This document shows, piece by piece, positions 1 through 47,224 of a stretch of 47,224 nucleotides of DNA. This stretch comes from Polyangia bacterium (GTDB lineage Bacteria > Myxococcota_A > Polyangia > Nannocystales > Nannocystaceae), in the NCBI GenBank assembly GCA_030430565.1, contig JAUIKS010000008.1, positions 1 through 47,224 of the forward strand. The letters run 5' to 3'. Made by a program: the position numbers and the translations under genes. Every line of letters begins with the position of its first letter. Position 1 is the stretch's first letter. The notes beneath the pieces were generated by a model. It had not been told where the DNA came from and made no database searches. It saw only the letters and a list, made by a program, of their open reading frames with translations.

Positions 1-1185
1 CCGCCGCGCCGCCTGACGCTGTTCTATCTGGCGGTCGCGGCCGGTGGATGCCTCGGAGGCCTGCTGGTCGCGCTGGTCGCCCCGCGCGTGTTCACGGGGT
101 ACTACGAGTACCACGTCGGGCTCGCGCTCGTGCCCGCGCTCTTGGTGCTCGCCATCCGACGTGAACGCCAGCGGCGGCTCGAGGCCGGCGCCGCCGCGCC
201 GCGCGTGCGGCTCGGCTACGAGGTGTGGATGGGGGCCGCCGTGATCCTGGTCGTCGACCTTCACCTGCTGCTGCACGCGCGCGGCTGGGAGATTCGCCGC
301 AGCCGCGACGTCGCGGGGGCGTGGCAGCTGCAAAGCATCGACGAGGACACGGTCGCGCGGGGGCGCAACTTCTACGGGCTGATGCGGGTCGTCGAGCTTA
401 ACGCGAGCTGGCCGGAGAACCATCACCGGGCGATGCTGCACGGCCGCATCAACCACGGCTTTCAGTACCTGCGGGAGGACAAGCGGCGCCAGCCGACCTC
501 GTACTTCGGCGAGAGCAGCGGGCTCGGTCACGCGATCGCGCTGCACCCACGACGCGCGCGCGGGCAGACGCTGCGGCTCGGCGTGCTGGGGCTGGGCGTC
601 GGCACGATCGCCAGCTACGCGCGCGAAGGCGACGCGGTGGAATTTTATGAGATCAACCCGCTGGCGATCGAGCTGGCCCATGAGCACTTTCACTACCTGG
701 GCGACGCCCGACGGCGCGGGGCCTCGTTGACCGTGCACGCCGGCGACGCGCGCCTGCTGCTCGAGCGGCAGCTCAGCGAGGGCGCGCCGCGGGCCTTCGA
801 CGTGCTCGCGGTCGACGCGTTCAGCGGCGACGCGCCGCCGATTCATCTGCTCACGCGCGAGTGTTTTGGCGTGTACCTCGAGCACCTCGCGCCCGGCGGC
901 GTGCTGGCGCTGAACGTCTCCAATCGCTTCGTGGATCTCAAGCCGGTGGTGCGCGGGCTCGCCGAGGACGCCGGGCTGCGCGCGGTCCACTTCCACGATA
1001 CGAGCTCGACCGACGCGGGCACGCACACCAGCGACTGGATGCTGGTGACCGCGAACCCGCTGGTGCTGGACTCCGACGAGTTTATGTACCGCGAGAGCGA
1101 GCGCGACGCGGACGCGGCTCGTCCGCCGGTGCTGTGGACCGATGACCACAGCAGCCTGCTCGGGCTGATGATCCCGACTCGCTGA
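1..1185 (+). CDS. Spermidine-synthase-like (class I SAM-dependent aminopropyltransferase fold) protein, 3' portion. The N-terminal membrane segment continues upstream of the window (5'-partial).
   Basis: Frame 1 is open from nt 1 (PPRRLTLFYLAVAAGGCLGGLLVALVAP..., hydrophobic TM stretch). GLGVGT glycine-rich SAM loop. DAFSGD motif typical of spermidine/spermine synthases. Stop at 1183-1185. Realistic amino-acid composition. Confidence 0.7.
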   Translation, partial: PPRRLTLFYLAVAAGGCLGGLLVALVAPRVFTGYYEYHVGLALVPALLVLAIRRERQRRLEAGAAAPRVRLGYEVWMGAAVILVVDLHLLLHARGWEIRRSRDVAGAWQLQSIDEDTVARGRNFYGLMRVVELNASWPENHHRAMLHGRINHGFQYLREDKRRQPTSYFGESSGLGHAIALHPRRARGQTLRLGVLGLGVGTIASYAREGDAVEFYEINPLAIELAHEHFHYLGDARRRGASLTVHAGDARLLLERQLSEGAPRAFDVLAVDAFSGDAPPIHLLTRECFGVYLEHLAPGGVLALNVSNRFVDLKPVVRGLAEDAGLRAVHFHDTSSTDAGTHTSDWMLVTANPLVLDSDEFMYRESERDADAARPPVLWTDDHSSLLGLMIPTR

Positions 1186-1325
1186 GCCGACGCGTCGCGG
1201 CCCCGTTCGCAGCGAATGTCGCCCGGACGACGTTCTGATCACGTGGAGGATTATTCATCGGCGCGAAACACCGGCGTGTAGCAACGCGGATCACCGCGCC
1301 GCGTGTCGCTCCGTATACTGGCGCC

Positions 1326-1950
<625 letters not shown>

Positions 1951-1964
<14 letters not shown>

Positions 1965-2499
1965 CCTCGTCGGCCCCGCCGCCGCGCTGCTCGCCGCGCT
2001 CGCGCTCGTGGGCGCCTGCGATGACGAGGGCGGGACCGAGACCGACGCCGACACCGAGACGGGCGCCGACACCGACGCCGAGGCGCCCGTCGATCTCGAG
2101 GTGCCCGATGAGCCAGATGCGCTGCACGAGTGGGTGCTGGGGGACGAGTACCGCGCGTGGCCGTCGTGGTCGAGCGTGGAGCCGACCGGCGGGCTCGGCG
2201 GCGCGCGAGTCTACCTGAGCCCGGCGCTGTACGACTCGCTGATGTCGGGCGCCGAGCAGCACCCGGTGGGCGCCGCGGCGGTGCGCGAGCTCTACGGCGA
2301 GGACCTCGAGACGATAACGGGCTACGCCGTGGTCACGCGGGTCGACGAGGACGCGAGCGCGGACGCGTGGCTGTGGTTTGAGGTCTTCAGCCCCGAGCCC
2401 GACGCGACGCCGGCGACGGCGGAGCGCGCGGCCCCGGGCTGCGTCGGCTGCCACCAGCAGGCCGTGGACTTCATCCAGTCCGCGCTGCCGCTGCCGTAG
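1951..2499 (+). CDS. Cytochrome P460-like lipoprotein with a C-terminal CXXCH
   Basis: Lipobox LALVGAC. Acidic TD/TE linker. YRAWPSW ... ARVYLSP ... HPVGAAAVRELY ... WLWFEVF ... CVGCHQQAVDFI, i.e. the heme motif CVGCH near the C-terminus as in the P460 family. Start overlaps the upstream gene by 14 nt. Confidence 0.5.
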
Positions 2500-2502
2500 C
2501 GG

Positions 2503-3414
2503 CTACGCGTCGAGCAGCGCGAGCGCGCGGCTGAGGGCCTCGGACCACTCGTCGGGCGCGGGGCCCTGCGCGTCGAGGTAGGCGCGCAGGCTCGCGCGGT
2601 CGTCGAAGCTCTCGAAGGTCCACCACGACCACGCGTCGGCGTAGCTGACGGCGTCGTCATCGTCGTCGTCGTCGTCATCGCGCAACGAGGCGACCGACTG
2701 ACCGAGGCGCCAGGGCGCGCGCGCGAGGCCGTCCGCCGCGAGCGTCAGCGCGAGCGCGGTCCAGCCGTCTCCGGCGAGCCGATCGACGAGGTCATCCGGA
2801 CAGGTCCCGGTTCGCAGCGCGCGGTCGACGGGGCGCCATATCGGCGCGGGCGCGGCGCGGCCGTCCGCGTCGAGCCAGGCGTCGAGCGTCCCCGCCGCGC
2901 GCCGCTGCGCGCACCAACGCGTGAAGAAGGTGAGCTCGCGGCCGCCGTACATGGCCGCGTCCGCCAGCGTCCGCGGGTAGCTGGGGTCGGCCCACGGGAC
3001 CCGCGGGGCGTCGCCGTGGAGCCGCCGCCAGGCGAGGAAGGCGGCGTCGTCGCGGATCAGCCCGAGCGCGCGCAGCTCGACGAACTCGTCGCGCTCTTCG
3101 TCGTCATCTTCGTCGTCGTCTTCGTCTTCGTCATCGAGATCGTCCCAGCCGGGGTCGAGCACGCAGGCGACGGTGTCGGCCCAGCGGCGCGGCGCGGGCG
3201 GGTGGCGCCGGAGGTACTCGATCCGCCAGGCGCGGTCGCTTGGCTGCCTGGAGAGCCATGTGTGCCAGAGCATCATCCAGTGCTCGCCGAAGCCCATGCG
3301 CCAGCCGATGCTGCCGAGCGGGATGTCGGGGCAGCGCGCCCAGGGCGGCGCGATGTCACCGCGCGCGTCGAGGCTCGCGTCGATCTGCTGCAGCCACCAC
3401 TTGGCGTCGACCAC
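2503..3414 (-). CDS. Hypothetical cytoplasmic protein with two long poly-Asp/Glu runs
   Basis: 303-aa ORF with balanced composition (W-, Y-, F-rich). No signal peptide. DDEDEDDDEDDDEE and DDDDDDDDD runs. The sense strand fits better than the R/A-rich antisense frames. Confidence 0.5.
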   Translation of the reverse strand: MVDAKWWLQQIDASLDARGDIAPPWARCPDIPLGSIGWRMGFGEHWMMLWHTWLSRQPSDRAWRIEYLRRHPPAPRRWADTVACVLDPGWDDLDDEDEDDDEDDDEERDEFVELRALGLIRDDAAFLAWRRLHGDAPRVPWADPSYPRTLADAAMYGGRELTFFTRWCAQRRAAGTLDAWLDADGRAAPAPIWRPVDRALRTGTCPDDLVDRLAGDGWTALALTLAADGLARAPWRLGQSVASLRDDDDDDDDDAVSYADAWSWWTFESFDDRASLRAYLDAQGPAPDEWSEALSRALALLDA

Positions 3415-3462
3415 GGCGCGATTGTAGCGAACGCGCGCGCGCTTTCGTGGTACTCAGCGGCG

Positions 3463-4515
3463 GTGCTGCGACGCGCGCTCACGCCCCTGCTGCTGGCTTC
3501 GACCCTGGCGCTCGCGTGCGCGACGACGACGGCGCCCTGCCCCGAGCCCGCCGAGGCCGCCCACGCGCCGAGCCCCGCCCCAGCCGCGACGACGCCCGCG
3601 CCGCTCGGGCCGCTGCGCGTCGCGATCACGATCGACGATCTCCCGGCGCACGGGCCGCTCTCGCCGGGCGAGTCGCAGCTCTCGGTCCACGCGAAGCTCT
3701 TGGAGGTCCTCGACGCGCACGGCGTCCCCGGGGCCTACGGCTTCGTCAACGCGGCGAAGCTCGAGCGCGTCGCCGACGGCCGCGCCGTGCTCGAGCTGTG
3801 GCGCGACCGCGGGCACCCGCTCGGCAATCACACTTTCTCGCACGCGAACATCAACGAGGTCGGCGTCGCGGCGTTCATCGCCGACATCGAGCGCAACGAC
3901 GCGGTCCTCGCGGACATCATGGGCGACAGCGCGACGGCCCGGCGGTCGCGCCGGGCGTTTCGCTACCCCTACCTGCGGCAGGGCGCCGACGCGGCGACCC
4001 TGGACGCGGTGCGCGACTACCTGCGAGACAACGGCTACCAGCTCGCCGAGGTCACCGTCGACTTCGGCGACTGGGCCTACAACGCTCCCTACGCGCGCTG
4101 CCGGGCGCGCGGCGACGAGGACGCGATCGCGGATCTTCGGTGGAGCTTCGTCGCCAACGGGGTCGGCTTCTTGCGCTGGTCCGATCGGGCCGCGCGCGCG
4201 CTCTACGGTCGGCGGATCCCGCACGTGCTGCTGCTGCACAGCGGGAGCTTCGACGCCGCGGTCCTCGACGACCTGCTGACGGCCTACGAGCACATCGGGG
4301 TCGAGTGGATCACGCTCGACGCCGCGCTCGCCGACCCTGCGTACCAGGAAGACGTGCGGGCCCCGAGCAAGTACGGCGGGACGCTGCTCGAGCAGCGCAT
4401 CGAGCTGGCGGAGGGCGACGAGCCCGGGCCCGAGCCCGAGACCGAGTCGCCGCCGCCGTTCATGATCCAGCCGGTTGGGCTGCTCCAGAACGTCTGCCCG
4501 CCCGCGCGCCGGTGA
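3463..4515 (+). CDS. Polysaccharide deacetylase (NodB-homology, CE4) family lipoprotein
   Basis: In-frame GTG at 3463 gives (M)LRRALTPLLLASTLALAC signal plus lipobox. RVAITIDDLPAHG (TFDDG-like) and HTFSHANI (H-S/T-x-x-H) metal-binding motifs. The upstream part of ORF 3016..4515 is antisense to the 2503..3414 gene and was discarded. Confidence 0.75.
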   Translation: MLRRALTPLLLASTLALACATTTAPCPEPAEAAHAPSPAPAATTPAPLGPLRVAITIDDLPAHGPLSPGESQLSVHAKLLEVLDAHGVPGAYGFVNAAKLERVADGRAVLELWRDRGHPLGNHTFSHANINEVGVAAFIADIERNDAVLADIMGDSATARRSRRAFRYPYLRQGADAATLDAVRDYLRDNGYQLAEVTVDFGDWAYNAPYARCRARGDEDAIADLRWSFVANGVGFLRWSDRAARALYGRRIPHVLLLHSGSFDAAVLDDLLTAYEHIGVEWITLDAALADPAYQEDVRAPSKYGGTLLEQRIELAEGDEPGPEPETESPPPFMIQPVGLLQNVCPPARR

Positions 4516-4606
4516 TCGACGCCGTCGTCAGCGCTCGGCGGGCGCCGGCCGTCACCTGTACAATACGTCAGGCTTCGGCGGACGCCGGGTCGAGGAGCTC
4601 GTCACG

Positions 4607-5158
4607 ATGCCACGCCGGTCCACGCCCACGCTCGCGCTGCTGTCCGCGGCGCTGATCACAGGATGTCCCACAGTGCAGCCCGAACAACCGACGACCCCGG
4701 CGCCCGTCGAGCCCGCCGCCGCGCCGACGAAGGCGAGCGAGCCAGCGCCGACGAAGGCGCGCGCGCCGGCCCCCGCCCCCGCGAGCGCGCACGAGCCCTC
4801 CGCGCCGTGGACGCTCCACTACCACGACGGCAGCAACAACGGGACGATCTTCTCGCGCGCGTCCGCGGGCGCTGACGTGCTGTTTGAGTACAACCCGATG
4901 ACGCCCGAGAAGAGCTCGAGCGGTACGTACAGCGGCGGCGCGGCCCGGACCGGCGTGGCGACGCCGACGCAGGTCGCGGCGCTGTGGGAGCTGGTAGCGA
5001 AGCTCGAGGGCGCGACCGAAGCCCACGCCGAGGGGCGCCGGATGGGCACGGGATCGCTGCGGATCTCGACGCCGGAGGGCGAGCGCGCGCTGCTGATCCG
5101 CGCGGGCGCGGAGCTGTCCGAGCTCGACACCCTCCTCAAGCCGCTGCAGGGCCGCTGA
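4607..5158 (+). CDS. Hypothetical lipoprotein with a Pro/Ala-rich linker
   Basis: ATG at 4607 is preceded by GAGGAG at a 9-nt spacer. MPRRSTPTLALLSAALITGC signal plus lipobox. Confidence 0.55.
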   Translation: MPRRSTPTLALLSAALITGCPTVQPEQPTTPAPVEPAAAPTKASEPAPTKARAPAPAPASAHEPSAPWTLHYHDGSNNGTIFSRASAGADVLFEYNPMTPEKSSSGTYSGGAARTGVATPTQVAALWELVAKLEGATEAHAEGRRMGTGSLRISTPEGERALLIRAGAELSELDTLLKPLQGR

Positions 5159-5162
5159 GCGC

Positions 5163-6845
5163 TCAGGTGCCGCGCGCCGGCGGGCGACGATCGCGAAACC
5201 AGCTGCGCTGCTTCTCCATCCGCGCGCGCTGGCTCTTGGGCGCCTCGAACGCGCAGGTCGAGGCCTCCTCACTCCCCTCGGGCGCGCCCCAGCGGCGCTC
5301 GGGGCAGTCGTTAGGGTTGTAGCCGAGCTCGAGGGCCTCGAGCCGCGCGAGCAGCTCGCCGAGCCGGAGCGTCCACTCGCTGCCGTCGCTGCGCCGGTAC
5401 TTGACGGCGTAGCGCTCGTCCTCGAGCTGCCGCTCGAGCGCGTCGTCGAGCTGCCCGACGATGGCGTCGACGCTCGCGCCCGCGAGCTGGTAGCCGGACG
5501 AGTTCTTCCGGACCCGCGCCGAGAAGCCCTTCACGACATCCATCGCGATCAGCAGCCGAAGGTCTCGCCCCGGGGTCGCGAAGGTCTCCCACGGCCCCGT
5601 GGTTTCGAAGACCTTGTGGCCGCGCGGCATCGGGATCACCTGACCGCGCATCCGCGCGACCGCGGCGCCGCGCTCGACGAAGTCGACCCGGGTCAGCAGC
5701 GCCTCGTGCAGCGCGACGACGGCCCGCCGCTGCGCCTTGATCGGGTCGCGGCCGCCCGGCGTGATCACGGACTGCACGCGCTCGTGAAAGCGATCGCGCG
5801 AGAGCCCGGCGCGCGCGGTCCACAGGTCTCCGTAGCCAGGCGCGCTCGCGAGTTCGTCGTCGCTGAGCAGCTCGACCTCACCGTCGCGGTAGACCGCCGG
5901 GCGGAACCGCTTGAAGCCGGTCCCGCCGCGGCCAGGGTCGGCGTCCCAGAGGAAGGTCCCCTCCCAAAACCGCTTGCGGGTGATCGTGCCGTCGGGCTGC
6001 CCGTCGATCGCGAACAGCTCCCCGGGCTCGTCGCCGCGCGACTCGATCATCTCGACGAGCATGAGGATGTGCCCGTAGGGATCGGCGTAGATCGTACCTG
6101 GCCGGAGGGCCTGGCGCTTCAGCGCGACGGGGTAGAAGTCCGCGCGCGAGTCCTCGAGCGCGGTGAGACCGTTGCCGGAGTGCACGCCCCAGGAGATCGT
6201 CTGGCGCAGGAAGGTCTCGACGCGCGCGAGCTCGCGGGCGCGGCCGCTGCTGTGCCGCGCCTCGAGGTTGGAGCGCCCGCCGAGGCAGCGCGGCGCGATG
6301 CCAGGGCCGCCGCGCGAGCAGATGTGAAACGCGAACGGCAGCCGCCGCTTCCACGACCAGTACGCGCGCAGGAAGTACGGGAGATCGGCGCAGTCTGGGC
6401 GGAGGTGGAGGACGCCGGCCTCGTCCTCGCCCTCGCCGAGCGCGCCGTGGAGGAGGTTGCGCGCTGGATTCGTCGTGACCTGATCGAGCTGGGCGTAGGC
6501 GAGCTCCCGCCCCCGCGGGGCCCGGAACATCTCGCGGACCCACGCGCTGTACAGCGCCTCCTCGGACTCGCTCCAGGCTCGCTCGATCGGCCACACCGCC
6601 TTGCCGCTCGCGCTCGTCACCGTCCGCGCGCCGCCGACGGTGAACGAGCTGCACGAGAGGCCGACGCCGTCGCGCCCGACGAGGACGCGGTACTCCCCGG
6701 CGCCGGGGGCGTCGAGGGTCGCGAGCGCCATCGCGGGCGCGCCGCCTCGCGCGATCACGCGGGCCCCCGCGGTCGCGCCGGAGGCCGCGCGCACGCTGAT
6801 CGCCAGCGGCTCTTCGCTGGCGAAGGTGGCCGCGAGCACGCGCAC
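5163..6845 (-). CDS. Conserved hypothetical protein (560 aa)
   Basis: Long ORF with ordinary composition, whereas the overlapping + frame (5616..6929) is Arg/Ala/Gly-rich junk. Convergent with the 4607..5158 gene; the stops are 5 nt apart. Confidence 0.6.
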   Translation of the reverse strand: MRVLAATFASEEPLAISVRAASGATAGARVIARGGAPAMALATLDAPGAGEYRVLVGRDGVGLSCSSFTVGGARTVTSASGKAVWPIERAWSESEEALYSAWVREMFRAPRGRELAYAQLDQVTTNPARNLLHGALGEGEDEAGVLHLRPDCADLPYFLRAYWSWKRRLPFAFHICSRGGPGIAPRCLGGRSNLEARHSSGRARELARVETFLRQTISWGVHSGNGLTALEDSRADFYPVALKRQALRPGTIYADPYGHILMLVEMIESRGDEPGELFAIDGQPDGTITRKRFWEGTFLWDADPGRGGTGFKRFRPAVYRDGEVELLSDDELASAPGYGDLWTARAGLSRDRFHERVQSVITPGGRDPIKAQRRAVVALHEALLTRVDFVERGAAVARMRGQVIPMPRGHKVFETTGPWETFATPGRDLRLLIAMDVVKGFSARVRKNSSGYQLAGASVDAIVGQLDDALERQLEDERYAVKYRRSDGSEWTLRLGELLARLEALELGYNPNDCPERRWGAPEGSEEASTCAFEAPKSQRARMEKQRSWFRDRRPPARGT

Positions 6846-6925
6846 GGGCTCGCCGGGCGCCGGCGCGAAGGGGACGACGAGGATGCCTACGTCATCACGC
6901 GCGCGCCCGGCTGCGGGGCATTCGC

Positions 6926-9900
6926 CTAGCCGCGTTTTTTTTTTGACAGGTCCAGGTAGACCGAGGGGTCGCGCTCGTCCGGGTCTAGCCCGTCGCCGGC
7001 CCGCGCCCGCTGGCTCGCCGCGAGCGGCCCCTCGCCATGTTCTTCCTGTCCCTCAAGACCTGGCTGATTCATCAGCCCGACATCGCCGGGGCGACGCTCG
7101 CCCGCGGTCCCCATGCAGCTCTCGGGGCGAATAGCGAAGACCAGGAGCACGATCAGGATGATGAGCAAGACGACGATCGTGATCCGGCGCGCGCGCTCGG
7201 CAGGGTCGTCGCGGACGATCGCCAGGACCTCGGACTGCTGCGCGCTCGCGGCTCGAGCGCGCGCCGAGGTCGAGGCGCGCGGCTCCTCCTCCGCGGCCCC
7301 GCTGACCGCCGACGCGCCGGCTGCCGCCGCGCTGACCGGCGGCTTCTCGGTCACCGCCGGGTGCCTCCCCGAGATCTTCGCCACCGCGGCCTCGCTCGCG
7401 GACGCGACCTCGCCCTGTCGCCGCTTCCACGAATTCGACGAGCTGCCCGCGCGCGGCGGCGGGCCCTGATCGCGCTCGCGCTCCGCGGTCGACGTGAGCA
7501 CAAAGGGCGAGCGCCCGATCCGGGTCTTCTCGGTGGTCGAGGTGGTGCGGTGCGCGGCGGATGACTCGCTCGCGGACCCCGCCTCCGCGGCGGGAGCCTG
7601 GGTCTCGGGCGGCGTCGCCTCCGTCGGCTCCGGAGCCTGGCGCCGCCTCGCCAGGCGCTCACGCGCGGCGCTGCGTCCGGCCGCAGTCACCCCGGCGACG
7701 GCTGCGGCGCCCGCGACGTCCTTGACGATCGCGCCCGCCTGCTTGCCGATCGTCCCCGACACGCTGCGTCGCTTCGGCCCCGACGGGCGCGCCGGCGGGC
7801 TCGCGCCCTTTGAAGGGATCGGCGGCGCGATGGGAGTCGGCTTTACGCGCGGGTCAGCTTGCTGATGATCTTCGCGTGGCTGCCTCAGCGGTCGCGACGC
7901 GATCGTCGGGGGCTTCGGCGGCGCGCGCTTCGGATCCTGCTGCTTCGCGGTGGGCGGCTGGAACTTCGGGATCGCGCGCGAGGTCGCGCGACTCGGGAAG
8001 CGCGTGGAGGACAGGTGTAGCGGCTTCGAGCTGCGGGCTGGGGGCGTCGCCCCGCTCGGGAGCTTGTTCGACTTCGACTCGGGTCGCGTCGGCAGCTTCG
8101 GGAAGGGCCGCGAGGGCGCGCGCGTCGGCGGGGCGAGACGCGGTGTGCCCGGGGTCGCCTTCGGCTCCGGTCGTTTCTTGTCGTGGTCGCTCGGGGCGTC
8201 GGCTGGCGGCACCCAGGGCTCGGGAGGAGGTGAGGGCGCCGTCGGCTCGCGCTGCCGCTTCGCGCGTGGTGCATCCGAGGACGGCGCGTCGGCGGTCCAC
8301 GCCATGGCGGACGCCGGGATCACGATCGGGACCGGCGTGACCCGACGCCCCGACTGACTCGCGCTCGCCGAGGCGCCGGTGTCCTCCGGCTCCGCCTTCG
8401 CCCCTGGCTTCGCCGTCGCCTCGGGCGTGGGCTTCGCCGTGGGGTCGGGCTCCGCCGTCACCTCGGGCTGCTTCTCGAGCTTCTTCTCGAGCTTCTTCTC
8501 GAGCTTCGCCGCGGGCTTCTTCTCGAGCTTCGCCGCGGGCTTCTTCTCGAGCTTCGCCGCGGGCTTCGCCGCCGCCTTCGCGGTTGACTCGGGCTTCGTC
8601 GCGGGCGTCGCCTTCGCGGTTGACTCGGGCTTCGTCGCGGGCGTCGCCGTCGCGGTTGCCTCGGGCTTCGTCGCGGGCGTTGCCGTCGCCGGTGGCGTTA
8701 TCTCGGGCTCCGCCGCCTCGGGCTTCGCCGCCCGGGGCTTCGTCTCCTCTTCAGGCTTTGCTTCCGCCTCGGGCTTCGCCGCCGCCTCGGGCTTCGCCGC
8801 CTCGGGCTTCGTCTCCGCTTCAGGCTTTGCTCCCGCCTCGGGCTTCGCCGCCGCCTCGGGCTTCGTCGCCTCGGGCTTCGTCTCCGCTTCAGGCTTTGCT
8901 CCCGCCTCGGGCTTCGCCTCTTCCTTAGACTCCGCCTCGGACGGGGCCTCGGCCTCCGGCGTCGCCTCGACCTCGGCTTGCGACTCCTCGACGACACCGG
9001 CTCGATCCGAGGAGGCGTCATCGGCTGGAGCTCCGCGCGCGTCGTGGACCTCGGGCGCCGGCTCCGGCGCTGCCGCGAGTTCATCGGCGGGCGCGGGCTC
9101 AGCCCCGGGCGACGGCGCGGCCTCCGGCTGCGGTCGCTCGACGCTCGCGGCCGCGTCCCCCTGCTCCTCCGGCGGGATCAAGTCGACGACCGGGAGCTCG
9201 TCCGTCTCCTGCGCCGCCTCGGGCTGAGATGCTGGCTCGGGAGACAGGTCATCGACCGAGACCTTCTGGAACCTCGAGCTGACCGCTGGCTCGGCCTCCG
9301 GCGCCGGCGCCGGCGCTGGCTGTAGCGCGGGCTCGGGGGACAGGTCATCAACCGGCAGCTGCTGAAACCGCGAGCTGACCGCTGGCTCGGTCTTCGGCGC
9401 GGGCTCGGGCGCTGGCTGCGTCGCTGGCTCGGGGGACAGGTCATCCACCGCCACGCGCTGGAACCGCGAGCTGACCGCTGGCGCCGGCGCCGGGGCGGGC
9501 TGCGGCGCCGGGGCGGGCTGCGGCGCGAGGGCGGCCGCCGCCTTCAGCTCCTCCTCGTCGAAGGGCACCTCCATCCACATCGACACGTTGACGCGGACGC
9601 CGTGCTTGCGGCCGTACTTGACGATGACGGTGAGGATCCACTCCGCGCAGGCGTTCGCCTCGCGCGTCGAGGAGAGCACGCGGCTGCGCGCGAGCTCGCG
9701 ACCGTTGCGCGAGCGAATCGAGAGGTAGTGGCCGTCGCCCTCGGGCTTGACCTTGTAGCTCGAGCGCATCAACGCGGCCTGGATCAGCGAGCGGACGCCG
9801 TTGTCGCGCGAGCGCGTGGAGCCGTAGCCGTGGCTGTACAGCAGCGCCGCGCCGCCCTCGTCGTTGAAGTGGAAGTAGTAGCGCTTCTTGCCGCCCTCCT

Positions 9901-10729
9901 CGACGACGAAGACCTCGAAGCCGGGCTCGCCGGAGCGTGACGATCGATCGAGGTCGTAGCCGGCCTTGGCGGTCTTCCGGCGCGTGCGCTTGCCGAGGTA
10001 GCGACGCTCCTCCGCCGGCGCGCTCGCGATCATCCAGGCGATCGCCGCGTCGCGCTCGGCGCTCGAGTCGAACCACCGGCTGCGCGCCAGCTCGCGCCCG
10101 TTCCGCGCGGTGATGACGAAGTACCAGCGCCCCGAGGACTCGCGCTTGGTGTAGCGGCGCTCGTCGCTGAGGGCGCGCAGCAGCGATCGCAGCAATTCGT
10201 CGCGCGGGTACTTCGCTACGACGCCGCGCGTGAACAGCAGCGGCTGACCGCGCTCGTCGTTGTAGTGCGCGCAGAACAGGCCGTCGCGCGCGCGCTGGAC
10301 CGCCTCGGCCCCGGCGACGCCCGAGCGCGAGCGCTGCTCTAGATCGTAGCGGATCGCCACGTTGAGCAGGACGGTGCGCCCGCGGCTGCGCGCGCGCGTG
10401 ATCGGGTAGCGGACCTTAAAGCTCTCGCCCGAGGCGGCCCACGCTCTGAGCGCGCCCAGCAGCTCCTCCGCCTCCTCCCGCTGCTCGCGGGCGTCGCTCG
10501 TCGCGAGCGTCGCGCCGAGCTCGTCGGTCACGACGAAGCCGAAGCCGCCCTCGACCGCGTCCACGCGCGTGTCGTCGCGCTCGCGCAGCTCGTCGACCGT
10601 CTCCTCGATCTTCTTGAGGCAGACGTCTCGATCCCCGTACTCGGGGCTGACTAACGCGACCGCGCCGCTGTCCAGGATCAGCTGGAAAGAGGTCTCGCCG
10701 CGGGGGTTCTGGAGCAGTCGGAAGTGCAT
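6926..10729 (-). CDS. Giant (1267 aa) protein with N-terminal tandem DUF1508/YegP-like repeats, a huge low-complexity P/A/E/K region and a C-terminal transmembrane tail anchor
   Basis: Six YegP-like modules, e.g. GRWYFVITARNGRELARSRWFDSSAERDAAIAWM, GHYLSIRSRNGRELARSRVLSSTREANACAEWI and KRYYFHFNDEGGAALLYSHGYGSTRSRDNG. Three copies of ...PAPEPA..VSSRFQ..VDDLSPEPA..., then KPEA(A/G/E)n, ATPATKPE and KKPAAKLEKK repeats, then a basic P/S/R/K-rich segment. Single hydrophobic helix ITIVVLLIILIVLLVFAI about 50 residues from the C-terminus. No N-terminal signal peptide. Confidence 0.7.
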   Translation of the reverse strand: MHFRLLQNPRGETSFQLILDSGAVALVSPEYGDRDVCLKKIEETVDELRERDDTRVDAVEGGFGFVVTDELGATLATSDAREQREEAEELLGALRAWAASGESFKVRYPITRARSRGRTVLLNVAIRYDLEQRSRSGVAGAEAVQRARDGLFCAHYNDERGQPLLFTRGVVAKYPRDELLRSLLRALSDERRYTKRESSGRWYFVITARNGRELARSRWFDSSAERDAAIAWMIASAPAEERRYLGKRTRRKTAKAGYDLDRSSRSGEPGFEVFVVEEGGKKRYYFHFNDEGGAALLYSHGYGSTRSRDNGVRSLIQAALMRSSYKVKPEGDGHYLSIRSRNGRELARSRVLSSTREANACAEWILTVIVKYGRKHGVRVNVSMWMEVPFDEEELKAAAALAPQPAPAPQPAPAPAPAVSSRFQRVAVDDLSPEPATQPAPEPAPKTEPAVSSRFQQLPVDDLSPEPALQPAPAPAPEAEPAVSSRFQKVSVDDLSPEPASQPEAAQETDELPVVDLIPPEEQGDAAASVERPQPEAAPSPGAEPAPADELAAAPEPAPEVHDARGAPADDASSDRAGVVEESQAEVEATPEAEAPSEAESKEEAKPEAGAKPEAETKPEATKPEAAAKPEAGAKPEAETKPEAAKPEAAAKPEAEAKPEEETKPRAAKPEAAEPEITPPATATPATKPEATATATPATKPESTAKATPATKPESTAKAAAKPAAKLEKKPAAKLEKKPAAKLEKKLEKKLEKQPEVTAEPDPTAKPTPEATAKPGAKAEPEDTGASASASQSGRRVTPVPIVIPASAMAWTADAPSSDAPRAKRQREPTAPSPPPEPWVPPADAPSDHDKKRPEPKATPGTPRLAPPTRAPSRPFPKLPTRPESKSNKLPSGATPPARSSKPLHLSSTRFPSRATSRAIPKFQPPTAKQQDPKRAPPKPPTIASRPLRQPREDHQQADPRVKPTPIAPPIPSKGASPPARPSGPKRRSVSGTIGKQAGAIVKDVAGAAAVAGVTAAGRSAARERLARRRQAPEPTEATPPETQAPAAEAGSASESSAAHRTTSTTEKTRIGRSPFVLTSTAERERDQGPPPRAGSSSNSWKRRQGEVASASEAAVAKISGRHPAVTEKPPVSAAAAGASAVSGAAEEEPRASTSARARAASAQQSEVLAIVRDDPAERARRITIVVLLIILIVLLVFAIRPESCMGTAGERRPGDVGLMNQPGLEGQEEHGEGPLAASQRARAGDGLDPDERDPSVYLDLSKKKRG
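8468..8930. repeat. Nested in-frame tandem repeats inside the giant gene: 24/30-bp KKPAAKLE units, 45-bp ATPATKPEST units and about 60-bp KPEA-type units
   Basis: gagcttcttctcgagcttcgccgcgggcttcttctc x3. ttcgcggttgactcgggcttcgtcgcgggcgtcgcc x3. Repeated gcctcgggcttcgccgcc / gcttcaggctttgctcccgcc blocks. Confidence 0.85.
9230..9490. repeat. Three tandem copies of a ~93-99 bp unit encoding the PA(P)EPA-VSSRFQ-VDDLSPEPA motif
   Basis: gctggctcggg(a/g)gacaggtcatc(g/a/c)acc... gaaccgcgagctgaccgctggctcgg recurs at about 9231, 9330 and 9424. Confidence 0.85.
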
Positions 10730-11214
10730 GGGGATGACGCTGCGCGCGGGCTCGGGCGCAGCGGGCGGGTCAGTTCAGACAGGTCTCTTGAGGCATATTT
10801 AGATCAGCGCGCGAGCTCGCGGTACGCCCGAGGCCGCGCCCGTCCTGATCGGGGCGCGCCGGGGCCCGCCCGCGCGGGCGCGCCTTGGGAACGCGCGCTG
10901 TGACTACGTAGACCATCGCTCGTGGCGCTGCGGCGTCCGCCGCGTCGCGTACCGCATCGTAGCGTGGATCCGGCGCGGGGCGCTGTTTCTCGCGAGCGCG
11001 AGGAGGCCGACGCCGCGAGCGCTGACGCGCGCGAGCGCTGGCGCGCCCGCTCGCGCGCAATTTCGTCACTGTCCTACGCGACATATCCCTGGGGACAACG
11101 CGATCCGAGCGGCGCCGCGCCGCGCGGCGCCGCGCGAGCTGACCATTTGCACATACAGGAAACGACGCGCGCGCGGACTTGCGCGAGCGCGGCCCGAGGG
11201 TTTACTTCACGGGC

Positions 11215-11940
11215 ATGCCGACCGACACGCCCGTCACGCTCCGCTACTTCGACTGCCGCGGCCGCGCGCAGGGGCTGCGCTACCTCCTCGTCGACGCGGG
11301 GGTCGAGTTCACCGACGATCGCGTCCCCTTCGACGACACCTGGTCGCGGCGCAAGCACGAGCTCGAGTTCGGCGGGCCGTTCGGCGCGCTCCCCGTCTTG
11401 CGCTGGGGTGAGACGATCGTCGCGCAGACCGAGGCCGTCGCGCTGTTTCTGGCGCGCGCGCTCGAGCTCGCGGGCGACGGCGGCGACTACGAGCTCAGCA
11501 TGACCGTCGCGCTCTCCGCCTTCGCGCACCAAGACCTCCTGCAGCCGGCGCTCGGCGTGCTCTGGCAAGCGCCCGGCGCCGACTTGGAGACCGTCCGCGG
11601 CGCGCGAGCGGCCGCGCGCGACCGACTGCGGCCGCGGCTCGAGAAGCTCGAGTGCTGGCTGACGTCGCGGGGCCCGCTGCTGCTCGGCGCGCGGCCGTGC
11701 GCCGGCGACTACCTCGTGCTCGAGGCGCTCGAGGCGATCATCACGCTGGTGGGCGCGGAGCTCCTCGACGACGCGCCGCGCGTTCGCGCCCAGAGAGAGG
11801 CCCTGCGCGCGCGCCCTCGCCTCTCCGCCTACCTCCGCGCGGGCGCGCGGCCAGGGCGCTTCTCCGGCAGCCCCGCCGAGCCGGAGATCCTCGAGCAGCT
11901 CGCCACGCTCACCGATCCCGCGCCAGAGGCGAGCGCGTGA
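11215..11940 (+). CDS. Glutathione S-transferase family protein
   Basis: MPTDTPVTLRYFDCRGRAQGLRYLL... N-terminal thioredoxin-like GST fold. PVLRWGETIVAQTEAVALFLA resembles the GST cis-Pro/Ser loop. Followed by a helical C-terminal domain. ATG at 11215 preferred over the upstream in-frame ATG at 11179. Confidence 0.7.
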   Translation: MPTDTPVTLRYFDCRGRAQGLRYLLVDAGVEFTDDRVPFDDTWSRRKHELEFGGPFGALPVLRWGETIVAQTEAVALFLARALELAGDGGDYELSMTVALSAFAHQDLLQPALGVLWQAPGADLETVRGARAAARDRLRPRLEKLECWLTSRGPLLLGARPCAGDYLVLEALEAIITLVGAELLDDAPRVRAQREALRARPRLSAYLRAGARPGRFSGSPAEPEILEQLATLTDPAPEASA

Positions 11941-11996
11941 ACAAGGTTTCGGCCCGCCGTCGTGACGACCACCGCGACTTGCGGTAGGCACGCCCG

Positions 11997-14519
11997 GTGT
12001 CGGGGCTTTGCAGCGCGATCCTGCTCATCACCGCGCTCGCGGTGACCGGCGGCGCGTGGACGCGGGTGGGTCCCGCGCGCGCGCTCGCGCTCGGGATCGC
12101 GGTCCCGATCGTCACGACGAGCGCGCTCGGGATCGCGTTGCTCGATCTCGGCGCGCTGCGCCACGGCCCGCTCGTCCTCGGGCTGCTGGCGCTCGGGGTC
12201 GCGCAGCTCGCCGGCGTCGCGCTGCTGCGTCGGCGCCTCCCCGCCCGCCCGCCGACGCCTCGCCCCGCGCCCGCGCGCGTGGCCTGCTGGCTCGCGGCGC
12301 TCGTGATCATCGCGCTCGGGACTTGGCTGCGCGCCGCTCCGTCCCCGTACCTGCACGGAGGGCAAGATCAGGGCATCTACGTCAACGTCGGGCACCACAT
12401 CGCGCGGACGGGCCGACTCCGCCCTGTCGATCCGCTCATGGCCGGACGCGTCCGCGGCGTTCGAGGGGCGGACATCCGCGCGGCGCACAACGTCCGCGCG
12501 CTCGCCGAGGACTCGCCGCTACGGGGTCGCAGCGAGGGCCGCTGGCTCGCGGGCCTGCACATCGAGCACGCCCGCAGCGGCCGCCTCGTCCCCGCTTTCT
12601 TCCACCTGCTGCCGACGTGGTTCGCGATGGCCGAGCTCGACCTCGGCTTCGCGCGCTCGACCTGGCCCTTAACGCTCTTCGCGTGCCTCTCGCTGGTCGC
12701 CGCGCTCGGCCTCGGGCTGCAGATCGGCGCCGGCTGCTCGAGGGGCGCTGGCCCGCGGCCGCTGTGGACCTGGTCCTCGGGTCTGCTCGCCGCGCTCGCG
12801 CTCACGCTCCAGCCGCTCGACCTGTGGTTCTCGAGCTTCCCCGTGACCGAGAACCTCGCGCGCGCGAGCCTGCTCGGCGCGGCGTGGCTCGGGATCGAGT
12901 CGACCCGCGCCGATAATCAAGAGACCGTCGCGCCGCTGCTCGGCCTCCTGGCCGGCGCGGTCTTCAGCCTCGGCGTGTTCGCCCGCGGCTCGGCGCTCGC
13001 GCTCGCGCTCGTGCTGATCGCGTGCTCGCTCGTTACGCCGCGCACGCCGGCCCGCGGGGCGCTGCTGCTCGCGCTGCTGCTCGGCGCGTCGCTCGGCGCC
13101 GCCCAGGCGATCGAGCACTCGTGGCCGTACTTCTTTCACGCCGCGCACCGCCACTTCCCGATCCCGCAGCTCACGCCAGACCCCAACCTCGCGGCCGCGA
13201 TCGCGCTGATCGCCGCCGCCGCGCTCTACCTGCTCGATCGCGCGCTCGCGGAGTTCTTCGACGAGGCGCGCGCGCGCGCGGCGTGGCTCCTGCGACCGCT
13301 CGCGGCCGCGCTGCTGCTCGCGGCGCTCGCGGCCGCGGCACTGCGCGCGCGCGCGGCCCTCGCCGGCGGCGAGCTCGGGATCAACCAGCAGGTCCTGGTC
13401 GCGCTCGCGCGCCACGGGGGCGCGGTGTACGTGCTCCTCGGCCTCCTCGGCCTCGGCCTCGCGGTCCGACGCGTCGCGCCCCCGCTCCTCCCCTGGCTCA
13501 CGCTCGCGGCCGCGATCGCGGCGCTCGAGCTGCGCTCGCCCGGGGTGCGCTACGAGTTCTACTACGCGCGCTACCACGTCGCCGCGCTCGCGCCGGCGCT
13601 CGTGATCAGCGCGACCTATCTGATCAACCATGTCACCTCGTGGGCGCGCCGCCGCGGGGGCCCGCGCGCCGCCGCGCTCACCTGCGGCGCGCTGCTGGTC
13701 GCCTGGATCGTCCCGCCCCTGCCGCAGCTGCGCGCGCCGGCGTTCTGGACGCGAGATCTCGAGCGCGGCCCGACCCAGCTCCGCGAGCTGTTCGCGCTCG
13801 TGCCAGACGACGCGGTGCTGTTCTTCGACGCGCGCGCGCCGGGCCGCTTCCGCGACGTCCTCGCCACACCCGCGCTGCTCAGCTTCGGCAAGCGCGTGCT
13901 CGTCTACCCCGACATCCGCCTGGTCGAGCGGATGGTCAACGCGGGCACGCCCGTCTACATGCTCTCCGGCGGATGGGAGCCAGAGGACCGCCAGCGCTGG
14001 CCGCGGGCGGAGTATGGCCCTTGGTACACAAACGTCGTCGCGCGCGGGACGTACCTCGCGCCGCGCGCGGAGATCGTCGCCGGCGGCGCGCCGCGCGAGC
14101 TCGTCGATCACGGCGGTCGCTGGGAGCTGCACGAGCTCGACCGCTCCGTCTGGCGCGATCACGGCGCGCTCTCCCTCTACCCCGGCAGCCGGTTCCTGAC
14201 GCGCGACGACGCGGGCGGGATCGAGAGCGAGCCGCTGCCGCTGCGCTGGGCCCCTAGCGCGCGGCTCGAGCTCGCGCTCGCGCCCGAGCCGGACACCGCG
14301 ACCTCCGAGTGCAGCGTCGACGCGGCGCTCGACGATCGACGCTCGCTCCCGCGCGAGCGCACGGGCGACCCGGCGCTGCTGCGCTGGCGCATGCCGCCGC
14401 CGCCGGACGACTTGCTCGCGCTCGCGCCGACGCGCGTCACGATCACCCTCGACTGCCAAGGCGCCCGGCCGCGCTGGCGCCGGCTGAGCGTGCGCTGGGA
14501 GCCGCGCGCGCGCGAGTGA
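11997..14519 (+). CDS. Polytopic integral membrane protein (about 14 predicted TM helices plus a ~250-aa C-terminal soluble domain), possibly a GT-C-type glycosyltransferase
   Basis: GTG start. Many long hydrophobic helices. The first large loop PSPYLHGGQDQGIYVNVGHHIARTG is reminiscent of the acidic-loop motif of ArnT/PMT-type GT-C enzymes. The family assignment is tentative. Confidence 0.6.
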   Translation: MSGLCSAILLITALAVTGGAWTRVGPARALALGIAVPIVTTSALGIALLDLGALRHGPLVLGLLALGVAQLAGVALLRRRLPARPPTPRPAPARVACWLAALVIIALGTWLRAAPSPYLHGGQDQGIYVNVGHHIARTGRLRPVDPLMAGRVRGVRGADIRAAHNVRALAEDSPLRGRSEGRWLAGLHIEHARSGRLVPAFFHLLPTWFAMAELDLGFARSTWPLTLFACLSLVAALGLGLQIGAGCSRGAGPRPLWTWSSGLLAALALTLQPLDLWFSSFPVTENLARASLLGAAWLGIESTRADNQETVAPLLGLLAGAVFSLGVFARGSALALALVLIACSLVTPRTPARGALLLALLLGASLGAAQAIEHSWPYFFHAAHRHFPIPQLTPDPNLAAAIALIAAAALYLLDRALAEFFDEARARAAWLLRPLAAALLLAALAAAALRARAALAGGELGINQQVLVALARHGGAVYVLLGLLGLGLAVRRVAPPLLPWLTLAAAIAALELRSPGVRYEFYYARYHVAALAPALVISATYLINHVTSWARRRGGPRAAALTCGALLVAWIVPPLPQLRAPAFWTRDLERGPTQLRELFALVPDDAVLFFDARAPGRFRDVLATPALLSFGKRVLVYPDIRLVERMVNAGTPVYMLSGGWEPEDRQRWPRAEYGPWYTNVVARGTYLAPRAEIVAGGAPRELVDHGGRWELHELDRSVWRDHGALSLYPGSRFLTRDDAGGIESEPLPLRWAPSARLELALAPEPDTATSECSVDAALDDRRSLPRERTGDPALLRWRMPPPPDDLLALAPTRVTITLDCQGARPRWRRLSVRWEPRARE

Positions 14520-14538
14520 TCCATGTACCATCGGCGGA

Positions 14539-15870
14539 GTGGACGAGGCCGACATGTCTGAATCATCAGTCGATGACGCAGACACCCAAGAGCGCGACGC
14601 GACCCCGCAGCCGGGGCTCTTGCAGGTCTGGTCCAAGGGCGGTCCGGCCCACCGGGCGCTCCCCTGCGCGCCCGAGCTGTTCCTCGGTCGTGACGGGGAG
14701 CGCGGCGCGGTCGCGCTCGGTGATCGCCGCGTCTCGCGTCGTCACTGCCGCGTGAAGTTCGACGGCGCGGCCTGGCTGGTCGACGACCTCGGGAGCAGCA
14801 ACGGGACGTTCGTCGACGGCAACCGCGTCTCGACGAAGCTCTTCACGCGGCCGCCGCGGGTGCTCCGCCTCGGCCACTGCCTGCTCGTGCCCGTCGCGGA
14901 TCTCGCGAAGGTCGCCGGGCGCGTCGAGACCCAGGACGACGCGGTCGCGGGGCCGCGACTCCGTCGCCTGCTCGCCCGCGCCCGCGACTTCGCCGCGGTC
15001 AGCGACACCCTGCTCATCCGCGGCGAGGCCGGCGTCGGCAAGCGGCGGATCGCGCGCGCGTTTCATCACCGCGCCGCCGGCCCGGGGCGCCCCTTCGTCG
15101 AGGTCGACTGCGCGAACCTGCCCGAAGGAACCGCCGAGCGACTGCTCTTCGGCGCCCGCGTCGGCGGGCCTGAGTTCGGCTACATGCTCGCCGCCGACGG
15201 CGGCACGCTGCTGCTCAGCGAACCAGGCGCGCTCGACGATCGGGTCCAGCGCAGGCTCCTGCGCGCGCTCGAGACCCGGGCCGTGCTCGCGGTCGGCGGC
15301 GCGCGGCCCAGGCCCGTCGACCTCCGGCTCTGCGTCACGACCCGCCACGACCCACGCCAGCAGCTCCGCGAGCGTCGCCTTCGTCAGGACCTGTACGTTC
15401 GCGTCGGTCGCCCCGAGCTCGAGGTGCCCCCGCTGCGCGAGCGCGTGGAGGAGATCCCCTGCCTGATCCAGCGCGCGCTCCGGCTCGCGCGCCCGGGGAC
15501 CGGCGCGCACGCCTCGCTCGTCGAGCGCTGCCTGCTGCGCCACTGGCCCGGCAACACCCGCGAGCTGCTCGCCGAGCTCGAGGACGCGCGCCGGCACGCC
15601 CGCCGAGACGGCCGCGACGAGGTCCGCGGCGACGATCTAGACGAGCTCGCCGGCCGTCGCCCGGAGTCCCGCGAGCCGGCGTCGCCCCGTCGACGCGCGA
15701 GCACGCTGCGCCGCGCGGCCGTCGAGAACGCGCTCGTCGAGGCCGGGGGCGAGCTCTCGCGCGCCGCCAAGCTGCTCGGCGTCCACCGCTCGCAGCTGCG
15801 TCGCTGGCTCGCGCGCAAGGGCATGGATCCCGTCGCGTACGCGCGGTCGAACGAGCGGCAGACCTCGTAG
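14539..15870 (+). CDS. FHA-domain transcriptional regulator with a degenerate sigma-54-activator-type AAA+ domain and a C-terminal Fis-type HTH
   Basis: FHA: LFLGRD..RRHCRV..DGAAWLVDDLGSSNGTFVDGNRV. AAA+: Walker A GEAGVGKRRIARAFH, RLLRALE. GAFTGA is replaced by GARVGG, and Walker B GGTLLLSE has S for D. HTH: SRAAKLLGVHRSQLRRWLARKG. Confidence 0.8.
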   Translation: MDEADMSESSVDDADTQERDATPQPGLLQVWSKGGPAHRALPCAPELFLGRDGERGAVALGDRRVSRRHCRVKFDGAAWLVDDLGSSNGTFVDGNRVSTKLFTRPPRVLRLGHCLLVPVADLAKVAGRVETQDDAVAGPRLRRLLARARDFAAVSDTLLIRGEAGVGKRRIARAFHHRAAGPGRPFVEVDCANLPEGTAERLLFGARVGGPEFGYMLAADGGTLLLSEPGALDDRVQRRLLRALETRAVLAVGGARPRPVDLRLCVTTRHDPRQQLRERRLRQDLYVRVGRPELEVPPLRERVEEIPCLIQRALRLARPGTGAHASLVERCLLRHWPGNTRELLAELEDARRHARRDGRDEVRGDDLDELAGRRPESREPASPRRRASTLRRAAVENALVEAGGELSRAAKLLGVHRSQLRRWLARKGMDPVAYARSNERQTS

Positions 15871-15896
15871 CCGCGCGCGCTCCGGCGCTGAGGCGC

Positions 15897-17573
15897 TCAA
15901 CCGGGGCCGAGCAAGATCTCCGCCGAGTCGGGGATCATCAGCGGCAGCGGCGGCGCGTGGGGCCCCTTGCCTTGGTGCGGGTGATCGGCGGGGTCGCCGA
16001 TCTGCGTCTCGATCACCTCACCTGGCTTCCAGGTAATGTGCCAACGCGCGGGGCGGTAGCCGGTCACCGCGTCGCAGGCGGTGTGCAGCGTGTCCCCCTC
16101 GGTCCAGCGCGCGATCTCGTTGACCGAGGCCGGCGCGGGGTGGTCCGCTGGGACCGGGAGCAGCGCGCCGGTCTGGACCGCGCGCAGCACGACCCAGCGC
16201 TCGGCGACGTGTCGACCGCGATACCAACGCGGCGGGACGCCGCCGTCGACAGGGAGCGGAGCGCCCTCCTCGGTGAGGAACTGCGCGATGGTCGGGTGCA
16301 GCTGGTCGTGCGGGCGCGGGTCGACGAGCTGGAGGTTGATCGCGGCGCTCAGGCTCATCCAGCTGTCCGGTTCGCCAGGTTCTCCGGGCAGCCGCGCGCC
16401 GACCAGCGTCACCTGCCCGTCGGGGGTGGCGAGCGCCCGCAGGACCGCCGTGTGATCGGCCCACCACGCGCGCGACGCCTCCAGCAGCGCGGGCCCGGTC
16501 GGCGCGTCGGCGGGCGCGTAGAGCCCCGCGAGCGCCATCGCGGCGACGCCTCCCTGCCAGAAGCCCACGTACTGACCGACCGCCTCGTGCCGCATGTGCC
16601 CCTGCTCGGCGTCGAGCTCCAGCAGCAGCACGCAATTCTGCGCGGCGATCTCGAACTGCGCCACGTCCTGCGCGAGCGCGTAGCCCAGCGCCGAGACCCC
16701 GAGCCACAGCAGCGCGTGGTTCTGGCTGCCGGCGCCGTCGAGCTCGTACCAGCCCGACGGCCCCGCGCTGGGGTCGAGCGGCACCACCGGCGCCCCGGCG
16801 TCGAAGGCGTTCCAGAGGTTCTGCAGCGGGTAGTCCTCGTAGGCCATCCCGAACTCGACCCAGCCGGGATCGGGCGGGTCGAAGATCGGGCGCTCGTAGT
16901 CGGTGAGCACGAACAGCTGATCGGGCGGGATGTACGGGGGGACCTGCTCGGGAGGACAGTAGTTCGCGGCCTCCGAGCAGCTCGCGGCGCCGACGCAGCC
17001 GGCGTTGGCGAGCGTGATCGCGGCGGCGCTCGACTGCGCGCCGTCGTGCAGGGCCCAGGCGCTCCACGCCCCGAGCAGCGAGTCGGCGCAGTCGCTCGTG
17101 CCGCCGTGGACCAGCTCGTAGACCCCGACCCCGGCGTCGTCGAGCGCGAGCTCCTGGTACACGAAGGGCGCGACGCCGCAGCCGTCCTTGGCGACCATCA
17201 GCTGCACCTCGGCGCCCGGCGGGCCGTGGACTTCGAAGCGCGCCGCGAAGCCCGGCCTGTCGGTGATGGAGAGGTCGACGCACTCGCCGTCGGCGACGTC
17301 GATCTCGAGCGTCAGCGCGGCGCCGCCGGTGGTGCCGGACTCGGTCGCGCTCTCGACCCCCGTCGTCGCGCCTGGCCCTGCGGTCGAGCCGTCATCGCTC
17401 GACGAGCCGTCCGCGCTCGTCCCGGAGGACGACGCGCTCGCGCCCGCGCTGCCCGGGAGCCCCGTGAGCCCGCCGTCGGATCCGGTGGCGCCCGGGTCTC
17501 CCCCGCTGCACGCGAGCGCGAGCGATCCGAAGACGAGCGCGGGGATGCTGACGCGCGACGGTGTGTGAGCCAT
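15897..17573 (-). CDS. Hypothetical secreted lipoprotein (558 aa) with a Gly/Ser-rich linker
   Basis: Signal plus lipobox SLALAC, then GS-rich linker. Trp-, Tyr- and Asp-rich globular region. The overlapping + ORF 15957..18137 is R/A/G-rich antisense. Confidence 0.6.
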   Translation of the reverse strand: MAHTPSRVSIPALVFGSLALACSGGDPGATGSDGGLTGLPGSAGASASSSGTSADGSSSDDGSTAGPGATTGVESATESGTTGGAALTLEIDVADGECVDLSITDRPGFAARFEVHGPPGAEVQLMVAKDGCGVAPFVYQELALDDAGVGVYELVHGGTSDCADSLLGAWSAWALHDGAQSSAAAITLANAGCVGAASCSEAANYCPPEQVPPYIPPDQLFVLTDYERPIFDPPDPGWVEFGMAYEDYPLQNLWNAFDAGAPVVPLDPSAGPSGWYELDGAGSQNHALLWLGVSALGYALAQDVAQFEIAAQNCVLLLELDAEQGHMRHEAVGQYVGFWQGGVAAMALAGLYAPADAPTGPALLEASRAWWADHTAVLRALATPDGQVTLVGARLPGEPGEPDSWMSLSAAINLQLVDPRPHDQLHPTIAQFLTEEGAPLPVDGGVPPRWYRGRHVAERWVVLRAVQTGALLPVPADHPAPASVNEIARWTEGDTLHTACDAVTGYRPARWHITWKPGEVIETQIGDPADHPHQGKGPHAPPLPLMIPDSAEILLGPG

Positions 17574-17717
17574 GCGTCCACGCTACCGACTCGCGCGCGC
17601 GCGCGTCTACCTCGGCGTCCGTGGGCCCCGCGAGTCGTTGTATGCGCACGCGTGGCGGCGCGCGACGACGACACGCAGACCCCGTCGCGGGTCGACGCGC
17701 GAGAGCGCGCGCCCGCG

Positions 17718-18131
17718 TCAGTCGATGAAGTCGACCCGCGCCTCGCCGTCGACCTTGCGCACGTGCACGACGGTCCCCCGCGAGCCGCCGCTCGTCGGGC
17801 ACATGTCAAACGTGAACACCCGCGTCGTCGCGGTCGACCGCGCTTTGAGCTCCCGCGGCGGCGACTCGAGCTGCTGGCCGGGCGCGCACGCCTCGGGGTC
17901 GCGGTAGTGGACTTCGAACTCGGTCTCGGTCTCGACGACGTGATCAAAGACGACCGCCGCGCCCGCGAGCTGAGCCCGGTAGGCGTCGGCGAGCCGGCGC
18001 GCGTCGGCGGCGGTCAGCGCCTCGGGGTCGGTCGCCGGATTCGCGGACTCGTGGGCTCGACCCGCGCAGGCCGAGGCCGTGAGCGCGAGCGCGACGAGGA
18101 TGACCGAGTAGACATGTCGTTTCCCCCCCAT
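17718..18131 (-). CDS. Small hypothetical lipoprotein
   Basis: Internal ATG at 18131 gives MGGKRHVYSVILVALALTASAC (lipobox). Longer alternatives begin at 18161 or 18206. Confidence 0.45.
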   Translation of the reverse strand: MGGKRHVYSVILVALALTASACAGRAHESANPATDPEALTAADARRLADAYRAQLAGAAVVFDHVVETETEFEVHYRDPEACAPGQQLESPPRELKARSTATTRVFTFDMCPTSGGSRGTVVHVRKVDGEARVDFID

Positions 18132-18301
18132 CCGTAGCGCTCGAAGTGTAGCGCGACTCATCGGGCAGCCGCGCCGGATCGAGGTTCGCGGGCGCTCGGG
18201 CGGCACGCGGCGAGTGAGAGCAGGAGAGGCGCGAAGGTAGGCCTACGACGCGTGCGCACCGGCGGACCCTACCTTTCTTCGCCCGAGAACCGAACTCGCC
18301 G

Positions 18302-19888
18302 CTACGGCTCCTCCGGCGCCAGCTTCGGGAACAGCGGGGGGCCGTCGACGACCGCGGTCCCGGGCCTGAGCTCGCCGAAGCGCGTGACCGTCGACCACCC
18401 CGCCGCGAGCGCCGCGTCGAGCTCGAGGCCGAGGCGCGCGAAGATCGTCGCCGCCGCCCGCGGCATGATCGGCCACAGCAGCGCGGCGACGAGGCGCTGC
18501 AGCTCGGCGAGCTCGTAGAGGGTCGTCGCGAGCGACGCCTCCGCCGACGGCGCTCCGCGGCGCTTCGCCAGGCGCCACGGCGCGCGCTCGACCACGTGCT
18601 TGTTCGCCCGCTCGACGAGCGACCACGCGGCGGCGCAGGCCCTGTCGAGCCGCAGCTCGTCGACGGCGGCCTGGACCGCCGCGCTCGCGTCGGCGGCGGC
18701 GATCGCCAGCGAGCTGCCCGCGAGCTCGCGGGCGGGCGCGGGCACGCGGCCGTCGTAGTAGCGGCGAATCATGGCGACGGTCCGCTGGAGGAGGTTGCCG
18801 AGCTGATCGGCGAGCTCGCCGTTGTTGACCGCGACGAGGCGCGCGACGCTGAAGTCCGCGTCACGACCGCTGCGGACGTGCCGGCAGAGGAGCCACCGCA
18901 GCGGGTCAACGCCGTAGCGCTCGGCCAGCGCCGCGGGCTCGATCGCGTCGCCGCGCGACTTGCTGATCTTGCGCCCCTCGGCCGTGAGGTAGCCGTGGAC
19001 CGCGAGCGTCGTCGGCAGCGGGAGGCCCGCCGAGCGCAGGATCGCCGGCCAGTAGATCGCGTGGAAGCGGGTGATCCCCTTGCCGATCACGTGCACGCGC
19101 TCCTGGCTCTCGAGCCAGTATCGCGCGAAGTCTGCCCCGCGCTCCGCGAAGCCGAGCGCGGTGACGTAGTTGCCGAGCGCGTCGAACCATACGTACATCA
19201 CCTGGGCGGGATCCCCCGGCACCTCGATCCCCCACCCGCGGGCGCGCGCGGCCGAGCGCGAGACGCTGATGTCCTCGAGGCCAGCATCGACGAGCGCGAG
19301 CAGCTCCTCGCGATAGCTCGCCGGCGCGACGCGCAGCGCCCCCGAGGCGAGCGCGTCGCGGACGTCGGCCGCGTAGCGCGAGAGCCGGAAGAAGTAGTTC
19401 TCCTCCTCGACGAGCTCGGCGACGACGCCGTGCTCCGGGCAGCGACCGTCGCCGTCGAGCTCCGCGTCGGTGTAGAACGCCTCGCAGCCGACGCAGTAGC
19501 GACCGCGGTAGGCCTTGCGATAGATGTCGCCTCGATCGGCGCACGCGCGCCACAGCGCCGCCGCGCCCTCGCGATGACGACGCTCCGCGCTGGTCCGGAT
19601 GAAGTCGTCAAACGAGAGCGCCAGGGCGCCCTGGAGCCCGCGAAACGCCGCGGCGTTGCGCTCGACCAGGAGCTCGGTCGAGCATCCCTCGGCCTCGGCG
19701 GCGCGGACGTTCTTCAGCGAGTTCTCGTCGGATCCGGTGAGCAGTCGAACGTCACGCCCGCGCAGTCGGGCGAAGCGCGCGAGCGCGTCGGCGATGATCA
19801 GCTCCATGGCGAAGCCGACGTGGGGGCGAGCGTTGACGTAGGGGATCGCGGTGGTGATCAGGCACGCGGGTCGTGATGGCGTCGGCAT
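18302..19888 (-). CDS. metG: Methionyl-tRNA synthetase (class I, short form without the C-terminal tRNA-binding domain)
   Basis: CLITTAIPYVNARPHVGFAME (HIGH-region). KISKSRG (KMSKS). Zinc knuckle CVGCEAFYTD...GRCPEHG. YVWFDALGNY and VIGKGITRFH blocks. Start chosen at MPTPSRPA (19888) by analogy with MetRS N-termini. Confidence 0.9.
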   Translation of the reverse strand: MPTPSRPACLITTAIPYVNARPHVGFAMELIIADALARFARLRGRDVRLLTGSDENSLKNVRAAEAEGCSTELLVERNAAAFRGLQGALALSFDDFIRTSAERRHREGAAALWRACADRGDIYRKAYRGRYCVGCEAFYTDAELDGDGRCPEHGVVAELVEEENYFFRLSRYAADVRDALASGALRVAPASYREELLALVDAGLEDISVSRSAARARGWGIEVPGDPAQVMYVWFDALGNYVTALGFAERGADFARYWLESQERVHVIGKGITRFHAIYWPAILRSAGLPLPTTLAVHGYLTAEGRKISKSRGDAIEPAALAERYGVDPLRWLLCRHVRSGRDADFSVARLVAVNNGELADQLGNLLQRTVAMIRRYYDGRVPAPARELAGSSLAIAAADASAAVQAAVDELRLDRACAAAWSLVERANKHVVERAPWRLAKRRGAPSAEASLATTLYELAELQRLVAALLWPIMPRAAATIFARLGLELDAALAAGWSTVTRFGELRPGTAVVDGPPLFPKLAPEEP

Positions 19889-20184
19889 GGGGTAGCTCCG
19901 TGGGGTGAGTGACGTGTTGGTGCGGGGTGAATTCGCGCGTAGAGACGACGAAACCCGGCGGGCCCTGGGGGCCGACCGGGTTCGCAAGCTGACGCTCTTC
20001 GTCTCGCTCGAGAGGCTCGAGACTTAAGCAGCTCGCATGGACGCCCCACGCGACGGATCGCGCATGGGCATCGACATGCTGTGGCTCTGGCGAGTCATGG
20101 CTGCTCCTTCACTATGATCCGCCGGGCCGCCGCGGGCACGAACTTTCTCGATCCGCGCGCTGTCGCGCGGCCCCTCGCGCGCGG

Positions 20185-20508
20185 CTATCCGGGCGGCGGC
20201 TCCTCATCGCCCGGCGCCGCCGCGCTCGCCGGCGCCTCGCCTGCAGCCGCCGGCGGATCCGCGTCCGCTCGCGCCTCCGCGGCGGCGCTCGCCGGCGCCT
20301 CGTACGGCTCGACCGTCGCCGGGACCCCGTACTTCGGCTGAGAGACGCACGCGCTGAGCCCCCCGATCGTCAGCCCCATCAGGATCGCGGTCGAGCTCCT
20401 GGCGAGCCGCCCGGGCGTGTCTCGAAGTTCATGCGCACAAAACGGACACCGGCGCTCGCCAGCCCGCACGTGGACGCCGCAGGAGGGGCACGCGAGGAGT
20501 CGGGACAT
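20185..20508 (-). CDS. Small zinc-ribbon membrane protein
   Basis: CPSCG...CPFC zinc ribbon at the N-terminus. One TM helix AILMGLTIGGLSACV. Pro/Ala-rich tail. Confidence 0.45.
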   Translation of the reverse strand: MSRLLACPSCGVHVRAGERRCPFCAHELRDTPGRLARSSTAILMGLTIGGLSACVSQPKYGVPATVEPYEAPASAAAEARADADPPAAAGEAPASAAAPGDEEPPPG

Positions 20509-20546
20509 GCCGCGATCATACCGCCGTCCGCGCCCGAGCAGGCCGG

Positions 20547-21335
20547 CTAGCCGCGAAACGCCCGCGCGAGCGCGCTCGCCCGCGCCGCGTCGACGGCTCC
20601 GCGCCAGTGGCCCTCGCGCTTGACCGACGAGCCCACGATCAAGCCGTCGGCGCCGGCGAAGGAGTCGATGTTGCTCGCGCGCACCCCCGAGCCGACGAGC
20701 ACCGGGATCGAGACCGCCTCGCGCACCACCTCGACATCAGCTGGCGCTGCGGGCAGGCCGGTCTCGCGCCCGGTGATGATGACGCCGTCCGCCGCGAAGA
20801 ACTCGGCCGCGCGCGCGGTCTCGGCGAGCTCGACGTCGGCCGTCAGCGCGTGCGAGGCGTGCTTCTTCTTGATATCCACGAACACGCGCACACGCTCCGC
20901 GCCGATCGCCCGGCGGTAGCGAAGCAGCGCGCCCGCGTCGCTCTCGTGGATCCCCTCGTCGGCGACGTGGGCGAACACGAAGCCCTCGGCGCGCACGAAC
21001 GCGGCCCCGCAGGCGAGCGCGACCGCGAGCGCCTCACGGTTCGCGCCCGCCAGCACCTGAACGCCCAACGGCAGCGGGACCGCGCGACGAACCGCGCTCC
21101 CGATCACCGCCATCGCGGCCGTGATCTCCGGCCCGACGCCGCCGCGCAGGTAGGGCACGTCGTGCATGTTCTCGATGATCACGGCGTCGAAGCCCGCCTC
21201 GTGATAGACGCGCGCCTCCGCGGCCGCCCGCGCGGCGATCGCCTCGACCGACGACGAGTTCCTGGGCGTCCCCGGGAGCGCGTCGAGATGCAGCATCCCG
21301 ATCAACGCGCGCGGCGTCGAGAACAGCTCCCCCAT
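20547..21335 (-). CDS. BtpA/SgcQ-family TIM-barrel protein
   Basis: MGELFSTPRALIGMLHLDALPGTP matches the BtpA N-terminal signature (iGmvHL.pLPGsP). GFDAVIIEN. Lys-rich DIKKKHASH. Confidence 0.75.
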   Translation of the reverse strand: MGELFSTPRALIGMLHLDALPGTPRNSSSVEAIAARAAAEARVYHEAGFDAVIIENMHDVPYLRGGVGPEITAAMAVIGSAVRRAVPLPLGVQVLAGANREALAVALACGAAFVRAEGFVFAHVADEGIHESDAGALLRYRRAIGAERVRVFVDIKKKHASHALTADVELAETARAAEFFAADGVIITGRETGLPAAPADVEVVREAVSIPVLVGSGVRASNIDSFAGADGLIVGSSVKREGHWRGAVDAARASALARAFRG

Positions 21336-21404
21336 GGTCTTCGTGGCGACGCGGGCTCCGTGCATGCGCTCACGGTACTCGACGAGCGCGCCGCGGCGCC
21401 GTGA

Positions 21405-23012
21405 TCAAAGCTCCGTCGGCAGCGGCCAGCTCGTGAGGGTACCGTTCTCGACCCACTTGACCGGCGTGAACCACAGCGCGCCGCTCGGGCTGACCGCGAC
21501 GCGACCGCGGCTCGGCATCGTCGCGAAGAGCTCGACCTCGCCCGTGAAGGGCTGCACCTCGATCACCTCGTTGTTCGCCAGGCCCGCGTAGACGCGGCCG
21601 GAGAACGCGTCGTGGCTGAGGCTCGTCACGTGCTCGCTGAGCCCCACGACGAACTCGCTCTCGGCCGTGTTCACGTTGAACCGGTACAGATCTCCGCCCT
21701 CGACCGCGAACAGCAGGTGCACGTCGCTGATCGGCGCGCCGGCGGTGACCCGCCCTGGCAGCGCGCCGAGCAGGCCGTCGGTCATCTCGTCGAGATCGGC
21801 CGTGTTGATGTCGCCGTTGTCCGTGCTGTTCCCGACGTAGAGCACGCGGTCGTTCCCCCAGGTCAGCCCCTGCGGTCCCGAGTCGGTCCACTGATTGGCG
21901 AAGGGGCCGACGCCCGAGGTGATCTCCGCCGGGATGATGATCGGCAGCGGCGCCATCGGGTCCTCGTCGTCGACCTTGGCGACGCCCTGCGGCGTGATCC
22001 CGCAGCCACAGTTCGCGCAGCAGATGTAGGTGACCGCGACCTCGCCGTAGCCCATCACCGGCAGCGGCTCCTGCGGGGCGCTCACGAGCGGATGTCCCTC
22101 GGGATAGCTGCGCGGGATGGTCAGCTGCTTGAGCACCTTGACCTCGCCGAGGTCTTTCTCGGAGACGCCGGTCCAGGTGTCGAGCGTCCCCTCGGGGGAG
22201 AGCCGGCGGACGAAGTCCGGCCCCGCGCGGATCGTCACCATCCACGCGTTGCAGTCGTCGTCGAAGCTGAGCGAGGAGATGTCGGTCGCGAACTCGCCGT
22301 TTATCAACGCGTCGTCGGGGTCCTCGCACGCGGGCGCGCGGACGCAGCCGCAGGCGTGGCCCCAGCACGCGCCCTCGCTCGTGCACGTCGCGCCGTTGCA
22401 CGGCGCGACCGGGATGCAGCCGCCCTCGTCGTCGCAGACCGTCCCCGGACCGCACAGCGCGTCGCCGCAGGGCGTCGAGGGCCCCGCGAGCGCGCAGGAG
22501 GTGTCGGGCTCGACGCACTCCCCCGTGAGCACGTCGCAGACCTGCGCGGGGCCGCAGGGATCCGGGTCCTGCCCCTGACAGCTGGTGACGCAGACATCAT
22601 CGACGCACTGCTGGTTCGGCTCGAGACAGTCGCCGCAGCCGGGCCCGACGCCCGTCTCGGTCGCGCCCGAGCTCGAGCTGCCGACGCCCGTGGTCGGATC
22701 GGGATCGACCGTCGTCGCCGTCGCGCTCGTGGTCCCGCCCGTGCTCGCGCCCGCGGTGCTCCCGGTCTGCGCGTCGGTTCCGGCGCTCGCCCCCGTCGGC
22801 GCGGTCGTCACGCTCGGGCCTGCGGTCGTCTCGGGCTGCTCGTCGTCGCCGCAGCCTGGCGCGAACGCCAGCGTGAGCGCGAACGCGAGCGCCGCGAAGC
22901 CACGACCTTCCGGACAGCGCGCGCCGCCCCGCGCTCGTCGACTCGTCCGCCTGCTTGTTGAATTCAATTTGGTCACGCCACGCGCAGGGTACCGAAGCTT
23001 CGTTGCAAACAT
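21405..23012 (-). CDS. Secreted lipoprotein with Myxococcus-type cysteine-rich repeats and a C-terminal beta-rich domain
   Basis: ALAFALTLAFAPGC lipobox. CVDDVCVTSCQGQDPDPCGPAQVCDVLTGECVEPDTSC and further Cys-rich modules. The first ~18 codons are atypically AT-rich, so the true start may be a downstream in-frame GTG/TTG. Confidence 0.55.
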   Translation of the reverse strand: MFATKLRYPARGVTKLNSTSRRTSRRARGGARCPEGRGFAALAFALTLAFAPGCGDDEQPETTAGPSVTTAPTGASAGTDAQTGSTAGASTGGTTSATATTVDPDPTTGVGSSSSGATETGVGPGCGDCLEPNQQCVDDVCVTSCQGQDPDPCGPAQVCDVLTGECVEPDTSCALAGPSTPCGDALCGPGTVCDDEGGCIPVAPCNGATCTSEGACWGHACGCVRAPACEDPDDALINGEFATDISSLSFDDDCNAWMVTIRAGPDFVRRLSPEGTLDTWTGVSEKDLGEVKVLKQLTIPRSYPEGHPLVSAPQEPLPVMGYGEVAVTYICCANCGCGITPQGVAKVDDEDPMAPLPIIIPAEITSGVGPFANQWTDSGPQGLTWGNDRVLYVGNSTDNGDINTADLDEMTDGLLGALPGRVTAGAPISDVHLLFAVEGGDLYRFNVNTAESEFVVGLSEHVTSLSHDAFSGRVYAGLANNEVIEVQPFTGEVELFATMPSRGRVAVSPSGALWFTPVKWVENGTLTSWPLPTEL

Positions 23013-23307
23013 GTCTTTAAATTCACATCAGCACATGCGCGCGGGCGCCCCGCCGCCGCGTCTCGCTATACTCAGGCGTCGACGAGCTGCGCGCCTGGCT
23101 GCGCGCGCACGTCCCTCCGCCCCGGGGCGGCCGGCTGTGTATGTTCCTGGGCCTGCGGCGTCGGCTCCGCTACCGCGTCAAGCCGCCGGCGCTCTACCGC
23201 GATCAGCCGTTTCGCGCGCACCGCCTGTTCTCAGTGGTCGGTGAGGCCGGGCTGCTCCCGATCGGCTACAAGGATCAGGGCACGCGGCCGACGCGTGGTC
23301 ATAGCGC

Positions 23308-25104
23308 TCACTCATCACGCGCGCGGAAGCGGAAGGTCCGCGTCTGCGTGAACGCGACCAGCAGCTCCTGGACGTTGTAATCGCGCTGCTGCGCGCGCGC
23401 GTGCAGGCCGTCGAGGGTGCACGCGTCGACGGGCGCGGGCTCGCGCGCGTAGGCGTAGCGAAACCAGTTCTCGAGGTAGCAGCGGCGCGCCTGCTCGAGC
23501 TCGGCGAGCTGGCTCGCCAGGTCGACGTGATCGGTGAAGGTCAGCGCGTCGCCGTCCACGGGCACGCTGGCCGCCGCGTCGATCGGCGCCGCGCCCTCGT
23601 GCGAGCGGTAGCGACCGACGGCGTCGAAGTGCTCGAAGGCGAAGCCCGCCGGGTTGATGAGGCCATGGCAACTGGCGCAGTAGGGCGACGAGGTGTGGGC
23701 CTCGATCCGCTCGCGCGTCGTCTCGTAGACCCCGTTGTCCGCGGGCGGCTCGAGCTCTACGTCGTCGGGCGGGGGCGGCAGCTGGTTACACAGGATCTGG
23801 CGGTGCACGAACACGCCGCGCAGGATCGGCGAGCTCGCGTCGGGCTGGGCGTGGGCGGCGAGGAAGCCGAGCTGCGTCAGCAGGCCCGCGCGCTCGTCGG
23901 CGTCGAGCTCGACGCGCACGAACTCCTCGGGATCCGCGACGTGCGTGACGCCGTAGATCGCCGCGAGCTCGGCGTTGACGAAGCTGATCGGCGCGGTCAT
24001 CAGCGCCGCGTAGCCCTCCTCGAGCTCGAAGACGACGTGCTCGATGAAACGGCGCGTCTCCTCCTGCAGCGCGGCGCCGCTTACGTCCGCGAACTCCGGG
24101 TGCAGCGCGGCGTCTTTGCTCAGCCCCTCGTAGTGGTGCACGCCCAGCCACTGGGCGTGGAAGTCGAGCACGGGCGCGCGCGCGCGCGGGTCCGCGAGCA
24201 GCCGGCGCGCCTGCTGCTCGATCCCCTCGGGCTCCGCGAGCGCCCCGTCGGCGGCCGCGTCGAGCAGCGCGTCGTCCGGGGTCGAATTCCACAGCAGGTA
24301 CGAGAGCCGCGTCGCCAGCTCATAGCCGTCGAGCGCGATCACGTCCCCCTCGGCGGCGCCGCCGGGCCCCGTGCTGAGCTCGACCCGGTACAGAAACCGC
24401 GGCGACTGCAACATGGTCTCGAGGACAAGCTGGATCCCCTGCGCGAAGGCGGCGCCCTCCTCGTAGAGCCCCGGCCCGCGCCGGTAGACCTCGAGGTAGG
24501 CCGCGCGCTGCGCCTCGCTCAGCGGTCGGCGATAGACGCGTCGCCCGAAGCGCGCGATGAAGTCGACCGCGCAGGCCTCGGCCTCGACCTCGTCGAGCGC
24601 GAGCTCGTCCCCCGCGTCGGCGAGGCACGGCGCCGCGCCGTGCAGGGTCGACGGCGCGGCGACAGCCTCGGCCGCGATCGCCTCGGCCGCGCGCCGGTAG
24701 TCCCGCGCGAGCCGGGCCGAGACCGTGAGCGCGTCGGCGTTGTTGTCGAAGCCGGCGAACAGCGGATCGGCGATGAACTCGCGCGCCGGCGAGTGCTCGA
24801 TCCCCGGGAGCAGATCGTGAACGCTGCGCTCGTACTGCGCGTGGGTCAGCCGAACCAGCCGCGGCCGCGGGCCAGGCGTCTCGACCGCGCACTCGTCCGC
24901 AGGCGCGCCGTGGTCCGGCTCCGTCGGATCGTCCGCGCCGTCCGTCGCCGAGCTCACGTCGCCCGTCGTCGCGTCCGCGGGCTCATCGACGCCGCAGGCC
25001 GCCGCCAACGCCAGCCCCAGCGCGAGCAGCCCGTGACGAGAGTCCGCGCGTCGTCGCACAGGGTGATGGTAGCTCGAATTGTCAGGCGCTGTAGGTAGCC
25101 GCAC
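23308..25104 (-). CDS. DUF1587/DUF1595/DUF1592/DUF1588/DUF1585-type (PSD family) lipoprotein with a CASCH heme-like motif
   Basis: RLVRLTHAQYERSVHDLL (DUF1587-like). FIARFGRRVYRRPLSEAQRAAYLEVY (DUF1592-like). PPPPDDVELEP...TTRERIEAHTSSPYCASCHGLINPAGFAFEHFDAVGRYR (DUF1588-like). RCYLENWFRYAYAR (DUF1585-like). N-terminal LALGLALAAAC lipobox. Confidence 0.7.
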   Translation of the reverse strand: MRLPTAPDNSSYHHPVRRRADSRHGLLALGLALAAACGVDEPADATTGDVSSATDGADDPTEPDHGAPADECAVETPGPRPRLVRLTHAQYERSVHDLLPGIEHSPAREFIADPLFAGFDNNADALTVSARLARDYRRAAEAIAAEAVAAPSTLHGAAPCLADAGDELALDEVEAEACAVDFIARFGRRVYRRPLSEAQRAAYLEVYRRGPGLYEEGAAFAQGIQLVLETMLQSPRFLYRVELSTGPGGAAEGDVIALDGYELATRLSYLLWNSTPDDALLDAAADGALAEPEGIEQQARRLLADPRARAPVLDFHAQWLGVHHYEGLSKDAALHPEFADVSGAALQEETRRFIEHVVFELEEGYAALMTAPISFVNAELAAIYGVTHVADPEEFVRVELDADERAGLLTQLGFLAAHAQPDASSPILRGVFVHRQILCNQLPPPPDDVELEPPADNGVYETTRERIEAHTSSPYCASCHGLINPAGFAFEHFDAVGRYRSHEGAAPIDAAASVPVDGDALTFTDHVDLASQLAELEQARRCYLENWFRYAYAREPAPVDACTLDGLHARAQQRDYNVQELLVAFTQTRTFRFRARDE

Positions 25105-25414
25105 GCGCGTCCTTCCCGGCCGGCAGGTCGATCGCCAACGCCGTAGGCGAGGCCGCGCTCGAGGTTGCCAGTTCAGCCTGCGCGCGTCGTCTCGACGCGG
25201 GCGCGCTCCTCATCATTCTCGGCCGAGCCCCTTGAATTCGCGGCCAAAATTATCTTGGCGGCGGCGTTGGCGTCGCCGATGCACTGTCATGGGAGCGCAC
25301 GCAGACGCGCCCTACCCCGCGCTTCCGCTTCCTACCGCCGCGCCGGCGCTATCGCCGAGGGCGTCGACGTCCCGCTGATGATCCTCGACGAGAGCTGACC
25401 CAGCGCGCCTGTGC

Positions 25415-26992
25415 TCACGGCTGCGGCAGGCACTCGCCGTTACACACCCCGTCCTCGCCCCACTGCACGAACACCCCGTCAGCGCACAGCGACGGGATGA
25501 ACACGTCGATCGCCTCGACGTTCAGCGGGTTGTCGCGCAGGTCGAGCGCGAGGCACTCGGGCTCCAGCCACGACGGGTCCGCGAGCGGAGACAGGTCGCT
25601 GATCTGGTTGTTGCGTAGATTGGCGCCGCGCAGCGCGGGCATCGTCGCGAGCGCCGCGACCGAGGTGATGACGTTCGAGTGCGCGACGAGCGTCTCGAGC
25701 GGGAGGCCGGCGAGCGGCCCGAGGTCCTCAACCTGGTTGTCATCCATGCGCAGGGTCTCGAGCGAGCTCATCCCGCTGAGCGGCGCGAGATCGCTGATCT
25801 CGTTGTTGTCGATGTACAGGGACTCCATCGCGGTCATGCCCGCGAGCGGCGCGAGCTCAGAGACCTGATTCTCGCCGACGTTGAGCCGCACCATGCCGGT
25901 GAGCCCCGTGAGGCCGCTGAGATCCGCGATCGCGTTGTCGTCGAGGAGCAGCTCCGCGAGCTTCGTCTGCGGCCCGAGGTTGACCGAGCTGACGACGCCC
26001 CCCGCCGCGTGCAGCGTCTCCAGCGACTCGAGGCCGGCGAGGGGGTCGAGCGCGACCACCTCAACCGCGTCGATCCGCAGCGACTCGAGGGTGGCGACGC
26101 CCGCGAGCGGCGAGACGTCGGAGATCGGGTTCTCTGACAGCGAGAGGTGCTTGAGCGCGGGCAGCTCGGCCAGCGGGCTTAAGTCTGAGATGTGGTTATT
26201 CCACGCGAACAGCAGGGTCAGCGTCGGCACCTCGGCCAGCGGCGCGAGCGAGTCGACCTCGTTGTCGCCGATGAGCAAGATCGCGAGCGAGTCGAGCGTG
26301 GACACCACCTCGAGATCGGAGAGGCCGGTGTCGTGGAGGCCGAGCTCCCAGAGGTGATCGAGATCGCTCAACGGCTCGAGCCCGGACGCGCCGAACGGGT
26401 TGTGCCAGAGGTTGAGGCGCTCGAGCGAGGTGAGCCACTGCACCGGCGCGATGTCGCTGATGTCGCCGCTGACCACGTTGAGCTCGAGGAGCGACGAGGC
26501 GCACTCGATCCCGGCGAGCGAGAAGATCTTCTGGTCGGCGGCGCTGGACGCCGCGAGCGCGGTGAGGGTCAGGAGCTGAGCGGGCGAGATCGGTCCCTCG
26601 GGCAGCTCGAGCGCGTCCCGGACCTCGCTCTCGAGCCGCGGTGACTCGAACTCGATGACGTCGCACGCGGGCGGCTCGACGCCGGAGTCCGAGCCGGAGC
26701 CGTCGGTCGCCGCCTCTGTCTCGGTCGCGTCGCTGTCGCTGGTGTCGGGCTCGCCGGTCCCCGTCACCCCCGTCGTCCAGGAGCTCGCGCTCGCGCCGAC
26801 GGTCGTACCGTCGAGCGTGCTCGCGCTGTCGCCCGTTGCGCCCGTCGTCGTCGTCGTCGTCGCGTCCGCGGTCGACCCCCCGGTCGAACCATCGCTCGCG
26901 CTGCCTTGAGGCTCGCCGCCCGTGCAAGCGACCAGCCCGAGCACGAGTGACGCGAGGACTGCCTGAGTGCCGAACTTCATCGTCAACATCAT
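25415..26992 (-). CDS. Leucine-rich-repeat (internalin-like LRR) lipoprotein
   Basis: MMLTMKFGTQAVLASLVLGLVAC signal plus lipobox. T/S/G-rich linker. At least 12 units of about 22 residues of the type L..L..L..L.L..N.ISDLSPLA. C-terminal Cys-containing cap. The long R/P-rich extension to 27280 was discarded. Confidence 0.7.
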   Translation of the reverse strand: MMLTMKFGTQAVLASLVLGLVACTGGEPQGSASDGSTGGSTADATTTTTTGATGDSASTLDGTTVGASASSWTTGVTGTGEPDTSDSDATETEAATDGSGSDSGVEPPACDVIEFESPRLESEVRDALELPEGPISPAQLLTLTALAASSAADQKIFSLAGIECASSLLELNVVSGDISDIAPVQWLTSLERLNLWHNPFGASGLEPLSDLDHLWELGLHDTGLSDLEVVSTLDSLAILLIGDNEVDSLAPLAEVPTLTLLFAWNNHISDLSPLAELPALKHLSLSENPISDVSPLAGVATLESLRIDAVEVVALDPLAGLESLETLHAAGGVVSSVNLGPQTKLAELLLDDNAIADLSGLTGLTGMVRLNVGENQVSELAPLAGMTAMESLYIDNNEISDLAPLSGMSSLETLRMDDNQVEDLGPLAGLPLETLVAHSNVITSVAALATMPALRGANLRNNQISDLSPLADPSWLEPECLALDLRDNPLNVEAIDVFIPSLCADGVFVQWGEDGVCNGECLPQP

Positions 26993-27092
26993 AGGCGATG
27001 CGCCCCGAACACCGCGCGCCGTCTCTGCGCGCCCGCGCGACGCCGCCGCCGCCGCCGCCGCGCGGCCCCGACGAGCCCGACCTGGCGATCGA

Positions 27093-27668
27093 TCACGCGC
27101 TGTAGGCCAGCTGCTTGCGCGCGCGCGAGTACCAGCCCGCCTCGGCGGCGGGCAGGTACACGTTGCAGTCGTACATCTCCGAGGCGTAGACGTGAATCGT
27201 GACCGCCGAGCTGCGCTCGGAGACGTTGGCGATGGTGTGATACTCGTAGGGCGGCAGCAGGGCCCCCGACGAGCCGACACCGGCGAAGATCCGCCCGGCC
27301 TCGCGGAACCGACAGCGCTCGCCGCGGTCCTCGAGCAGGTCGTACTGCACCACCTCGATCGTCCCCTGCACGACCCCCTCGACGCACCACAGGCCGCAGT
27401 GATCGTGGATCGGCGTGCCCTGCTCCGGGCCCCAGGTCATCGCGATCACGGTGTAGCCGAGCGGCTCCGAGGCGTGGATCAGCCGGCGCGCGTAGCGACC
27501 GGGCGTCGGCGTCGTCAAGCACGCGGGGAGCTCGATCGCGCGGTCGCTGATCATTCGCGTGAGCCCGGCTCCGATCGCGCGGCTGATCGCCTCGGGCGAG
27601 GGCTGACGAACGGCGTCGTCGAGGGTGTCGACCAGCGCGCGGAGTCCGGGGAACTGCCTTGGCGTCAT
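27093..27668 (-). CDS. Cysteine dioxygenase type I-like cupin (thiol dioxygenase family)
   Basis: PIHDHCGLWCVEGVVQGTIEVVQYD (HxH cupin motif 1). SAVTIHVYASEM (HLYSPP-like block). About 190 aa. ATG at 27668 preceded by AAGG. The upstream part of ORF 27093..28244 was discarded. Confidence 0.7.
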   Translation of the reverse strand: MTPRQFPGLRALVDTLDDAVRQPSPEAISRAIGAGLTRMISDRAIELPACLTTPTPGRYARRLIHASEPLGYTVIAMTWGPEQGTPIHDHCGLWCVEGVVQGTIEVVQYDLLEDRGERCRFREAGRIFAGVGSSGALLPPYEYHTIANVSERSSAVTIHVYASEMYDCNVYLPAAEAGWYSRARKQLAYSA

Positions 27669-27852
27669 GATGAACCTTGGGACATGTGTCTTGGCGCGCA
27701 ATCGACCCCCGCGCGGTGGGAGCTCGAACTGTACGCCAATTTCCACGTACCGAACCGGCGAATCAACGTCCGCGGCGCGCCCGGGAGCGCGGTCAAGCGC
27801 ACACGCTCGCGCGATCGCGCAGCGAACGCGGCGGCCTGATAAAGTCGTCGCC

Positions 27853-29610
27853 ATGGCTTTCCATCCTCGAACCTCCGTGACGACCTGCCTCTGCGCGCTC
27901 GCGCTGTCGCTCCCTGGCTGCGGCGATAACACCGGCGGCAGCGACAGCACGGCGGGCAGCTCGGGGAACGCCGTGACGGTGAGCGCCACCGGGTCGATGA
28001 CGCAAGGGACGGTCGACGCGAGCGCGACGGCGGCGACGACCAACGGGCCCGGGGGCATGACCGACGGGTCATCCTCGGGCAGCGGCGGGACCACGACCGC
28101 CGGCACCACCGCGAGCACGGCCGGCTCGACCGCGTCGATGACGGGCAGCGAGACCACGTGGTTCCCCGAGACGACCGGCGACCCCACGACCGGGGCGAAC
28201 ACGACCGGTGAGCCCGTCGACGAGTGCAAGGTCAACGACGACATGGACGCCGTCGGCGCCTGCGAGGATGAGGCGCCGGCCGACAGCTTCGAGCCCGAGG
28301 TTCAGTGGCAGTGGACCGGCCCGCCCGGAGACGATCAGTCCGTCGTCACGCCGCTGATCGCCAACCTCACCGACGACGACGACAACGGCGAGATCGACCT
28401 CTGCGACATCCCGGACGTGGTCGTCGTCGGCGGCACGATCCTGGGCGGGAGCGCGCACATCTACGTGCTCGACGGCGCGACCGGCAGCCAGCACTTCCAG
28501 ATCCCGACGCCGGTCGACGTCACCGTCACGCCCGCGCTCGGCGACATCGACGGCGACGGCCTGCCCGAGATCGTCACGGCCCAGACCGGCGGCACGCTGA
28601 TCGCCTTCGAGCACGACGGCGCCATGAAGTGGACCAGCGACGTCGCCTGGCCGCAGTACTACATCGCCGCGATCGCGCTCGCCGACCTCGACAACGACGG
28701 CGACGTCGAGATCATCGCCGGCGACCGCTTCTACGACCACAACGGGATCCAGCAGCAGGTCTTCCCGTCGGGCGCGCCGCTGTACTCCGCGACGACCGCG
28801 GCCGACCTCGACGGCGACGGTGACCTCGAGGTCGTGATCGGCCACGCGGCCTATCACCACGACGGGACGCCCCTCTACCAGGCCAACGTGGTCCCCGGCT
28901 TCCCGCAGGTCGCCAACCTCGACGACGACCCGCAGCCCGAGGTCCTGATCACCAACACCAGCGGGCTGACGCTGCTCGAGCACGACGGCGCCGTGAAGTA
29001 CCAGGACCTGCGCCCGACGGGTGATCCGGCGGGCGGCAACAACTGGAACCGCCCGGCGACGATCCACGACTTCGACGGCGACGACGTCTCGGAGTACGCC
29101 TCGAGCTCGCGGGACAACTACTCGGTCTACGAGGCCGACGCCTCGATCCTCTGGTCGGCGTCCGTCGCCGACACCAGCGGGATCGCGGCCGGCACCGCCT
29201 TCGACTTCCTCGGCGACGGCGTGGCCGAGGCGATGTACGCCGACGAGCAGTTCATGTTCATCTTCGACGGCGACGGCCAGGTGCTGCTGCAGAACCAGCG
29301 CTCGAGCCTGACCGGCACCGAGTACCCCGTCGTCGTGGACGTCGACAACGACGGCTCCGCCGAGATCGTCGTGGTCTCGAACATCTACAACAACATGAAC
29401 TCTCCGACAGTCCAGGTGATCCGCGACAAAGAGGACCGCTGGATCCAGGCCCGCCGGATCTGGAACCAGCACGCCTACCACGTCACCAACGTGCGCGAGG
29501 ACGGGACCATCCCGCAGTTCGAGCCGCCGAGCTGGGAGCTGCTCAACACCTTCCGCACCAACGCGCAGATCGAGAGCGGCGGACTCTGCGAGCCGCCGAT
29601 CCCGGAGTAG
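27853..29610 (+). CDS. FG-GAP repeat (integrin-alpha-like beta-propeller) lipoprotein
   Basis: MAFHPRTSVTTCLCALALSLPGC signal plus lipobox. T/S/G-rich linker. Seven Ca-binding loops of the type DxDxDG: ADLDNDGDVEII, ADLDGDGDLEVV, HDFDGDDVSEYA, FDFLGDGVAEAM, VDVDNDGSAEIVV. The antisense ORF 28069..29922 was rejected. Confidence 0.75.
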   Translation: MAFHPRTSVTTCLCALALSLPGCGDNTGGSDSTAGSSGNAVTVSATGSMTQGTVDASATAATTNGPGGMTDGSSSGSGGTTTAGTTASTAGSTASMTGSETTWFPETTGDPTTGANTTGEPVDECKVNDDMDAVGACEDEAPADSFEPEVQWQWTGPPGDDQSVVTPLIANLTDDDDNGEIDLCDIPDVVVVGGTILGGSAHIYVLDGATGSQHFQIPTPVDVTVTPALGDIDGDGLPEIVTAQTGGTLIAFEHDGAMKWTSDVAWPQYYIAAIALADLDNDGDVEIIAGDRFYDHNGIQQQVFPSGAPLYSATTAADLDGDGDLEVVIGHAAYHHDGTPLYQANVVPGFPQVANLDDDPQPEVLITNTSGLTLLEHDGAVKYQDLRPTGDPAGGNNWNRPATIHDFDGDDVSEYASSSRDNYSVYEADASILWSASVADTSGIAAGTAFDFLGDGVAEAMYADEQFMFIFDGDGQVLLQNQRSSLTGTEYPVVVDVDNDGSAEIVVVSNIYNNMNSPTVQVIRDKEDRWIQARRIWNQHAYHVTNVREDGTIPQFEPPSWELLNTFRTNAQIESGGLCEPPIPE

Positions 29611-29947
29611 CGGCTCCCTATTTTCACGCGTGATCGCGCAGCTCCGCCGCCGCGAGGGGGTGATACCCTCGGGCGATGCTCTCCCCGCCGCGTGATTGGT
29701 CCGACGCCGCGGGCTGGAACGCGTATTACGAGGAGGAGGACCCGCGCCCCCTGCTCTCGTCCGCGCGCTACTGCGACGAGATGATCGCCTCGCGCGGTCG
29801 CGTGTGGTTCCCCGGCTGCGGCATGGACCCTGGCCCAGCGCTCGCCGTCTTCGTCCACAACACCGGCTAGCAGCAGCCAGCGGCGGAAGGAGCGAGCGAG
29901 GCGGCCCGTGGACTTTCGCCACGATCTGCGACGGCCGGCGCCGTCGC

Positions 29948-31879
29948 TCAGCCCGGCTCGAGGCCGTATGTCGAGCCGTCGACGTAGAGCTTGTCGAGCT
30001 CGTCCGCGAACTTCTTCTCGAGCGCGCCGCGCTTGACCTTCATCGTCGGCGTCAGCTCGCCCTGCTCCTGGCTGAAGTCGCGGGTGATCAAGATGAACCT
30101 TCGGACCTGCTCGACCCGCGCGAGCTCGCGGTTGCCCCGGGCGACCGAGCCCTGGATCCGCTGGCGGAACTCGGGGTGCTCGACAACGCGCGCCATGTCC
30201 TCGGCCAGCGCGTCGCTGCGCCCCGCCGGGTTGGCCATCAGCTCGCGCGTGTGCCGGTCGACCACCTCCTGCGTCACGAGCCCGCGGTCTCGCCCCCACT
30301 CGAGCGTCTCGATCGGCGAGGGCGCGACCACGGCCGAGATGAACTTGCGGCGGTCGCCGTGCGCGTGGACCTGGCTGATCAGCGGGTCCGAGTTCTTGAG
30401 CGCGTTCTCGATGTTCGCGGGCGCGAGGTTCTTGCCGCCAGCGGTGATGATGAGGTGCTTCTTGCGATCGGTGATCTTGAGGAAGCCGTCGGCGTCGATC
30501 TGGCCGATGTCGCCGGTGTGCAGCCAGCCGTCGATCACGGTCTTGTTGGTCGCCTCCTCGTTCTTGAGGTAGCCGACGAACACCCAGTCCGAGCGGATCA
30601 GGATCTCGCCGTCGTCGGCGATCCGGCACTCGACGCCCTCGATCGCCTTGCCGACGCTGCCGAGGCGGACCGCGCCGGGGGCGCTGCAGTGCGTCACGAC
30701 GGTCGCCTCGGTCATGCCGTAGACCTCGTAGATCGGCAGCCCCGCGGCCCAGAAGAACTCGAGGATGTCGTAGGCGATCGGCGCCGCGCCGGTGATGAAC
30801 ACGCGGACCCGCCCGCCGAAGGCCGCGCGGATCTTCTTGAACACCAGCGCGTCGGCGAGCTTGTGCTGGAGCTCGAGACGCAGCGGCACGCGCTCGTCCT
30901 TCAGCACGCGACGGATCCGCGCTCGCCCGACGCGCTCGGCCCAGCGAAACAAGCGCTGCACCGTCTTCGACTGGCGCTCGATCTCGCCGAAGATCTTGGC
31001 GTAGGCCTTCTCGAAGATCCGCGGGACCGAGCCGAATTGGGTGGGCTGGACCTCCTTGACCTCGTCGAGCACGGCGCCGATCGAGCTGGCGTAGGCCGCC
31101 GAGGTCCCCGCGTTGATCCGGCCGTAGAACGAGAGCACTCGCTCGGCGACGTGCGCCATGGGCAGAAACACCAGCGTCACGTCGCTCTCGCGGAACTCGA
31201 AGCTCCCCGCGCTCTGGCCGAGCACCGCGAGGATGTTGCGGTTGCTGATCATCGCGCCCTTGGGCGGGCCCGTGGTCCCCGAGGTGTAGACGAGGATCGC
31301 GATGTCCTCGGGCGCGCGCGCGGCCATGCGCGCCTCGAGCTCGTCGTCCCCCAGCGCCTCGGCGCGAAAGCGCGAGGGCGAGAGCATCCGCGCGTCGCGT
31401 GACGACGACCGCCGGTACAGCTCCTCCTCCCACGGCACGATGTGCTTTAGCGAGTCGAGCCCCTTGACCGCGTCGAGCACGCTCTCGAGCTCGTCGTGCC
31501 CGCTCACGAACACGACGCGGGCCTCGCTGTGCTCGATCAGGTAGCGGATCTGGTCGGGCGACTGCTTGGGGTAGATGCCCAGGCTCACGAGCCCCGCCAG
31601 CTGCGCGCCCATGTCGTAGTAGCACCACAGCGGCTGGGTCGGCCCGAGGATCGCGACGCGCTCGCCCGGCTCGAGCCCGAGCTGGACGAGACCGCCCGCG
31701 ACCTCGCGCGCGCTCGTGAAGAACTCGGCGTAGGTGATGGGCTGCCAGCTCCCACCGCGCTTGGTGAACATCGCGGGGTTCGGCCCGCTCTTCTGCGCGC
31801 GCCGGCGGAACATGTCAGCGAGCGTCCGCGACTCACGGGCGAGCTGGACGGCGGGGATGTCAGGTCCGGTTTTAAGCAT
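29948..31879 (-). CDS. Long-chain fatty-acid--CoA ligase (AMP-binding enzyme family, FadD-like)
   Basis: [15 protein letters not shown] (AMP-binding P-loop). [22 protein letters not shown]-terminal lysine motif. Confidence 0.9.
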
Positions 31880-32006
31880 CGCGTTCTTCGCCCTTCCGAA
31901 TCACTGTACCTAGCCGAGCGCTCCCGAGTCAGCTCCCAATCCGCGGAGCTCTACGCGCGGCCTCCCAAAATCGCGCGTGACGCCCAAGCGGCGACGAAAC
32001 TTGGTT

Positions 32007-33341
32007 CTACTCGATCCCGAAGATGCCGGTGAACTCGTCCTGGGCGTCGCGCAGCGCCGCGACCTCCGGGGCGTAGTCCGTCAGCACCATGAGGGCCTCC
32101 TCGAACGCCGGGATCACGCAGACGATGCGACCCTTCGCCACGCCGGGGAAGTCGAATCCGCGCCTGATCAATTCGAGGAGTCGCTCCTGCAGCGCGTTGT
32201 AGGGCGAGGTCGGGAACAGCGGCTCGCCCTCGAGCTCGCCCGAGACGAGCGCGCGCAGCCGGGCCGCGCCCTGAAGCGCGACCGCGCCGTGGCGCTCGAG
32301 CGCGGCGATCCGGTTCATGAAGGCGGCCCGATCGCTCTCCTCAATCGTGTCTCGAAAGACATATTGAAGCTCGAGCGTCGGCGGGCTGCAGCGCAGGCCG
32401 ACCGCGGCGAGGTGCGACGAGACGATGAGGCAGCGCTCGACCGCGTCCTGGTCCTCGCAGCGCGCGCTCGCCAGGCGCCGCGCCTCGAGCGGCCCGCGGC
32501 ACACGCCCGCGCACAGGCCGTCACACTCGCCGCGACACCGCTGCTCGCCGTCGCAGCCCGGCGCGTTCGCGTCGACCAGGCAGTCGCCGTAGCAGTCGCC
32601 GGCACAGAACTCCGGCGTCGGCAGCTCGCAGAGGCCGGCGCACGTGCCCTCGCACGCGCCCGCGCACGCCCCCTCCGCGTCGAAGCGGGTACAGACGCCC
32701 GCGCACTCGCCCCGGCATACGCCCTCGCAGGGCGCCGGCGCCGAGAACACGCAGCTGCCCGCGCACAGCCCCCCGCACGCGCCGGCCGAGTCGAGCTCGC
32801 AGGCGTCGTCGCCGGAGCACTCGCCCAGGCAGGCGCCCTCGCAGCGGCCGAGGCAGCGCGCGAACTCCGGCTCGTTTGGCGTCGCTACCCCGCACCCGCG
32901 CTCGAGCTCGCACAGGGTCTGGGCCGCGAACGCCCCGGCGGCGTCAGCGTGGCAGCGCGGGGGCGTGTAGAGCACCGCGAGCCCGCCCTCGACGTGCTCC
33001 GCGACGTCGGCGTCGATGACCTGCTCGAGCGCGCGGATCAAGTCTACGTCGACCGTCACGCGCTCGCCCCGGTCGAGCGCGCCGTAGGTCCACGCGAGCG
33101 CGAGCGCGCTGGCGTCGAACTCCTCGCGCGTCCTGTCGAACGCGCGGGCGAGCCGATGGGTCGCTAGGTAGTGATAGTCGACCCAGGGGACGACCGAGAT
33201 GTCGAGCTGGCCGATCTCGATACTCCCGCACGGCCCGCAGAATTGCTCACAACCCCCCACGAGCGCCGCGCCGGCGCCAAGGGTCATCCCGAAGCAGAGC
33301 CCGAGGACCCTCGATGCCGTCCGCCGCGTCACGCCTCGCAT
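32007..33341 (-). CDS. Lipoprotein with an extended Myxococcus-type cysteine-rich repeat array
   Basis: MRGVTRRTASRVLGLCFGMTLGAGAALVGGC lipobox. CEGACLGECSGDDACELDSAGACGGLCAGSCVF...CEGVCRGECAGVCTRFDAEGACAGACEGTCAGLCEL (CxGxC periodicity). Upstream R-rich extension discarded. Confidence 0.6.
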   Translation of the reverse strand: MRGVTRRTASRVLGLCFGMTLGAGAALVGGCEQFCGPCGSIEIGQLDISVVPWVDYHYLATHRLARAFDRTREEFDASALALAWTYGALDRGERVTVDVDLIRALEQVIDADVAEHVEGGLAVLYTPPRCHADAAGAFAAQTLCELERGCGVATPNEPEFARCLGRCEGACLGECSGDDACELDSAGACGGLCAGSCVFSAPAPCEGVCRGECAGVCTRFDAEGACAGACEGTCAGLCELPTPEFCAGDCYGDCLVDANAPGCDGEQRCRGECDGLCAGVCRGPLEARRLASARCEDQDAVERCLIVSSHLAAVGLRCSPPTLELQYVFRDTIEESDRAAFMNRIAALERHGAVALQGAARLRALVSGELEGEPLFPTSPYNALQERLLELIRRGFDFPGVAKGRIVCVIPAFEEALMVLTDYAPEVAALRDAQDEFTGIFGIE

Positions 33342-33361
33342 ACTACAACGGCCTCCGAGAG

Positions 33362-33898
33362 CTAGGGTTGAAAGGAGGGGCACGCGTCCAGCAGCGGCGG
33401 CACGAGCTCGGGGCAGAACTCGTCGGTCTCCTTCCACTCCTCGCAGCTGATCTCGCTGAGGCAGACGTAGAAGTCCTCGGCCGCCGCGATGCACTCCTCG
33501 CCGTCGACCGCCCGTAATTCGAAAAAGCCCATGCAGTACTCGAAGGCGTACTCCACGCCTGGGTAGCACTCGGCGTAGTTGTCCTCGTAGCGCTGGCACA
33601 GCTCCTCGATCGCGGCGTCGCCCTCGCTGTCGCTGTCGCTGTCACTGTCACTGTCACTGTCACCATCGCCGTCGCCGTCGCCGTCGCCACCACCCCCGGT
33701 CGCGCTCGTGGCGGTGTCACCCCCGGTCGCGCTCGAGGCCGCGCTGGTCGAGCTCGCGCCGAACGTCCCGGCGCCCGAGGCGTCGGCGCTCGCGCCCTCC
33801 GAGGTGGTCGCGCCGTCATCACCAGCGCACGCGGTGAGCACGACCGCCGCGGCGAGTCGCGCGACGATGACCGCGTAGTGAGGGTTGGAGCGCTGCAT
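33362..33898 (-). CDS. Small Cys-rich lipoprotein with a (DG)(DS)n linker
   Basis: Lipobox VVLTAC. GDGDGDGDGDSDSDSDSDSDSEGD encoded by (GTCRCY)n. C-terminal 70 aa with 8 Cys. 20 nt upstream of the 32007..33341 gene (operon-like). Confidence 0.55.
   Translation of the reverse strand: MQRSNPHYAVIVARLAAAVVLTACAGDDGATTSEGASADASGAGTFGASSTSAASSATGGDTATSATGGGGDGDGDGDGDSDSDSDSDSDSEGDAAIEELCQRYEDNYAECYPGVEYAFEYCMGFFELRAVDGEECIAAAEDFYVCLSEISCEEWKETDEFCPELVPPLLDACPSFQP
33624..33688. repeat. (GTCRCY)n hexanucleotide microsatellite encoding (DS)(DG) linker
   Basis: gtcgctgtcgctgtcactgtcactgtcactgtcaccatcgccgtcgccgtcgccgtcgcc. Confidence 0.85.
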
Positions 33899-33975
33899 GT
33901 ACCCGCTCCTATAGTGCCGTACGCTTCGAGTTCGGTCCCCTCGCCGCGCGCGTGCGCGCGCGCAAACTTGCGCGC

Positions 33976-35760
33976 TCAGCCCGGCGGCTCGTAGATCTGC
34001 TCCACGTCGGCGCCGCCGGGGAACGCGTAGGAGCCGGCGGAGCCGTAGCCGTAGGCGATCACGCCGAAGGGGGCGTCGCCCTTGATCGAGTGCGCGCCCT
34101 CGGAGACCAGGCAGCGCCGCGACTCGTAGTCCACGCCGTCGAGGTTGCCCGCGGGCGTCACCACGCAGTCGCCCGGCTCGACGCCGTCGATGGTGATCAC
34201 GTTGTCCGGCGGCGTCGAGAGCACGACGTAGTTGTCCTCCCAGCCCCAGAAGCCGGCGTCGGAGGGCGTGAGGATCCGGTACTCGTCGCGGAGCTGGTCG
34301 ACGGGCGGGAACACCGTGAGCGCCGGGTCGCCGGTGGAGGGCCCGTCGACGTACTCCTGGCTGATCAGCAGCTGCGCGATCATGTAGGGCTTGGTGCCGG
34401 AGGCGACGAAGTCGGCGTCGGCCCAGGTCGTGCGCACGTCGCCGGGCGTGAGCGTGAAGTTGTCGTAGGGCGCCGGGAGGTTGGTGGTCACCTGCGTGTC
34501 CTCGGCGACGCCGACGAAGCGGATCACGTCGGGCTCGTGGTAGCTGCCGGTCGAGCGGATCGGGCTGCGCGTGACGACGTAGTCGCTGCCGATCGACTCG
34601 ACCGGGAACAGCTGCTCCTCGAGGTGGTCGAGGCAGCAGGTGTCCTCGTCGGTCCAGCCGGGGTGCGTGGGGATCGAGAGCACGCCGCCCGGCGCGGACG
34701 TCGACTCGACGCCGGAGAACACCGCGACGGGCTTGGTCGAGCTAACCACGGTGCCGGTGAGGTCCGCGATCGTCGTCGGGTCGTCCTGGAAGGTGCCGTC
34801 GTCGGTCTCGAGGTTGAGCACGTCGAACGGCCCGAGCGTGACGACGATCTCCTCCCCGGGCCCGGCGGCGGGGATCGGCGGGTTGCCCTTGATCCGCCAG
34901 CTCGGCACCACCGTGACCGTGGTGTCGGGCTCGGTGCCAACAATGGTGACGGCGGAGCGATCGATGATGTTGAAGACCTTGACGGGGTGCCCCGCGGGCC
35001 AGCCGAGTACGCGGTAGAGCTTGCCCAGCGCCGGGGTCGGCAGCAGCAGCGAGGCGTCGTTGGAGAACGCGTTCTTGAACACGTTGAACTGGTAGACGAC
35101 GATCGGCGCGGTCGAGGTGATCCGGAACGCGCGCGACGACAGGCAGGTGCCCGGCGCGGTGTAGTCGTTGGGCATCGCGCCGCAGTCGAGCTCGCGGGTC
35201 GGCAGCTCGACCGGCAGCACGTCGTCGGGGCCGATGGTGAACTCGTCGACGACGACCAGGCTGAGCGGCTCACCGGGATCGGCGATGTTGATCTCGATCT
35301 TGATCGAGGTCTGCCCGTAGCCCGCGTTGGAGATGGCGACGCCCCAGGGCGCGCTCGCCGGGTCGTTAAAACCGTCCTGCTGGTCCATGTCGACGGCCCA
35401 GAACTCGCAGCCGAAGTTCGAGGGCTTGTCGGCCGCGTCGTCGCAGGCGACCACGTCGCCGTCTCCGTCGCCGTCTCCGTCGCCGTTGCCGACGTCGAAG
35501 ATCGGGTCATCGCCGTCGCCGTCTCCGTCGCCGTCGCCGCCCGTCGGCCCCGCAGAGGTCGAGCCCGTCGCGCCGGCGGTCGAGCTCGCGCTGGTGCTGG
35601 AGTCCGCGTTGGTGTTGGTGTTGGTGTTGGTGTTGGTCTCGGCGCCCGTCGGCGGCGGCGTGTCGGAGTCCGAGCCGGCGGGGTCGCCCCCGCCGCAGGC
35701 CAGCGGCGAGAAGACCAGGAACAACGCGGAGGGGAGCAGGAGCCGGCGAGTCAAATCCAT
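33976..35760 (-). CDS. Large secreted lipoprotein (594 aa) with (TN)n and (GD)n linkers and a beta-rich body
   Basis: MDLTRRLLLPSALFLVFSPLAC lipobox. TNTNTNTNTN and GDGDGDGDGD linkers. Many W/Y/F and VT-rich strands. The internal antisense ORFs are low-complexity. Confidence 0.65.
   Translation of the reverse strand: MDLTRRLLLPSALFLVFSPLACGGGDPAGSDSDTPPPTGAETNTNTNTNTNADSSTSASSTAGATGSTSAGPTGGDGDGDGDGDDPIFDVGNGDGDGDGDGDVVACDDAADKPSNFGCEFWAVDMDQQDGFNDPASAPWGVAISNAGYGQTSIKIEINIADPGEPLSLVVVDEFTIGPDDVLPVELPTRELDCGAMPNDYTAPGTCLSSRAFRITSTAPIVVYQFNVFKNAFSNDASLLLPTPALGKLYRVLGWPAGHPVKVFNIIDRSAVTIVGTEPDTTVTVVPSWRIKGNPPIPAAGPGEEIVVTLGPFDVLNLETDDGTFQDDPTTIADLTGTVVSSTKPVAVFSGVESTSAPGGVLSIPTHPGWTDEDTCCLDHLEEQLFPVESIGSDYVVTRSPIRSTGSYHEPDVIRFVGVAEDTQVTTNLPAPYDNFTLTPGDVRTTWADADFVASGTKPYMIAQLLISQEYVDGPSTGDPALTVFPPVDQLRDEYRILTPSDAGFWGWEDNYVVLSTPPDNVITIDGVEPGDCVVTPAGNLDGVDYESRRCLVSEGAHSIKGDAPFGVIAYGYGSAGSYAFPGGADVEQIYEPPG
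35455..35636. repeat. Three microsatellite blocks: (GTCKCC)n at ~35455..35488 and ~35508..35540, and (GTTGGT)n at ~35607..35636, encoding GD and TN linkers
   Basis: gtctccgtcgccgtctccgtcgcc ... gttggtgttggtgttggtgttggtgttggt. Confidence 0.85.
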
Positions 35761-35800
35761 GGCGACGAAGACCTCCTCGGGACCCTAACAAACAACGAGG

Positions 35801-36427
35801 ATGCTACGGTACTTCGATATGCAACGACTCCTGCTCCCCGCGTTGATGCTGCTCACGTTCGGCTGCGAACCAGGCGGTGGCACGAGCGGCGACAGTGACA
35901 GTTCTGCCGGGGCGACGAGCGCGGGCGCGACGATGATGACGTCATCGTCGGGCACGAGCGGCGCGCAGTCGGCCTCCTCGACAGAGATCACGAGCGACAC
36001 GACGAACGCCGCGGGCTCGAGCACCGGCGCGCCGAGCACCGACACCGCGAGCACGACGACCACGACCGACTCGACGGGCTCGACGGACTCGACGGATCCG
36101 ACGGGCGCGATGAGCACCTCCTCCGGCGGCGAGACCACGGGCGATCCCTGCGAGCCTGAGTGGCCCCCGGGTGATCCCTACGGCCCCTGCGAGGCGCACA
36201 ACGACTGCCTGTGGGGCGCGTGCCAGGTGATGATCGGCTACTCGCGCTGCGTGCCGACGGCGACGCCCGCGTGCGACAACCTGTTCTGCCCACCAGGTCC
36301 GAACGGACCGGTGTTCCCGAACGCGGGCAACTTCCCGCCGATCTGCGAGCCTGTCTGCCTCGGGCCGGAGGACTGCGCGGAGGGGGCCGAGTGCCTCGGC
36401 GCGCAGTGCTGGTGGCCGCAGCCGTAG
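35801..36427 (+). CDS. Thr/Ser-rich lipoprotein with a C-terminal 12-Cys domain
   Basis: LLLPALMLLTFGC lipobox (alternative start MQRLLL at 35819). About 100-aa S/T/G-rich linker. CEPEWPPGDPYGPCEAHNDCLWGACQ...CDNLFCPP...CEPVCLGPEDCAEGAECLGAQCWWPQP. Confidence 0.5.
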   Translation: MLRYFDMQRLLLPALMLLTFGCEPGGGTSGDSDSSAGATSAGATMMTSSSGTSGAQSASSTEITSDTTNAAGSSTGAPSTDTASTTTTTDSTGSTDSTDPTGAMSTSSGGETTGDPCEPEWPPGDPYGPCEAHNDCLWGACQVMIGYSRCVPTATPACDNLFCPPGPNGPVFPNAGNFPPICEPVCLGPEDCAEGAECLGAQCWWPQP

Positions 36428-36445
36428 CGACGAATTAGCGCGTGG

Positions 36446-37555
36446 TCAGGCGCGACGTCGACGTCGGGCGAGCAGCGCGAGCGGGAGCGCGAGCAGCCAC
36501 GCCGCGCCGCGCCGATCATGCTGACCGATGAGGCATGTGCAGCCCTGCGCCGCGTCGTCCTCAGCGGCGTCGGGCTCATAGGGCTCGCCGGACTCCTCGA
36601 CGTAGGGCGCGCCCACGCAGCGGTCGAGGAAGTAGTCTTGAAAGCCAGGCGCCGGCTCAGGGCCGTACGCGGCGATCTGCTCGTGCGGGGCGCAGACCGC
36701 CTCGGCGCGCGCGACCTCGCCGGTCTTGAGGCTGACGATCTCGATCGCGCCGCAGTACTCGCCGGCGCTGACCTCGGCGCCGAAGGTGCGCCCCAGCCCC
36801 AGCTCGGTGTGCGAGGAGAGCACCACGCCGACCTCGTCGTCGGCCTGGCCGTCGACGCCCGCGAGCGCGCGCACGTAGGTCGCGCGCCGCAGCGAGTCGT
36901 TGATCTCGACGTCCCACGAGATGCGCGCCACGGGGCTCTGCTGGTCCAGCGAACAGTAGACGGGGCCGCCGCCGCAGCTGTCCATCTCGCCGGTGTCGCA
37001 GCAGACGCGGCTCCCCGACTCGACGTAGCTGACATCGAGCTCGAAGCCCGTGAGCGCGGGCGCGGCCAGGGCCGGCGCGGGCCCGTCGAAGGTCACGAGC
37101 GCGACGTGCTCGTCGACCTGCGAGGCGCCGTAGCTCCCGAAGGCGCCCTCGTTGTCGACGACGATGTGGATGTCGTAGGTGGTCTGGGGCGTGAGCGCCT
37201 GCGCGGGCGTCCACACGAGCATGAAGTTGCTGACGGTGTCGCCCCAGACGTCGTAGCTGCGCACCGGGATCGTCGACAGCGTCCCGGGGACCTCGACGTC
37301 GCCGTCGTAGACCGTGAAGCTGAGCGCGGCGAGGCTCTCGTCGATCGAGACCACGCCGGCGCTGACGTTGAAGCCGATCGCGTCGTCGGTGTGAACCTCG
37401 ATCGGCAGGACCGGGATGTCTTGGAACTCGAGGCCCTCGGACGCGAAGGCCGGCGAGCACGCGCGGGCGGTCGACCACCACGTCGCGCCGAGCAGCGCGA
37501 CCAGGGACCCAGCGAGCGCCGCCCAGCGCCGATATCTCCACCCCGTCGAATTCAT
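36446..37555 (-). CDS. Secreted protein with a C-terminal MYXO-CTERM-like sorting signal
   Basis: MNSTGWRYRRWAALAGSLVALLGATWWSTARAC signal. C-terminus QGCTCLIGQHDRRGAAWLLALPLALLARRRRRA (Cys, hydrophobic helix, Arg cluster at the extreme C-terminus). Confidence 0.6.
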   Translation of the reverse strand: MNSTGWRYRRWAALAGSLVALLGATWWSTARACSPAFASEGLEFQDIPVLPIEVHTDDAIGFNVSAGVVSIDESLAALSFTVYDGDVEVPGTLSTIPVRSYDVWGDTVSNFMLVWTPAQALTPQTTYDIHIVVDNEGAFGSYGASQVDEHVALVTFDGPAPALAAPALTGFELDVSYVESGSRVCCDTGEMDSCGGGPVYCSLDQQSPVARISWDVEINDSLRRATYVRALAGVDGQADDEVGVVLSSHTELGLGRTFGAEVSAGEYCGAIEIVSLKTGEVARAEAVCAPHEQIAAYGPEPAPGFQDYFLDRCVGAPYVEESGEPYEPDAAEDDAAQGCTCLIGQHDRRGAAWLLALPLALLARRRRRA

Positions 37556-37695
37556 CGTCTCGACGGTATCACAGGCAGCCGACGCGACCGCGGCCGCGAG
37601 CCCGGTCCGTCGACGCGTCAGCGCGAAGTCGCGCGCGGTGATGGTTGTTTGCATGCGCAAGCAAACCGCGCGCGCGCGCGACTACAATCACGGGG

Positions 37696-38766
37696 ATGAT
37701 CCCCGTGGCAGATGCCCCCGCGCCCGCGCTCTCGATCCCGCTCCGCGGGGCGCTCCTCGTCCTCGCGCTCGCGGCCTGCGGACCGGAGGACGGCGGGACT
37801 GAGACTGACACCGACACCGACGCAGACACAGACACCGACGGGAGCGCCGAGCCCGATCCCTGCGCGGAGGATCCCGCGCTCGGGGTCGTCCTCGCCTGCG
37901 ATCTCGAGTTCGCGGAGGAGCTGCTGACGAACGGCGAGCAGGTGATGTGGAACCTCGGCTCGTCCGCGAGCCTCGGCGGCGGCGTGTACTCGATGCCGGT
38001 GACCGGGGGCGAGCCGACGCGGATCACCAACGCGCCCGGCAACGACGTGGTCAGCCACGCCGCGCTCGACGGCGACGAGCTGGTGTGGCTCGCGGGCTTC
38101 GGCTCGGCCGAGCTGCGGCGGACGACCGTGAGCACCGGCGTGACCTACAACTTCGGCTTCGTCGGCCTCACGGACACGTACACCTTCGCTATGGACGAGG
38201 AGCACGCGTACCTGCCGAACCGCGCGATGAACCTGATCGAGCGCGTGCCTCGGGGGGGCGGCCCGCGCGAGACCGTCGTCAGCGGCATCAACCTGTTCGG
38301 CGGTGACACCCGCCTCGCGGTCGTCGATGACTCGCTGTTTTGGACCGGGCTCGACGAGGACGGACAGACGACGCTGTACCGCCGCGAGCTCGCCGGCGAC
38401 GCGCTCGAGGTCATCGCGAGCGGCGGCATCGTCCGGGACATCGCCGCCTTCGCCGGGCACGCGGGCTACCTCTACTGGTCGCGGAGCCCGACGATCTCGG
38501 AGGGCGCGCTGATCCTCCGGGTGCCGAGCGCGGGCGGCGAGTTCGAAGTCCTGCACGAATTCAACGGCAGCATCTCACGCGCGCTGGCCTTCGACGCGAG
38601 CCACATGTACTGGATATCGGGGAACGAGCTGACGCGGATGCCGCTCGCCGGCGGCGCGGCCTTGGTCCTCGCCGAGAAAGACGTCTTCGGCCCGAGCGCG
38701 ATCGCGGTCGACGCGACCCACATCTACTGGCGGACCGGCGCGGCGCTGCGGCGGCTGGCGAAATAG
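37696..38766 (+). CDS. Lipoprotein with a (TD)n linker and a YWTD-like beta-propeller
   Basis: ATG at 37696. LVLALAAC lipobox. TETDTDTDADTDTD linker. Repeated blades ending in aromatic-W motifs (DSLFWTGL, GYLYWSRS, SHMYWISG, THIYWRTG). Confidence 0.6.
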   Translation: MIPVADAPAPALSIPLRGALLVLALAACGPEDGGTETDTDTDADTDTDGSAEPDPCAEDPALGVVLACDLEFAEELLTNGEQVMWNLGSSASLGGGVYSMPVTGGEPTRITNAPGNDVVSHAALDGDELVWLAGFGSAELRRTTVSTGVTYNFGFVGLTDTYTFAMDEEHAYLPNRAMNLIERVPRGGGPRETVVSGINLFGGDTRLAVVDDSLFWTGLDEDGQTTLYRRELAGDALEVIASGGIVRDIAAFAGHAGYLYWSRSPTISEGALILRVPSAGGEFEVLHEFNGSISRALAFDASHMYWISGNELTRMPLAGGAALVLAEKDVFGPSAIAVDATHIYWRTGAALRRLAK

Positions 38767-38827
38767 CGCGACGTCGGGCGGTCGACAGCGCGACGCGGTC
38801 CCGCGGGCGCGCGCTATCATCACGCCA

Positions 38828-39241
38828 ATGGGTGACGAGAAAGCCAAGCGTCGCGCGGCCTCACTCCTGCTGGGCGTCGCCGTGGGCGCCGGCGCGGCCT
38901 CCGTCGCGAGCGCCGAGACGACGACCGCCGGGCCGACCGAGACGGGCGACACCGACACCGACACCGACACCGACGCGCTGACAGACAGCGACGGCCCGAT
39001 CACGCCGTGCCTCGACGTCGCCGTGTGCCTGTGTCAGTGCAGCGATCGCGAGGAGCCGCTGCCGACCGTCGCTTGGTTCGCGCTCCCGGCCCTGATGATC
39101 GCGCGCCGACGTCGAACGCGCGCGAGCGTGCTCGATCGTCTCTCGGCGCGCGGCGCCCTGCCCCGCGACGTGCTCACGCGCCTGCGCGCGCGCGCGGACG
39201 ACGACGCGCCGGACGACGACACCCCCGCGCGCGGCGGCTGA
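38828..39241 (+). CDS. Small secreted protein with a (TD)n linker and an internal MYXO-CTERM-like segment
   Basis: Sec signal LLLGVAVGAGAASVASA. TGDTDTDTDTDALTD. PCLDVAVCLCQCSD...VAWFALPALMIARRRRTRAS. About 40 residues follow the Arg cluster, which is atypical. Ends 10 nt before the EF-Tu-like gene. Confidence 0.35.
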   Translation: MGDEKAKRRAASLLLGVAVGAGAASVASAETTTAGPTETGDTDTDTDTDALTDSDGPITPCLDVAVCLCQCSDREEPLPTVAWFALPALMIARRRRTRASVLDRLSARGALPRDVLTRLRARADDDAPDDDTPARGG

Positions 39242-39250
39242 GGATCGGCG

Positions 39251-40465
39251 ATGGCCTTCCGCCCGTTCACGCGTGAGCCCATCACCTTGCCGGGGCGCGC
39301 GGCGCTGCCCGCCGTCTCGCTCGCGCTCGTCGGAGACACCGGCGCGGGGAAGACGACCCTACTCGTGGCCCTGACCCACGCGCTCGCGCGCCGCGGCTGG
39401 GCGCCGCGCGCCGACTTTGACCAGCTCGACGTGACGCCCTACGAGCACGAGCGTGGGAGCTCGATCACGCTCTCGCACGTGCGCGCGCGCTCGGAGCGGC
39501 GCCGGCTCGTCTGGATCGACTGCCCCGGTCACTCCGCGTTAACGCGCAACGCCTACAACGGGATCGCGCAGGCGGACCAGGGCGTGCTCGTGGTCGCCGC
39601 CGATCAGGGCCTGATGCCGCAGTCGCGCGAGCACGTGCGGCTCGCGGCGCATCTCGGCGTCTCCGACTGGGTCGTGTACATCAGCAAGCTCGACGCCGCA
39701 GGCGTGAACGAGGAGCTGCTCGAGCTCTCGGAGCTCGAGGTCCGGGAGTTCTTTAACAGCCTCGAGCTCGAGGGCGACGGGCTGACGATCCTGCGCGGCG
39801 CGCCTCGGGCCGCGCTCGAGTCCGGGCTGAAGACGCACGCCGACTCGCTGTGGGCGCTGCTCGACGCCGTCGACTCGCTCCCGCTGCCGCGCCGCGATGT
39901 CGACGCGCCGCTGCTGATGCCCGTCGCCGACACCTTCTCGCGCTACCGCCCGCGCGCGGTGATCGTCACCGGAAAGCTGGCGCGCGGCGCGGTCGAGCTG
40001 GGCGAGTCGATCGAGCTGCTGGGCTACGGCGAGCGCTGGCGCGGGGAGGTCACGAGCCTGCACCGCGAGCGCGTGCCCGCGACGCGCGCGACGGCCGGTG
40101 ACCACGCGGGCCTGCTGCTCGAGGGGCGCACGGTCTGGAACACGCGGCGTGGGCACGTCGTGGCGGCGCCTGAGAGCGTGACCCCGCGCGACACGCTCCG
40201 CGCGGAGCTGCGGATGTTGACGACCGCCGAGGGCGGCTACGGCCACGCGGTGTTCCGCGGCTTTCGCCCGCAGCTGCACGTGCACACCGCCGACGTGGCG
40301 ACGCGCCTCGACGCCGCGCGCGACCGCGACTTCATGTTCTCGCCCGGCGAGCCCGCGCGCGTCGTGCTGGAGCTGCAGCACCCCATCGTGGCCCTCGCGG
40401 CGCAGCCGATCGTGCTGCGCGCGAGCCGAGCGACGGTCGCGCTCGGCGCGGTCGTCAACGACTAA
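39251..40465 (+). CDS. Diverged EF-Tu-like translational-GTPase paralog (three EF-Tu domains, non-canonical G1 and G4 motifs)
   Basis: Collinear with EF-Tu over the full length. GDTGAGKTTL vs GHVDHGKTTL. RADFDQLDVTPYEHERGSSITLSHV vs [24 protein letters not shown]. DCPGH conserved. VVYISKLD vs IVFLNKCD. EELLELSELEVREFF vs EELLELVEMEVRELL. LLMPVADTFS vs FLLPIEDVFS. GGYGHAVFRGFRPQLHVHTADV vs [22 protein letters not shown]. GAGGA 7 nt upstream of the ATG. Confidence 0.8.
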   Translation: MAFRPFTREPITLPGRAALPAVSLALVGDTGAGKTTLLVALTHALARRGWAPRADFDQLDVTPYEHERGSSITLSHVRARSERRRLVWIDCPGHSALTRNAYNGIAQADQGVLVVAADQGLMPQSREHVRLAAHLGVSDWVVYISKLDAAGVNEELLELSELEVREFFNSLELEGDGLTILRGAPRAALESGLKTHADSLWALLDAVDSLPLPRRDVDAPLLMPVADTFSRYRPRAVIVTGKLARGAVELGESIELLGYGERWRGEVTSLHRERVPATRATAGDHAGLLLEGRTVWNTRRGHVVAAPESVTPRDTLRAELRMLTTAEGGYGHAVFRGFRPQLHVHTADVATRLDAARDRDFMFSPGEPARVVLELQHPIVALAAQPIVLRASRATVALGAVVND

Positions 40466-40528
40466 ACCGCCTCCTCGCGCCCCTCGGCGCGGGACATCGA
40501 CGGCGCCGCGCCGTACACTCAGCGTGGA

Positions 40529-41749
40529 GTGTCGACCTTCACGCTCGCCTCGCTGGGCGCGTTCGCGCTCGTGGTGCTCAGCGCCGCGCTCTCGCGCGGG
40601 GTCGTCTTCGCGATCTTCGCGGCCATACTGCTGGGGGTCCACACCGCGGTCGCTACCGCGCTGTTCGGACAGGTCCCTGAAAACCTGTCTTTTGTGCCCT
40701 ACGCGCTACAGGCCGCCGTCTATCTGCACTTCGCCTCGCTCACGCGCCCGCGCATGCGCCCTTGGTGGTACCGCGCGCTGATCACCTACCCGGCGCTGTG
40801 GTTCGTGAGCGCGACCTTCCTGGCGTTCCCGTGGGCGATCGCGGCGGCCCTCGGCGCGCGCCCCTATCTCTGGTGGCTGCCCTTCGCGCTCGCGCTGCTG
40901 GGCCTGCTCGAGTCGCTGTGGACGCGCCCTGAGCGAGTGACGCTCCCGCTCGCGGGCGCGGACGCCGGGCGGTCGCTGCGCCGCGTCGAGCACGAGCTGT
41001 CGCGCCAGCGCCAGGCTGAGGCGCCCCGAGCCCCCGACGGCGCGCGACGTCTGCGGATCGTTCAGATCACGGATCCGCACCTCGGCCCGTTCATGTCCGC
41101 GCGCCGCCTGCACGCGATCTGCGAGCGCGCGGTGGCAGCGGATCCAGACCTCGTGCTGCTGACCGGCGACTTCTTCACGATGGAGTCCTCGTCGACGCCG
41201 GGCCTGCTGGCGCGATCGCTCGCGCCGCTGCGCGCGCTCGAGGGCCGCGTGTTCGCGTGCTTCGGCAACCACGATCACGAGGCGCCCAGCTTCGTGCGCG
41301 CCGGCCTGGACGAGGTGGGCGCGCGCCTGCTGGTCGACGAGGCGGCGGTGGTCGAGACGTCCGCGGGGCCGGTGCAGCTGCTCGGCTTTGACTTCGCGTG
41401 GCGCGACCGCGCGGCCCGGATGAAGGAGGTCTGCGCCCGCGCCCCGCGGCTCGCGGGCGCGCTGCGCCTCGCGCTGCTGCACGACCCGGGCGCGTTTCGA
41501 CACCTGCCCGAAGGGCAAGCTGACTTGGTGCTCTCGGGGCACACGCACGGCGGGCACGTCGGCCTCGTCAGCCTCGGGCTGCCGTGGACCTTCATCGGCG
41601 CCGTCTCGAGCGTGCCCGACTTCGGGCTGTGGGCGCGCGGTCGCGACCGGCTCTACGTGCACCGCGGCACAGGCCACTACGGCTACCCGCTCCGCCTCGG
41701 CGTCCCGGCCGAGGAGAGCGTGCTCGAGCTCGAGCTGCCCGCGGCCTGA
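40529..41749 (+). CDS. Membrane-anchored metallophosphoesterase (calcineurin-like phosphoesterase, YaeI/YkuE-like)
   Basis: About 130-aa N-terminal region with 4-5 TM helices. Then IVQITDPHLG, LTGDFF, CFGNHDHE, LSGHTHGGH phosphoesterase motifs. GTG start 64 nt after the EF-Tu-like gene. Confidence 0.75.
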   Translation: MSTFTLASLGAFALVVLSAALSRGVVFAIFAAILLGVHTAVATALFGQVPENLSFVPYALQAAVYLHFASLTRPRMRPWWYRALITYPALWFVSATFLAFPWAIAAALGARPYLWWLPFALALLGLLESLWTRPERVTLPLAGADAGRSLRRVEHELSRQRQAEAPRAPDGARRLRIVQITDPHLGPFMSARRLHAICERAVAADPDLVLLTGDFFTMESSSTPGLLARSLAPLRALEGRVFACFGNHDHEAPSFVRAGLDEVGARLLVDEAAVVETSAGPVQLLGFDFAWRDRAARMKEVCARAPRLAGALRLALLHDPGAFRHLPEGQADLVLSGHTHGGHVGLVSLGLPWTFIGAVSSVPDFGLWARGRDRLYVHRGTGHYGYPLRLGVPAEESVLELELPAA

Positions 41750-41838
41750 TCGACGCGCGCCAGCGCGCGCGCCACCGGATCTCCGAGACAGGTCGCGAGC
41801 CGGCCAACCGGACCGGATTTCCGCTACGATCCGCAGCG

Positions 41839-42951
41839 ATGGCGCGGGACCGGCGGTGGATCTGGGTAGTGGTGTTCGGCGCGGCGTCCACCGCCGGCTG
41901 CTTCATCGACGCCGGCTCGAGCTCGGGCGACGCGACCTCGGCGACGAGCGACGCGGAGGAGAGCGTGGGGGCCTCGACCTCCTCGGGCGCGACCGCGGTC
42001 ACGACCGCGCCCGGCACCTCCGCGACGACGAGCTCCGGCTCGTCGGGGTCGAACCTCACGAGCTCGACGAGCTCGAGCGACACCTGCCAGGGCGTCCCCG
42101 AGTGCCAGCCGGGGGCCACCCAGTCCGGTGAGGCCTGCGGGGGGTGCAGCGTCGATCAGCGCGTATGCGGCGAGGACTGCACGTGGGGCCCGTGGGCCTG
42201 CGTCGCCGACGAGAGCGCCTGCGCGGTGTGGATCCTCCGCGACGGCGCGCGCGAGTGGGACGCGCGGCCGATCGAGCTCAACGGCGCCGCGCTCAACACC
42301 CCGGACGACCCGATCCAGGCGGCCTTCAACCTCGAGCTCGGCAGCACCGCCTTCGTGCTCACCGAGAAGGAGTACCACGGGCTCGACCTCGAGAGCCTCA
42401 CCTGGAACGCGCGAGGCGACCGTGAGGACATGTTTGATCAGGCGACCGAGCAGAACCTCGAGGGCGCGGTCTCGATCAACACGGGGCAGTCCCTGGGCGA
42501 GCCGCCGACGAGCGCCGAGCGGATCGTGCTCTACAGCGACGAGGACTACTGGGTCTTCCTCCTGGAGGTCAACGAGCTGATCGCGGAGTTCGTCGAGGAG
42601 GGGCCGTGCTGCGGCGACACGAACGACTGGCTCGGCCCGCTCGCGCCGGATCCGGCGGACATGCGCGCTATATGGCTGGACATGATCGGCAACCCGGCGT
42701 GGAACCCCATCAACCTGGTCAATTGCCCGCCGCTGATGGACGGGACGCCGCTGACGAGCTACGCCGGCTACGCGGTCATCGACGACACCGTTCGCCTGCG
42801 GGAGTACTCGGGCTGCGGGCAGTTCGTCGGCAGCTTCGGGTACGCGGAGTACGCTCCGTTCACGTACCCGAACCGCCCGCCCGCCCCGGAGGAGCTGGGC
42901 GCGGCGCTGTTCCACGACGGCGATCTGTACGTGTTCAAGTCCGATATCTGA
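41839..42951 (+). CDS. Hypothetical secreted lipoprotein with an N-terminal Cys-rich module
   Basis: ATG at 41839. WIWVVVFGAASTAGC lipobox. S/T-rich linker. CQGVPECQPGATQSGEACGGCSVDQRVCGEDCTWGPWAC. Confidence 0.55.
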   Translation: MARDRRWIWVVVFGAASTAGCFIDAGSSSGDATSATSDAEESVGASTSSGATAVTTAPGTSATTSSGSSGSNLTSSTSSSDTCQGVPECQPGATQSGEACGGCSVDQRVCGEDCTWGPWACVADESACAVWILRDGAREWDARPIELNGAALNTPDDPIQAAFNLELGSTAFVLTEKEYHGLDLESLTWNARGDREDMFDQATEQNLEGAVSINTGQSLGEPPTSAERIVLYSDEDYWVFLLEVNELIAEFVEEGPCCGDTNDWLGPLAPDPADMRAIWLDMIGNPAWNPINLVNCPPLMDGTPLTSYAGYAVIDDTVRLREYSGCGQFVGSFGYAEYAPFTYPNRPPAPEELGAALFHDGDLYVFKSDI

Positions 42952-42987
42952 GCGCCAGGTGGGCTGAGCTCAGCCCGCGCCCGACCG

Positions 42988-43003
42988 TGGCACACCGCTT
43001 GCT
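42988..43003 (+). promoter_or_regulatory. Candidate sigma-54 (-24/-12) promoter upstream of hemG
   Basis: TGGCACaccgcTTGC matches TGGCAC-N5-TTGC exactly, with the GG and GC dinucleotides 12 nt apart. Lies about 90 nt upstream of the hemG ATG. A 16-bp perfect palindrome gggctgagctcagccc at 42961..42976 sits 12 nt upstream. Confidence 0.4.
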
Positions 43004-43093
43004 TTTACTGCGGGCGTGACCGACACGGAGCGCCCGCCCGAGGTCACCTCGTGGGCGCGAGAACTCGCGACCCGGGTACGTCGAGGAGCCACC

Positions 43094-43705
43094 ATGAAGC
43101 CGATACTCATCCTGTACGCGACCCGCGAGGGTCACACCAAGAAGGTCTGTGAGCACATCCGCGAGAGCCTGCGCGCCCGCGCCCACGCCGTCGAGCTGCG
43201 AGACGTCCGCGAGCTACCCCGCGAGTTCGCGCTCGATCGCTACGCGGCCGTGATCCTCGGCGCGTCGGTTCACCTCGGCCGCCACGAGGGCGCGATGGTC
43301 AAGTTCGTCACCCGCGCGCGCGCGCAGCTCGAGCCGCTCCCGACCGCGCTGCTCACCGTATGCCTGACGGAGGCGACGATCGAGGACGAGCGCAAGCCCG
43401 CGGAGGTCCGGCGGCAGGCGAGCGAGGACCTCGCGGGGATCATGGAGCGCTTCTACGAGACCACCGGGTGGCACCCCGACCGCGCCGCGCCGGTCGCGGG
43501 CGCGCTGATGTACCGCGAGTACGGCCTCGTCGTCCGTTGGATGATGCGACGGATCGCGCGCTCGACCAGCGGCGACACCGACACCTCGCGCAACCACGTC
43601 TACACCAACTGGGACGCGCTCGACCACTTCGTCGAGGACTTCATCCAGCGCTTCGTCCAGACCCTCGAGCCCGCGAGCGCGGCGAGCGTGAACACGGCGC
43701 CGTGA
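43094..43705 (+). CDS. hemG: Flavodoxin-like protoporphyrinogen IX dehydrogenase (menaquinone-dependent), HemG family
   Basis: MKPILILYATREGHTKKV flavodoxin start with GAGGAG at a 5-nt spacer. LMYREYGLVVRWMMRRIA and GDTDTSRNHVYTNWDALDHFVEDF match the HemG-specific insertion (G-ETDT-S-K-x-VYTDW). Confidence 0.75.
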   Translation: MKPILILYATREGHTKKVCEHIRESLRARAHAVELRDVRELPREFALDRYAAVILGASVHLGRHEGAMVKFVTRARAQLEPLPTALLTVCLTEATIEDERKPAEVRRQASEDLAGIMERFYETTGWHPDRAAPVAGALMYREYGLVVRWMMRRIARSTSGDTDTSRNHVYTNWDALDHFVEDFIQRFVQTLEPASAASVNTAP

Positions 43706-43927
43706 AAGGTTCCCCTCGGGAGGGGAAAACCCCCGACCCCGCGCGACCCTCCGATCGAAATTAACACGGTCCCGCGCCCGATTTATCGCGTGAACGACGA
43801 GCGCGCGCGAGGTCCTGCGCGACATGTTCTGTGGGACAATGACGCGATGCGGCGCGCTCGAGGCCGAGGACCTCGAGGGCCGCTCCCGACGAGCGCGGCG
43901 CCCTCGCCACGATCACCCTCACCGCCA

Positions 43928-44752
43928 ATGTTCGCCTACAGCCACAATTTCGCCAGGGTCACCGCGCGGCGCGGAGGCCTCGTCTCGCTGAAGTTCGAGC
44001 TCGACCGGGCCCGCTGGCCGTGGCTCTCGCTGCCGCCGCAGCACCCGGTGCTGCTCGAGAAGTACCAGTACTTCGCGACCATGACCGCCGTGATGGCGCA
44101 GCCCGACTACGACCCCTCGCGCTCCACCGCGCTGACCCACTTCTCGTGGAGCTGCCCGCCGCTGCGCGACCCCGCCCACGCGACCGACGCGTGGTGCCAG
44201 CTCGAGGATGGCCGCTTCACCGGGGAGCTGCGCGCGGCCGACGCGGTCGTCGCTCGCTTCGCTGGCCTCGGGCACTACTTCGACGATCGCGACTTCGTCG
44301 CGTGGCGCGAGCGCGCCCGCGCCAAGGTCCTGGCGCGGGAGCCTGGGCGCCCGCTGGAGTACGCCTCGCCCGAGGCGGTCGGCCTCGACGCCGCGGGCGT
44401 GAGCTTCGTCGGTCCGCTCGCCCTGCGCGACGGCGTCCCCGCCGCGCCCGCGCTCGTGACCCGCGCCCGCGGCCTCGCGCCCGCGCACCCGTTTCACACG
44501 GGCAGCGGCGACCACGTCAACGCCGGGCACCTGTTCGACTGCGCGCTCCAGGCGGCGCACCTCGTGCTCGCGCGGCCGCTTACCTGCATCGGAGGACAGG
44601 CGTCGTTCACCCGCTTCGTCGAGCTCGACGCGCGCTTCGAGCTCCGCGTCACCCAGTCGACGCGCGAAGACCCCACCCCGCAGGCCCGCTTCGCGGTCAT
44701 CCAGCAGGGTCGAGACTGCGCCCAGCTCAGCCTGGGCTTCGCGCCGGGATAG
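43928..44752 (+). CDS. Double hotdog-fold protein resembling AfsA-type (gamma-butyrolactone/butenolide synthase family) domains
   Basis: Second half HPFHTGSGDHVNAGHLFDCALQAAHLVL...ASFTRFVELDARFELRV resembles the AfsA repeat (DHvPGMlllEAaRQa...f.rfvEld.p). The first half has a similar architecture. Start chosen at MFAYSHNF; the upstream part of ORF 43790.. is R/P-rich. Confidence 0.45.
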   Translation: MFAYSHNFARVTARRGGLVSLKFELDRARWPWLSLPPQHPVLLEKYQYFATMTAVMAQPDYDPSRSTALTHFSWSCPPLRDPAHATDAWCQLEDGRFTGELRAADAVVARFAGLGHYFDDRDFVAWRERARAKVLAREPGRPLEYASPEAVGLDAAGVSFVGPLALRDGVPAAPALVTRARGLAPAHPFHTGSGDHVNAGHLFDCALQAAHLVLARPLTCIGGQASFTRFVELDARFELRVTQSTREDPTPQARFAVIQQGRDCAQLSLGFAPG

Positions 44753-44777
44753 CAGCGAGCACGAGGATCCGCGCGAA

Positions 44778-45383
44778 ATGAATCACCCGAGGAACAACCA
44801 TCGGAACGCAGACCGCCGGAGCACAGGCGGGAGGACCACCCTGTGGCAGGGGACGTCAGTCGTGTTGCGGGCGATCACAGAGGAGGACATCCCTCGCTTT
44901 CTGTCTGATGGCGTCGTCGATGACATGCGACTCTACGGAGATGGATACGTCCCCTTCCCGGTGACCGACGACGTACGCCGCGAGCTGCTGCTGCGCAGCA
45001 CTCGTCCACCGGAGGGCGACGAGTGTTCGCTCGCGATCGAGGCGGCGGGTGAGCTCGTCGGCTCCATCAGCACCGACAGCTGCGATCCCCGGAGTGGTTC
45101 GCTCTGGTATGGCGTCGCCATATTTCGCGAGCATCGTCGCCGCGGCTACGCCATCGACGCGGTCACGGTCCTGCTGCGATACTTCTTTCAGGAGCGACGC
45201 TATCACCGAGCCGGCGCGCGGGTTTACAGCTTCAATGAGCCCTCGATCAACCTGCAGGCCCGTCTCGGGTTTCGTGAGGAGGGCCGGCTGCGTGACGCGG
45301 TCTTCACCATGGGCGCGCGCTTCGACGTGCTTCTGTACGGCATGACCTCGGCTGAGTTCGACGAGCGCTGGGGCTCGCGCTGA
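44778..45383 (+). CDS. GNAT-family N-acetyltransferase (RimJ/RimL-like)
   Basis: VVLRAITEEDIPRFL..., SLAIEAAGELVGSIS..., FREHRRRGYAIDAV..., NEPSINLQARLGFREEG. An alternative GTG start at 44862 would remove an odd 28-aa N-terminus. Confidence 0.7.
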   Translation: MNHPRNNHRNADRRSTGGRTTLWQGTSVVLRAITEEDIPRFLSDGVVDDMRLYGDGYVPFPVTDDVRRELLLRSTRPPEGDECSLAIEAAGELVGSISTDSCDPRSGSLWYGVAIFREHRRRGYAIDAVTVLLRYFFQERRYHRAGARVYSFNEPSINLQARLGFREEGRLRDAVFTMGARFDVLLYGMTSAEFDERWGSR

Positions 45384-45494
45384 GCGCCCTCCTATCGACC
45401 GAGCGCCCCCTCGACAAGCCGCGCGCGATCGCGTCGTGGCCGGAGCGCGTCCGCGGGCTCTTGGCGCGCGGGCAGCGGCGACAGAGGTCGATCG

Positions 45495-47224
45495 TCACGC
45501 GCTCGATGACCGCGGCGCGTCACGGTCGGCCCCGCGCGGCAGCCAGACCCGGAACTCGGATCCGCGGCCGGGCTCGCTCTCGACCTCGATGACCCCGCCC
45601 AGCAGCTCGCAGAAGCGACGCGCGACCGCCAGGCTCACGCCTGTCCCTTCGAACTGACGCGTCGACGAGTCGTCCTCCTGCGTGAACATCTCGAAGATCG
45701 AGCGCCGCGCGTCCGGGCCGATCCCGATCCCCGAGTCGATGACCTCAAAGCGCACGCCGGCGGTCCCCTCCCGGGCCTCGGCGGACACGCGGACTTGGAT
45801 CTCGCCGCCCGAGGTGAACCGGCAGGCGTTGTCGAGGAGCGTGGTGAGGCAGTAGCGCAGCATCCGCTCGTCGGTCTCGAGGGGGGCCAGCCCCGCCTCG
45901 CACTCGCAGCGGAGCGTGTTGCCGCCGGCGTCCGCGAGCGCCTCAAAGCGCGCGGAGAGCTCGCCGATCAACGGCTCGATCGTGACGGACGCGAGGCGCG
46001 CGGAGATCATGTCGGTCTCGATCCGGGTGAGCTCGAGGATCGAGCTGACGGATCGAAGCAGGCGCACCCCGGCGCTGTGGATGGACCGCAGATCGTGCTC
46101 GACCGAGTCGTAGTGCCCCTCGGCGATGCTGTCGGAGACGAGCTCCGTGTAGCCGAGGATCGCGTTGAGCGGCGTCCGCAGCTCGTGGCTCATGTTCAGG
46201 AGGAAACGGGTCTTGGCGCGATCGGCCGAGAGCGCGGCGAGTCGCGCCTCGTTGAGGTTCTTGTACAGCTGCGCGTTCGTCAGCGAGATCGCGACCTGAT
46301 TGCCGAGCTGCTTGATCAGCGTCAGGCGGCGCGGCGTGAAGGCGCCGCGCGAGAGCGCGTTCTCGAGGTACACGACGCACGCCAGCCGCCCCTGGTGCAG
46401 GATAGGCGTGCACAGCACCGACCGCGGGCGACGCTCGACGATGTACGGGTCGTCGCCGTGGACCGGATCCGCGGGCGCGTCGCTCAGCACGACATCCTCC
46501 TGCAGGCGCGCGGCGAATTGAACGAGGCGCGTCGGCGCCCCCTCAAATTCCTCGAGCGGGACGGCCAGGCCGATCCTCGTCTCGTCGCGCTCGACCGTTG
46601 TCTCGGCCGCCACGAACAGCTCGCCGTCGCGCGCGAGCAGGATGACCCCCCGCCGCGCGCCGGCGTTCTGCACCAGCAGCGTCGACAGCCGCATGAGCAG
46701 CTTGTCGAGCTCGAGCTCCCCCGAGATCGCCTGCGAGGCCCGCATGATCGTGTCGGCGTCGATCAGGAACGAGGAGGTCGCGCGGGTGACCGTGACGGAG
46801 TGGCCGCTCGCGCTCGTGCTCTCAGCGCGCGGCGAGGCCGGCATCAGCGTCCCGAACTCGCGCGCGAGGATCACGACTTTCTCGCGCGCGCCCCACCCTC
46901 GATACGCGTCGAGCGCGTCGGAGAGGTAGTGGCGAGCGAGCGACGCGTGGTCGTCCCCCCGCGTGAGCACGTACCGCAGCGCGCACTCGCAGGCGAGCGC
47001 CTCGACGTTGGGCGCGCTGTGGGTCCGCGCCAGCGTGATCGCCCGGTTGTAGTCCGTCAGCGCGTCGCTCCTCCCCGCGACCCTGCGCAGCTCGGCCCGC
47101 GCGAGCGCGGCGCGGGCGGCGTAGTTCGCCGGCGCGCTGGCGGCCCAGGTCTCGAGCTTCGCTAGCGCGCCTCGGATCGCCTTGACCTGTCCCCGACGCG
47201 CGCGCCCGCGGGAGCGCGCGGCCG
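45495..47224 (-). CDS. GAF-domain sensor histidine kinase, C-terminal part of a larger multidomain sensor (5'-partial; continues beyond the window end)
   Basis: H-box FLLNMSHELRTPLNAILGYTELV. HATPase GTGVSLAVARRFCELLGGVIEVESEPGRGSEFRV. GAF-like segment upstream. The frame stays open to nt 47224 (...TDYNRAITLARTHSAPNVEALACECALRY..ARHYLSDALDAYRGWGA), typical of the TPR/AAA linker of STK-AAA-GAF-HK fusion sensors. Confidence 0.75.
   Translation of the reverse strand, partial: AARSRGRARRGQVKAIRGALAKLETWAASAPANYAARAALARAELRRVAGRSDALTDYNRAITLARTHSAPNVEALACECALRYVLTRGDDHASLARHYLSDALDAYRGWGAREKVVILAREFGTLMPASPRAESTSASGHSVTVTRATSSFLIDADTIMRASQAISGELELDKLLMRLSTLLVQNAGARRGVILLARDGELFVAAETTVERDETRIGLAVPLEEFEGAPTRLVQFAARLQEDVVLSDAPADPVHGDDPYIVERRPRSVLCTPILHQGRLACVVYLENALSRGAFTPRRLTLIKQLGNQVAISLTNAQLYKNLNEARLAALSADRAKTRFLLNMSHELRTPLNAILGYTELVSDSIAEGHYDSVEHDLRSIHSAGVRLLRSVSSILELTRIETDMISARLASVTIEPLIGELSARFEALADAGGNTLRCECEAGLAPLETDERMLRYCLTTLLDNACRFTSGGEIQVRVSAEAREGTAGVRFEVIDSGIGIGPDARRSIFEMFTQEDDSSTRQFEGTGVSLAVARRFCELLGGVIEVESEPGRGSEFRVWLPRGADRDAPRSSSA

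Follow-up and report, generated by a model that had tools for sequence, protein, structure and literature searches.

The window analysed here, a 47,224-nt stretch of a contig from a Polyangia bacterium of the family Nannocystaceae, encodes a regulator that is probably a functional atypical enhancer-binding protein (EBP) of a known class, equipped with an FHA input domain and derived from an ordinary myxobacterial FHA EBP. Its motifs suggest that it most likely works without sigma-54. Its gene follows that of an 840-aa polytopic membrane protein, with which an earlier note on this DNA had joined it in a dedicated membrane-signal/regulator pair; the adjacency of the two looks incidental, and no functional coupling between them is demonstrable. 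The features of the locus are as follows.

11215-11940 (+): GST-like gene, 241 aa (Pfam GST_N and GST_C_3; gene call)
11997-14519 (+): polytopic membrane protein with a GT-C glycosyltransferase fold, 840 aa
12339-12425 (+): near-invariant family motif PSPYLHGGQDQGIYVNVGHHIARTGRLRP of the membrane protein, directly after TM helix 4 (invariant columns in 21 homologues)
14554-15870 (+): FHA/AAA+/Fis-type HTH atypical (GAFTGA-less) EBP homologue (Pfam, NCBIfam and PDB sequence alignments)
14683-14820 (+): FHA core, phosphothreonine-binding residues intact (G-R, S-R-R-H, N-G; PF00498)
15022-15045 (+): Walker A, GEAGVGKR, P-loop Gly residues and Lys kept
15148-15180 (+): L1 loop remnant, FGARVGG^PEFG (HMMER against NifA, ZraR and NtrC1; MAFFT)
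15199-15222 (+): Walker B, GGTLLLSE, Asp replaced by Ser, Glu kept
15754-15822 (+): Fis-type helix-turn-helix (HTH_8)

Both predicted ORFs, at 11997-14519 (+, 840 aa) and 14539-15870 (+, 443 aa), were confirmed, and their codon-position GC has the signature of real genes (GC3 of 0.94 for the membrane protein and 0.90 for the regulator, in a window of 73% GC). For the regulator, ATG 14554 (438 aa) is a likelier start than the alternative GTG 14539 (443 aa): a GAGG lies 6 nt upstream of the ATG, which is also where the orthologue and an independent gene call start. The distance to the membrane-protein gene, previously put at 20 nt, is 19 nt from the GTG, but 34 nt from the likelier ATG. The GST-like gene, separated by 56 nt from the membrane-protein gene that follows it, is the first of a same-strand trio comprising GST-like, GT-C and atypical EBP genes. 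No terminator was found in the two gaps (56 nt and 34 nt) of the trio, and the membrane-protein and regulator genes are probably co-transcribed. Because the three genes lie so close on one strand, with no terminator between them, there may be a regulatory link within the trio, for example autoregulation of the operon.

Pfam assigned to the regulator, in this order, FHA (52 bits), Sigma54_activat (PF00158; 110 bits with an E of 1e-31, the threshold being 20.2) and HTH_8 (28.6 bits), which bears out the full domain order of a myxobacterial FHA EBP reported from the sequence earlier. All three domains are folded in the AF2 model (pLDDT 91.8), for which the best Foldseek match is Brucella NtrX, with all EBP AAA+ domains at a TM of about 0.8. 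The FHA residues read LGR...SRRH...SNGT.

Alignment with NtrC-family AAA+ domains upheld the loss of both GAFTGA and the Walker B Asp. A 6-residue in-frame deletion has taken away the tip of L1 that corresponds to GAFTGA (the closest family has GAYSGA here), and only G-G is left. The string GARVGG (aa 205-210), described in the earlier note as the altered GAFTGA, is indeed present and the motif is lost, but the register was four residues off: GARVGG aligns with GHEKGA or GARRGA, both by HMMER against NifA, ZraR and NtrC1 and by MAFFT against the closest FHA-EBPs. The gap in these alignments falls at F-T-G-A-x-x (Y-S-G-A-x-x in the closest FHA-EBP subfamily), and GAFTGA is therefore deleted, not substituted. 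In Walker B (aa 221-228), the Asp to Ser change noted earlier was reproduced in a column that is 100% Asp in 119 homologues, and Asp stands in place of the Asn (equivalent to PspF N64) with which the Walker B Glu pairs. The arginine fingers and the sensor II Arg lie in LRQDLYVRV and WPGNTREL, and the pre-sensor-I (L2) hairpin is of normal length. With a Ser or a His in place of the Walker B Asp, hydrolysis might still proceed slowly.

The sole orthologue found for the regulator, with 72% identity, is encoded in a Myxococcales metagenome-assembled genome at a locus designated L011, and the protein and metagenome collections searched contained no closer relatives of either the regulator or the membrane protein. 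The orthologue carries the same L1 deletion, which is absent from all 119 closest homologues. An assembly artefact as the cause of the deletion was ruled out by its occurrence in this second genome and by an identical protein in an independent Logan assembly. Both orthologues depart from the Walker A family consensus GESGxGKE in the same way (S to A and E to R). The Walker B of the orthologue reads LLLHE, with Asp replaced by His, and its YVRV has become YEFV, so that the second Arg is Phe and the arginine finger is lost. The losses in the window protein and in the orthologue support the earlier designation of the regulator as a pseudo-EBP.

At 108 family-conserved columns, the window protein deviates in 16 and thus keeps 92, and the orthologue deviates in 21, while the 119 homologues have 2.4 +/- 2.2 deviations on average and 10 at most. 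The deviations of the window protein are concentrated in AAA+ (15/77 columns), with 1/11 in the HTH and 0/13 in FHA. Domain scores follow the same pattern. Sigma54_activat gives 110 bits for the window protein and 105 for the orthologue, some 60-70 bits below the 173-181 bits of the closest homologues, whereas the FHA score is undiminished relative to canonical homologues (43-44 bits). Identity of the regulator to the family is 51% in AAA+, where the 5th percentile within the family is 56%, and 43% in FHA, compared with 45% within the family. The regulator gene is under purifying selection at least as strong as that on its neighbours. Its dN/dS against the orthologue is 0.36 overall, 0.25 in FHA and 0.33 in AAA+, compared with 0.45-0.62 in neighbouring genes; dS is lowered by the extreme GC3 bias, so that absolute values are unreliable and only the comparison with neighbours is meaningful, and these conservation statistics represent a single pairwise comparison of two orthologues.

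It is very unlikely, in our assessment, that the gene is a decaying, non-functional FHA-EBP remnant heading for loss. The difference between Ser and His in Walker B and the loss of the arginine finger in one orthologue only do suggest relaxed constraint on the ATPase residues, and the lineage is tiny, with two genomes. Nevertheless, the reading frame of about 438 codons is intact in both, dN/dS is below that of neighbouring genes and lowest in FHA, most family-conserved positions are kept, and the AF2 model is confident. The regulator is better described as a fast-evolving offshoot, specific to this lineage, of an ordinary myxobacterial FHA EBP. Purifying selection has preserved its Fis-type HTH and its AAA+ fold, as well as the lysine of Walker A and the phosphothreonine pocket of FHA. 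The retention of the HTH, the Walker A Lys and the FHA residues under such selection makes a functional atypical EBP the favoured reading.

Atypical EBPs are defined by EBP homology combined with a deleted or defective GAFTGA (PMC6158489, PMC3162934), and the regulator has both EBP homology and a deleted GAFTGA. GAFTGA is essential for engaging region I of sigma-54, and single substitutions of its F or T abolish activation (PMC3162934). An L1 deletion together with sigma-70-dependent action has been documented for VpsR, NtrX, HupR, TyrR, PhhR, HsfA, DhaR and Rhodobacter/Caulobacter NtrC (PMC6158489; PMC3162934; bioRxiv 10.1101/2023.06.06.543975). The deletion comprises 8 residues in Caulobacter NtrC and about 3 in NtrX, VpsR and YplP also have deletions, and Walker B is non-consensus in several members, e.g. 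VpsR (PMC6158489, PMC3162934, bioRxiv 10.1101/2023.06.06.543975). The regulator shares with TyrR/PhhR, HupR, HsfA, DhaR, Brucella/Caulobacter NtrX, VpsR and Rhodobacter/Caulobacter NtrC an EBP AAA+ domain, a C-terminal HTH and a deleted or defective GAFTGA L1; it differs in reading phosphothreonine through an FHA domain, whereas the characterised atypical EBPs have REC, ACT/PAS or GAF inputs, and sigma-70-dependent action, documented for them, is for the regulator a prediction. To our knowledge, the characterised atypical EBPs include none of the FHA type, and literature searches did not contradict this. The closest relatives, at 41-47% identity, are canonical myxobacterial FHA-EBPs, with which the regulator shares the FHA/Sigma54_activat/HTH_8 order and the signature ERLLFGAR...GY.QAADGGTL. 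Unlike the regulator, they have a full-length L1 (GAYSGA or GAFSGA) and a Walker B DE; a strict regular expression for the L1 loop and Walker B DE matched 101/119 homologues.

With its sigma-54-contacting L1 loop deleted and its ATP-hydrolysis residues eroded, the regulator would not remodel the sigma-54 holoenzyme. It probably still binds DNA, and its FHA domain may still respond to a Thr-phosphorylated partner, with ATP binding at most controlling oligomerisation. It would then repress or activate sigma-70-type promoters, as do TyrR, PhhR, HupR, NtrX, VpsR and Rhodobacter/Caulobacter NtrC. The earlier suggestion of a sigma-54-independent DNA-binding protein is thus the natural reading and matches the atypical EBP class, at the level of prediction.

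The source organism does use sigma-54, because the window contains a perfect -24/-12 element (TGGCAC-N5-TTGC) at 42988-43003. This is the only perfect site in the window and lies 27 kb from the operon. With up to 2 mismatches allowed, no such element was found in the intergenic and upstream regions of 10600-16100; the one match within this interval (16028-16043, minus strand, 2 mismatches) is inside the coding region of the convergent gene 15897-17573(-). We consider it extremely unlikely that the regulator is still a sigma-54 activator, through an unconventional contact or as the silent partner in a hetero-oligomer. The Sigma54_activat match well above threshold, the normal L2 hairpin and the use of sigma-54 by the organism are in keeping with such a role, but the whole L1 tip, essential in activators, is deleted, the Walker B Asp is lost and the operon lacks a nearby sigma-54 promoter.

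A search of the 47-kb window for the partner Ser/Thr kinase anticipated in the earlier note found neither a kinase gene nor any other candidate gene for an FHA ligand. By contrast, Ser/Thr kinases adjoin at least one canonical FHA-EBP, which has two of them within 5 kb. The regulator could alternatively be a poison subunit that joins and inactivates hexamers of canonical FHA-EBP paralogues, or a decoy that titrates a phosphothreonine partner through its FHA domain, with no promoter regulation of its own. Clear derivation from the canonical family, an FHA domain free of deviations and an AAA+ fold and oligomerisation scaffold that outlived the catalytic and sigma-54-contact residues all fit this; we nonetheless regard it as unlikely, as the retained HTH (10/11 conserved columns) would be superfluous in a pure decoy and the divergence of the AAA+ surface (51% vs 63% identity) would tend to disfavour mixed assembly.

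The membrane protein has a polytopic GT-C transmembrane fold, as had been proposed. About 17 helices occupy residues 4-571 (at least 12 strongly hydrophobic segments), three of them extra N-terminal helices ahead of the GT-C core, and are followed by a periplasmic C-terminal domain (about aa 575-840) of alpha/beta and beta-sandwich structure. Sequence identity to GT-C glycosyltransferases (STT3/AglB/PglB, ArnT, PMTs, ALG9/12 and AftB) is only 7-14%. Neither this protein nor any of 21 family members has a Pfam match, and the link to PF13231 (PMT_2) is only transitive, with 5/10 distant profile matches passing the PMT_2 threshold. The protein belongs to an uncurated family across Nannocystaceae that is distantly related to PMT_2/ArnT-like enzymes. 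By analogy with GT-C enzymes, its PSPYLHGGQDQGIYVNVGHHIARTGRLRP motif is a candidate first extracytoplasmic loop; within it, the invariant GGQDQG provides a candidate catalytic Asp (D124), 11 residues beyond TM helix 4 in a loop modelled at pLDDT below 50. The protein would use a polyprenyl-phosphate donor and pass the sugar on to an acceptor in the periplasm; the CBM-like C-terminal domain may aid acceptor binding.

Homologues of the membrane protein were found at 14 genomic loci, and the regulator adjoins only one, L011, the closest relative; the pair is thus known from two related genomes. At the other 13 loci, in Nannocystis and other Nannocystaceae (46-53% identity), there is no EBP within 6 kb, and these loci have no neighbours in common with each other outside the genus. 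In L011, the order of GST-like, GT-C and EBP genes is kept, the GST-like gene is at the equivalent position (61% identity) and a roughly 55-nt block of the upstream intergenic region is conserved, which could be a shared operator. However, the membrane-protein gene there is interrupted by 4 or more frame changes, whereas its neighbours GST, EBP and a 1296-aa gene product are intact. The dedicated pair finds no support in this comparison, the largely missing co-conservation being what the earlier note had named as grounds against it. In such a pair, the polytopic protein would sense or report the state of the envelope, the signal would reach the FHA regulator by way of, for example, a cytoplasmic loop that is phosphorylated, and the regulator would control the operon. 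This seems improbable to us: the same-strand spacing of 19-34 nt without a terminator, the gene order retained in L011 and the possible operator speak for it, but 13 of the 14 loci lack the EBP, the L011 membrane-protein gene is broken beside an intact EBP, and the protein folds like an enzyme (GT-C), not like a recognisable sensor. Between helices 3 and 4, a short and presumably cytoplasmic loop rich in Arg and Pro (residues ~81-91) does bear a Thr in the window protein, but this loop is not conserved in the family.

A more specific proposal is that the regulator is the first FHA-gated atypical EBP, which would either link sigma-70-type promoters directly to Ser/Thr-kinase signalling or act as a poison in hexamers of canonical FHA-EBPs, and would have been recruited in this lineage to govern an envelope glycosylation operon (GST-like/GT-C); this we judge quite unlikely.

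Sigma-54-blind EBPs are already known as a kind, of which the regulator is another, and neither this finding nor that on the membrane protein alters current understanding. The membrane protein defines a family of GT-C glycosyltransferases across Nannocystaceae that is covered by no Pfam model. If the favoured reading of the regulator is true, FHA, an input linked to Ser/Thr kinases, would be added to the inputs of the few EBP-family regulators that no longer use sigma-54, and a further case would be added in which a short L1 deletion easily converts AAA+ activators into ordinary DNA-binding regulators. There is also a practical caution for annotators: each copy would receive the label "sigma-54-interacting transcriptional regulator" and be included in sigma-54 regulons, yet both are predicted to be unable to contact sigma-54.

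The GC content of the window is 70-76%, and long spurious ORFs are therefore common. At the locus, a codon-position GC filter picked out three consecutive genes on the + strand, which are listed here with their flanks and with other genes of the window.

5163-7052, -, 629-aa ORF adjoining the DUF1508-domain gene, with no family match
6926-10729, -, DUF1508-domain gene, 1267 aa, divergent flank of the trio
11215-11940, +, GST-like gene (trio)
11997-14519, +, membrane-protein (GT-C) ORF, 840 aa (trio)
14554 (or 14539)-15870, +, FHA/AAA+/HTH regulator ORF (trio)
15897-17573, -, 558-aa gene, convergent flank of the trio
23308-25209, -, PSD/PSCyt (DUF1585-1595) protein
25415-27436, -, leucine-rich-repeat protein
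45495-47222, -, GAF-HisKA-HATPase histidine kinase, running off the window end

The most likely start of the regulator is ATG 14554, giving a predicted protein of 438 aa; a GAGG lies 6 nt 5' of this codon, and the orthologue and an independent gene call share the same start. The gap from the membrane-protein gene is 34 nt when counted from ATG 14554 and 19 nt from GTG 14539. The single recognisable feature of the 1267-aa protein is one DUF1508 repeat, and its gene is kept beside the trio, at 50% identity, in L011, the locus of one related genome.

Consensus scans detected neither a sigma-70-like nor a terminator-like site between the GST-like, GT-C and regulator genes, which makes their co-transcription plausible. 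At 75% GC such scans carry little information: the sigma-70 promoter consensus had no match, and the terminator consensus gave one site, inside the GT-C coding region, which does not exceed chance expectation. No sigma-54 promoter was found near the putative operon, and the inverted repeats of the intergenic regions are GC-rich palindromes of the kind expected at such composition. A block of ~55 nt upstream of the GST-like gene, CGGCGTCCGCCGCG.CGC..AC..CATC.TAGC.TGGATCCG.CGCG.GGCGC, is kept between the window (~10930-10985) and L011 (~4590-4645) within the poorly alignable divergent intergenic region that separates the DUF1508 and GST-like genes, and is a candidate promoter or operator common to both genomes. 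Elsewhere in the window, a perfect sigma-54 -24/-12 consensus at 42988-43003 (+), TGGCACACCGCTTGCT, with a perfect match in 0 of 100 shuffles, is located immediately 5' of a Flavodoxin_5-domain gene (stop-to-stop ORF 42968-43705, domain from residue 47). This site suggests an active sigma-54 regulon in the organism, with the Flavodoxin_5-domain gene as a member.

The regulator contains, in order, the Pfam domains FHA (52 bits), Sigma54_activat (110 bits) and HTH_8 (28.6 bits), and matches many NCBIfam equivalogs of enhancer-binding proteins (EBPs), all below threshold. The earlier note had read its GARVGG as a degenerate form of GAFTGA, the sigma-54 contact motif of the AAA+ loop L1, and its GGTLLLSE as a Walker B motif with Asp replaced by Ser. 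Both strings are real, and the latter lies opposite GGTLFLDE in HMMER alignments to solved EBPs, but GARVGG is not homologous to GAFTGA, the register being 4 residues off. In the alignments to NifA, ZraR and NtrC1, FGARVGG is placed opposite FGHEKGA, and a 6-residue gap falls exactly at FTGAxx. The case for a lost sigma-54 contact is thus stronger than first claimed, since the L1 tip is deleted rather than substituted. An assembly artefact was rejected as the source of the deletion, which preserves the reading frame, recurs identically in a second assembly and is common to a second genome. The residues neighbouring the Walker A Lys, itself kept, are altered (GESGxGKE to GEAGVGKR), and Asp replaces the residue equivalent to PspF N64, the Asn that pairs with the Walker B Glu. 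Besides the L1 loop and the Walker B Asp, the deviations also affect a Lys of the next helix and the sensor-I strand. It is extremely improbable that the regulator is still a sigma-54-dependent activator. Its modelled AAA+ domain superposes on EBP structures with a TM of ~0.8; the top match is NtrX, an atypical EBP, that is, a homologue without a working GAFTGA.

The closest homologues, 119 FHA-EBPs of Nannocystaceae, Sorangium, Myxococcus and others with 41-47% identity to the regulator, all possess a full-length L1 (mostly GAYSGA or GAFSGA) and the Walker B Asp. Conservation among them reaches at least 90% at 108 alignment columns, and at these the regulator is off-consensus 16 times, compared with 2.4 +/- 2.2 for family members (maximum 10). 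These deviations are located in the AAA+ domain (15/77 columns) and the HTH (1/11), with none in the FHA domain (0/13). Likewise, AAA+ identity of the regulator to the family is 51%, against a mean of 63% and a 5th percentile of 56% within the family, while FHA identity is ordinary (43% vs 45%), and the PF00158 score is 110 bits versus 173-181 bits in the closest homologues.

The canonical FHA-EBP subfamily itself has GAYSGA or GAFSGA instead of GAFTGA in L1, and extra substitutions occur, namely GAYSDA (Sorangium), GAFSGV, GAFSSA and GTYSGA; the proteins concerned are P0060, P0062, P0065, P0071 (Sorangium); P0078, P0101, P0109, P0111. Graded erosion of sigma-54 contact may be common within this subfamily.

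The single regulator orthologue found (72% identity) is encoded in L011, which belongs to the MAG "Myxococcales bacterium HK-STAS-MYXO-17" and was reached via the membrane-protein scan. It carries the identical L1 deletion, has His in place of the Walker B Asp (Ser in the window protein), and has Phe at the second arginine of RxDLYxRx. That the catalytic residues were replaced differently suggests that constraint on hydrolysis relaxed after an older L1 loss common to both orthologues. A full-length protein search with the regulator returned nothing above 47% identity besides the regulator itself. In metagenome contigs, an exact degenerate DNA pattern over the deletion junction had 0 matches, and the best hit of a peptide-pattern scan was 42% identical (47% over one 63-residue FHA fragment). 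Since neither a 5.8-billion-protein collection nor the metagenome contigs contained closer relatives of the regulator or the membrane protein, the pair is known from just two related genomes.

The regulator ORF is intact in both genomes, and its dN/dS between them (Nei-Gojobori) is 0.36 overall, 0.25 in FHA and 0.33 in AAA+. Because GC3 near 0.9 depresses dS and inflates absolute dN/dS, three neighbouring genes from the same two genomes were taken as an internal control; their values are 0.45-0.62. The regulator gene is not decaying. A plain pseudogene was rejected on the intact ORFs and the dN/dS below that of the neighbours, and a relic on its way to decay is very unlikely given these data and an AlphaFold model covering all three domains with a pLDDT of 91.8.

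Neither the membrane protein nor 21 homologues matched any Pfam or NCBIfam family. Homologues occur throughout Nannocystaceae at 46-53% identity (76% for the L011 copy) and share many invariant columns, including PSPY.GGQDQG.YV.VGH directly after the fourth TM helix. In the AlphaFold model (pLDDT 76.9, pTM 0.75), residues 4-571 form ~17 helices, and a C-terminal domain with alpha/beta and beta-sandwich parts comes after them. The best 23 Foldseek matches in the PDB are all GT-C enzymes, a profile search reached 764 representatives at E <= 1e-3, and 5 of the 10 distant profile matches tested passed the PF13231 (PMT_2) gathering score. Predicted fold and remote homology thus support the guess of a GT-C-like protein; assignments of its donor, its acceptor and its catalytic residues are inferences. 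The C-terminal beta-sandwich of the family resembles CBM6/CBM35 carbohydrate-binding modules. This GT-C-fold family (homologues P0002-P0047) is Nannocystaceae-wide, with remoter relatives in Vicinamibacterales (loci L015-L020).

The close spacing of the two genes had been taken to suggest a dedicated membrane-signal/regulator pair, which is unlikely and finds no support in the comparison of loci. Membrane-protein homologues turned up at 14 Nannocystaceae/Myxococcales loci when one genome per species was scanned, and tblastn with the regulator, GST-like and flanking proteins over 20 loci was positive in L011 only. In Nannocystis, the membrane-protein gene has another, partly conserved neighbourhood (beta-helix protein, alpha/beta hydrolase, WD40 protein, YccF) with no regulator; its neighbours in other MAGs differ again, and neighbour-gene clustering detected no shared partner outside the Nannocystis synteny. 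In L011 itself the GT-C gene (6001-8461) runs through frames 1>3>2>3>2, so that the frame changes at least 4 times, and its annotation is that of a 535-aa fragment, whereas its flanks, including the regulator (GST, EBP and 1296-aa genes; ~1,650 codons), have 0 frame changes. For the L011 gene, the alternatives are a genuine pseudogene and a local fault of the assembly. The copy in N. exedens DSM 71 (L013) has one frame change. A regulatory link within the trio, for example autoregulation, is possible.

A search for a partner Ser/Thr kinase, proposed in the earlier note, was unsuccessful, as no sizeable ORF of the 47-kb window matched the Pkinase domain. P0055, a canonical Nannocystaceae FHA-EBP, has two such genes within 5 kb in L022 (Nannocystaceae MAG GCA_041389845.1):

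1179-2069, Ser/Thr kinase (Pkinase) gene
8296-10098, Ser/Thr kinase (Pkinase) gene

EBP homologues that lack GAFTGA form a known class, in which TyrR, HupR, HsfA, PhhR and NtrX have been listed and VpsR added; VpsR, with a non-consensus Walker B, activates sigma-70 RNAP (PMC6158489). Among roughly 5000 EBPs, ~110 have a defective GAFTGA, some of them from Sorangium, and VpsR and YplP show outright deletions (PMC3162934). NtrC of Caulobacter and Rhodobacter has L1 deletions of at least 8 residues and NtrX a shorter one, and these proteins act at sigma-70 promoters (bioRxiv 10.1101/2023.06.06.543975). The pseudo-EBP interpretation of the regulator is supported and places it in this class; unlike the atypical EBPs documented in the literature searched, it has an FHA input domain, and that literature contained nothing specific on FHA-type atypical EBPs. 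A role as a poison subunit or decoy is unlikely. The regulator is probably a phosphothreonine-responsive protein that would bind DNA independently of sigma-54 and may use ATP binding, not hydrolysis, for its assembly. If the frame changes in L011 are not an assembly artefact, it has been maintained there beside a dead GT-C gene.

Follow-up and report, generated by a model that had tools for sequence, protein, structure and literature searches.

The window analysed here, a stretch of DNA of 47,224 nucleotides, encodes a 404-aa protein (hereafter EFTuL) that we tentatively read as a stand-alone, functional and fast-evolving paralogue of EF-Tu, a GTP switch that would have been taken off ribosomal activation and that putatively binds the 3' end of tRNA. 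Few bacterial proteins are as conserved and as rarely duplicated as EF-Tu. Intact, selected paralogues without the residue that links translational GTPases to the sarcin-ricin loop would represent a natural experiment on an EF-Tu scaffold freed from decoding, which might have become a regulator, a decoy or a new factor that handles tRNA. The features discussed here are the following:

38828-39241, + strand: small ORF (137 aa), a neighbour rather than a conserved partner of EFTuL
39251-40465, + strand: EFTuL, EF-Tu-like paralogue of 404 aa with the three EF-Tu domains (Pfam, NCBIfam, PDB, AF2/Foldseek)
39332-39355, + strand: P-loop (G1) GDTGAGKT, in EF-Tu GHVDHGKT; Walker A intact, Asp21 replaced by Gly and His22 by Ala (E. 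coli numbering)
39518-39532, + strand: G3/switch II DCPGH, with the equivalent of the catalytic His84 kept in EFTuL
39683-39694, + strand: G4 SKLD, in EF-Tu NKxD; Asn lost, Lys and the guanine-specifying Asp kept
39707-39754, + strand: helix D NEELLELSELEVREFF, the surface best conserved in comparison with EF-Tu
39797-39808, + strand: G5 region GAPR, in EF-Tu GSAL (SAL to APR)
39941-40105, + strand: domain-2 part of the aminoacyl/A76 pocket
39941-39943, 40061-40063 and 40103-40105, + strand: pocket changes I220R, E259H and N273H, respectively, fixed in the clade
40529-41749, + strand: MPE, membrane-anchored metallophosphoesterase (YaeI/COG1408-like), 406 aa, GTG start

Matches to the Pfam domains GTP_EFTU (1e-31), GTP_EFTU_D2 and GTP_EFTU_D3 and an end-to-end alignment with solved EF-Tu structures in the PDB (E ~1e-79, 35-39% identity) bear out the first-pass annotation of a protein that aligns with EF-Tu over all three domains. 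That this is not the housekeeping tuf, as had also been stated, agrees with scores of 272-290 bits against NCBIfam EF-Tu models that have cut-offs of 449-522 (TIGR00485, 272.6 bits against 522.4; PRK12736, 290 against 452). A profile comparison with the EF-Tu, SelB and eIF2gamma families placed EFTuL under the cut-off of all of them, with EF-Tu scoring highest. The AF2 model has a compact, confident fold (pLDDT 85.5), and its best Foldseek match is 1exm (EF-Tu-GppNHp; TM 0.90, rmsd 2.1 A). Codon-position GC of the gene is 0.76/0.50/0.95. Towards the orthologue in L001, EFTuL showed a dN/dS of 0.32 and the neighbouring genes values of 0.30-0.38, which are a relative measure only because a GC3 of ~0.95 compresses dS. 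Identity to canonical EF-Tu is 35-37%, and orthologues are 81% (L001) and about 56-57% (P0003) identical to EFTuL, an accessory-gene-like rate rather than the extreme conservation of an essential universal gene, and the net charge within the clade ranges from -2 to +4 compared with -15 to -18 in canonical EF-Tu. No description of EFTuL was found within the literature searched, in line with its initial labelling as uncharacterised.

The motifs GDTGAGKT, DCPGH and SKLD had all been read correctly, and with them the characterization as a diverged EF-Tu paralogue in which G1 and G4 differ; the G5 change from SAL to APR was absent from the earlier list of motifs. The Asp21 position of EFTuL is a Gly, as is Gly13 of Ras. 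Ser occupies the switch-I position of the Mg-binding Thr61, switch I is altered in its RGITI segment, and both GxxxxGKT (Walker A) and DxxG are kept. D21G, H22A, N135S and the change of SAL to APR are fixed in the clade, and so are changes in the domain-2 loop that corresponds to E. coli 219-226; this loop and switch I have both diverged. The proposal that the exchange of Asn for Ser in G4 shifts the nucleotide preference towards XTP or ATP found no support: Lys and Asp of the motif are kept, XTP specificity results from a change of the Asp of NKxD (D to N) and not of the Asn (PMC7952092), and the first G4 position is S or T in 20 of 140 EF-Tu-like representatives. Judging from the kept motifs, EFTuL has most likely retained the binding of a guanine nucleotide, and its base pocket may possibly be weakened or relaxed, since G5 is changed as well.

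Asp21 is invariant in translational GTPases with the exception of eIF2gamma, its replacement in D21A cuts the ribosome-stimulated GTPase activity approximately 1000-fold, and H84R in EF-Tu abolishes ribosomal stimulation (PMC5084732; both residues are also covered in PMC9825190). EFTuL and P0002 have a His at the His84 position and three orthologues (P0003, P0013 and P0014) an Arg, so His84 seems not to be required across the clade. We hypothesize here that the sarcin-ricin loop no longer sets off GTP hydrolysis by EFTuL as it does in EF-Tu, and that the protein may be a slow switch or be served by another activator. It is improbable that EFTuL instead continues to deliver aminoacyl-tRNA to the ribosome as an alternative elongation factor for particular conditions or for antibiotic resistance. 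The full EF-Tu architecture, the His of DCPGH and the retention of helix D and of the acceptor-end residues would fit such a role, for which Streptomyces tuf3/actEF-Tu or producer-resistance copies set an actinomycete precedent (PMC4342817), but the loss of Asp21, with the above-mentioned effect of D21A, the equivalent of H84R in P0003, and the divergence of switch I, the 219-226 loop and the T-stem contacts (one of seven identical) argue against it. Further points against it are a within-clade identity of just 57%, the separate branch formed by the actEF-Tu sequences, and the finding that the 47-kb window contains neither a PKS or NRPS cluster nor any other biosynthetic one.

Helix D shares nine of its 16 residues with E. 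coli (against a background of 26%, p=0.008, one of nine uncorrected tests). In EF-Tu this helix is the contact to L7/L12 and EF-Ts, and EFTuL may still touch either of them through it. Of the acceptor-end and pocket sites, the clade is invariant at 11/13 (background 54%, p=0.021) and agrees with E. coli at 7/13 (background 26%, p=0.026), statistics that derive from three sequences, nine uncorrected tests and residue lists of the EF-Tu literature. The acceptor-end contacts kept in EFTuL are H66, N90, D216, F218, T228, R262 and R288. Among the residues that hold the 3' end of tRNA, its 5' phosphate and its aminoacyl group, seven are unchanged and one is a K to R exchange, and the three fixed substitutions E259H, N273H and I220R render the pocket more basic. 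We infer that constraint within the clade is strongest at these residues. The sister paralogues P0017 and P0011 do not conserve the pocket, so any binding of a tRNA end is maybe clade-specific, or inherited and not yet decayed. At the loci examined, no tRNA gene, Rfam element or aminoacyl-tRNA synthetase paralogue adjoined any family member, and no SECIS-like element or tRNA-modifying enzyme was found associated with EFTuL.

It is the constrained, more basic acceptor-end pocket that leads us to propose that EFTuL may be a GTP-dependent binder or carrier of the acylated tRNA acceptor end, or of a similar RNA 3' end, with an altered aminoacyl preference and an action outside general decoding. 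A more far-reaching version, in which a multi-member EF-Tu-derived GTPase family of Nannocystis-like myxobacteria has moved off the ribosomal activating centre and the clade in the window has re-specified its pocket and escorts or sequesters an acyl-tRNA, possibly a negatively charged or non-proteinogenic one, for a non-ribosomal user, appears unlikely. If true, such an escort would mean a bacterial EF-Tu paralogue with a role outside decoding, in a family previously undescribed.

The clade is very rare. Among 1.84 billion (1.84e9) representatives, the sole strong match of EFTuL was its own cluster with 816 bits, followed by a match of 300 bits, and the clade comprises approximately four sequences among roughly 15 billion proteins. 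Scanning the GTDB species representatives yielded a single locus, and scans of JGI metagenomes and of viruses returned no clade member. In an NJ tree, P0001, P0002 and P0003 grouped together in 196/200 bootstraps, and a group that also contained P0017 and P0011 was found in 165/200; long-branch attraction could inflate this grouping of long branches. The derived motifs RGW, RRRxxW, xWVV and [ST][KR]xD are common to the paralogues, and assembly GCA_020431325.1, which contains both P0003 and P0079, has at least two of these diverged genes. P0001 and P0011 stem from one sequencing run, and an IetA-like AAA ATPase fragment is located directly upstream of P0011. As far as sampled, this radiation of diverged EF-Tu-like genes is restricted to Nannocystis-like Myxococcota; the only distinct bacterial EF-Tu-like subfamily recognised by Atkinson 2015, the reference survey of these GTPases, is the actinobacterial actEF-Tu (PMC4342817). 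One family member, P0112, belongs to the cultured Nannocystis pusilla, which opens the question to experiment.

The very patchy distribution and rapid divergence, the sister paralogue P0011, which has lost GKT, DxxG and the pocket, and the 48 of 140 divergent EF-Tu-like representatives that also miss Asp21 would all suit a duplicate drifting under relaxed constraint, be it a pseudo-GTPase or scaffold without a tRNA role or a gene nearing loss. We nevertheless regard drift as rather unlikely, given that the ORFs are intact and full-length with a conserved N-terminus in three lineages, that dN/dS does not exceed that of the neighbouring genes, and that 60 clade-specific substitutions are fixed at sites invariant in canonical EF-Tu, with pocket and helix D significantly constrained in the uncorrected tests and a confident compact fold predicted by the model. 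Known attack sites on EF-Tu are changed in EFTuL, namely D21, the target of the Tre-Tu ADP-ribosyltransferase (PMC9825190), and the switch-I segment RGITI. Together with a multi-copy, fast-evolving family and the IetA-like fragment next to P0011, this is what a decoy or guard against toxins or phage proteins that target EF-Tu might look like, a look-alike that would bind such effectors but escape inactivation at the usual sites. We consider a decoy very improbable, as the family loci examined contained neither consistently adjacent defence or toxin-immunity genes nor a mobile-element context, and a loss of ribosomal function explains the changes equally well.

The first-pass annotation had joined EFTuL, MPE and the small protein into a three-gene module for signalling, quality control or conflict, built on a switch shifted towards ATP or XTP. 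The three ORFs are indeed present where it had placed them, all on the + strand, and their order and short spacing stand, with measured gaps of 9 nt (small ORF to EFTuL) and 63 nt (EFTuL to MPE) rather than 10 and 64 nt. No terminator-like site was found between the three genes, the identical order recurs in L001 (81% identity), and G4 and G5 are both altered, all of which would fit such a module. However, the conservation of this neighbourhood expected across relatives was seen only in L001, where the order is uninformative because the whole 36.5-43.7 kb stretch is collinear. MPE has 3,419 homologues compared with the approximately four sequences of the EFTuL clade, and an EF-Tu-like gene was present in 0/3 of the MPE neighbourhoods sampled, with no such neighbour at L017, L018, L019 or L020. 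The 56%-identical orthologue is flanked by a Cys/Met PLP enzyme and an NYN gene, the neighbours of P0017, P0011, P0079, P0112 and P0123 are all different and include neither MPE nor the small ORF, and the pair of an EFTuL-type gene and MPE is absent at L004/L007, L005, L008, L021, L022 and L024. PADLOC returned for EFTuL only a weak generic G-domain match to LeoA (E ~1e-4) and nothing for MPE and the small ORF, and the kept Asp and Lys of NKxD speak against XTP switching, a D to N effect. The lack of co-location, which the earlier annotation itself had named as a refutation, largely refutes the module and leaves it only the slightest probability. That a switch and a membrane phosphoesterase lie side by side is due to chance in the gene order, and the module reading is best dropped.

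MPE itself was correctly recognised as a multi-TM metallophosphoesterase: it matches Pfam Metallophos (PF00149; 1.2e-10), contains the five catalytic motifs DPH, GDFF, GNHD, LHDP and GHTHGG at residues 182, 213, 246, 317 and 337, which agree with the calcineurin-like pattern of DxH, GD, GNH[DE], H and GHxH, and carries N-terminal hydrophobic segments. Its homologues occur across Polyangia (the above 3,419 at E<=1e-30), with identities of 57-65% in Sorangium, Nannocystaceae, Polyangiaceae and Sandaracinaceae. MPE is thus an ordinary Polyangia gene that lies beside EFTuL by chance. The small ORF, whose stop codon lies inside the AGGA Shine-Dalgarno-like sequence of EFTuL, is conserved only in L001 (75% identity, dN/dS 0.70) and has no match in Pfam, NCBIfam or PADLOC. 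It encodes a signal-like segment, an acidic (TD)n stretch, a Cys cluster, a second hydrophobic segment, RRRR and a charged tail of 40 aa. The ORF had been rightly noted upstream of EFTuL, but the second hydrophobic segment, RRRR and the tail suggest a membrane-anchored rather than a simply secreted protein.

Compared with known systems, MPE shares the Metallophos domain, the five catalytic motifs and the N-terminal membrane anchor with YaeI/COG1408 phosphoesterases, whereas its best NCBIfam match, YaeI, reaches 89.8 bits, below the equivalog cut-off of 188, and it belongs to a Polyangia-wide orthologue group. EFTuL resembles EF-Tu (TIGR00485/PRK12736) in three-domain architecture, length, an identity of 35-39% and a model in the closed GTP form (TM 0.90 to 1exm), and it keeps Walker A, DCPGH, Lys and Asp of G4, helix D and most acceptor-end contacts. 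It differs from EF-Tu in the replacement of Asp21, His22, Asn135 and SAL, in the diverged switch I, 219-226 loop and T-stem contacts, in a net charge that is about 15 units more positive, and in its accessory-gene-like evolution in only a handful of genomes. Streptomyces tuf3/actEF-Tu is likewise a lineage-restricted, diverged extra copy of EF-Tu that escaped gene conversion. In contrast to EFTuL, which has lost Asp21 and Asn135, actEF-Tu keeps GHVDHGKT, NKAD and His84 (DMPGH), has VSGL, is regarded as a working elongation factor and shares ~38% identity with EFTuL. Membership of EFTuL in this subfamily was rejected, as the Streptomyces sequences (GHVDHGKT, DMPGH, NKAD) branch apart in the NJ tree.

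The translational GTPase eIF2gamma lacks the P-loop Asp and is activated by a protein factor, not by the ribosome (PMC5084732). With its EF-Tu fold, tRNA binding and missing P-loop Asp, eIF2gamma/aIF2gamma offers a functional analogy for an uncoupling from the sarcin-ricin loop, although EFTuL scores only 57 bits against a cut-off of 514 and has its origin in bacterial EF-Tu rather than in the eIF2gamma/SelB branch. No candidates for a beta or alpha subunit or a GAP were identified for EFTuL. CysN/NodQ was rejected on 68.5 bits against a cut-off of 336 and no CysD-like neighbour at any locus, and SelB itself on 111.7 bits against a cut-off of 242 and a length of 404 aa without the C-terminal winged-helix extension that serves SECIS binding. 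Like SelB and the engineered EF-Sep, EFTuL may be an EF-Tu-type carrier with a re-specified aminoacyl pocket, in its case a more basic one of putative specificity. In the EF-Sep work, six positions of EF-Tu were reportedly mutated, and the positions changed in EFTuL, E215 and N273 as well as E259 and I220, presumably overlap with them.

The EF-Tu-like protein of the window (EFTuL) is flanked by a small upstream ORF and a downstream metallophosphoesterase gene (MPE). The ORF listing, Pfam and structure alignment confirmed the EF-Tu paralogue and both flanking genes described in the first-pass annotation.

38828-39241, plus strand: small ORF, 137 aa (ORF listing)
39251-40465, plus strand: EFTuL, 404 aa (ORF listing, Pfam, EF-Tu structure alignment)
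40529-41749, plus strand: MPE, 406 aa, GTG start (ORF listing, Pfam Metallophos)

All three genes are co-directional, with gaps of 9 nt between the small ORF and EFTuL and 63 nt between EFTuL and MPE. The codon-position GC of EFTuL (0.76/0.50/0.95) is typical for real genes in 72% GC DNA. The protein matches Pfam GTP_EFTU, GTP_EFTU_D2 and GTP_EFTU_D3, and its residues 19-401 align with solved EF-Tu structures (E about 1e-79). The NCBIfam EF-Tu models gave 272-290 bits, far under their cut-offs of 449-522, so the view that this is not the housekeeping tuf holds; in the proposed profile comparison EFTuL is nearest to EF-Tu, ahead of SelB (112 bits) and eIF2gamma (57 bits). Assignment to SelB, CysN (69 bits), eIF2gamma or EF-1alpha (134 bits) was rejected, every score being far under the cut-off, and by sequence EF-Tu is clearly the parent family. 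For the AlphaFold2 model (pLDDT 85.5, pTM 0.86) the best superposition is with T. thermophilus EF-Tu-GppNHp (1exm; TM 0.90, rmsd 2.1 A), and its predicted shape is the closed three-domain form. That EFTuL serves as a decoy for EF-Tu-targeting toxins appears very unlikely.

MPE belongs to the Metallophos enzymes; its five catalytic motifs are all present, and its N-terminus has hydrophobic segments. The product of the small ORF, which had no family match in Pfam or NCBIfam, combines a signal-like segment with a (TD)n stretch, a cluster of Cys residues, another hydrophobic segment with RRRR after it, and a charged tail. It is one of three neighbouring exported proteins with (TD)n acidic repeats after signal-like segments (36446-37660, minus strand; 37645-38766 and 38828-39241, plus strand). 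Two of these contain a Cys-containing stretch and then a hydrophobic helix with an Arg run, resembling a MYXO-CTERM sorting tail that in the small ORF continues 40 aa further; these tails had no NCBIfam match.

The proposed three-gene module was not supported when neighbourhoods were compared from the EFTuL side and from the MPE side, and on the evidence of those of paralogues and of MPE homologues a module of EFTuL with either MPE or the small ORF was rejected. P0002, an orthologue 81% identical to EFTuL, has the same neighbours, but its locus (L001) is collinear with the window over 36.5-43.7 kb, and the shared gene order therefore shows close relatedness only. Next to the 56%-identical orthologue (P0003 in locus L004; P0013 in L007, Myxococcales MAG HK-STAS-MYXO-17) lie a Cys/Met-metabolism PLP enzyme upstream and, downstream and oppositely oriented, a NYN-domain gene; neither MPE nor the small ORF is in its neighbourhood at either locus. 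More distant paralogues are found beside a membrane protein and an OmpA-like lipoprotein (P0017), an upstream AAA ATPase (P0011), DUF2891 (P0079), a sigma-54/FHA activator (P0112, Nannocystis pusilla), and a fatty-acid hydroxylase and P450 (P0123). MPE homologues numbered 3,419 at E<=1e-30, with 57-65% identity in Sorangium, Nannocystaceae, Polyangiaceae, Sandaracinaceae and Byssovorax, and an EF-Tu-like gene lay beside none of the three inspected (Nannocystaceae MAG, Sorangium So ce315, JGI contigs). As MPE occurs in thousands of genomes and EFTuL in about four, MPE cannot be the dedicated partner of EFTuL. Locally, EFTuL and the small ORF are linked only through the AGGA Shine-Dalgarno-like motif ahead of EFTuL, which includes the final two bases of the small ORF stop codon; this makes co-transcription of the two likely in the window genome.

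The PLP enzyme gene (L004:969-2354; L007:6486-7985) lies 15 nt upstream of the 56%-identical orthologue on the same strand, is possibly co-transcribed with it, and is absent in the window; its Pfam domain begins about 120 residues into the ORF translated stop-to-stop. In L001, compared with the window, a hybrid histidine kinase and a GerE-type response regulator (L001:6229-9121; window about 42951-43016) are inserted between the genes for a 370-aa lipoprotein and a flavodoxin. The latter (window 43016-43705, plus strand) is a Flavodoxin_5 protein near HemG, the menaquinone-dependent protoporphyrinogen IX dehydrogenase (118 bits vs cut-off 142). The MPE orthologue of L001 (3241-5070) is annotated with 609 aa, 200 of them in an N-terminal extension that the window lacks. 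In the window, 40529 is the first start in frame following a stop; a start-site miscall in the L001 assembly is likely.

The window is otherwise ordinary chromosome, encoding MetRS, BtpA, PSD-domain, LRR and FG-GAP proteins, an acyl-AMP ligase, a sigma-54 activator and a histidine kinase. A 1282-aa ORF (6926-10774, minus strand), which also matches DUF1508, is densely filled at 8460-8920 and 9231-9508 with tandem repeats that keep the frame and have 12-96 nt periods, probably a repetitive charged linker of a large protein; AT skew is strong (-0.59) at 8001-9000. Several further roles and partners were rejected: a defence or conflict system (no PADLOC support for the three proteins, no find among viral contigs), self-resistance to an EF-Tu antibiotic (no biosynthetic cluster in the 47-kb window) and a Balon/eRF1-like partner (the flanking 370-373-aa proteins lack a Pfam match and resemble secreted lipoproteins). 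ARAGORN and Rfam revealed no dedicated tRNA or RNA element in the window or six loci, and a promoter/terminator scan returned no sites, a result that is uninformative in 72% GC DNA.

EFTuL is very rare. A profile built from the three orthologues and run against 1.84 billion representatives (50% identity) gave 816 bits for its own cluster and at most 300 bits for all else. In word-indexed searches the close relatives were limited to P0001, whose sequence equals that of the window protein, P0002 and P0003, with P0011 as a further match at 34% identity, and the same search with a five-sequence profile added no clade members. A scan of GTDB species representatives found one clade locus, equivalent to L004; the JGI metagenome scan returned unrelated G domains only, and the viral contig scan no clade member. 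Three lineages have intact ORFs that share a conserved N-terminus (MAFRP...), and the Nei-Gojobori dN/dS against L001 was 0.32 for EFTuL, compared with 0.30 for MPE, 0.33 for the flavodoxin and 0.38 for the upstream gene, values to be read as relative only because dS is compressed by GC3 bias. Judged by these sequence comparisons, EFTuL does not appear to be decaying.

P0017 (41% identity to the EFTuL clade) and P0011 (33-35%) share with the clade derived motifs absent in EF-Tu: RGW after helix A, RRRxxW before G3, xWVV before G4, [ST][KR]xD, HTA and VLR...ALG. A neighbour-joining analysis of 81 full-length EF-Tu-like representatives (numpy implementation, 200 replicates) recovered this group in 165/200 bootstraps and the three orthologues alone in 196/200. 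The next branches, P0079 and P0112 (WP_422887916.1, annotated "GTP-binding protein", from cultured Nannocystis pusilla), are myxobacterial too, and the paralogues are 30-40% identical to each other and to EF-Tu. P0003 (L004:2370-3605) and P0079 (L022:528-1784) belong to one assembly, the Myxococcales MAG GCA_020431325.1, which thus holds at least two diverged paralogues, and P0001 and P0011 share a sequencing run (ERR3428547); several such paralogues are therefore present in these genomes. Assemblies with family members are GCA_964496845.1, GCA_020431325.1, JACKDW01, Nannocystis pusilla GCA_049337375.1 and the genome of a 346-kb NCBI contig. A third in this MAG is probably a P0017-type fragment, and the P0017 cluster includes the fragments MCA9719221.1 and MCB9752970.1. 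Multiple paralogues in one MAG, together with P0112 in Nannocystis pusilla, point to a lineage-specific radiation. P0011 (L005:527-1720, Logan) is far more degenerate, with GHPGSGKR, no DxxG, TKID and a lost aminoacyl pocket; an AAA ATPase fragment 14 nt upstream matches the PADLOC IetA model (E=1.5e-20). No description of these paralogues was found in the searchable literature, in which only actEF-Tu is given as a distinct bacterial EF-Tu-like subfamily (Atkinson 2015, PMC4342817).

Sequence alignments bore out the reported motifs, with GDTGAGKT for GHVDHGKT, DCPGH kept and SKLD for NKxD, and revealed a further G5 change (GAPR for GSAL). Walker A GxxxxGKT, DxxG, the Lys and Asp of G4 and helix C MPQSREH are kept, and Ser replaces the Mg-binding Thr61. 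In helix D, 9/16 residues equal E. coli (background 26%, p=0.008, one of nine uncorrected tests on three sequences). Changed in every clade member (E. coli numbering) are Asp21 to Gly, His22 to Ala, Asn135 to Ser, S173A, A174P, L175R/Q and the 219-226 loop (SISGRGTV to SRYRPRAV plus one extra residue). Val20 is replaced throughout (Thr, Leu or Ala) and Ile60 in two of three members (Ser, Glu), being retained in P0002; these positions form the "hydrophobic gate" (the second numbered Ile61 there; PMC5084732). Switch I is the least conserved region of the clade (7/23 positions invariant), and P0003 has His84 to Arg. That EFTuL is a drifting pseudo-GTPase seems rather unlikely.

Translational GTPases have Asp21 without variation, apart from eIF2gamma, the only one of them whose activator is a protein instead of the ribosome (Maracci and Rodnina, PMC5084732). 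D21A lowers ribosome-stimulated GTPase about 1000-fold and H84A/Q/R abolish the stimulation; the position equals Gly13 of Ras, where a side chain hinders the arginine finger (PMC5084732), and on the ribosome the Asp21 side chain is seated in a sarcin-ricin-loop pocket (PMC9825190). From the changes at Asp21 and elsewhere and these published roles of Asp21 and His84, we infer that the clade is no longer ribosome-activated in the EF-Tu manner. With Asp21 replaced, an alternative elongation factor is unlikely.

The altered nucleotide specificity deduced from N to S in G4 is unsupported. XTP use arises from mutating the Asp of NKxD, and the Lys walls the base pocket (PMC7952092); both residues are present in EFTuL, and Ser or Thr occupies the first G4 position in 20/140 EF-Tu-like representatives. 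Guanine specificity is the default expectation, and the G5 Pro may weaken affinity. Asp21 is missing in 48 of the 140 divergent representatives, including P0021 (Kibdelosporangium) and P0156 (Rhizobium mongolense), and 25 of the 48 have Gly (typically GHxGHGKT); this loss recurs across unrelated bacteria and seems so far unsurveyed.

The tRNA-contact positions are those of the EF-Tu literature, and the E. coli letters there agree with the alignment. Within the clade, the acceptor-end/5'-phosphate/aminoacyl-pocket set is under the strongest constraint: 11/13 positions are invariant (background 54%, p=0.021) and 7/13 equal E. coli (H66, N90, D216, F218, T228, R262 and R288; p=0.026), again from three sequences and nine uncorrected tests. 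K89 is R in the clade, I220R, E259H and N273H are fixed, and E215 is A or D. Only 1/7 domain 3 T-stem contacts is conserved, and the net charge of EFTuL lies about 15 units above that of EF-Tu. The sister paralogues P0017 and P0011 do not share the conserved pocket.

We conclude with high confidence that EFTuL, a stand-alone gene under selection, is a lineage-restricted EF-Tu paralogue and part of a radiation of such paralogues in myxobacteria. With modest confidence, we propose that it would act as a GTP switch no longer coupled to the sarcin-ricin loop and may still bind the tRNA acceptor end with an altered aminoacyl preference. The striking part of the original claim falls; what makes a worthwhile lead is a family, so far undescribed, of EF-Tu paralogues without Asp21. 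On the tRNA-binding surface, the EFTuL pattern fits a retained but re-specified putative site for an acylated 3' end, with conceptual precedents in SelB and the engineered EF-Sep.

Follow-up and report, generated by a model that had tools for sequence, protein, structure and literature searches.

The penultimate step of heme synthesis can proceed without oxygen through the quinone-linked enzyme HemG. In Escherichia coli the hemG gene (b3850) follows trkH, and we know of no σ54 promoter in front of it. Myxococcus xanthus uses HemY for this step and Geobacter metallireducens possesses both hemY and hemG, in a report that gives the presence of these genes and not their regulation (PMC2700814). 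The published consensus for σ54 promoters is yTGGCACGrnnnTTGCw, and enhancer sites, many of which possess perfect dyad symmetry, are usually found over 50 bp upstream of the promoter (PMC12754779). In M. xanthus, where σ54 is vital, the katB and ahpC promoters are activated by the regulator PexR (PMC12754779). Transcripts with a 5' untranslated region of no more than 5 nt are classed as leaderless (Beck and Moll 2018, as cited in PMC12754779). A full-text literature search recovered no paper linking hemG or protoporphyrinogen oxidase to regulation by σ54 or rpoN.

Here, we describe a computational analysis of a 47,224-nucleotide stretch of DNA, referred to below as the window, in which an element of the -24/-12 type lies upstream of a gene encoding a HemG-like flavodoxin. 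With a probability of roughly 0.8, we read this element as a functional σ54 (RpoN) promoter that drives the HemG-family gene. σ54 RNA polymerase would bind the GG (-24) and GC (-12) elements to form a closed complex, and an upstream-bound, ATP-hydrolyzing enhancer-binding protein would remodel that complex, so that transcription would begin near position 43014 only then. We infer from sequence features that the promoter depends on both rpoN and an activator, and the requirement for an activator would make expression of the HemG-like gene conditional rather than constitutive.

The predicted promoter element and the gene that follows it

The core of the putative promoter comprises TGGCAC (42988-42993), the spacer ACCGC (42994-42998) and TTGC (42999-43002), and TTTT follows directly (Table 1). 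Its GG doublet (42989-42990, -25/-24) and GC doublet (43001-43002, -13/-12) are 10 nt apart within TGGCAC-N5-TTGC, the sequence hallmark of a σ54 promoter. The core begins 37 nt downstream of the stop codon of a putative lipoprotein gene, and its -12 element is located 92 nt upstream of the ATG of the HemG-like gene, on the gene strand and with no terminator in between. The initial annotation of this DNA had called the element the only exact -24/-12 consensus in the window, and this was borne out: TGGCAC-N5-TTGC occurs once on the two strands of the 47 kb (0.03 expected), and allowing one mismatch yields 0 additional sites (1.18 expected), the motif being rarer in the window than chance predicts. 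The letters and coordinates that it gave for the motif and for an adjacent palindrome, as well as the placement of the motif after the lipoprotein stop and before the ATG, were likewise confirmed. On a matrix built from orthologous sites only, with the window's own site left out, this site scores 17.5 bits and is the best in the window, the runner-up reaching 11.2. It agrees with the published consensus at TGGCAC, at TTGC and at the next T. The transcription start in Table 1 is predicted from canonical σ54 promoter geometry; the initial annotation had put it at about 43015. A promoter scan of 42700-43900 detected no σ70-like promoter, and rpoN is absent from the 47-kb window.

Table 1. Features of the promoter region and the genes on either side, in window positions
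Feature	Position	Strand	Basis or description
Upstream gene, putative lipoprotein	41839..42951	+	Likely start ATG 41839 (MARDRRWIWVVVFGAASTAGC...), stop 42949-42951
Inverted repeat CGGGTACG-N18-CGTACCCG	42837..42870		Inside upstream coding region, ~-177 to -144 from predicted start
16-bp perfect palindrome GGGCTGAGCTCAGCCC	42961..42976		10 nt past upstream stop; centre ~-45 from predicted start
Predicted σ54 (-24/-12) promoter core TGGCACACCGCTTGCTT	42988..43004	+	Consensus match and matrix score
Predicted transcription start	43014 (+/- 2 nt)	+	12 nt past the C of the -12 GC
Leader, open frame from GTG 43016 (predicted +3)	43016..43093	+	In frame with the HemG-like gene, +26 codons (VTDTERPPEVTSWARELATRVRRGAT)
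Direct-repeat copy GCGCCCGCCCGAGG of 42977-42990 (GCGCCCGACCGTGG)	43030..43043	+	Degenerate repeat, 53 nt downstream
Shine-Dalgarno GAGGAG	43083..43088	+	5 nt before ATG 43094; conserved with nearest relative (L001)
HemG-family flavodoxin gene, 203 aa, Flavodoxin_5; putative menaquinone-dependent protoporphyrinogen IX dehydrogenase	43094..43705	+	Pfam, NCBIfam, E. coli HemG alignment

The predicted product of the downstream gene matches the Pfam family Flavodoxin_5 (PF12724) with residues 5-165 across profile positions 1-145 of 145 (E 6.6e-34). Its full-length alignment with E. coli HemG (residues 5-182 against 4-170; 30% identity, E 3e-28) includes the C-terminal HemG-specific segment WxPDR...AGAL.Y..Y...DT...YTDW, and many of the protein's homologues bear the JGI name 'menaquinone-dependent protoporphyrinogen oxidase'. 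At the level of sequence, these matches establish membership in the HemG family. The best NCBIfam model is the HemG equivalog NF008316, on which the protein scores 118.7 bits, below the cut-off of 142 bits. Because the score lies under this cut-off, protoporphyrinogen oxidase activity is a function that we only infer. Thus the label hemG in the initial annotation holds for the family, given the Flavodoxin_5 domain and the E. coli match, but not for the equivalog. Among solved structures, sequence matches were to distant flavodoxins and none was to a HemG structure.

The upstream gene has a GC3 of 0.87 in its frame, and its translation contains a lipobox-like STAGC; it has no Pfam or NCBIfam match, and the lipoprotein identity of its product is plausible. 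Further upstream on the same strand, a gene for a divergent EF-Tu-like GTPase paralogue (39251-40465, +; 273-290 bits against EF-Tu cut-offs of 449-522) adjoins a gene for a YaeI-like metallophosphoesterase (40529-41749). A hairpin just past the stop of the HemG-like gene (43709-43728) is not significant. Downstream of that gene lies a reading frame with a weak match to ScbA/BarX γ-butyrolactone synthases (43790-44752, +; E 1e-6, far under the cut-off); next come genes for a GNAT acetyltransferase (44778-45383) and, in convergent orientation, a GAF histidine kinase (45495-46970). In a distant part of the window, a 1282-aa ORF (6926-10774, -) carries tandem repeats (8462-8920 and 9231-9534; periods 12, 24, 36, 69 and 96 nt) and a strong AT skew of -0.59 in 8001-9000; its sole Pfam match is a weak one to DUF1508, and it is a low-complexity repeat protein.

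Recurrence of the promoter motif before related genes

The genome is 72% GC, and its nearest gene homologues come from Myxococcales and Polyangiaceae. An initial scan of genome contigs with this single protein as query found no close relative. The nearest relative that could be retrieved, a metagenome contig (L001), encodes a protein with 83-84% identity; its upstream gene differs from that of the window and encodes a divergent response regulator, and its start codon is preceded by TGGCACACGGCTTGCTT. Among close relatives fetched singly, the motif is present in L163, L168 and L166/L167 and absent from L164/L165. The 16-mer TGGCACACGGCTTGCT is common to L001 and L166/L167 and differs by one base from that of the window, and in a three-way alignment of the window, L001 and L166 the island of identity is restricted to the promoter core.

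Besides L001, 160 further loci were compared, encoding relatives that are 38-54% identical, with start codons fixed by alignment; most of the aligned starts read MKP...YATREGHT. Upstream regions were searched for TGGCAC-N5-TTGC with up to 2 mismatches, the GG and GC being obligatory (a GG-N10-GC anchor). In 35 of the 161 loci the gene strand carries such a match, the T of which falls between -27 and -50 relative to the start codon. The background frequency of such anchored matches, 0.22 per kb over 955 kb, predicts 1.3 in this zone, and the reverse strand of the same upstream regions, at 0.47 per kb, predicts 2.8. The flanking DNA of the 35 loci cannot be aligned. The two elements are thus conserved while their flanks diverge (35/161 against 1-3 expected), the pattern of conservation that marks a σ54 promoter. 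Those positions of the orthologous sites that were free of selection in the search also fit yTGGCACGrnnnTTGCw, with G at -20 in 50% and A or T at -11 in 72%. Scored by the matrix, sites of at least 10 bits occur in the zone in 43/158 loci, compared with 1/632 coding windows and 4/158 reverse-strand windows; these matrix counts are partly circular, the 35 training sites being among those scored, and the consensus-based counts are not.

The relatives that bear the motif belong to the Myxococcota, where 9/13 loci have a site, and to the Acidobacteriota, with about 10/35. Sites were found in none of the loci from Haloarchaea (0/9), Actinobacteria (0/5), Chloroflexi (0/3), Planctomycetes (0/3) or Betaproteobacteria (0/9); around three quarters of all related loci are without the motif, including those of the betaproteobacteria and Planctomycetes, groups that have rpoN. 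No neighbouring genes are conserved across the loci, the large clusters being antisense shadow ORFs. The predicted promoter arrangement is inherited, a promoter of the same type standing before orthologues across Myxococcota and Acidobacteriota, and the σ54 promoter call of the initial annotation gains strong support from this conservation in two phyla. That annotation had also considered σ54 control of a heme-biosynthesis step unusual. The literature search agrees in having found no precedent for hemG, but the putative promoter is a conserved feature of the family and not a peculiarity of this genome. The gene is a conserved, previously unreported target of predicted σ54 control.

Comparison with L001 offers hints of how the window's promoter may have come to its present position. 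The window's promoter lies about 68 nt further upstream than that of L001, and a 19-nt block missing from the window coincides exactly with the proximal promoter of L001, both flanks of the block being homologous (GAGAACTCGCGACCCGGG / ACGTCGAGGAGCC). A degenerate direct-repeat copy of 42977-42990, the stretch leading into the -24 element, lies downstream (Table 1) and may be a decayed second promoter copy. Both observations point to a relocation of the promoter by duplication and loss, though the lost block and the repeat disagree on the details. The words CGACGTCG and ACGTCGAGG, which L001, L166 and the window share close to their promoters, were dropped because they are common in this DNA.

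Alternative readings of the motif, the product and the palindrome

The motif might be a chance match in GC-rich intergenic DNA, with transcription of the gene coming from a different promoter or from read-through of the lipoprotein gene. An exact match does appear in 3/100 shuffles of the window, and the 142-nt gap to the upstream gene contains no detected terminator. This reading leaves unexplained the fixed position of the motif before orthologues in 35 loci whose flanks cannot be aligned and the 16-mer, one base off that of the window, in two relatives, and no σ70-like site lies nearby to serve in its place. Given the recurrence in relatives, the shared 16-mer and the confinement of identity to the core, a chance origin is excluded for practical purposes, and we hold the reading as a whole to be extremely improbable. 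A σ54 promoter being the preferred reading of the motif, the product of the gene could still be a HemG-like flavodoxin with a different redox role, for example a stress-induced, quinone-linked electron carrier, in which case no heme step would be under σ54 control. In keeping with such a role, the protein scores below the curated HemG cut-off and is linked to heme genes in no locus. In addition, E. coli HemG has R, Y and H in place of H60, H64 and E65 (ASVHxGxHE, residues 58-65), which are invariant in the 39 aligned homologues; this signature may mark a functional difference between the two. Against it stand the full-length alignment with E. coli HemG through the C-terminal HemG-specific segment and the JGI orthology assigned to many members, and E. 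coli hemG is likewise unlinked to heme genes. We regard a different redox role as possible but doubtful, and retain a HemG-type protoporphyrinogen oxidase as the putative product.

The palindrome upstream of the core had been put forward in the initial annotation as a terminator stem or a regulator site, and neither suggestion held up. A role as the binding site of an activator or other dimeric regulator of this promoter would fit its perfect dyad symmetry, which is common among enhancer sites, and its position directly upstream of the promoter. Palindromes of this kind are, however, at chance frequency here: the window has 7 perfect palindromes of at least 16 bp, dinucleotide shuffles have 5.8 on average, and 99% of the shuffles contain at least one. 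The palindrome is present in a single copy with its centre nearer to the start than the usual distance of enhancers, it is not of the PexR type (CACCG-N6-CGGTG), and L001 and L166 keep the promoter without any such palindrome; a regulator site is therefore, in our judgement, quite improbable. The one reading that keeps some plausibility is, at most, that of a weak transcript-end hairpin of the upstream gene, which would end the lipoprotein transcript and shield the σ54 promoter from read-through. The palindrome starts just past the stop codon and can fold into a GC-rich stem of 6 bp with a 4-nt loop, extended by GCGC/GCGC, and the segment 42940-42990 folds with -18.9 kcal/mol. Yet no T-run follows the stem and the terminator scan made no call, so that an intrinsic terminator is not recognized although a stem is present, and the stability of the hairpin equals that of shuffled sequence (z = -0.49). 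We consider such a hairpin unlikely, and the palindrome is probably incidental and not part of the mechanism by which the putative σ54 promoter would operate.

Leader geometry and candidate activators

The distance between promoter and start codon divides the 35 motif-bearing loci into two groups. In 16 of them the gap from the 17-mer to the ATG is 10-14 nt, no Shine-Dalgarno sequence is present and the predicted leader measures 1-5 nt; in the other 19 the gap is 17-33 nt and nearly always ends in a Shine-Dalgarno sequence of the GGAG type. A gap of 10-14 nt without a Shine-Dalgarno sequence implies leaderless or near-leaderless transcripts from the predicted σ54 promoter. Near-leaderless geometry of this kind was noted in L002, L003, L010, L019, L021, L033, L041, L084 and L088, and further in L093, L107, L111, L125, L139, L141, L145, L163 and L168.

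Measured against the 27-50 nt rule of its relatives, the window is an outlier, as its promoter is 106 nt away from the ATG, the 17-mer is followed by 89 nt and the predicted leader measures 80 nt. So is L166, whose promoter is at -181. In the window, a GTG at the predicted +3 opens a frame that runs into the HemG-like gene (Table 1). The first 14 codons of this frame have a GC3 of 14/14, compared with 8/13 and 9/13 in the other frames, and the GTG may serve as a leaderless start for an N-terminally extended form of the protein. In L166, the frame at 2349-2504 starts with an ATG at +4 and comprises 51 codons; its TGA overlaps the GTG with which the gene begins, and its GC3 is 45/51, against 38/50 and 32/50 in the other frames. 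The site in L152 (1138-1173) lies at -81 and is followed by an 11-codon frame, MTSLYVDAKSP, which resembles the gene's own N-terminus, MTSICILY. All three loci therefore have a start codon at the predicted transcription start even though the promoter is far from the gene, and the ancestral unit may have been a promoter joined to a start codon; the leader frames may be translated. A riboswitch or other structured leader was rejected: the 80-nt leader has no Rfam match, and its folding is no better than that of shuffled sequence (z = -0.42).

From this geometry it is possible, though less likely than not, that the HemG-type flavodoxin gene of Myxococcota and Acidobacteriota is a conserved σ54 target whose promoter is fused to the translation start and yields a leaderless or near-leaderless transcript. 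Where the promoter has been displaced, as in the window, L166 and L152, a start codon would have been kept at the transcription start, producing an in-frame extension or a coupled short upstream frame. If so, activator-dependent σ54 transcription would be paired with leaderless translation, a pairing not previously described, at a conditional, oxygen-independent step of heme synthesis.

The activator does not appear to be encoded nearby. The 47-kb window encodes no enhancer-binding protein that has a GAFTGA loop, and in only 5/168 loci (L010, L156, L103, L152 and L057) is there a canonical activator gene within 3 kb of the HemG-like gene, which by a rough estimate is no more than chance in genomes rich in such genes; an activator encoded next to its target was rejected on these grounds. 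L010 has a divergent PAS kinase together with an NtrC-type regulator, in L156 a universal stress protein gene lies upstream and the activator gene downstream, and in L103 the activator is followed by a CBS-domain protein and then by the HemG-like gene. Separately, a protein encoded in the window at 14539-15870 (+) combines an FHA domain, a Sigma54_activat domain (110 bits) and HTH_8, with ERLLFGARVGGPEFGY where the GAFTGA loop would be expected; it is a degenerate regulator resembling enhancer-binding proteins, one that probably cannot contact σ54.

The search for an enhancer found no conserved site. PexR-type repeats (CACCG-N6-CGGTG) are absent from the vicinity of the promoter and at chance level in the window as a whole, and a k-mer search detected no upstream motif shared by the Myxococcota loci. 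The only word that this search returned was clade-specific, AACCAAC in Bryobacteraceae-like loci (7/40 loci against 5/1265 control segments). The sequence ACTGCATTTGnAtAACCAAC, common to the Bryobacteraceae-like loci L009, L084, L088, L091, L099, L100, L101 and L141 at 45-65 nt upstream of the -24 element, is a candidate for a clade-specific enhancer or a site for a DNA-bending protein. In the window itself, the inverted repeat inside the upstream coding region (Table 1) has 8-bp arms, an 18-nt spacer and a typical enhancer distance; all 3 copies of CGGGTACG in the 47 kb lie at 42837-42844 (+), 42863-42870 (-) and 43073-43080 (+). Neither L001 nor L166 conserves the repeat, and as a candidate enhancer site it is speculative, the observation being post hoc. 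As to the signal, our guess, held with low confidence, is that low oxygen or redox stress induces an accessory, oxygen-independent, quinone-linked protoporphyrinogen oxidase.

If the promoter works as proposed, a HemG-type enzyme in two large soil phyla would be switched on by a signal-dependent activator rather than serving as a housekeeping function, and the σ54 regulons of Myxococcota and Acidobacteriota, which are poorly charted, would gain a defined member that is easy to test. With the conserved promoter as bait, the cognate activator and its signal could be sought, and the promoter's geometry raises the question of whether leaderless messages arise from σ54 promoters. For annotation the value is modest but real, since the start codon and the promoter of this gene family would be predictable together.

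Each of the described systems resembles this locus in part. E. coli HemG shares the Flavodoxin_5 domain and a similar length with the predicted protein but is without the clade-specific, invariant H-x3-HE motif of the window's family. G. metallireducens, a former deltaproteobacterium whose relatives use HemY, offers a precedent for a HemG-type enzyme as a second or accessory protoporphyrinogen oxidase (PMC2700814). The leaderless mRNAs described in PMC12754779 are matched by the predicted leaders of 1-5 nt in 16 related loci and by the window's GTG at the predicted +3, with the difference that the former arise from a primary-sigma (σA-type) promoter, while here the promoter is of the σ54 type and its start is predicted. 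The window's element differs from the canonical σ54 consensus in having A and not G at -20, and the space upstream of it is a coding region; it differs from the PexR-type promoters in that no CACCG-N6-CGGTG lies nearby and neither a cognate activator nor an enhancer was found in the window. With the PexR-activated katB and ahpC promoters of M. xanthus it nevertheless shares GG and GC doublets 10 nt apart and a place shortly before a gene on that gene's strand, and it occurs in a phylum with a vital σ54 and numerous enhancer-binding proteins (PMC12754779).

Follow-up and report, generated by a model that had tools for sequence, protein, structure and literature searches.

A predicted double-hotdog protein from a rare branch of the AfsA superfamily and its putatively incidental GNAT and histidine kinase neighbours

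AfsA-type systems and the locus

The bacterial butyrolactone, butenolide, and furan hormones have AfsA-type enzymes at the start of their synthesis, and genome-mining tools recognise these enzymes via PF03756. The activity that defines AfsA is an O-acyl transfer from beta-ketoacyl-ACP to dihydroxyacetone phosphate (DHAP), which gives a butenolide phosphate. An AfsA-like butenolide synthase has also been described from a Gram-negative host, namely StoB of the Pseudomonas styrolide cluster, which is 29.5% identical to AfsA (PMC7154651). With regard to the active site, residues E78, R81, E240, R243, and R174 of ScbA are reported as essential in the passage of PMC13454427 that cites Hsiao et al. 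2007.

In the 47,224-nt stretch of DNA analysed herein (the window), a gene encoding an AfsA-like protein had been predicted from the sequence to form, with a GNAT acyltransferase gene and a convergent sensor kinase gene, a locus for the synthesis and perception of an acyl signal. The gene calls listed in Table 1 agreed well with the layout given in this original prediction. The two quoted peptides, DHVNAGHLFDCALQAAHLVL and FTRFVELDARFELRV, were both found in the ORF of the hotdog protein, the GNAT gene was identified by its Acetyltransf_3 domain on the same strand closely 3' of the hotdog gene with a gap of 25 nt, and the opposing gene proved to encode a GAF-histidine kinase, with GAF (51.7 bits), HisKA (57.0 bits), and HATPase_c (95.0 bits) all above the Pfam cut-offs. 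The ATG assigned to the hotdog gene agreed with the family alignment and was also chosen by an independent gene call on an identical contig. The HemG-like gene, which lies 222 nt upstream of the hotdog gene, was placed outside the unit; its product scored 118 bits on the NCBIfam model NF008316 (cut-off 142), and tblastn and ORF clustering of the homologous loci located it beside no hotdog homologue. Intergenic promoter scans, terminator scans, and RNA folds gave no signal above shuffled controls.

Table 1. Genes of the locus and their positions in the window
Feature	Coordinates	Strand	Remarks
HemG-like flavodoxin gene (Flavodoxin_5), upstream, context only	43016..43705	+	Pfam, 117 bits
Double-hotdog gene	43928..44752	+	274 aa; ATG start at 43928, stop ends at 44752
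GNAT gene (Acetyltransf_3, RimJ/RimL-like)	44778..45383	+	201 aa; Pfam
Sensor histidine kinase gene (GAF-HisKA-HATPase_c)	45495..>47224	-	C-terminal 575 aa; Pfam; runs off the window

Homology, predicted fold, and active site of the hotdog protein

A search with the PF03756 HMM had been set beforehand as the refutation test for the AfsA assignment, and its outcome was negative. Whereas Pfam membership is defined by two AfsA hotdog repeats above the gathering threshold of 24 bits, the window protein gave no match to the model at E ≤ 1 nor at E ≤ 10. Among the 55 close homologues constituting the hotdog family, none of which carries a Pfam domain, sub-threshold PF03756 matches were observed in 11, the best at E = 4.5e-4. 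On the NCBIfam ScbA/BarX equivalog model NF041195 (cut-off 200 bits), the hotdog protein reached 28.3 bits (E = 1e-6) within its C-terminal half only, as compared with 225.7 bits for a control protein (P0142). When the family was aligned by hhalign with 17 NF041195-positive ScbA/BarX proteins, local mode gave a probability of 99.5% (E = 1.1e-22) and global mode one of 99.8%. In an exhaustive profile search of 1.84 billion representative sequences, the family HMM gave only 128 matches, which included PF03756-positive AfsA proteins with E-values from 1.9e-9 to 1.9e-5. As judged from these profile comparisons, the homology to AfsA/ScbA was shown to span most of the length of the protein. The hotdog protein is a member of the AfsA superfamily that lies below every curated family threshold, and the predicted resemblance to AfsA holds as a true but very distant homology.

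The G[ST]GDHxN clade to which the protein belongs is a rare, unnamed, and previously unannotated branch of the superfamily. Its members are hosted by marine Myxococcota, Planctomycetota, and gammaproteobacteria of the Nevskiales/Salinisphaerales type, with relatives in diplonemids, whereas the hosts of AfsA, ScbA, and BarX are actinomycetes. The family alignment contained 25 invariant columns, and the key residues comprised H39, E44, Q47, R127, H187, H190, the T191-G194 insertion, D195-H196, N198, D204, Q208, E232, and Q259. In comparison with ScbA/BarX, the N-terminal half of the clade is strongly diverged and bears the signature RWPWLxLPPxHPVLxEKYQYF. Moreover, a 5-residue HTGSG insertion, which AfsA/ScbA lack, precedes the D-H pair, and the DHVPG of AfsA is replaced by DHVNA.

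The predicted double hotdog was borne out by an AF2 model (pLDDT 94.6, pTM 0.92) comprising two hotdog halves, and in this model the 274-aa protein showed an AfsA-type double-hotdog fold. A Foldseek search of the PDB with the model retrieved only generic TesB/FatA double-hotdog matches with a TM of ~0.5. Sequence searches of the PDB with the hotdog protein, the family profile, AfsA profiles, and two diplonemid relatives returned nothing meaningful, indicating that no AfsA structure has been solved and that the family has no link by sequence to mt-SAF38 (Tb927.5.1720; PDB 7pua chain Fi), a mitoribosomal small-subunit assembly factor of Trypanosoma brucei. A literature search for an AfsA structure likewise gave nothing relevant.

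The alignment revealed that the D-H, Q, E, and Q core of AfsA is kept in the clade, and five of the seven AfsA-invariant columns were identical in the hotdog protein. Common to AfsA/ScbA/BarX and the hotdog protein are the D-H pair starting the C-terminal central helix (D195-H196 here), one acidic residue per central helix (E44 and D204 here), and the same linker helix; Q257, E286 (in the FVELD motif), and Q313 on the AfsA side and the linker arginine are kept as well, corresponding to Q208, E232, Q259, and R127. The column of E85 falls on E44 and holds E or D in 53 of the 55 members. The ExxRQ motifs in the alignment served to map the residues reported as essential in ScbA onto the hotdog protein. 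Two acids and the linker arginine were found to be kept, E78 corresponding to E44 (43 of the 55 members have E and 10 have D), E240 to D204 (55/55), and R174 to R127 (55/55), whereas both active-site arginines were lost, R81 being replaced by Q47 (Q in 52/55) and R243 by L207 (L, M, or F in 54/55). The argument from the arginines is weakened by bona fide AfsA proteins: in 3 out of 17 of them the second arginine is likewise missing, and in 4 out of 17 the second acid is D instead of E. Considering that Q47 and L207 take the place of the ScbA arginines and that an invariant HTGSG is inserted, it is unlikely that the acceptor would be held in the way AfsA presumably binds DHAP, and hence a gamma-butyrolactone or butenolide of the canonical type is an improbable product.

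These residues could alternatively belong to a hotdog hydrolase or dehydratase, namely an acyl-CoA/ACP thioesterase or a FabZ/PKS-DH-like protein, that descended from AfsA, has no transferase chemistry, and serves lipid or acyl-CoA housekeeping. By eye, the D204-x-x-x-Q208 of the C-terminal helix looks similar to the DxxxQ/H motif found in PKS DH domains, H39-D204 and H196-E44 could be two His/acid dyads reminiscent of FabZ, and genes acting on acyl thioesters (TesB-like, PlsC, AMP-ligases, ECH) are neighbours in several loci. Nevertheless, we regard this reading as unlikely: no member matched a FabA/FabZ/MaoC or acyl-ACP thioesterase Pfam model, a 4HBT_3 match in one of the 55 was weak (E = 0.018), the HxxxGxxxxP of DH domains was not recognizable by eye around H39, both sequence and fold are clearly nearest to AfsA, and the gene context is too variable for assigning any pathway. 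The protein also has neither the Pfam match nor the single-hotdog or MaoC-type architecture by which FabZ/FabA/MaoC membership is defined.

Gene neighbourhood

The locus was compared with 26 other genomes and contigs, consisting of 21 homologous genome loci and further gene-called contigs. The proposed check of neighbourhood conservation turned out negative, as a GNAT and a kinase gene beside the hotdog gene were found in none of the 26. The 21 loci were searched by tblastn with the GNAT, kinase, HemG-like, unknown, and metallophosphoesterase proteins. Synteny was detected neither for the GNAT and the HemG-like protein nor otherwise, and the kinase query gave generic matches only; the GNAT was absent from all 21 loci and also from the additional contigs with gene calls. 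When the ORFs of the loci were clustered all against all, no neighbour was common to the whole family, and shared neighbour blocks were restricted to closely related Oceanococcus genomes. The adjacent genes varied by locus and included those for a PlsC acyltransferase, a TesB-like thioesterase, an SSF symporter, AMP-ligases, a TonB receptor, and a GAF cyclase, among others. A 1451-aa ORF at one locus (L012), considered as a fusion, was rejected as a high-GC frame artefact over two Baeyer-Villiger monooxygenase genes. At three divergent loci, the downstream co-oriented gene encodes a protein using acyl-CoA/acyl-ACP (GNAT, PlsC, and TesB-like, respectively), and from these loci the hotdog gene may be loosely linked in function to a partner that handles acyl groups and varies between loci.

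The cassette typical of gamma-butyrolactone (GBL) or butenolide synthesis, in which the synthase gene lies beside an ArpA/ScbR-type TetR receptor and/or a BprA-type reductase gene, was not seen here: no TetR, ACP, KS, SDR, or reductase gene was detected in the 47-kb window, and the flanking genes scanned at the related loci likewise included none for a TetR-type receptor, a reductase, or an ACP/KS. A literature search for AfsA in myxobacteria found nothing relevant.

The GNAT protein matched PF13302 with 63.2 bits (cut-off 25.4) and PF00583 with 35.1 bits (cut-off 20.7), and on NCBIfam gave weak RimJ/RimL/AAC(6') matches only. Its gene has its own ribosome-binding site, GAGGA, 10 nt before the ATG. 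The composition of the gene (GC 64.7%, GC3 78.7%) is foreign with respect to its neighbours, whose GC3 is 92-95%, and it is probably a recent insertion rather than a conserved partner. Since the two genes lie on the same strand with a gap of 25 nt in which no terminator was detectable, the hotdog gene and the GNAT gene may be co-transcribed in this organism. As for the kinase, the best homologues were partial kinases of Nannocystis/Nannocystaceae with 51-57% identity, and searches for its N-terminus, which lies beyond the window and had been guessed to contain kinase/AAA/TPR modules, gave partial homologues only or nothing.

GAF domains commonly bind small ligands, and Acetyltransf_3 GNATs typically N-acetylate proteins or amines. 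The original prediction could be read as a self-contained quorum-signal locus, where a canonical AfsA-type synthase makes a butenolide or GBL, the GNAT modifies this product, and the convergent GAF-kinase senses it. Indeed, the AfsA/ScbA homology is real, the protein retains the catalytic D-H, both acids, and the arginine of the linker, the GNAT gene follows 25 nt downstream on the same strand, and the kinase carries a GAF domain, as does a cyclase whose gene converges with the hotdog homologue at another locus (L008). This reading is nonetheless very improbable, considering the lack of a PF03756 match in the window protein and the 28 of 200 bits on NF041195, the exchange of two arginines reported as essential in ScbA for Q47 and L207, the absence of the GNAT from 21/21 loci, the only generic matches of the kinases near other members, and the lack of a TetR receptor or BprA-like reductase in any scanned flank. 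In addition, the GNAT has a foreign composition and belongs to a family that is typically not lactone-tailoring. As neither the GNAT nor the other neighbours are conserved elsewhere, the signal-plus-sensor idea amounts to a juxtaposition seen in this genome only, whose lineage has many signalling genes. The predicted acyl-signal synthesis locus beside its sensor is thus unsupported, and the claim of a myxobacterial signal synthase with a paired sensor should be dropped going forward.

Proposed function and comparison with known systems

The explanation that we consider quite likely is that the hotdog protein is a soluble stand-alone enzyme of a rare AfsA clade with a non-canonical product, and that the GNAT and the GAF-kinase are incidental neighbours. 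It is best described as a putative orphan acyl-thioester enzyme; the substrate, the acceptor, and the reaction class (transfer, hydrolysis, or dehydration) of the clade members are what we infer. By analogy with AfsA, the protein would probably bind an acyl or beta-ketoacyl thioester of ACP or CoA, and the H196/E44 site would pass the acyl group to water or to a hydroxyl acceptor, held differently from DHAP in AfsA, with the second, pseudo-symmetric site H39/D204 possibly also being used. The GNAT and the GAF-histidine kinase would then be genome-specific bystanders rather than a tailoring enzyme and a cognate sensor. The altered active site and the absence of a receptor context suggest that the clade probably performs a related acyl transfer on a different acceptor. 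That the protein is instead a non-catalytic binding or scaffold protein like the ribosome-assembly factor mt-SAF38 is hardly credible, given that many of the invariant columns are polar and at canonical hotdog active-site positions (H187, H190, D195, H196, N198, D204, Q208, E232, and Q259), a clustering typical of enzymes, and that the bacterial genes are not consistently beside ribosome or RNA genes.

An extended proposal, which we put forward tentatively and with considerable doubt, is that the G[ST]GDHxN clade constitutes a new class of AfsA-superfamily enzymes in which the acyl group of an acyl or beta-ketoacyl thioester would be esterified to a non-DHAP acceptor, so that marine Myxococcota, Planctomycetota, and Nevskiales would make a novel acyl-ester metabolite or lipid, and, jointly with this, that the clade was taken up by Euglenozoa to give rise to the mitochondrial double-hotdog protein mt-SAF38. 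In any case, this small clade, which is missed by PF03756-type models, gives enzyme discovery a concrete, if modest, target.

Among the known systems, the genes of AfsA, ScbA, and BarX are found in the context of a TetR receptor or a reductase, whereas the hotdog gene has neither. StoB and the hotdog protein are both AfsA-superfamily members in Gram-negative bacteria, but StoB is encoded in a dedicated cluster together with an AMP-ligase, ACP-like proteins, and reductases, and the window gene is without such a cluster. PKS dehydratase and product-template domains as well as acyl-ACP/TesB thioesterases are also generic double hotdogs, but their structural match is much weaker than that of the AfsA-type fold, and unlike the PKS domains the hotdog protein stands alone rather than being embedded in a synthase. 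Its closest solved structural relative is mt-SAF38, and according to our comparison no other solved structure has an AfsA-type fold. The two proteins share only 13% identity, with no match at the sequence level, and mt-SAF38, with its 475 aa, is known only as a ribosome-bound factor; transcriptomes of diplonemids, a sister group, contain sequence relatives with the same G[ST]GDHxN motif. The AfsA-type fold of mt-SAF38 hints at its evolutionary origin, and its structure could be used as a template for AfsA family members in general.

Gene arrangement at the 3' end of the window

As summarized in the table, three genes occupied the 3' end of the window (G+C ~72%), and the arrangement described from the sequence, namely a hotdog gene followed by a GNAT gene and opposed by a convergent GAF-histidine kinase gene, was correct. 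Both peptides quoted for the hotdog protein were found in its ORF. Its ATG start is correct: the alignment of its close homologs (hereafter the window family) opens at that position, and the same 274-aa product emerged when genes were called independently on an identical contig of 7.2 kb. The best relatives of the kinase were partial Nannocystis/Nannocystaceae sensor kinases (51–57% identity), which also points to a Nannocystaceae-like myxobacterium as the source of the window. The 170 residues upstream of its GAF domain showed no match to Pfam or the database.

Features of the window, with the hotdog gene and its neighbors first
Feature	Position	Strand	Evidence or remark
Hotdog ORF, 274 aa	ATG 43928, stop 44752	+	ORF scan
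GNAT ORF, 201 aa	44778-45383	+	Pfam Acetyltransf_3, 63 bits
Kinase ORF	45495 to past window end	-, convergent	Pfam GAF, HisKA, HATPase_c
IgGFc-binding-domain protein	33976-35784		
AMP-binding ligase	29948-31900		12 kb from hotdog gene
FG-GAP repeat protein	27607-29610		
LRR protein	25415-27436		
PSD/DUF1592-DUF1588 'planctomycete cytochrome-like' protein	23308-25209		
BtpA-family gene	20547-21404		

The hotdog and GNAT genes were separated by 25 nt, with GAGGA located 10 nt 5' of the GNAT ATG, and intergenic scans and RNA folds found no terminator or unusual RNA structure between the three genes; co-transcription of the pair is possible in this organism. The GNAT, which gave only weak RimJ/RimL/AAC(6')-like matches in NCBIfam, showed 64.7% GC and a GC3 of 78.7%, in contrast to 92–95% GC3 in every neighboring gene, and was thus probably acquired recently, by insertion between the hotdog and kinase genes.

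Elsewhere in the window, an EF-Tu-like GTPase paralog (GTP_EFTU plus domains 2 and 3, ~404 aa) was directly followed by a membrane-anchored metallophosphoesterase (39242-41749), an unusual pairing also present on an identical Logan contig (L022). The stretch 20547-35784 encodes a series of large proteins of secreted or surface type (the IgGFc-binding-domain, FG-GAP repeat, LRR and PSD/DUF1592-DUF1588 proteins), and also contains the BtpA-family gene.

Relationship to AfsA and putative active site

The hotdog protein gave no match to the AfsA model PF03756 even at E ≤ 10, an outcome that the original prediction had named as refuting it, and scored 28 bits against the ScbA/BarX equivalog NF041195 (cut-off 200). 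Its family of ~55 sequences was tight (40–54% identical), with sub-threshold PF03756 matches in just 11 members and a Pfam domain in none of the 55, and all named members were annotated as 'hypothetical protein'. A search of 1.84 billion representative proteins with the family profile retrieved only 128 at E ≤ 1e-3, the distant matches including proteins that pass both PF03756 and NF041195 (P0123, E = 1.9e-9; P0139, P0142 and P0149). Furthermore, profile-profile comparison with 17 NF041195-positive proteins gave a probability of 99.5% (E = 1.1e-22, 183 columns), and 99.8% over 302 columns in global mode. These comparisons indicated that the homology to AfsA is real but remote, and the proposed resemblance thus held at the superfamily level but not at that of the curated models. 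AlphaFold2 with the family alignment predicted a double hotdog with very high confidence (pLDDT 94.6, pTM 0.92), and the hotdog protein shares one specific variant of this fold with a genuine AfsA.

Seven columns were invariant in the 17 AfsA proteins (E85, Q89, D244, H245, Q257, E286 and Q313 in P0142), five of which carry the same residue in every member of the window family (D195, H196, Q208, E232 and Q259). E85 corresponded to E44 (Glu in 43/55 members, Asp in 10/55), and Q89 to Y48. A 2026 paper (PMC13454427, citing Hsiao et al. 2007) lists E78, R81, E240, R243 and R174 as essential for ScbA activity. When positions were assigned by means of the linker and both ExxRQ motifs in the AfsA alignment, rather than from the ScbA sequence itself, E78 mapped to E44, R81 to Q47 (Gln in 52/55), E240 to the invariant D204, R243 to L207 (hydrophobic in 54/55), and R174, in the linker, to the invariant R127. 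Both active-site arginines, R81 and R243, were thus lost in the window family, an argument slightly weakened by the absence of the second one in 3 of the 17 AfsA proteins. In addition, the family has an invariant 5-residue insert immediately ahead of the D-H pair (H190-T-G-S-G194); H39, H187 and N198 are also invariant, and the N-terminal region bears a distinctive signature (RWPWLxLPPxHPVLxEKYQYF).

AfsA moves a beta-ketoacyl group from ACP onto the hydroxyl of DHAP (for StoB, the AfsA-like butenolide synthase of the Pseudomonas styrolide cluster, see also PMC7154651). From the homology, fold and residue conservation observed here, we infer by analogy with AfsA that the hotdog protein most likely binds an acyl thioester, and that its H196/E44 site may catalyze acyl transfer or hydrolysis. 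The new glycine-rich loop, together with the absence of the two arginines, argues for an acceptor different from that of AfsA, and a classical butyrolactone is therefore an improbable product. It is also conceivable that the protein acts purely as a hydrolase or dehydratase. A non-catalytic role of the kind played by mt-SAF38, a Trypanosoma brucei mitoribosomal small-subunit assembly factor, is unlikely, since invariant polar residues occupy the canonical active-site positions.

Genomic context of the homologs

A scan of species-representative genomes identified 21 loci encoding homologs, all in MAGs: one of Nannocystaceae and others of Myxococcota, one of Planctomycetota, and those of Oceanococcus, Salinisphaerales, Panacagrimonas and other gammaproteobacteria. 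A tblastn search of these loci with the window neighbors found neither the GNAT (0/21), the HemG-like gene nor any other synteny, and only generic similarity to the histidine kinase. All-against-all clustering of flanking ORFs likewise revealed no family common across loci except the hotdog gene itself, shared blocks being confined to closely related Oceanococcus genomes. The pairing with the GNAT is thus without evolutionary conservation.

Gene calls and Pfam showed heterogeneous flanks. A PlsC-type acyltransferase gene lay 40 nt downstream of the closest homolog (54% identity, Nannocystaceae), and a gene for a TesB-like thioesterase lay 10 nt downstream of a Salinisphaerales homolog; others were flanked by a sodium-solute symporter, a TonB receptor, AMP-dependent ligases on both sides, Baeyer-Villiger monooxygenases, amidohydrolases, flagellar genes, a Ser/Thr kinase or a cNMP-GAF-PAS cyclase. 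Acyl-thioester-handling enzymes were mildly enriched near the homologs, which fits a hotdog enzyme, with no fixed partner. No TetR-type receptor, BprA-like reductase, ACP or ketosynthase lay beside any homolog scanned, and the rest of the 47-kb window held no biosynthetic cluster. The proposal of a signal synthase beside its cognate sensor was not supported, as the adjacency of the three genes was restricted to this genome and genomes of this lineage are dense in signaling genes. The hotdog gene is instead best interpreted as encoding a stand-alone orphan enzyme that belongs to a divergent AfsA-superfamily clade without annotation.

At one locus of a Salinisphaeraceae MAG (L011, 8086-14218), AMP-dependent acyl-CoA ligase paralogs bracketed the homolog, the upstream one sharing its strand and the downstream one lying on the opposite strand; no other locus gave as strong a single hint of acyl activation in the surroundings. 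An apparent fusion protein at another locus (L012, 2755-7107), a 1451-codon stop-free frame running into the homolog, was rejected as a high-GC artefact; the genome has 74% GC, and the frame overlaps two genuine Baeyer-Villiger monooxygenase genes.

Comparison with known systems

The clade is a distinct subfamily of a known superfamily. Current curated models miss it, its active site is altered and its genomic context is not conserved; it is a reasonable, though not urgent, target for enzymology. Where AfsA has DHVPG, the wider hotdog clade carries G[ST]GDHxN, as found in a second bacterial subfamily (e.g., in an Aquisalinus MAG), in diplonemid transcriptomes (Flectonema neradi and Diplonema japonicum), and in that of the foraminifer Bolivina argentea, whose proteins are possible contaminants. 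Eukaryotic proteins formed the out-group closest to the bacterial family, namely these diplonemid and Bolivina proteins (P0112, P0119, P0126, P0128, P0131, P0134, P0140 and P0145 among the profile matches), which share both the motif and the 5-residue insertion and may be orthologs of mt-SAF38. The sole solved AfsA-type fold is that of mt-SAF38 (PDB 7pua, chain Fi), for which the published description goes no further than a thioesterase/dehydratase-like double hotdog (PMC8784144; bioRxiv 10.1101/2024.12.18.629302). This fold and the diplonemid relatives of the hotdog clade may interest workers on either system.
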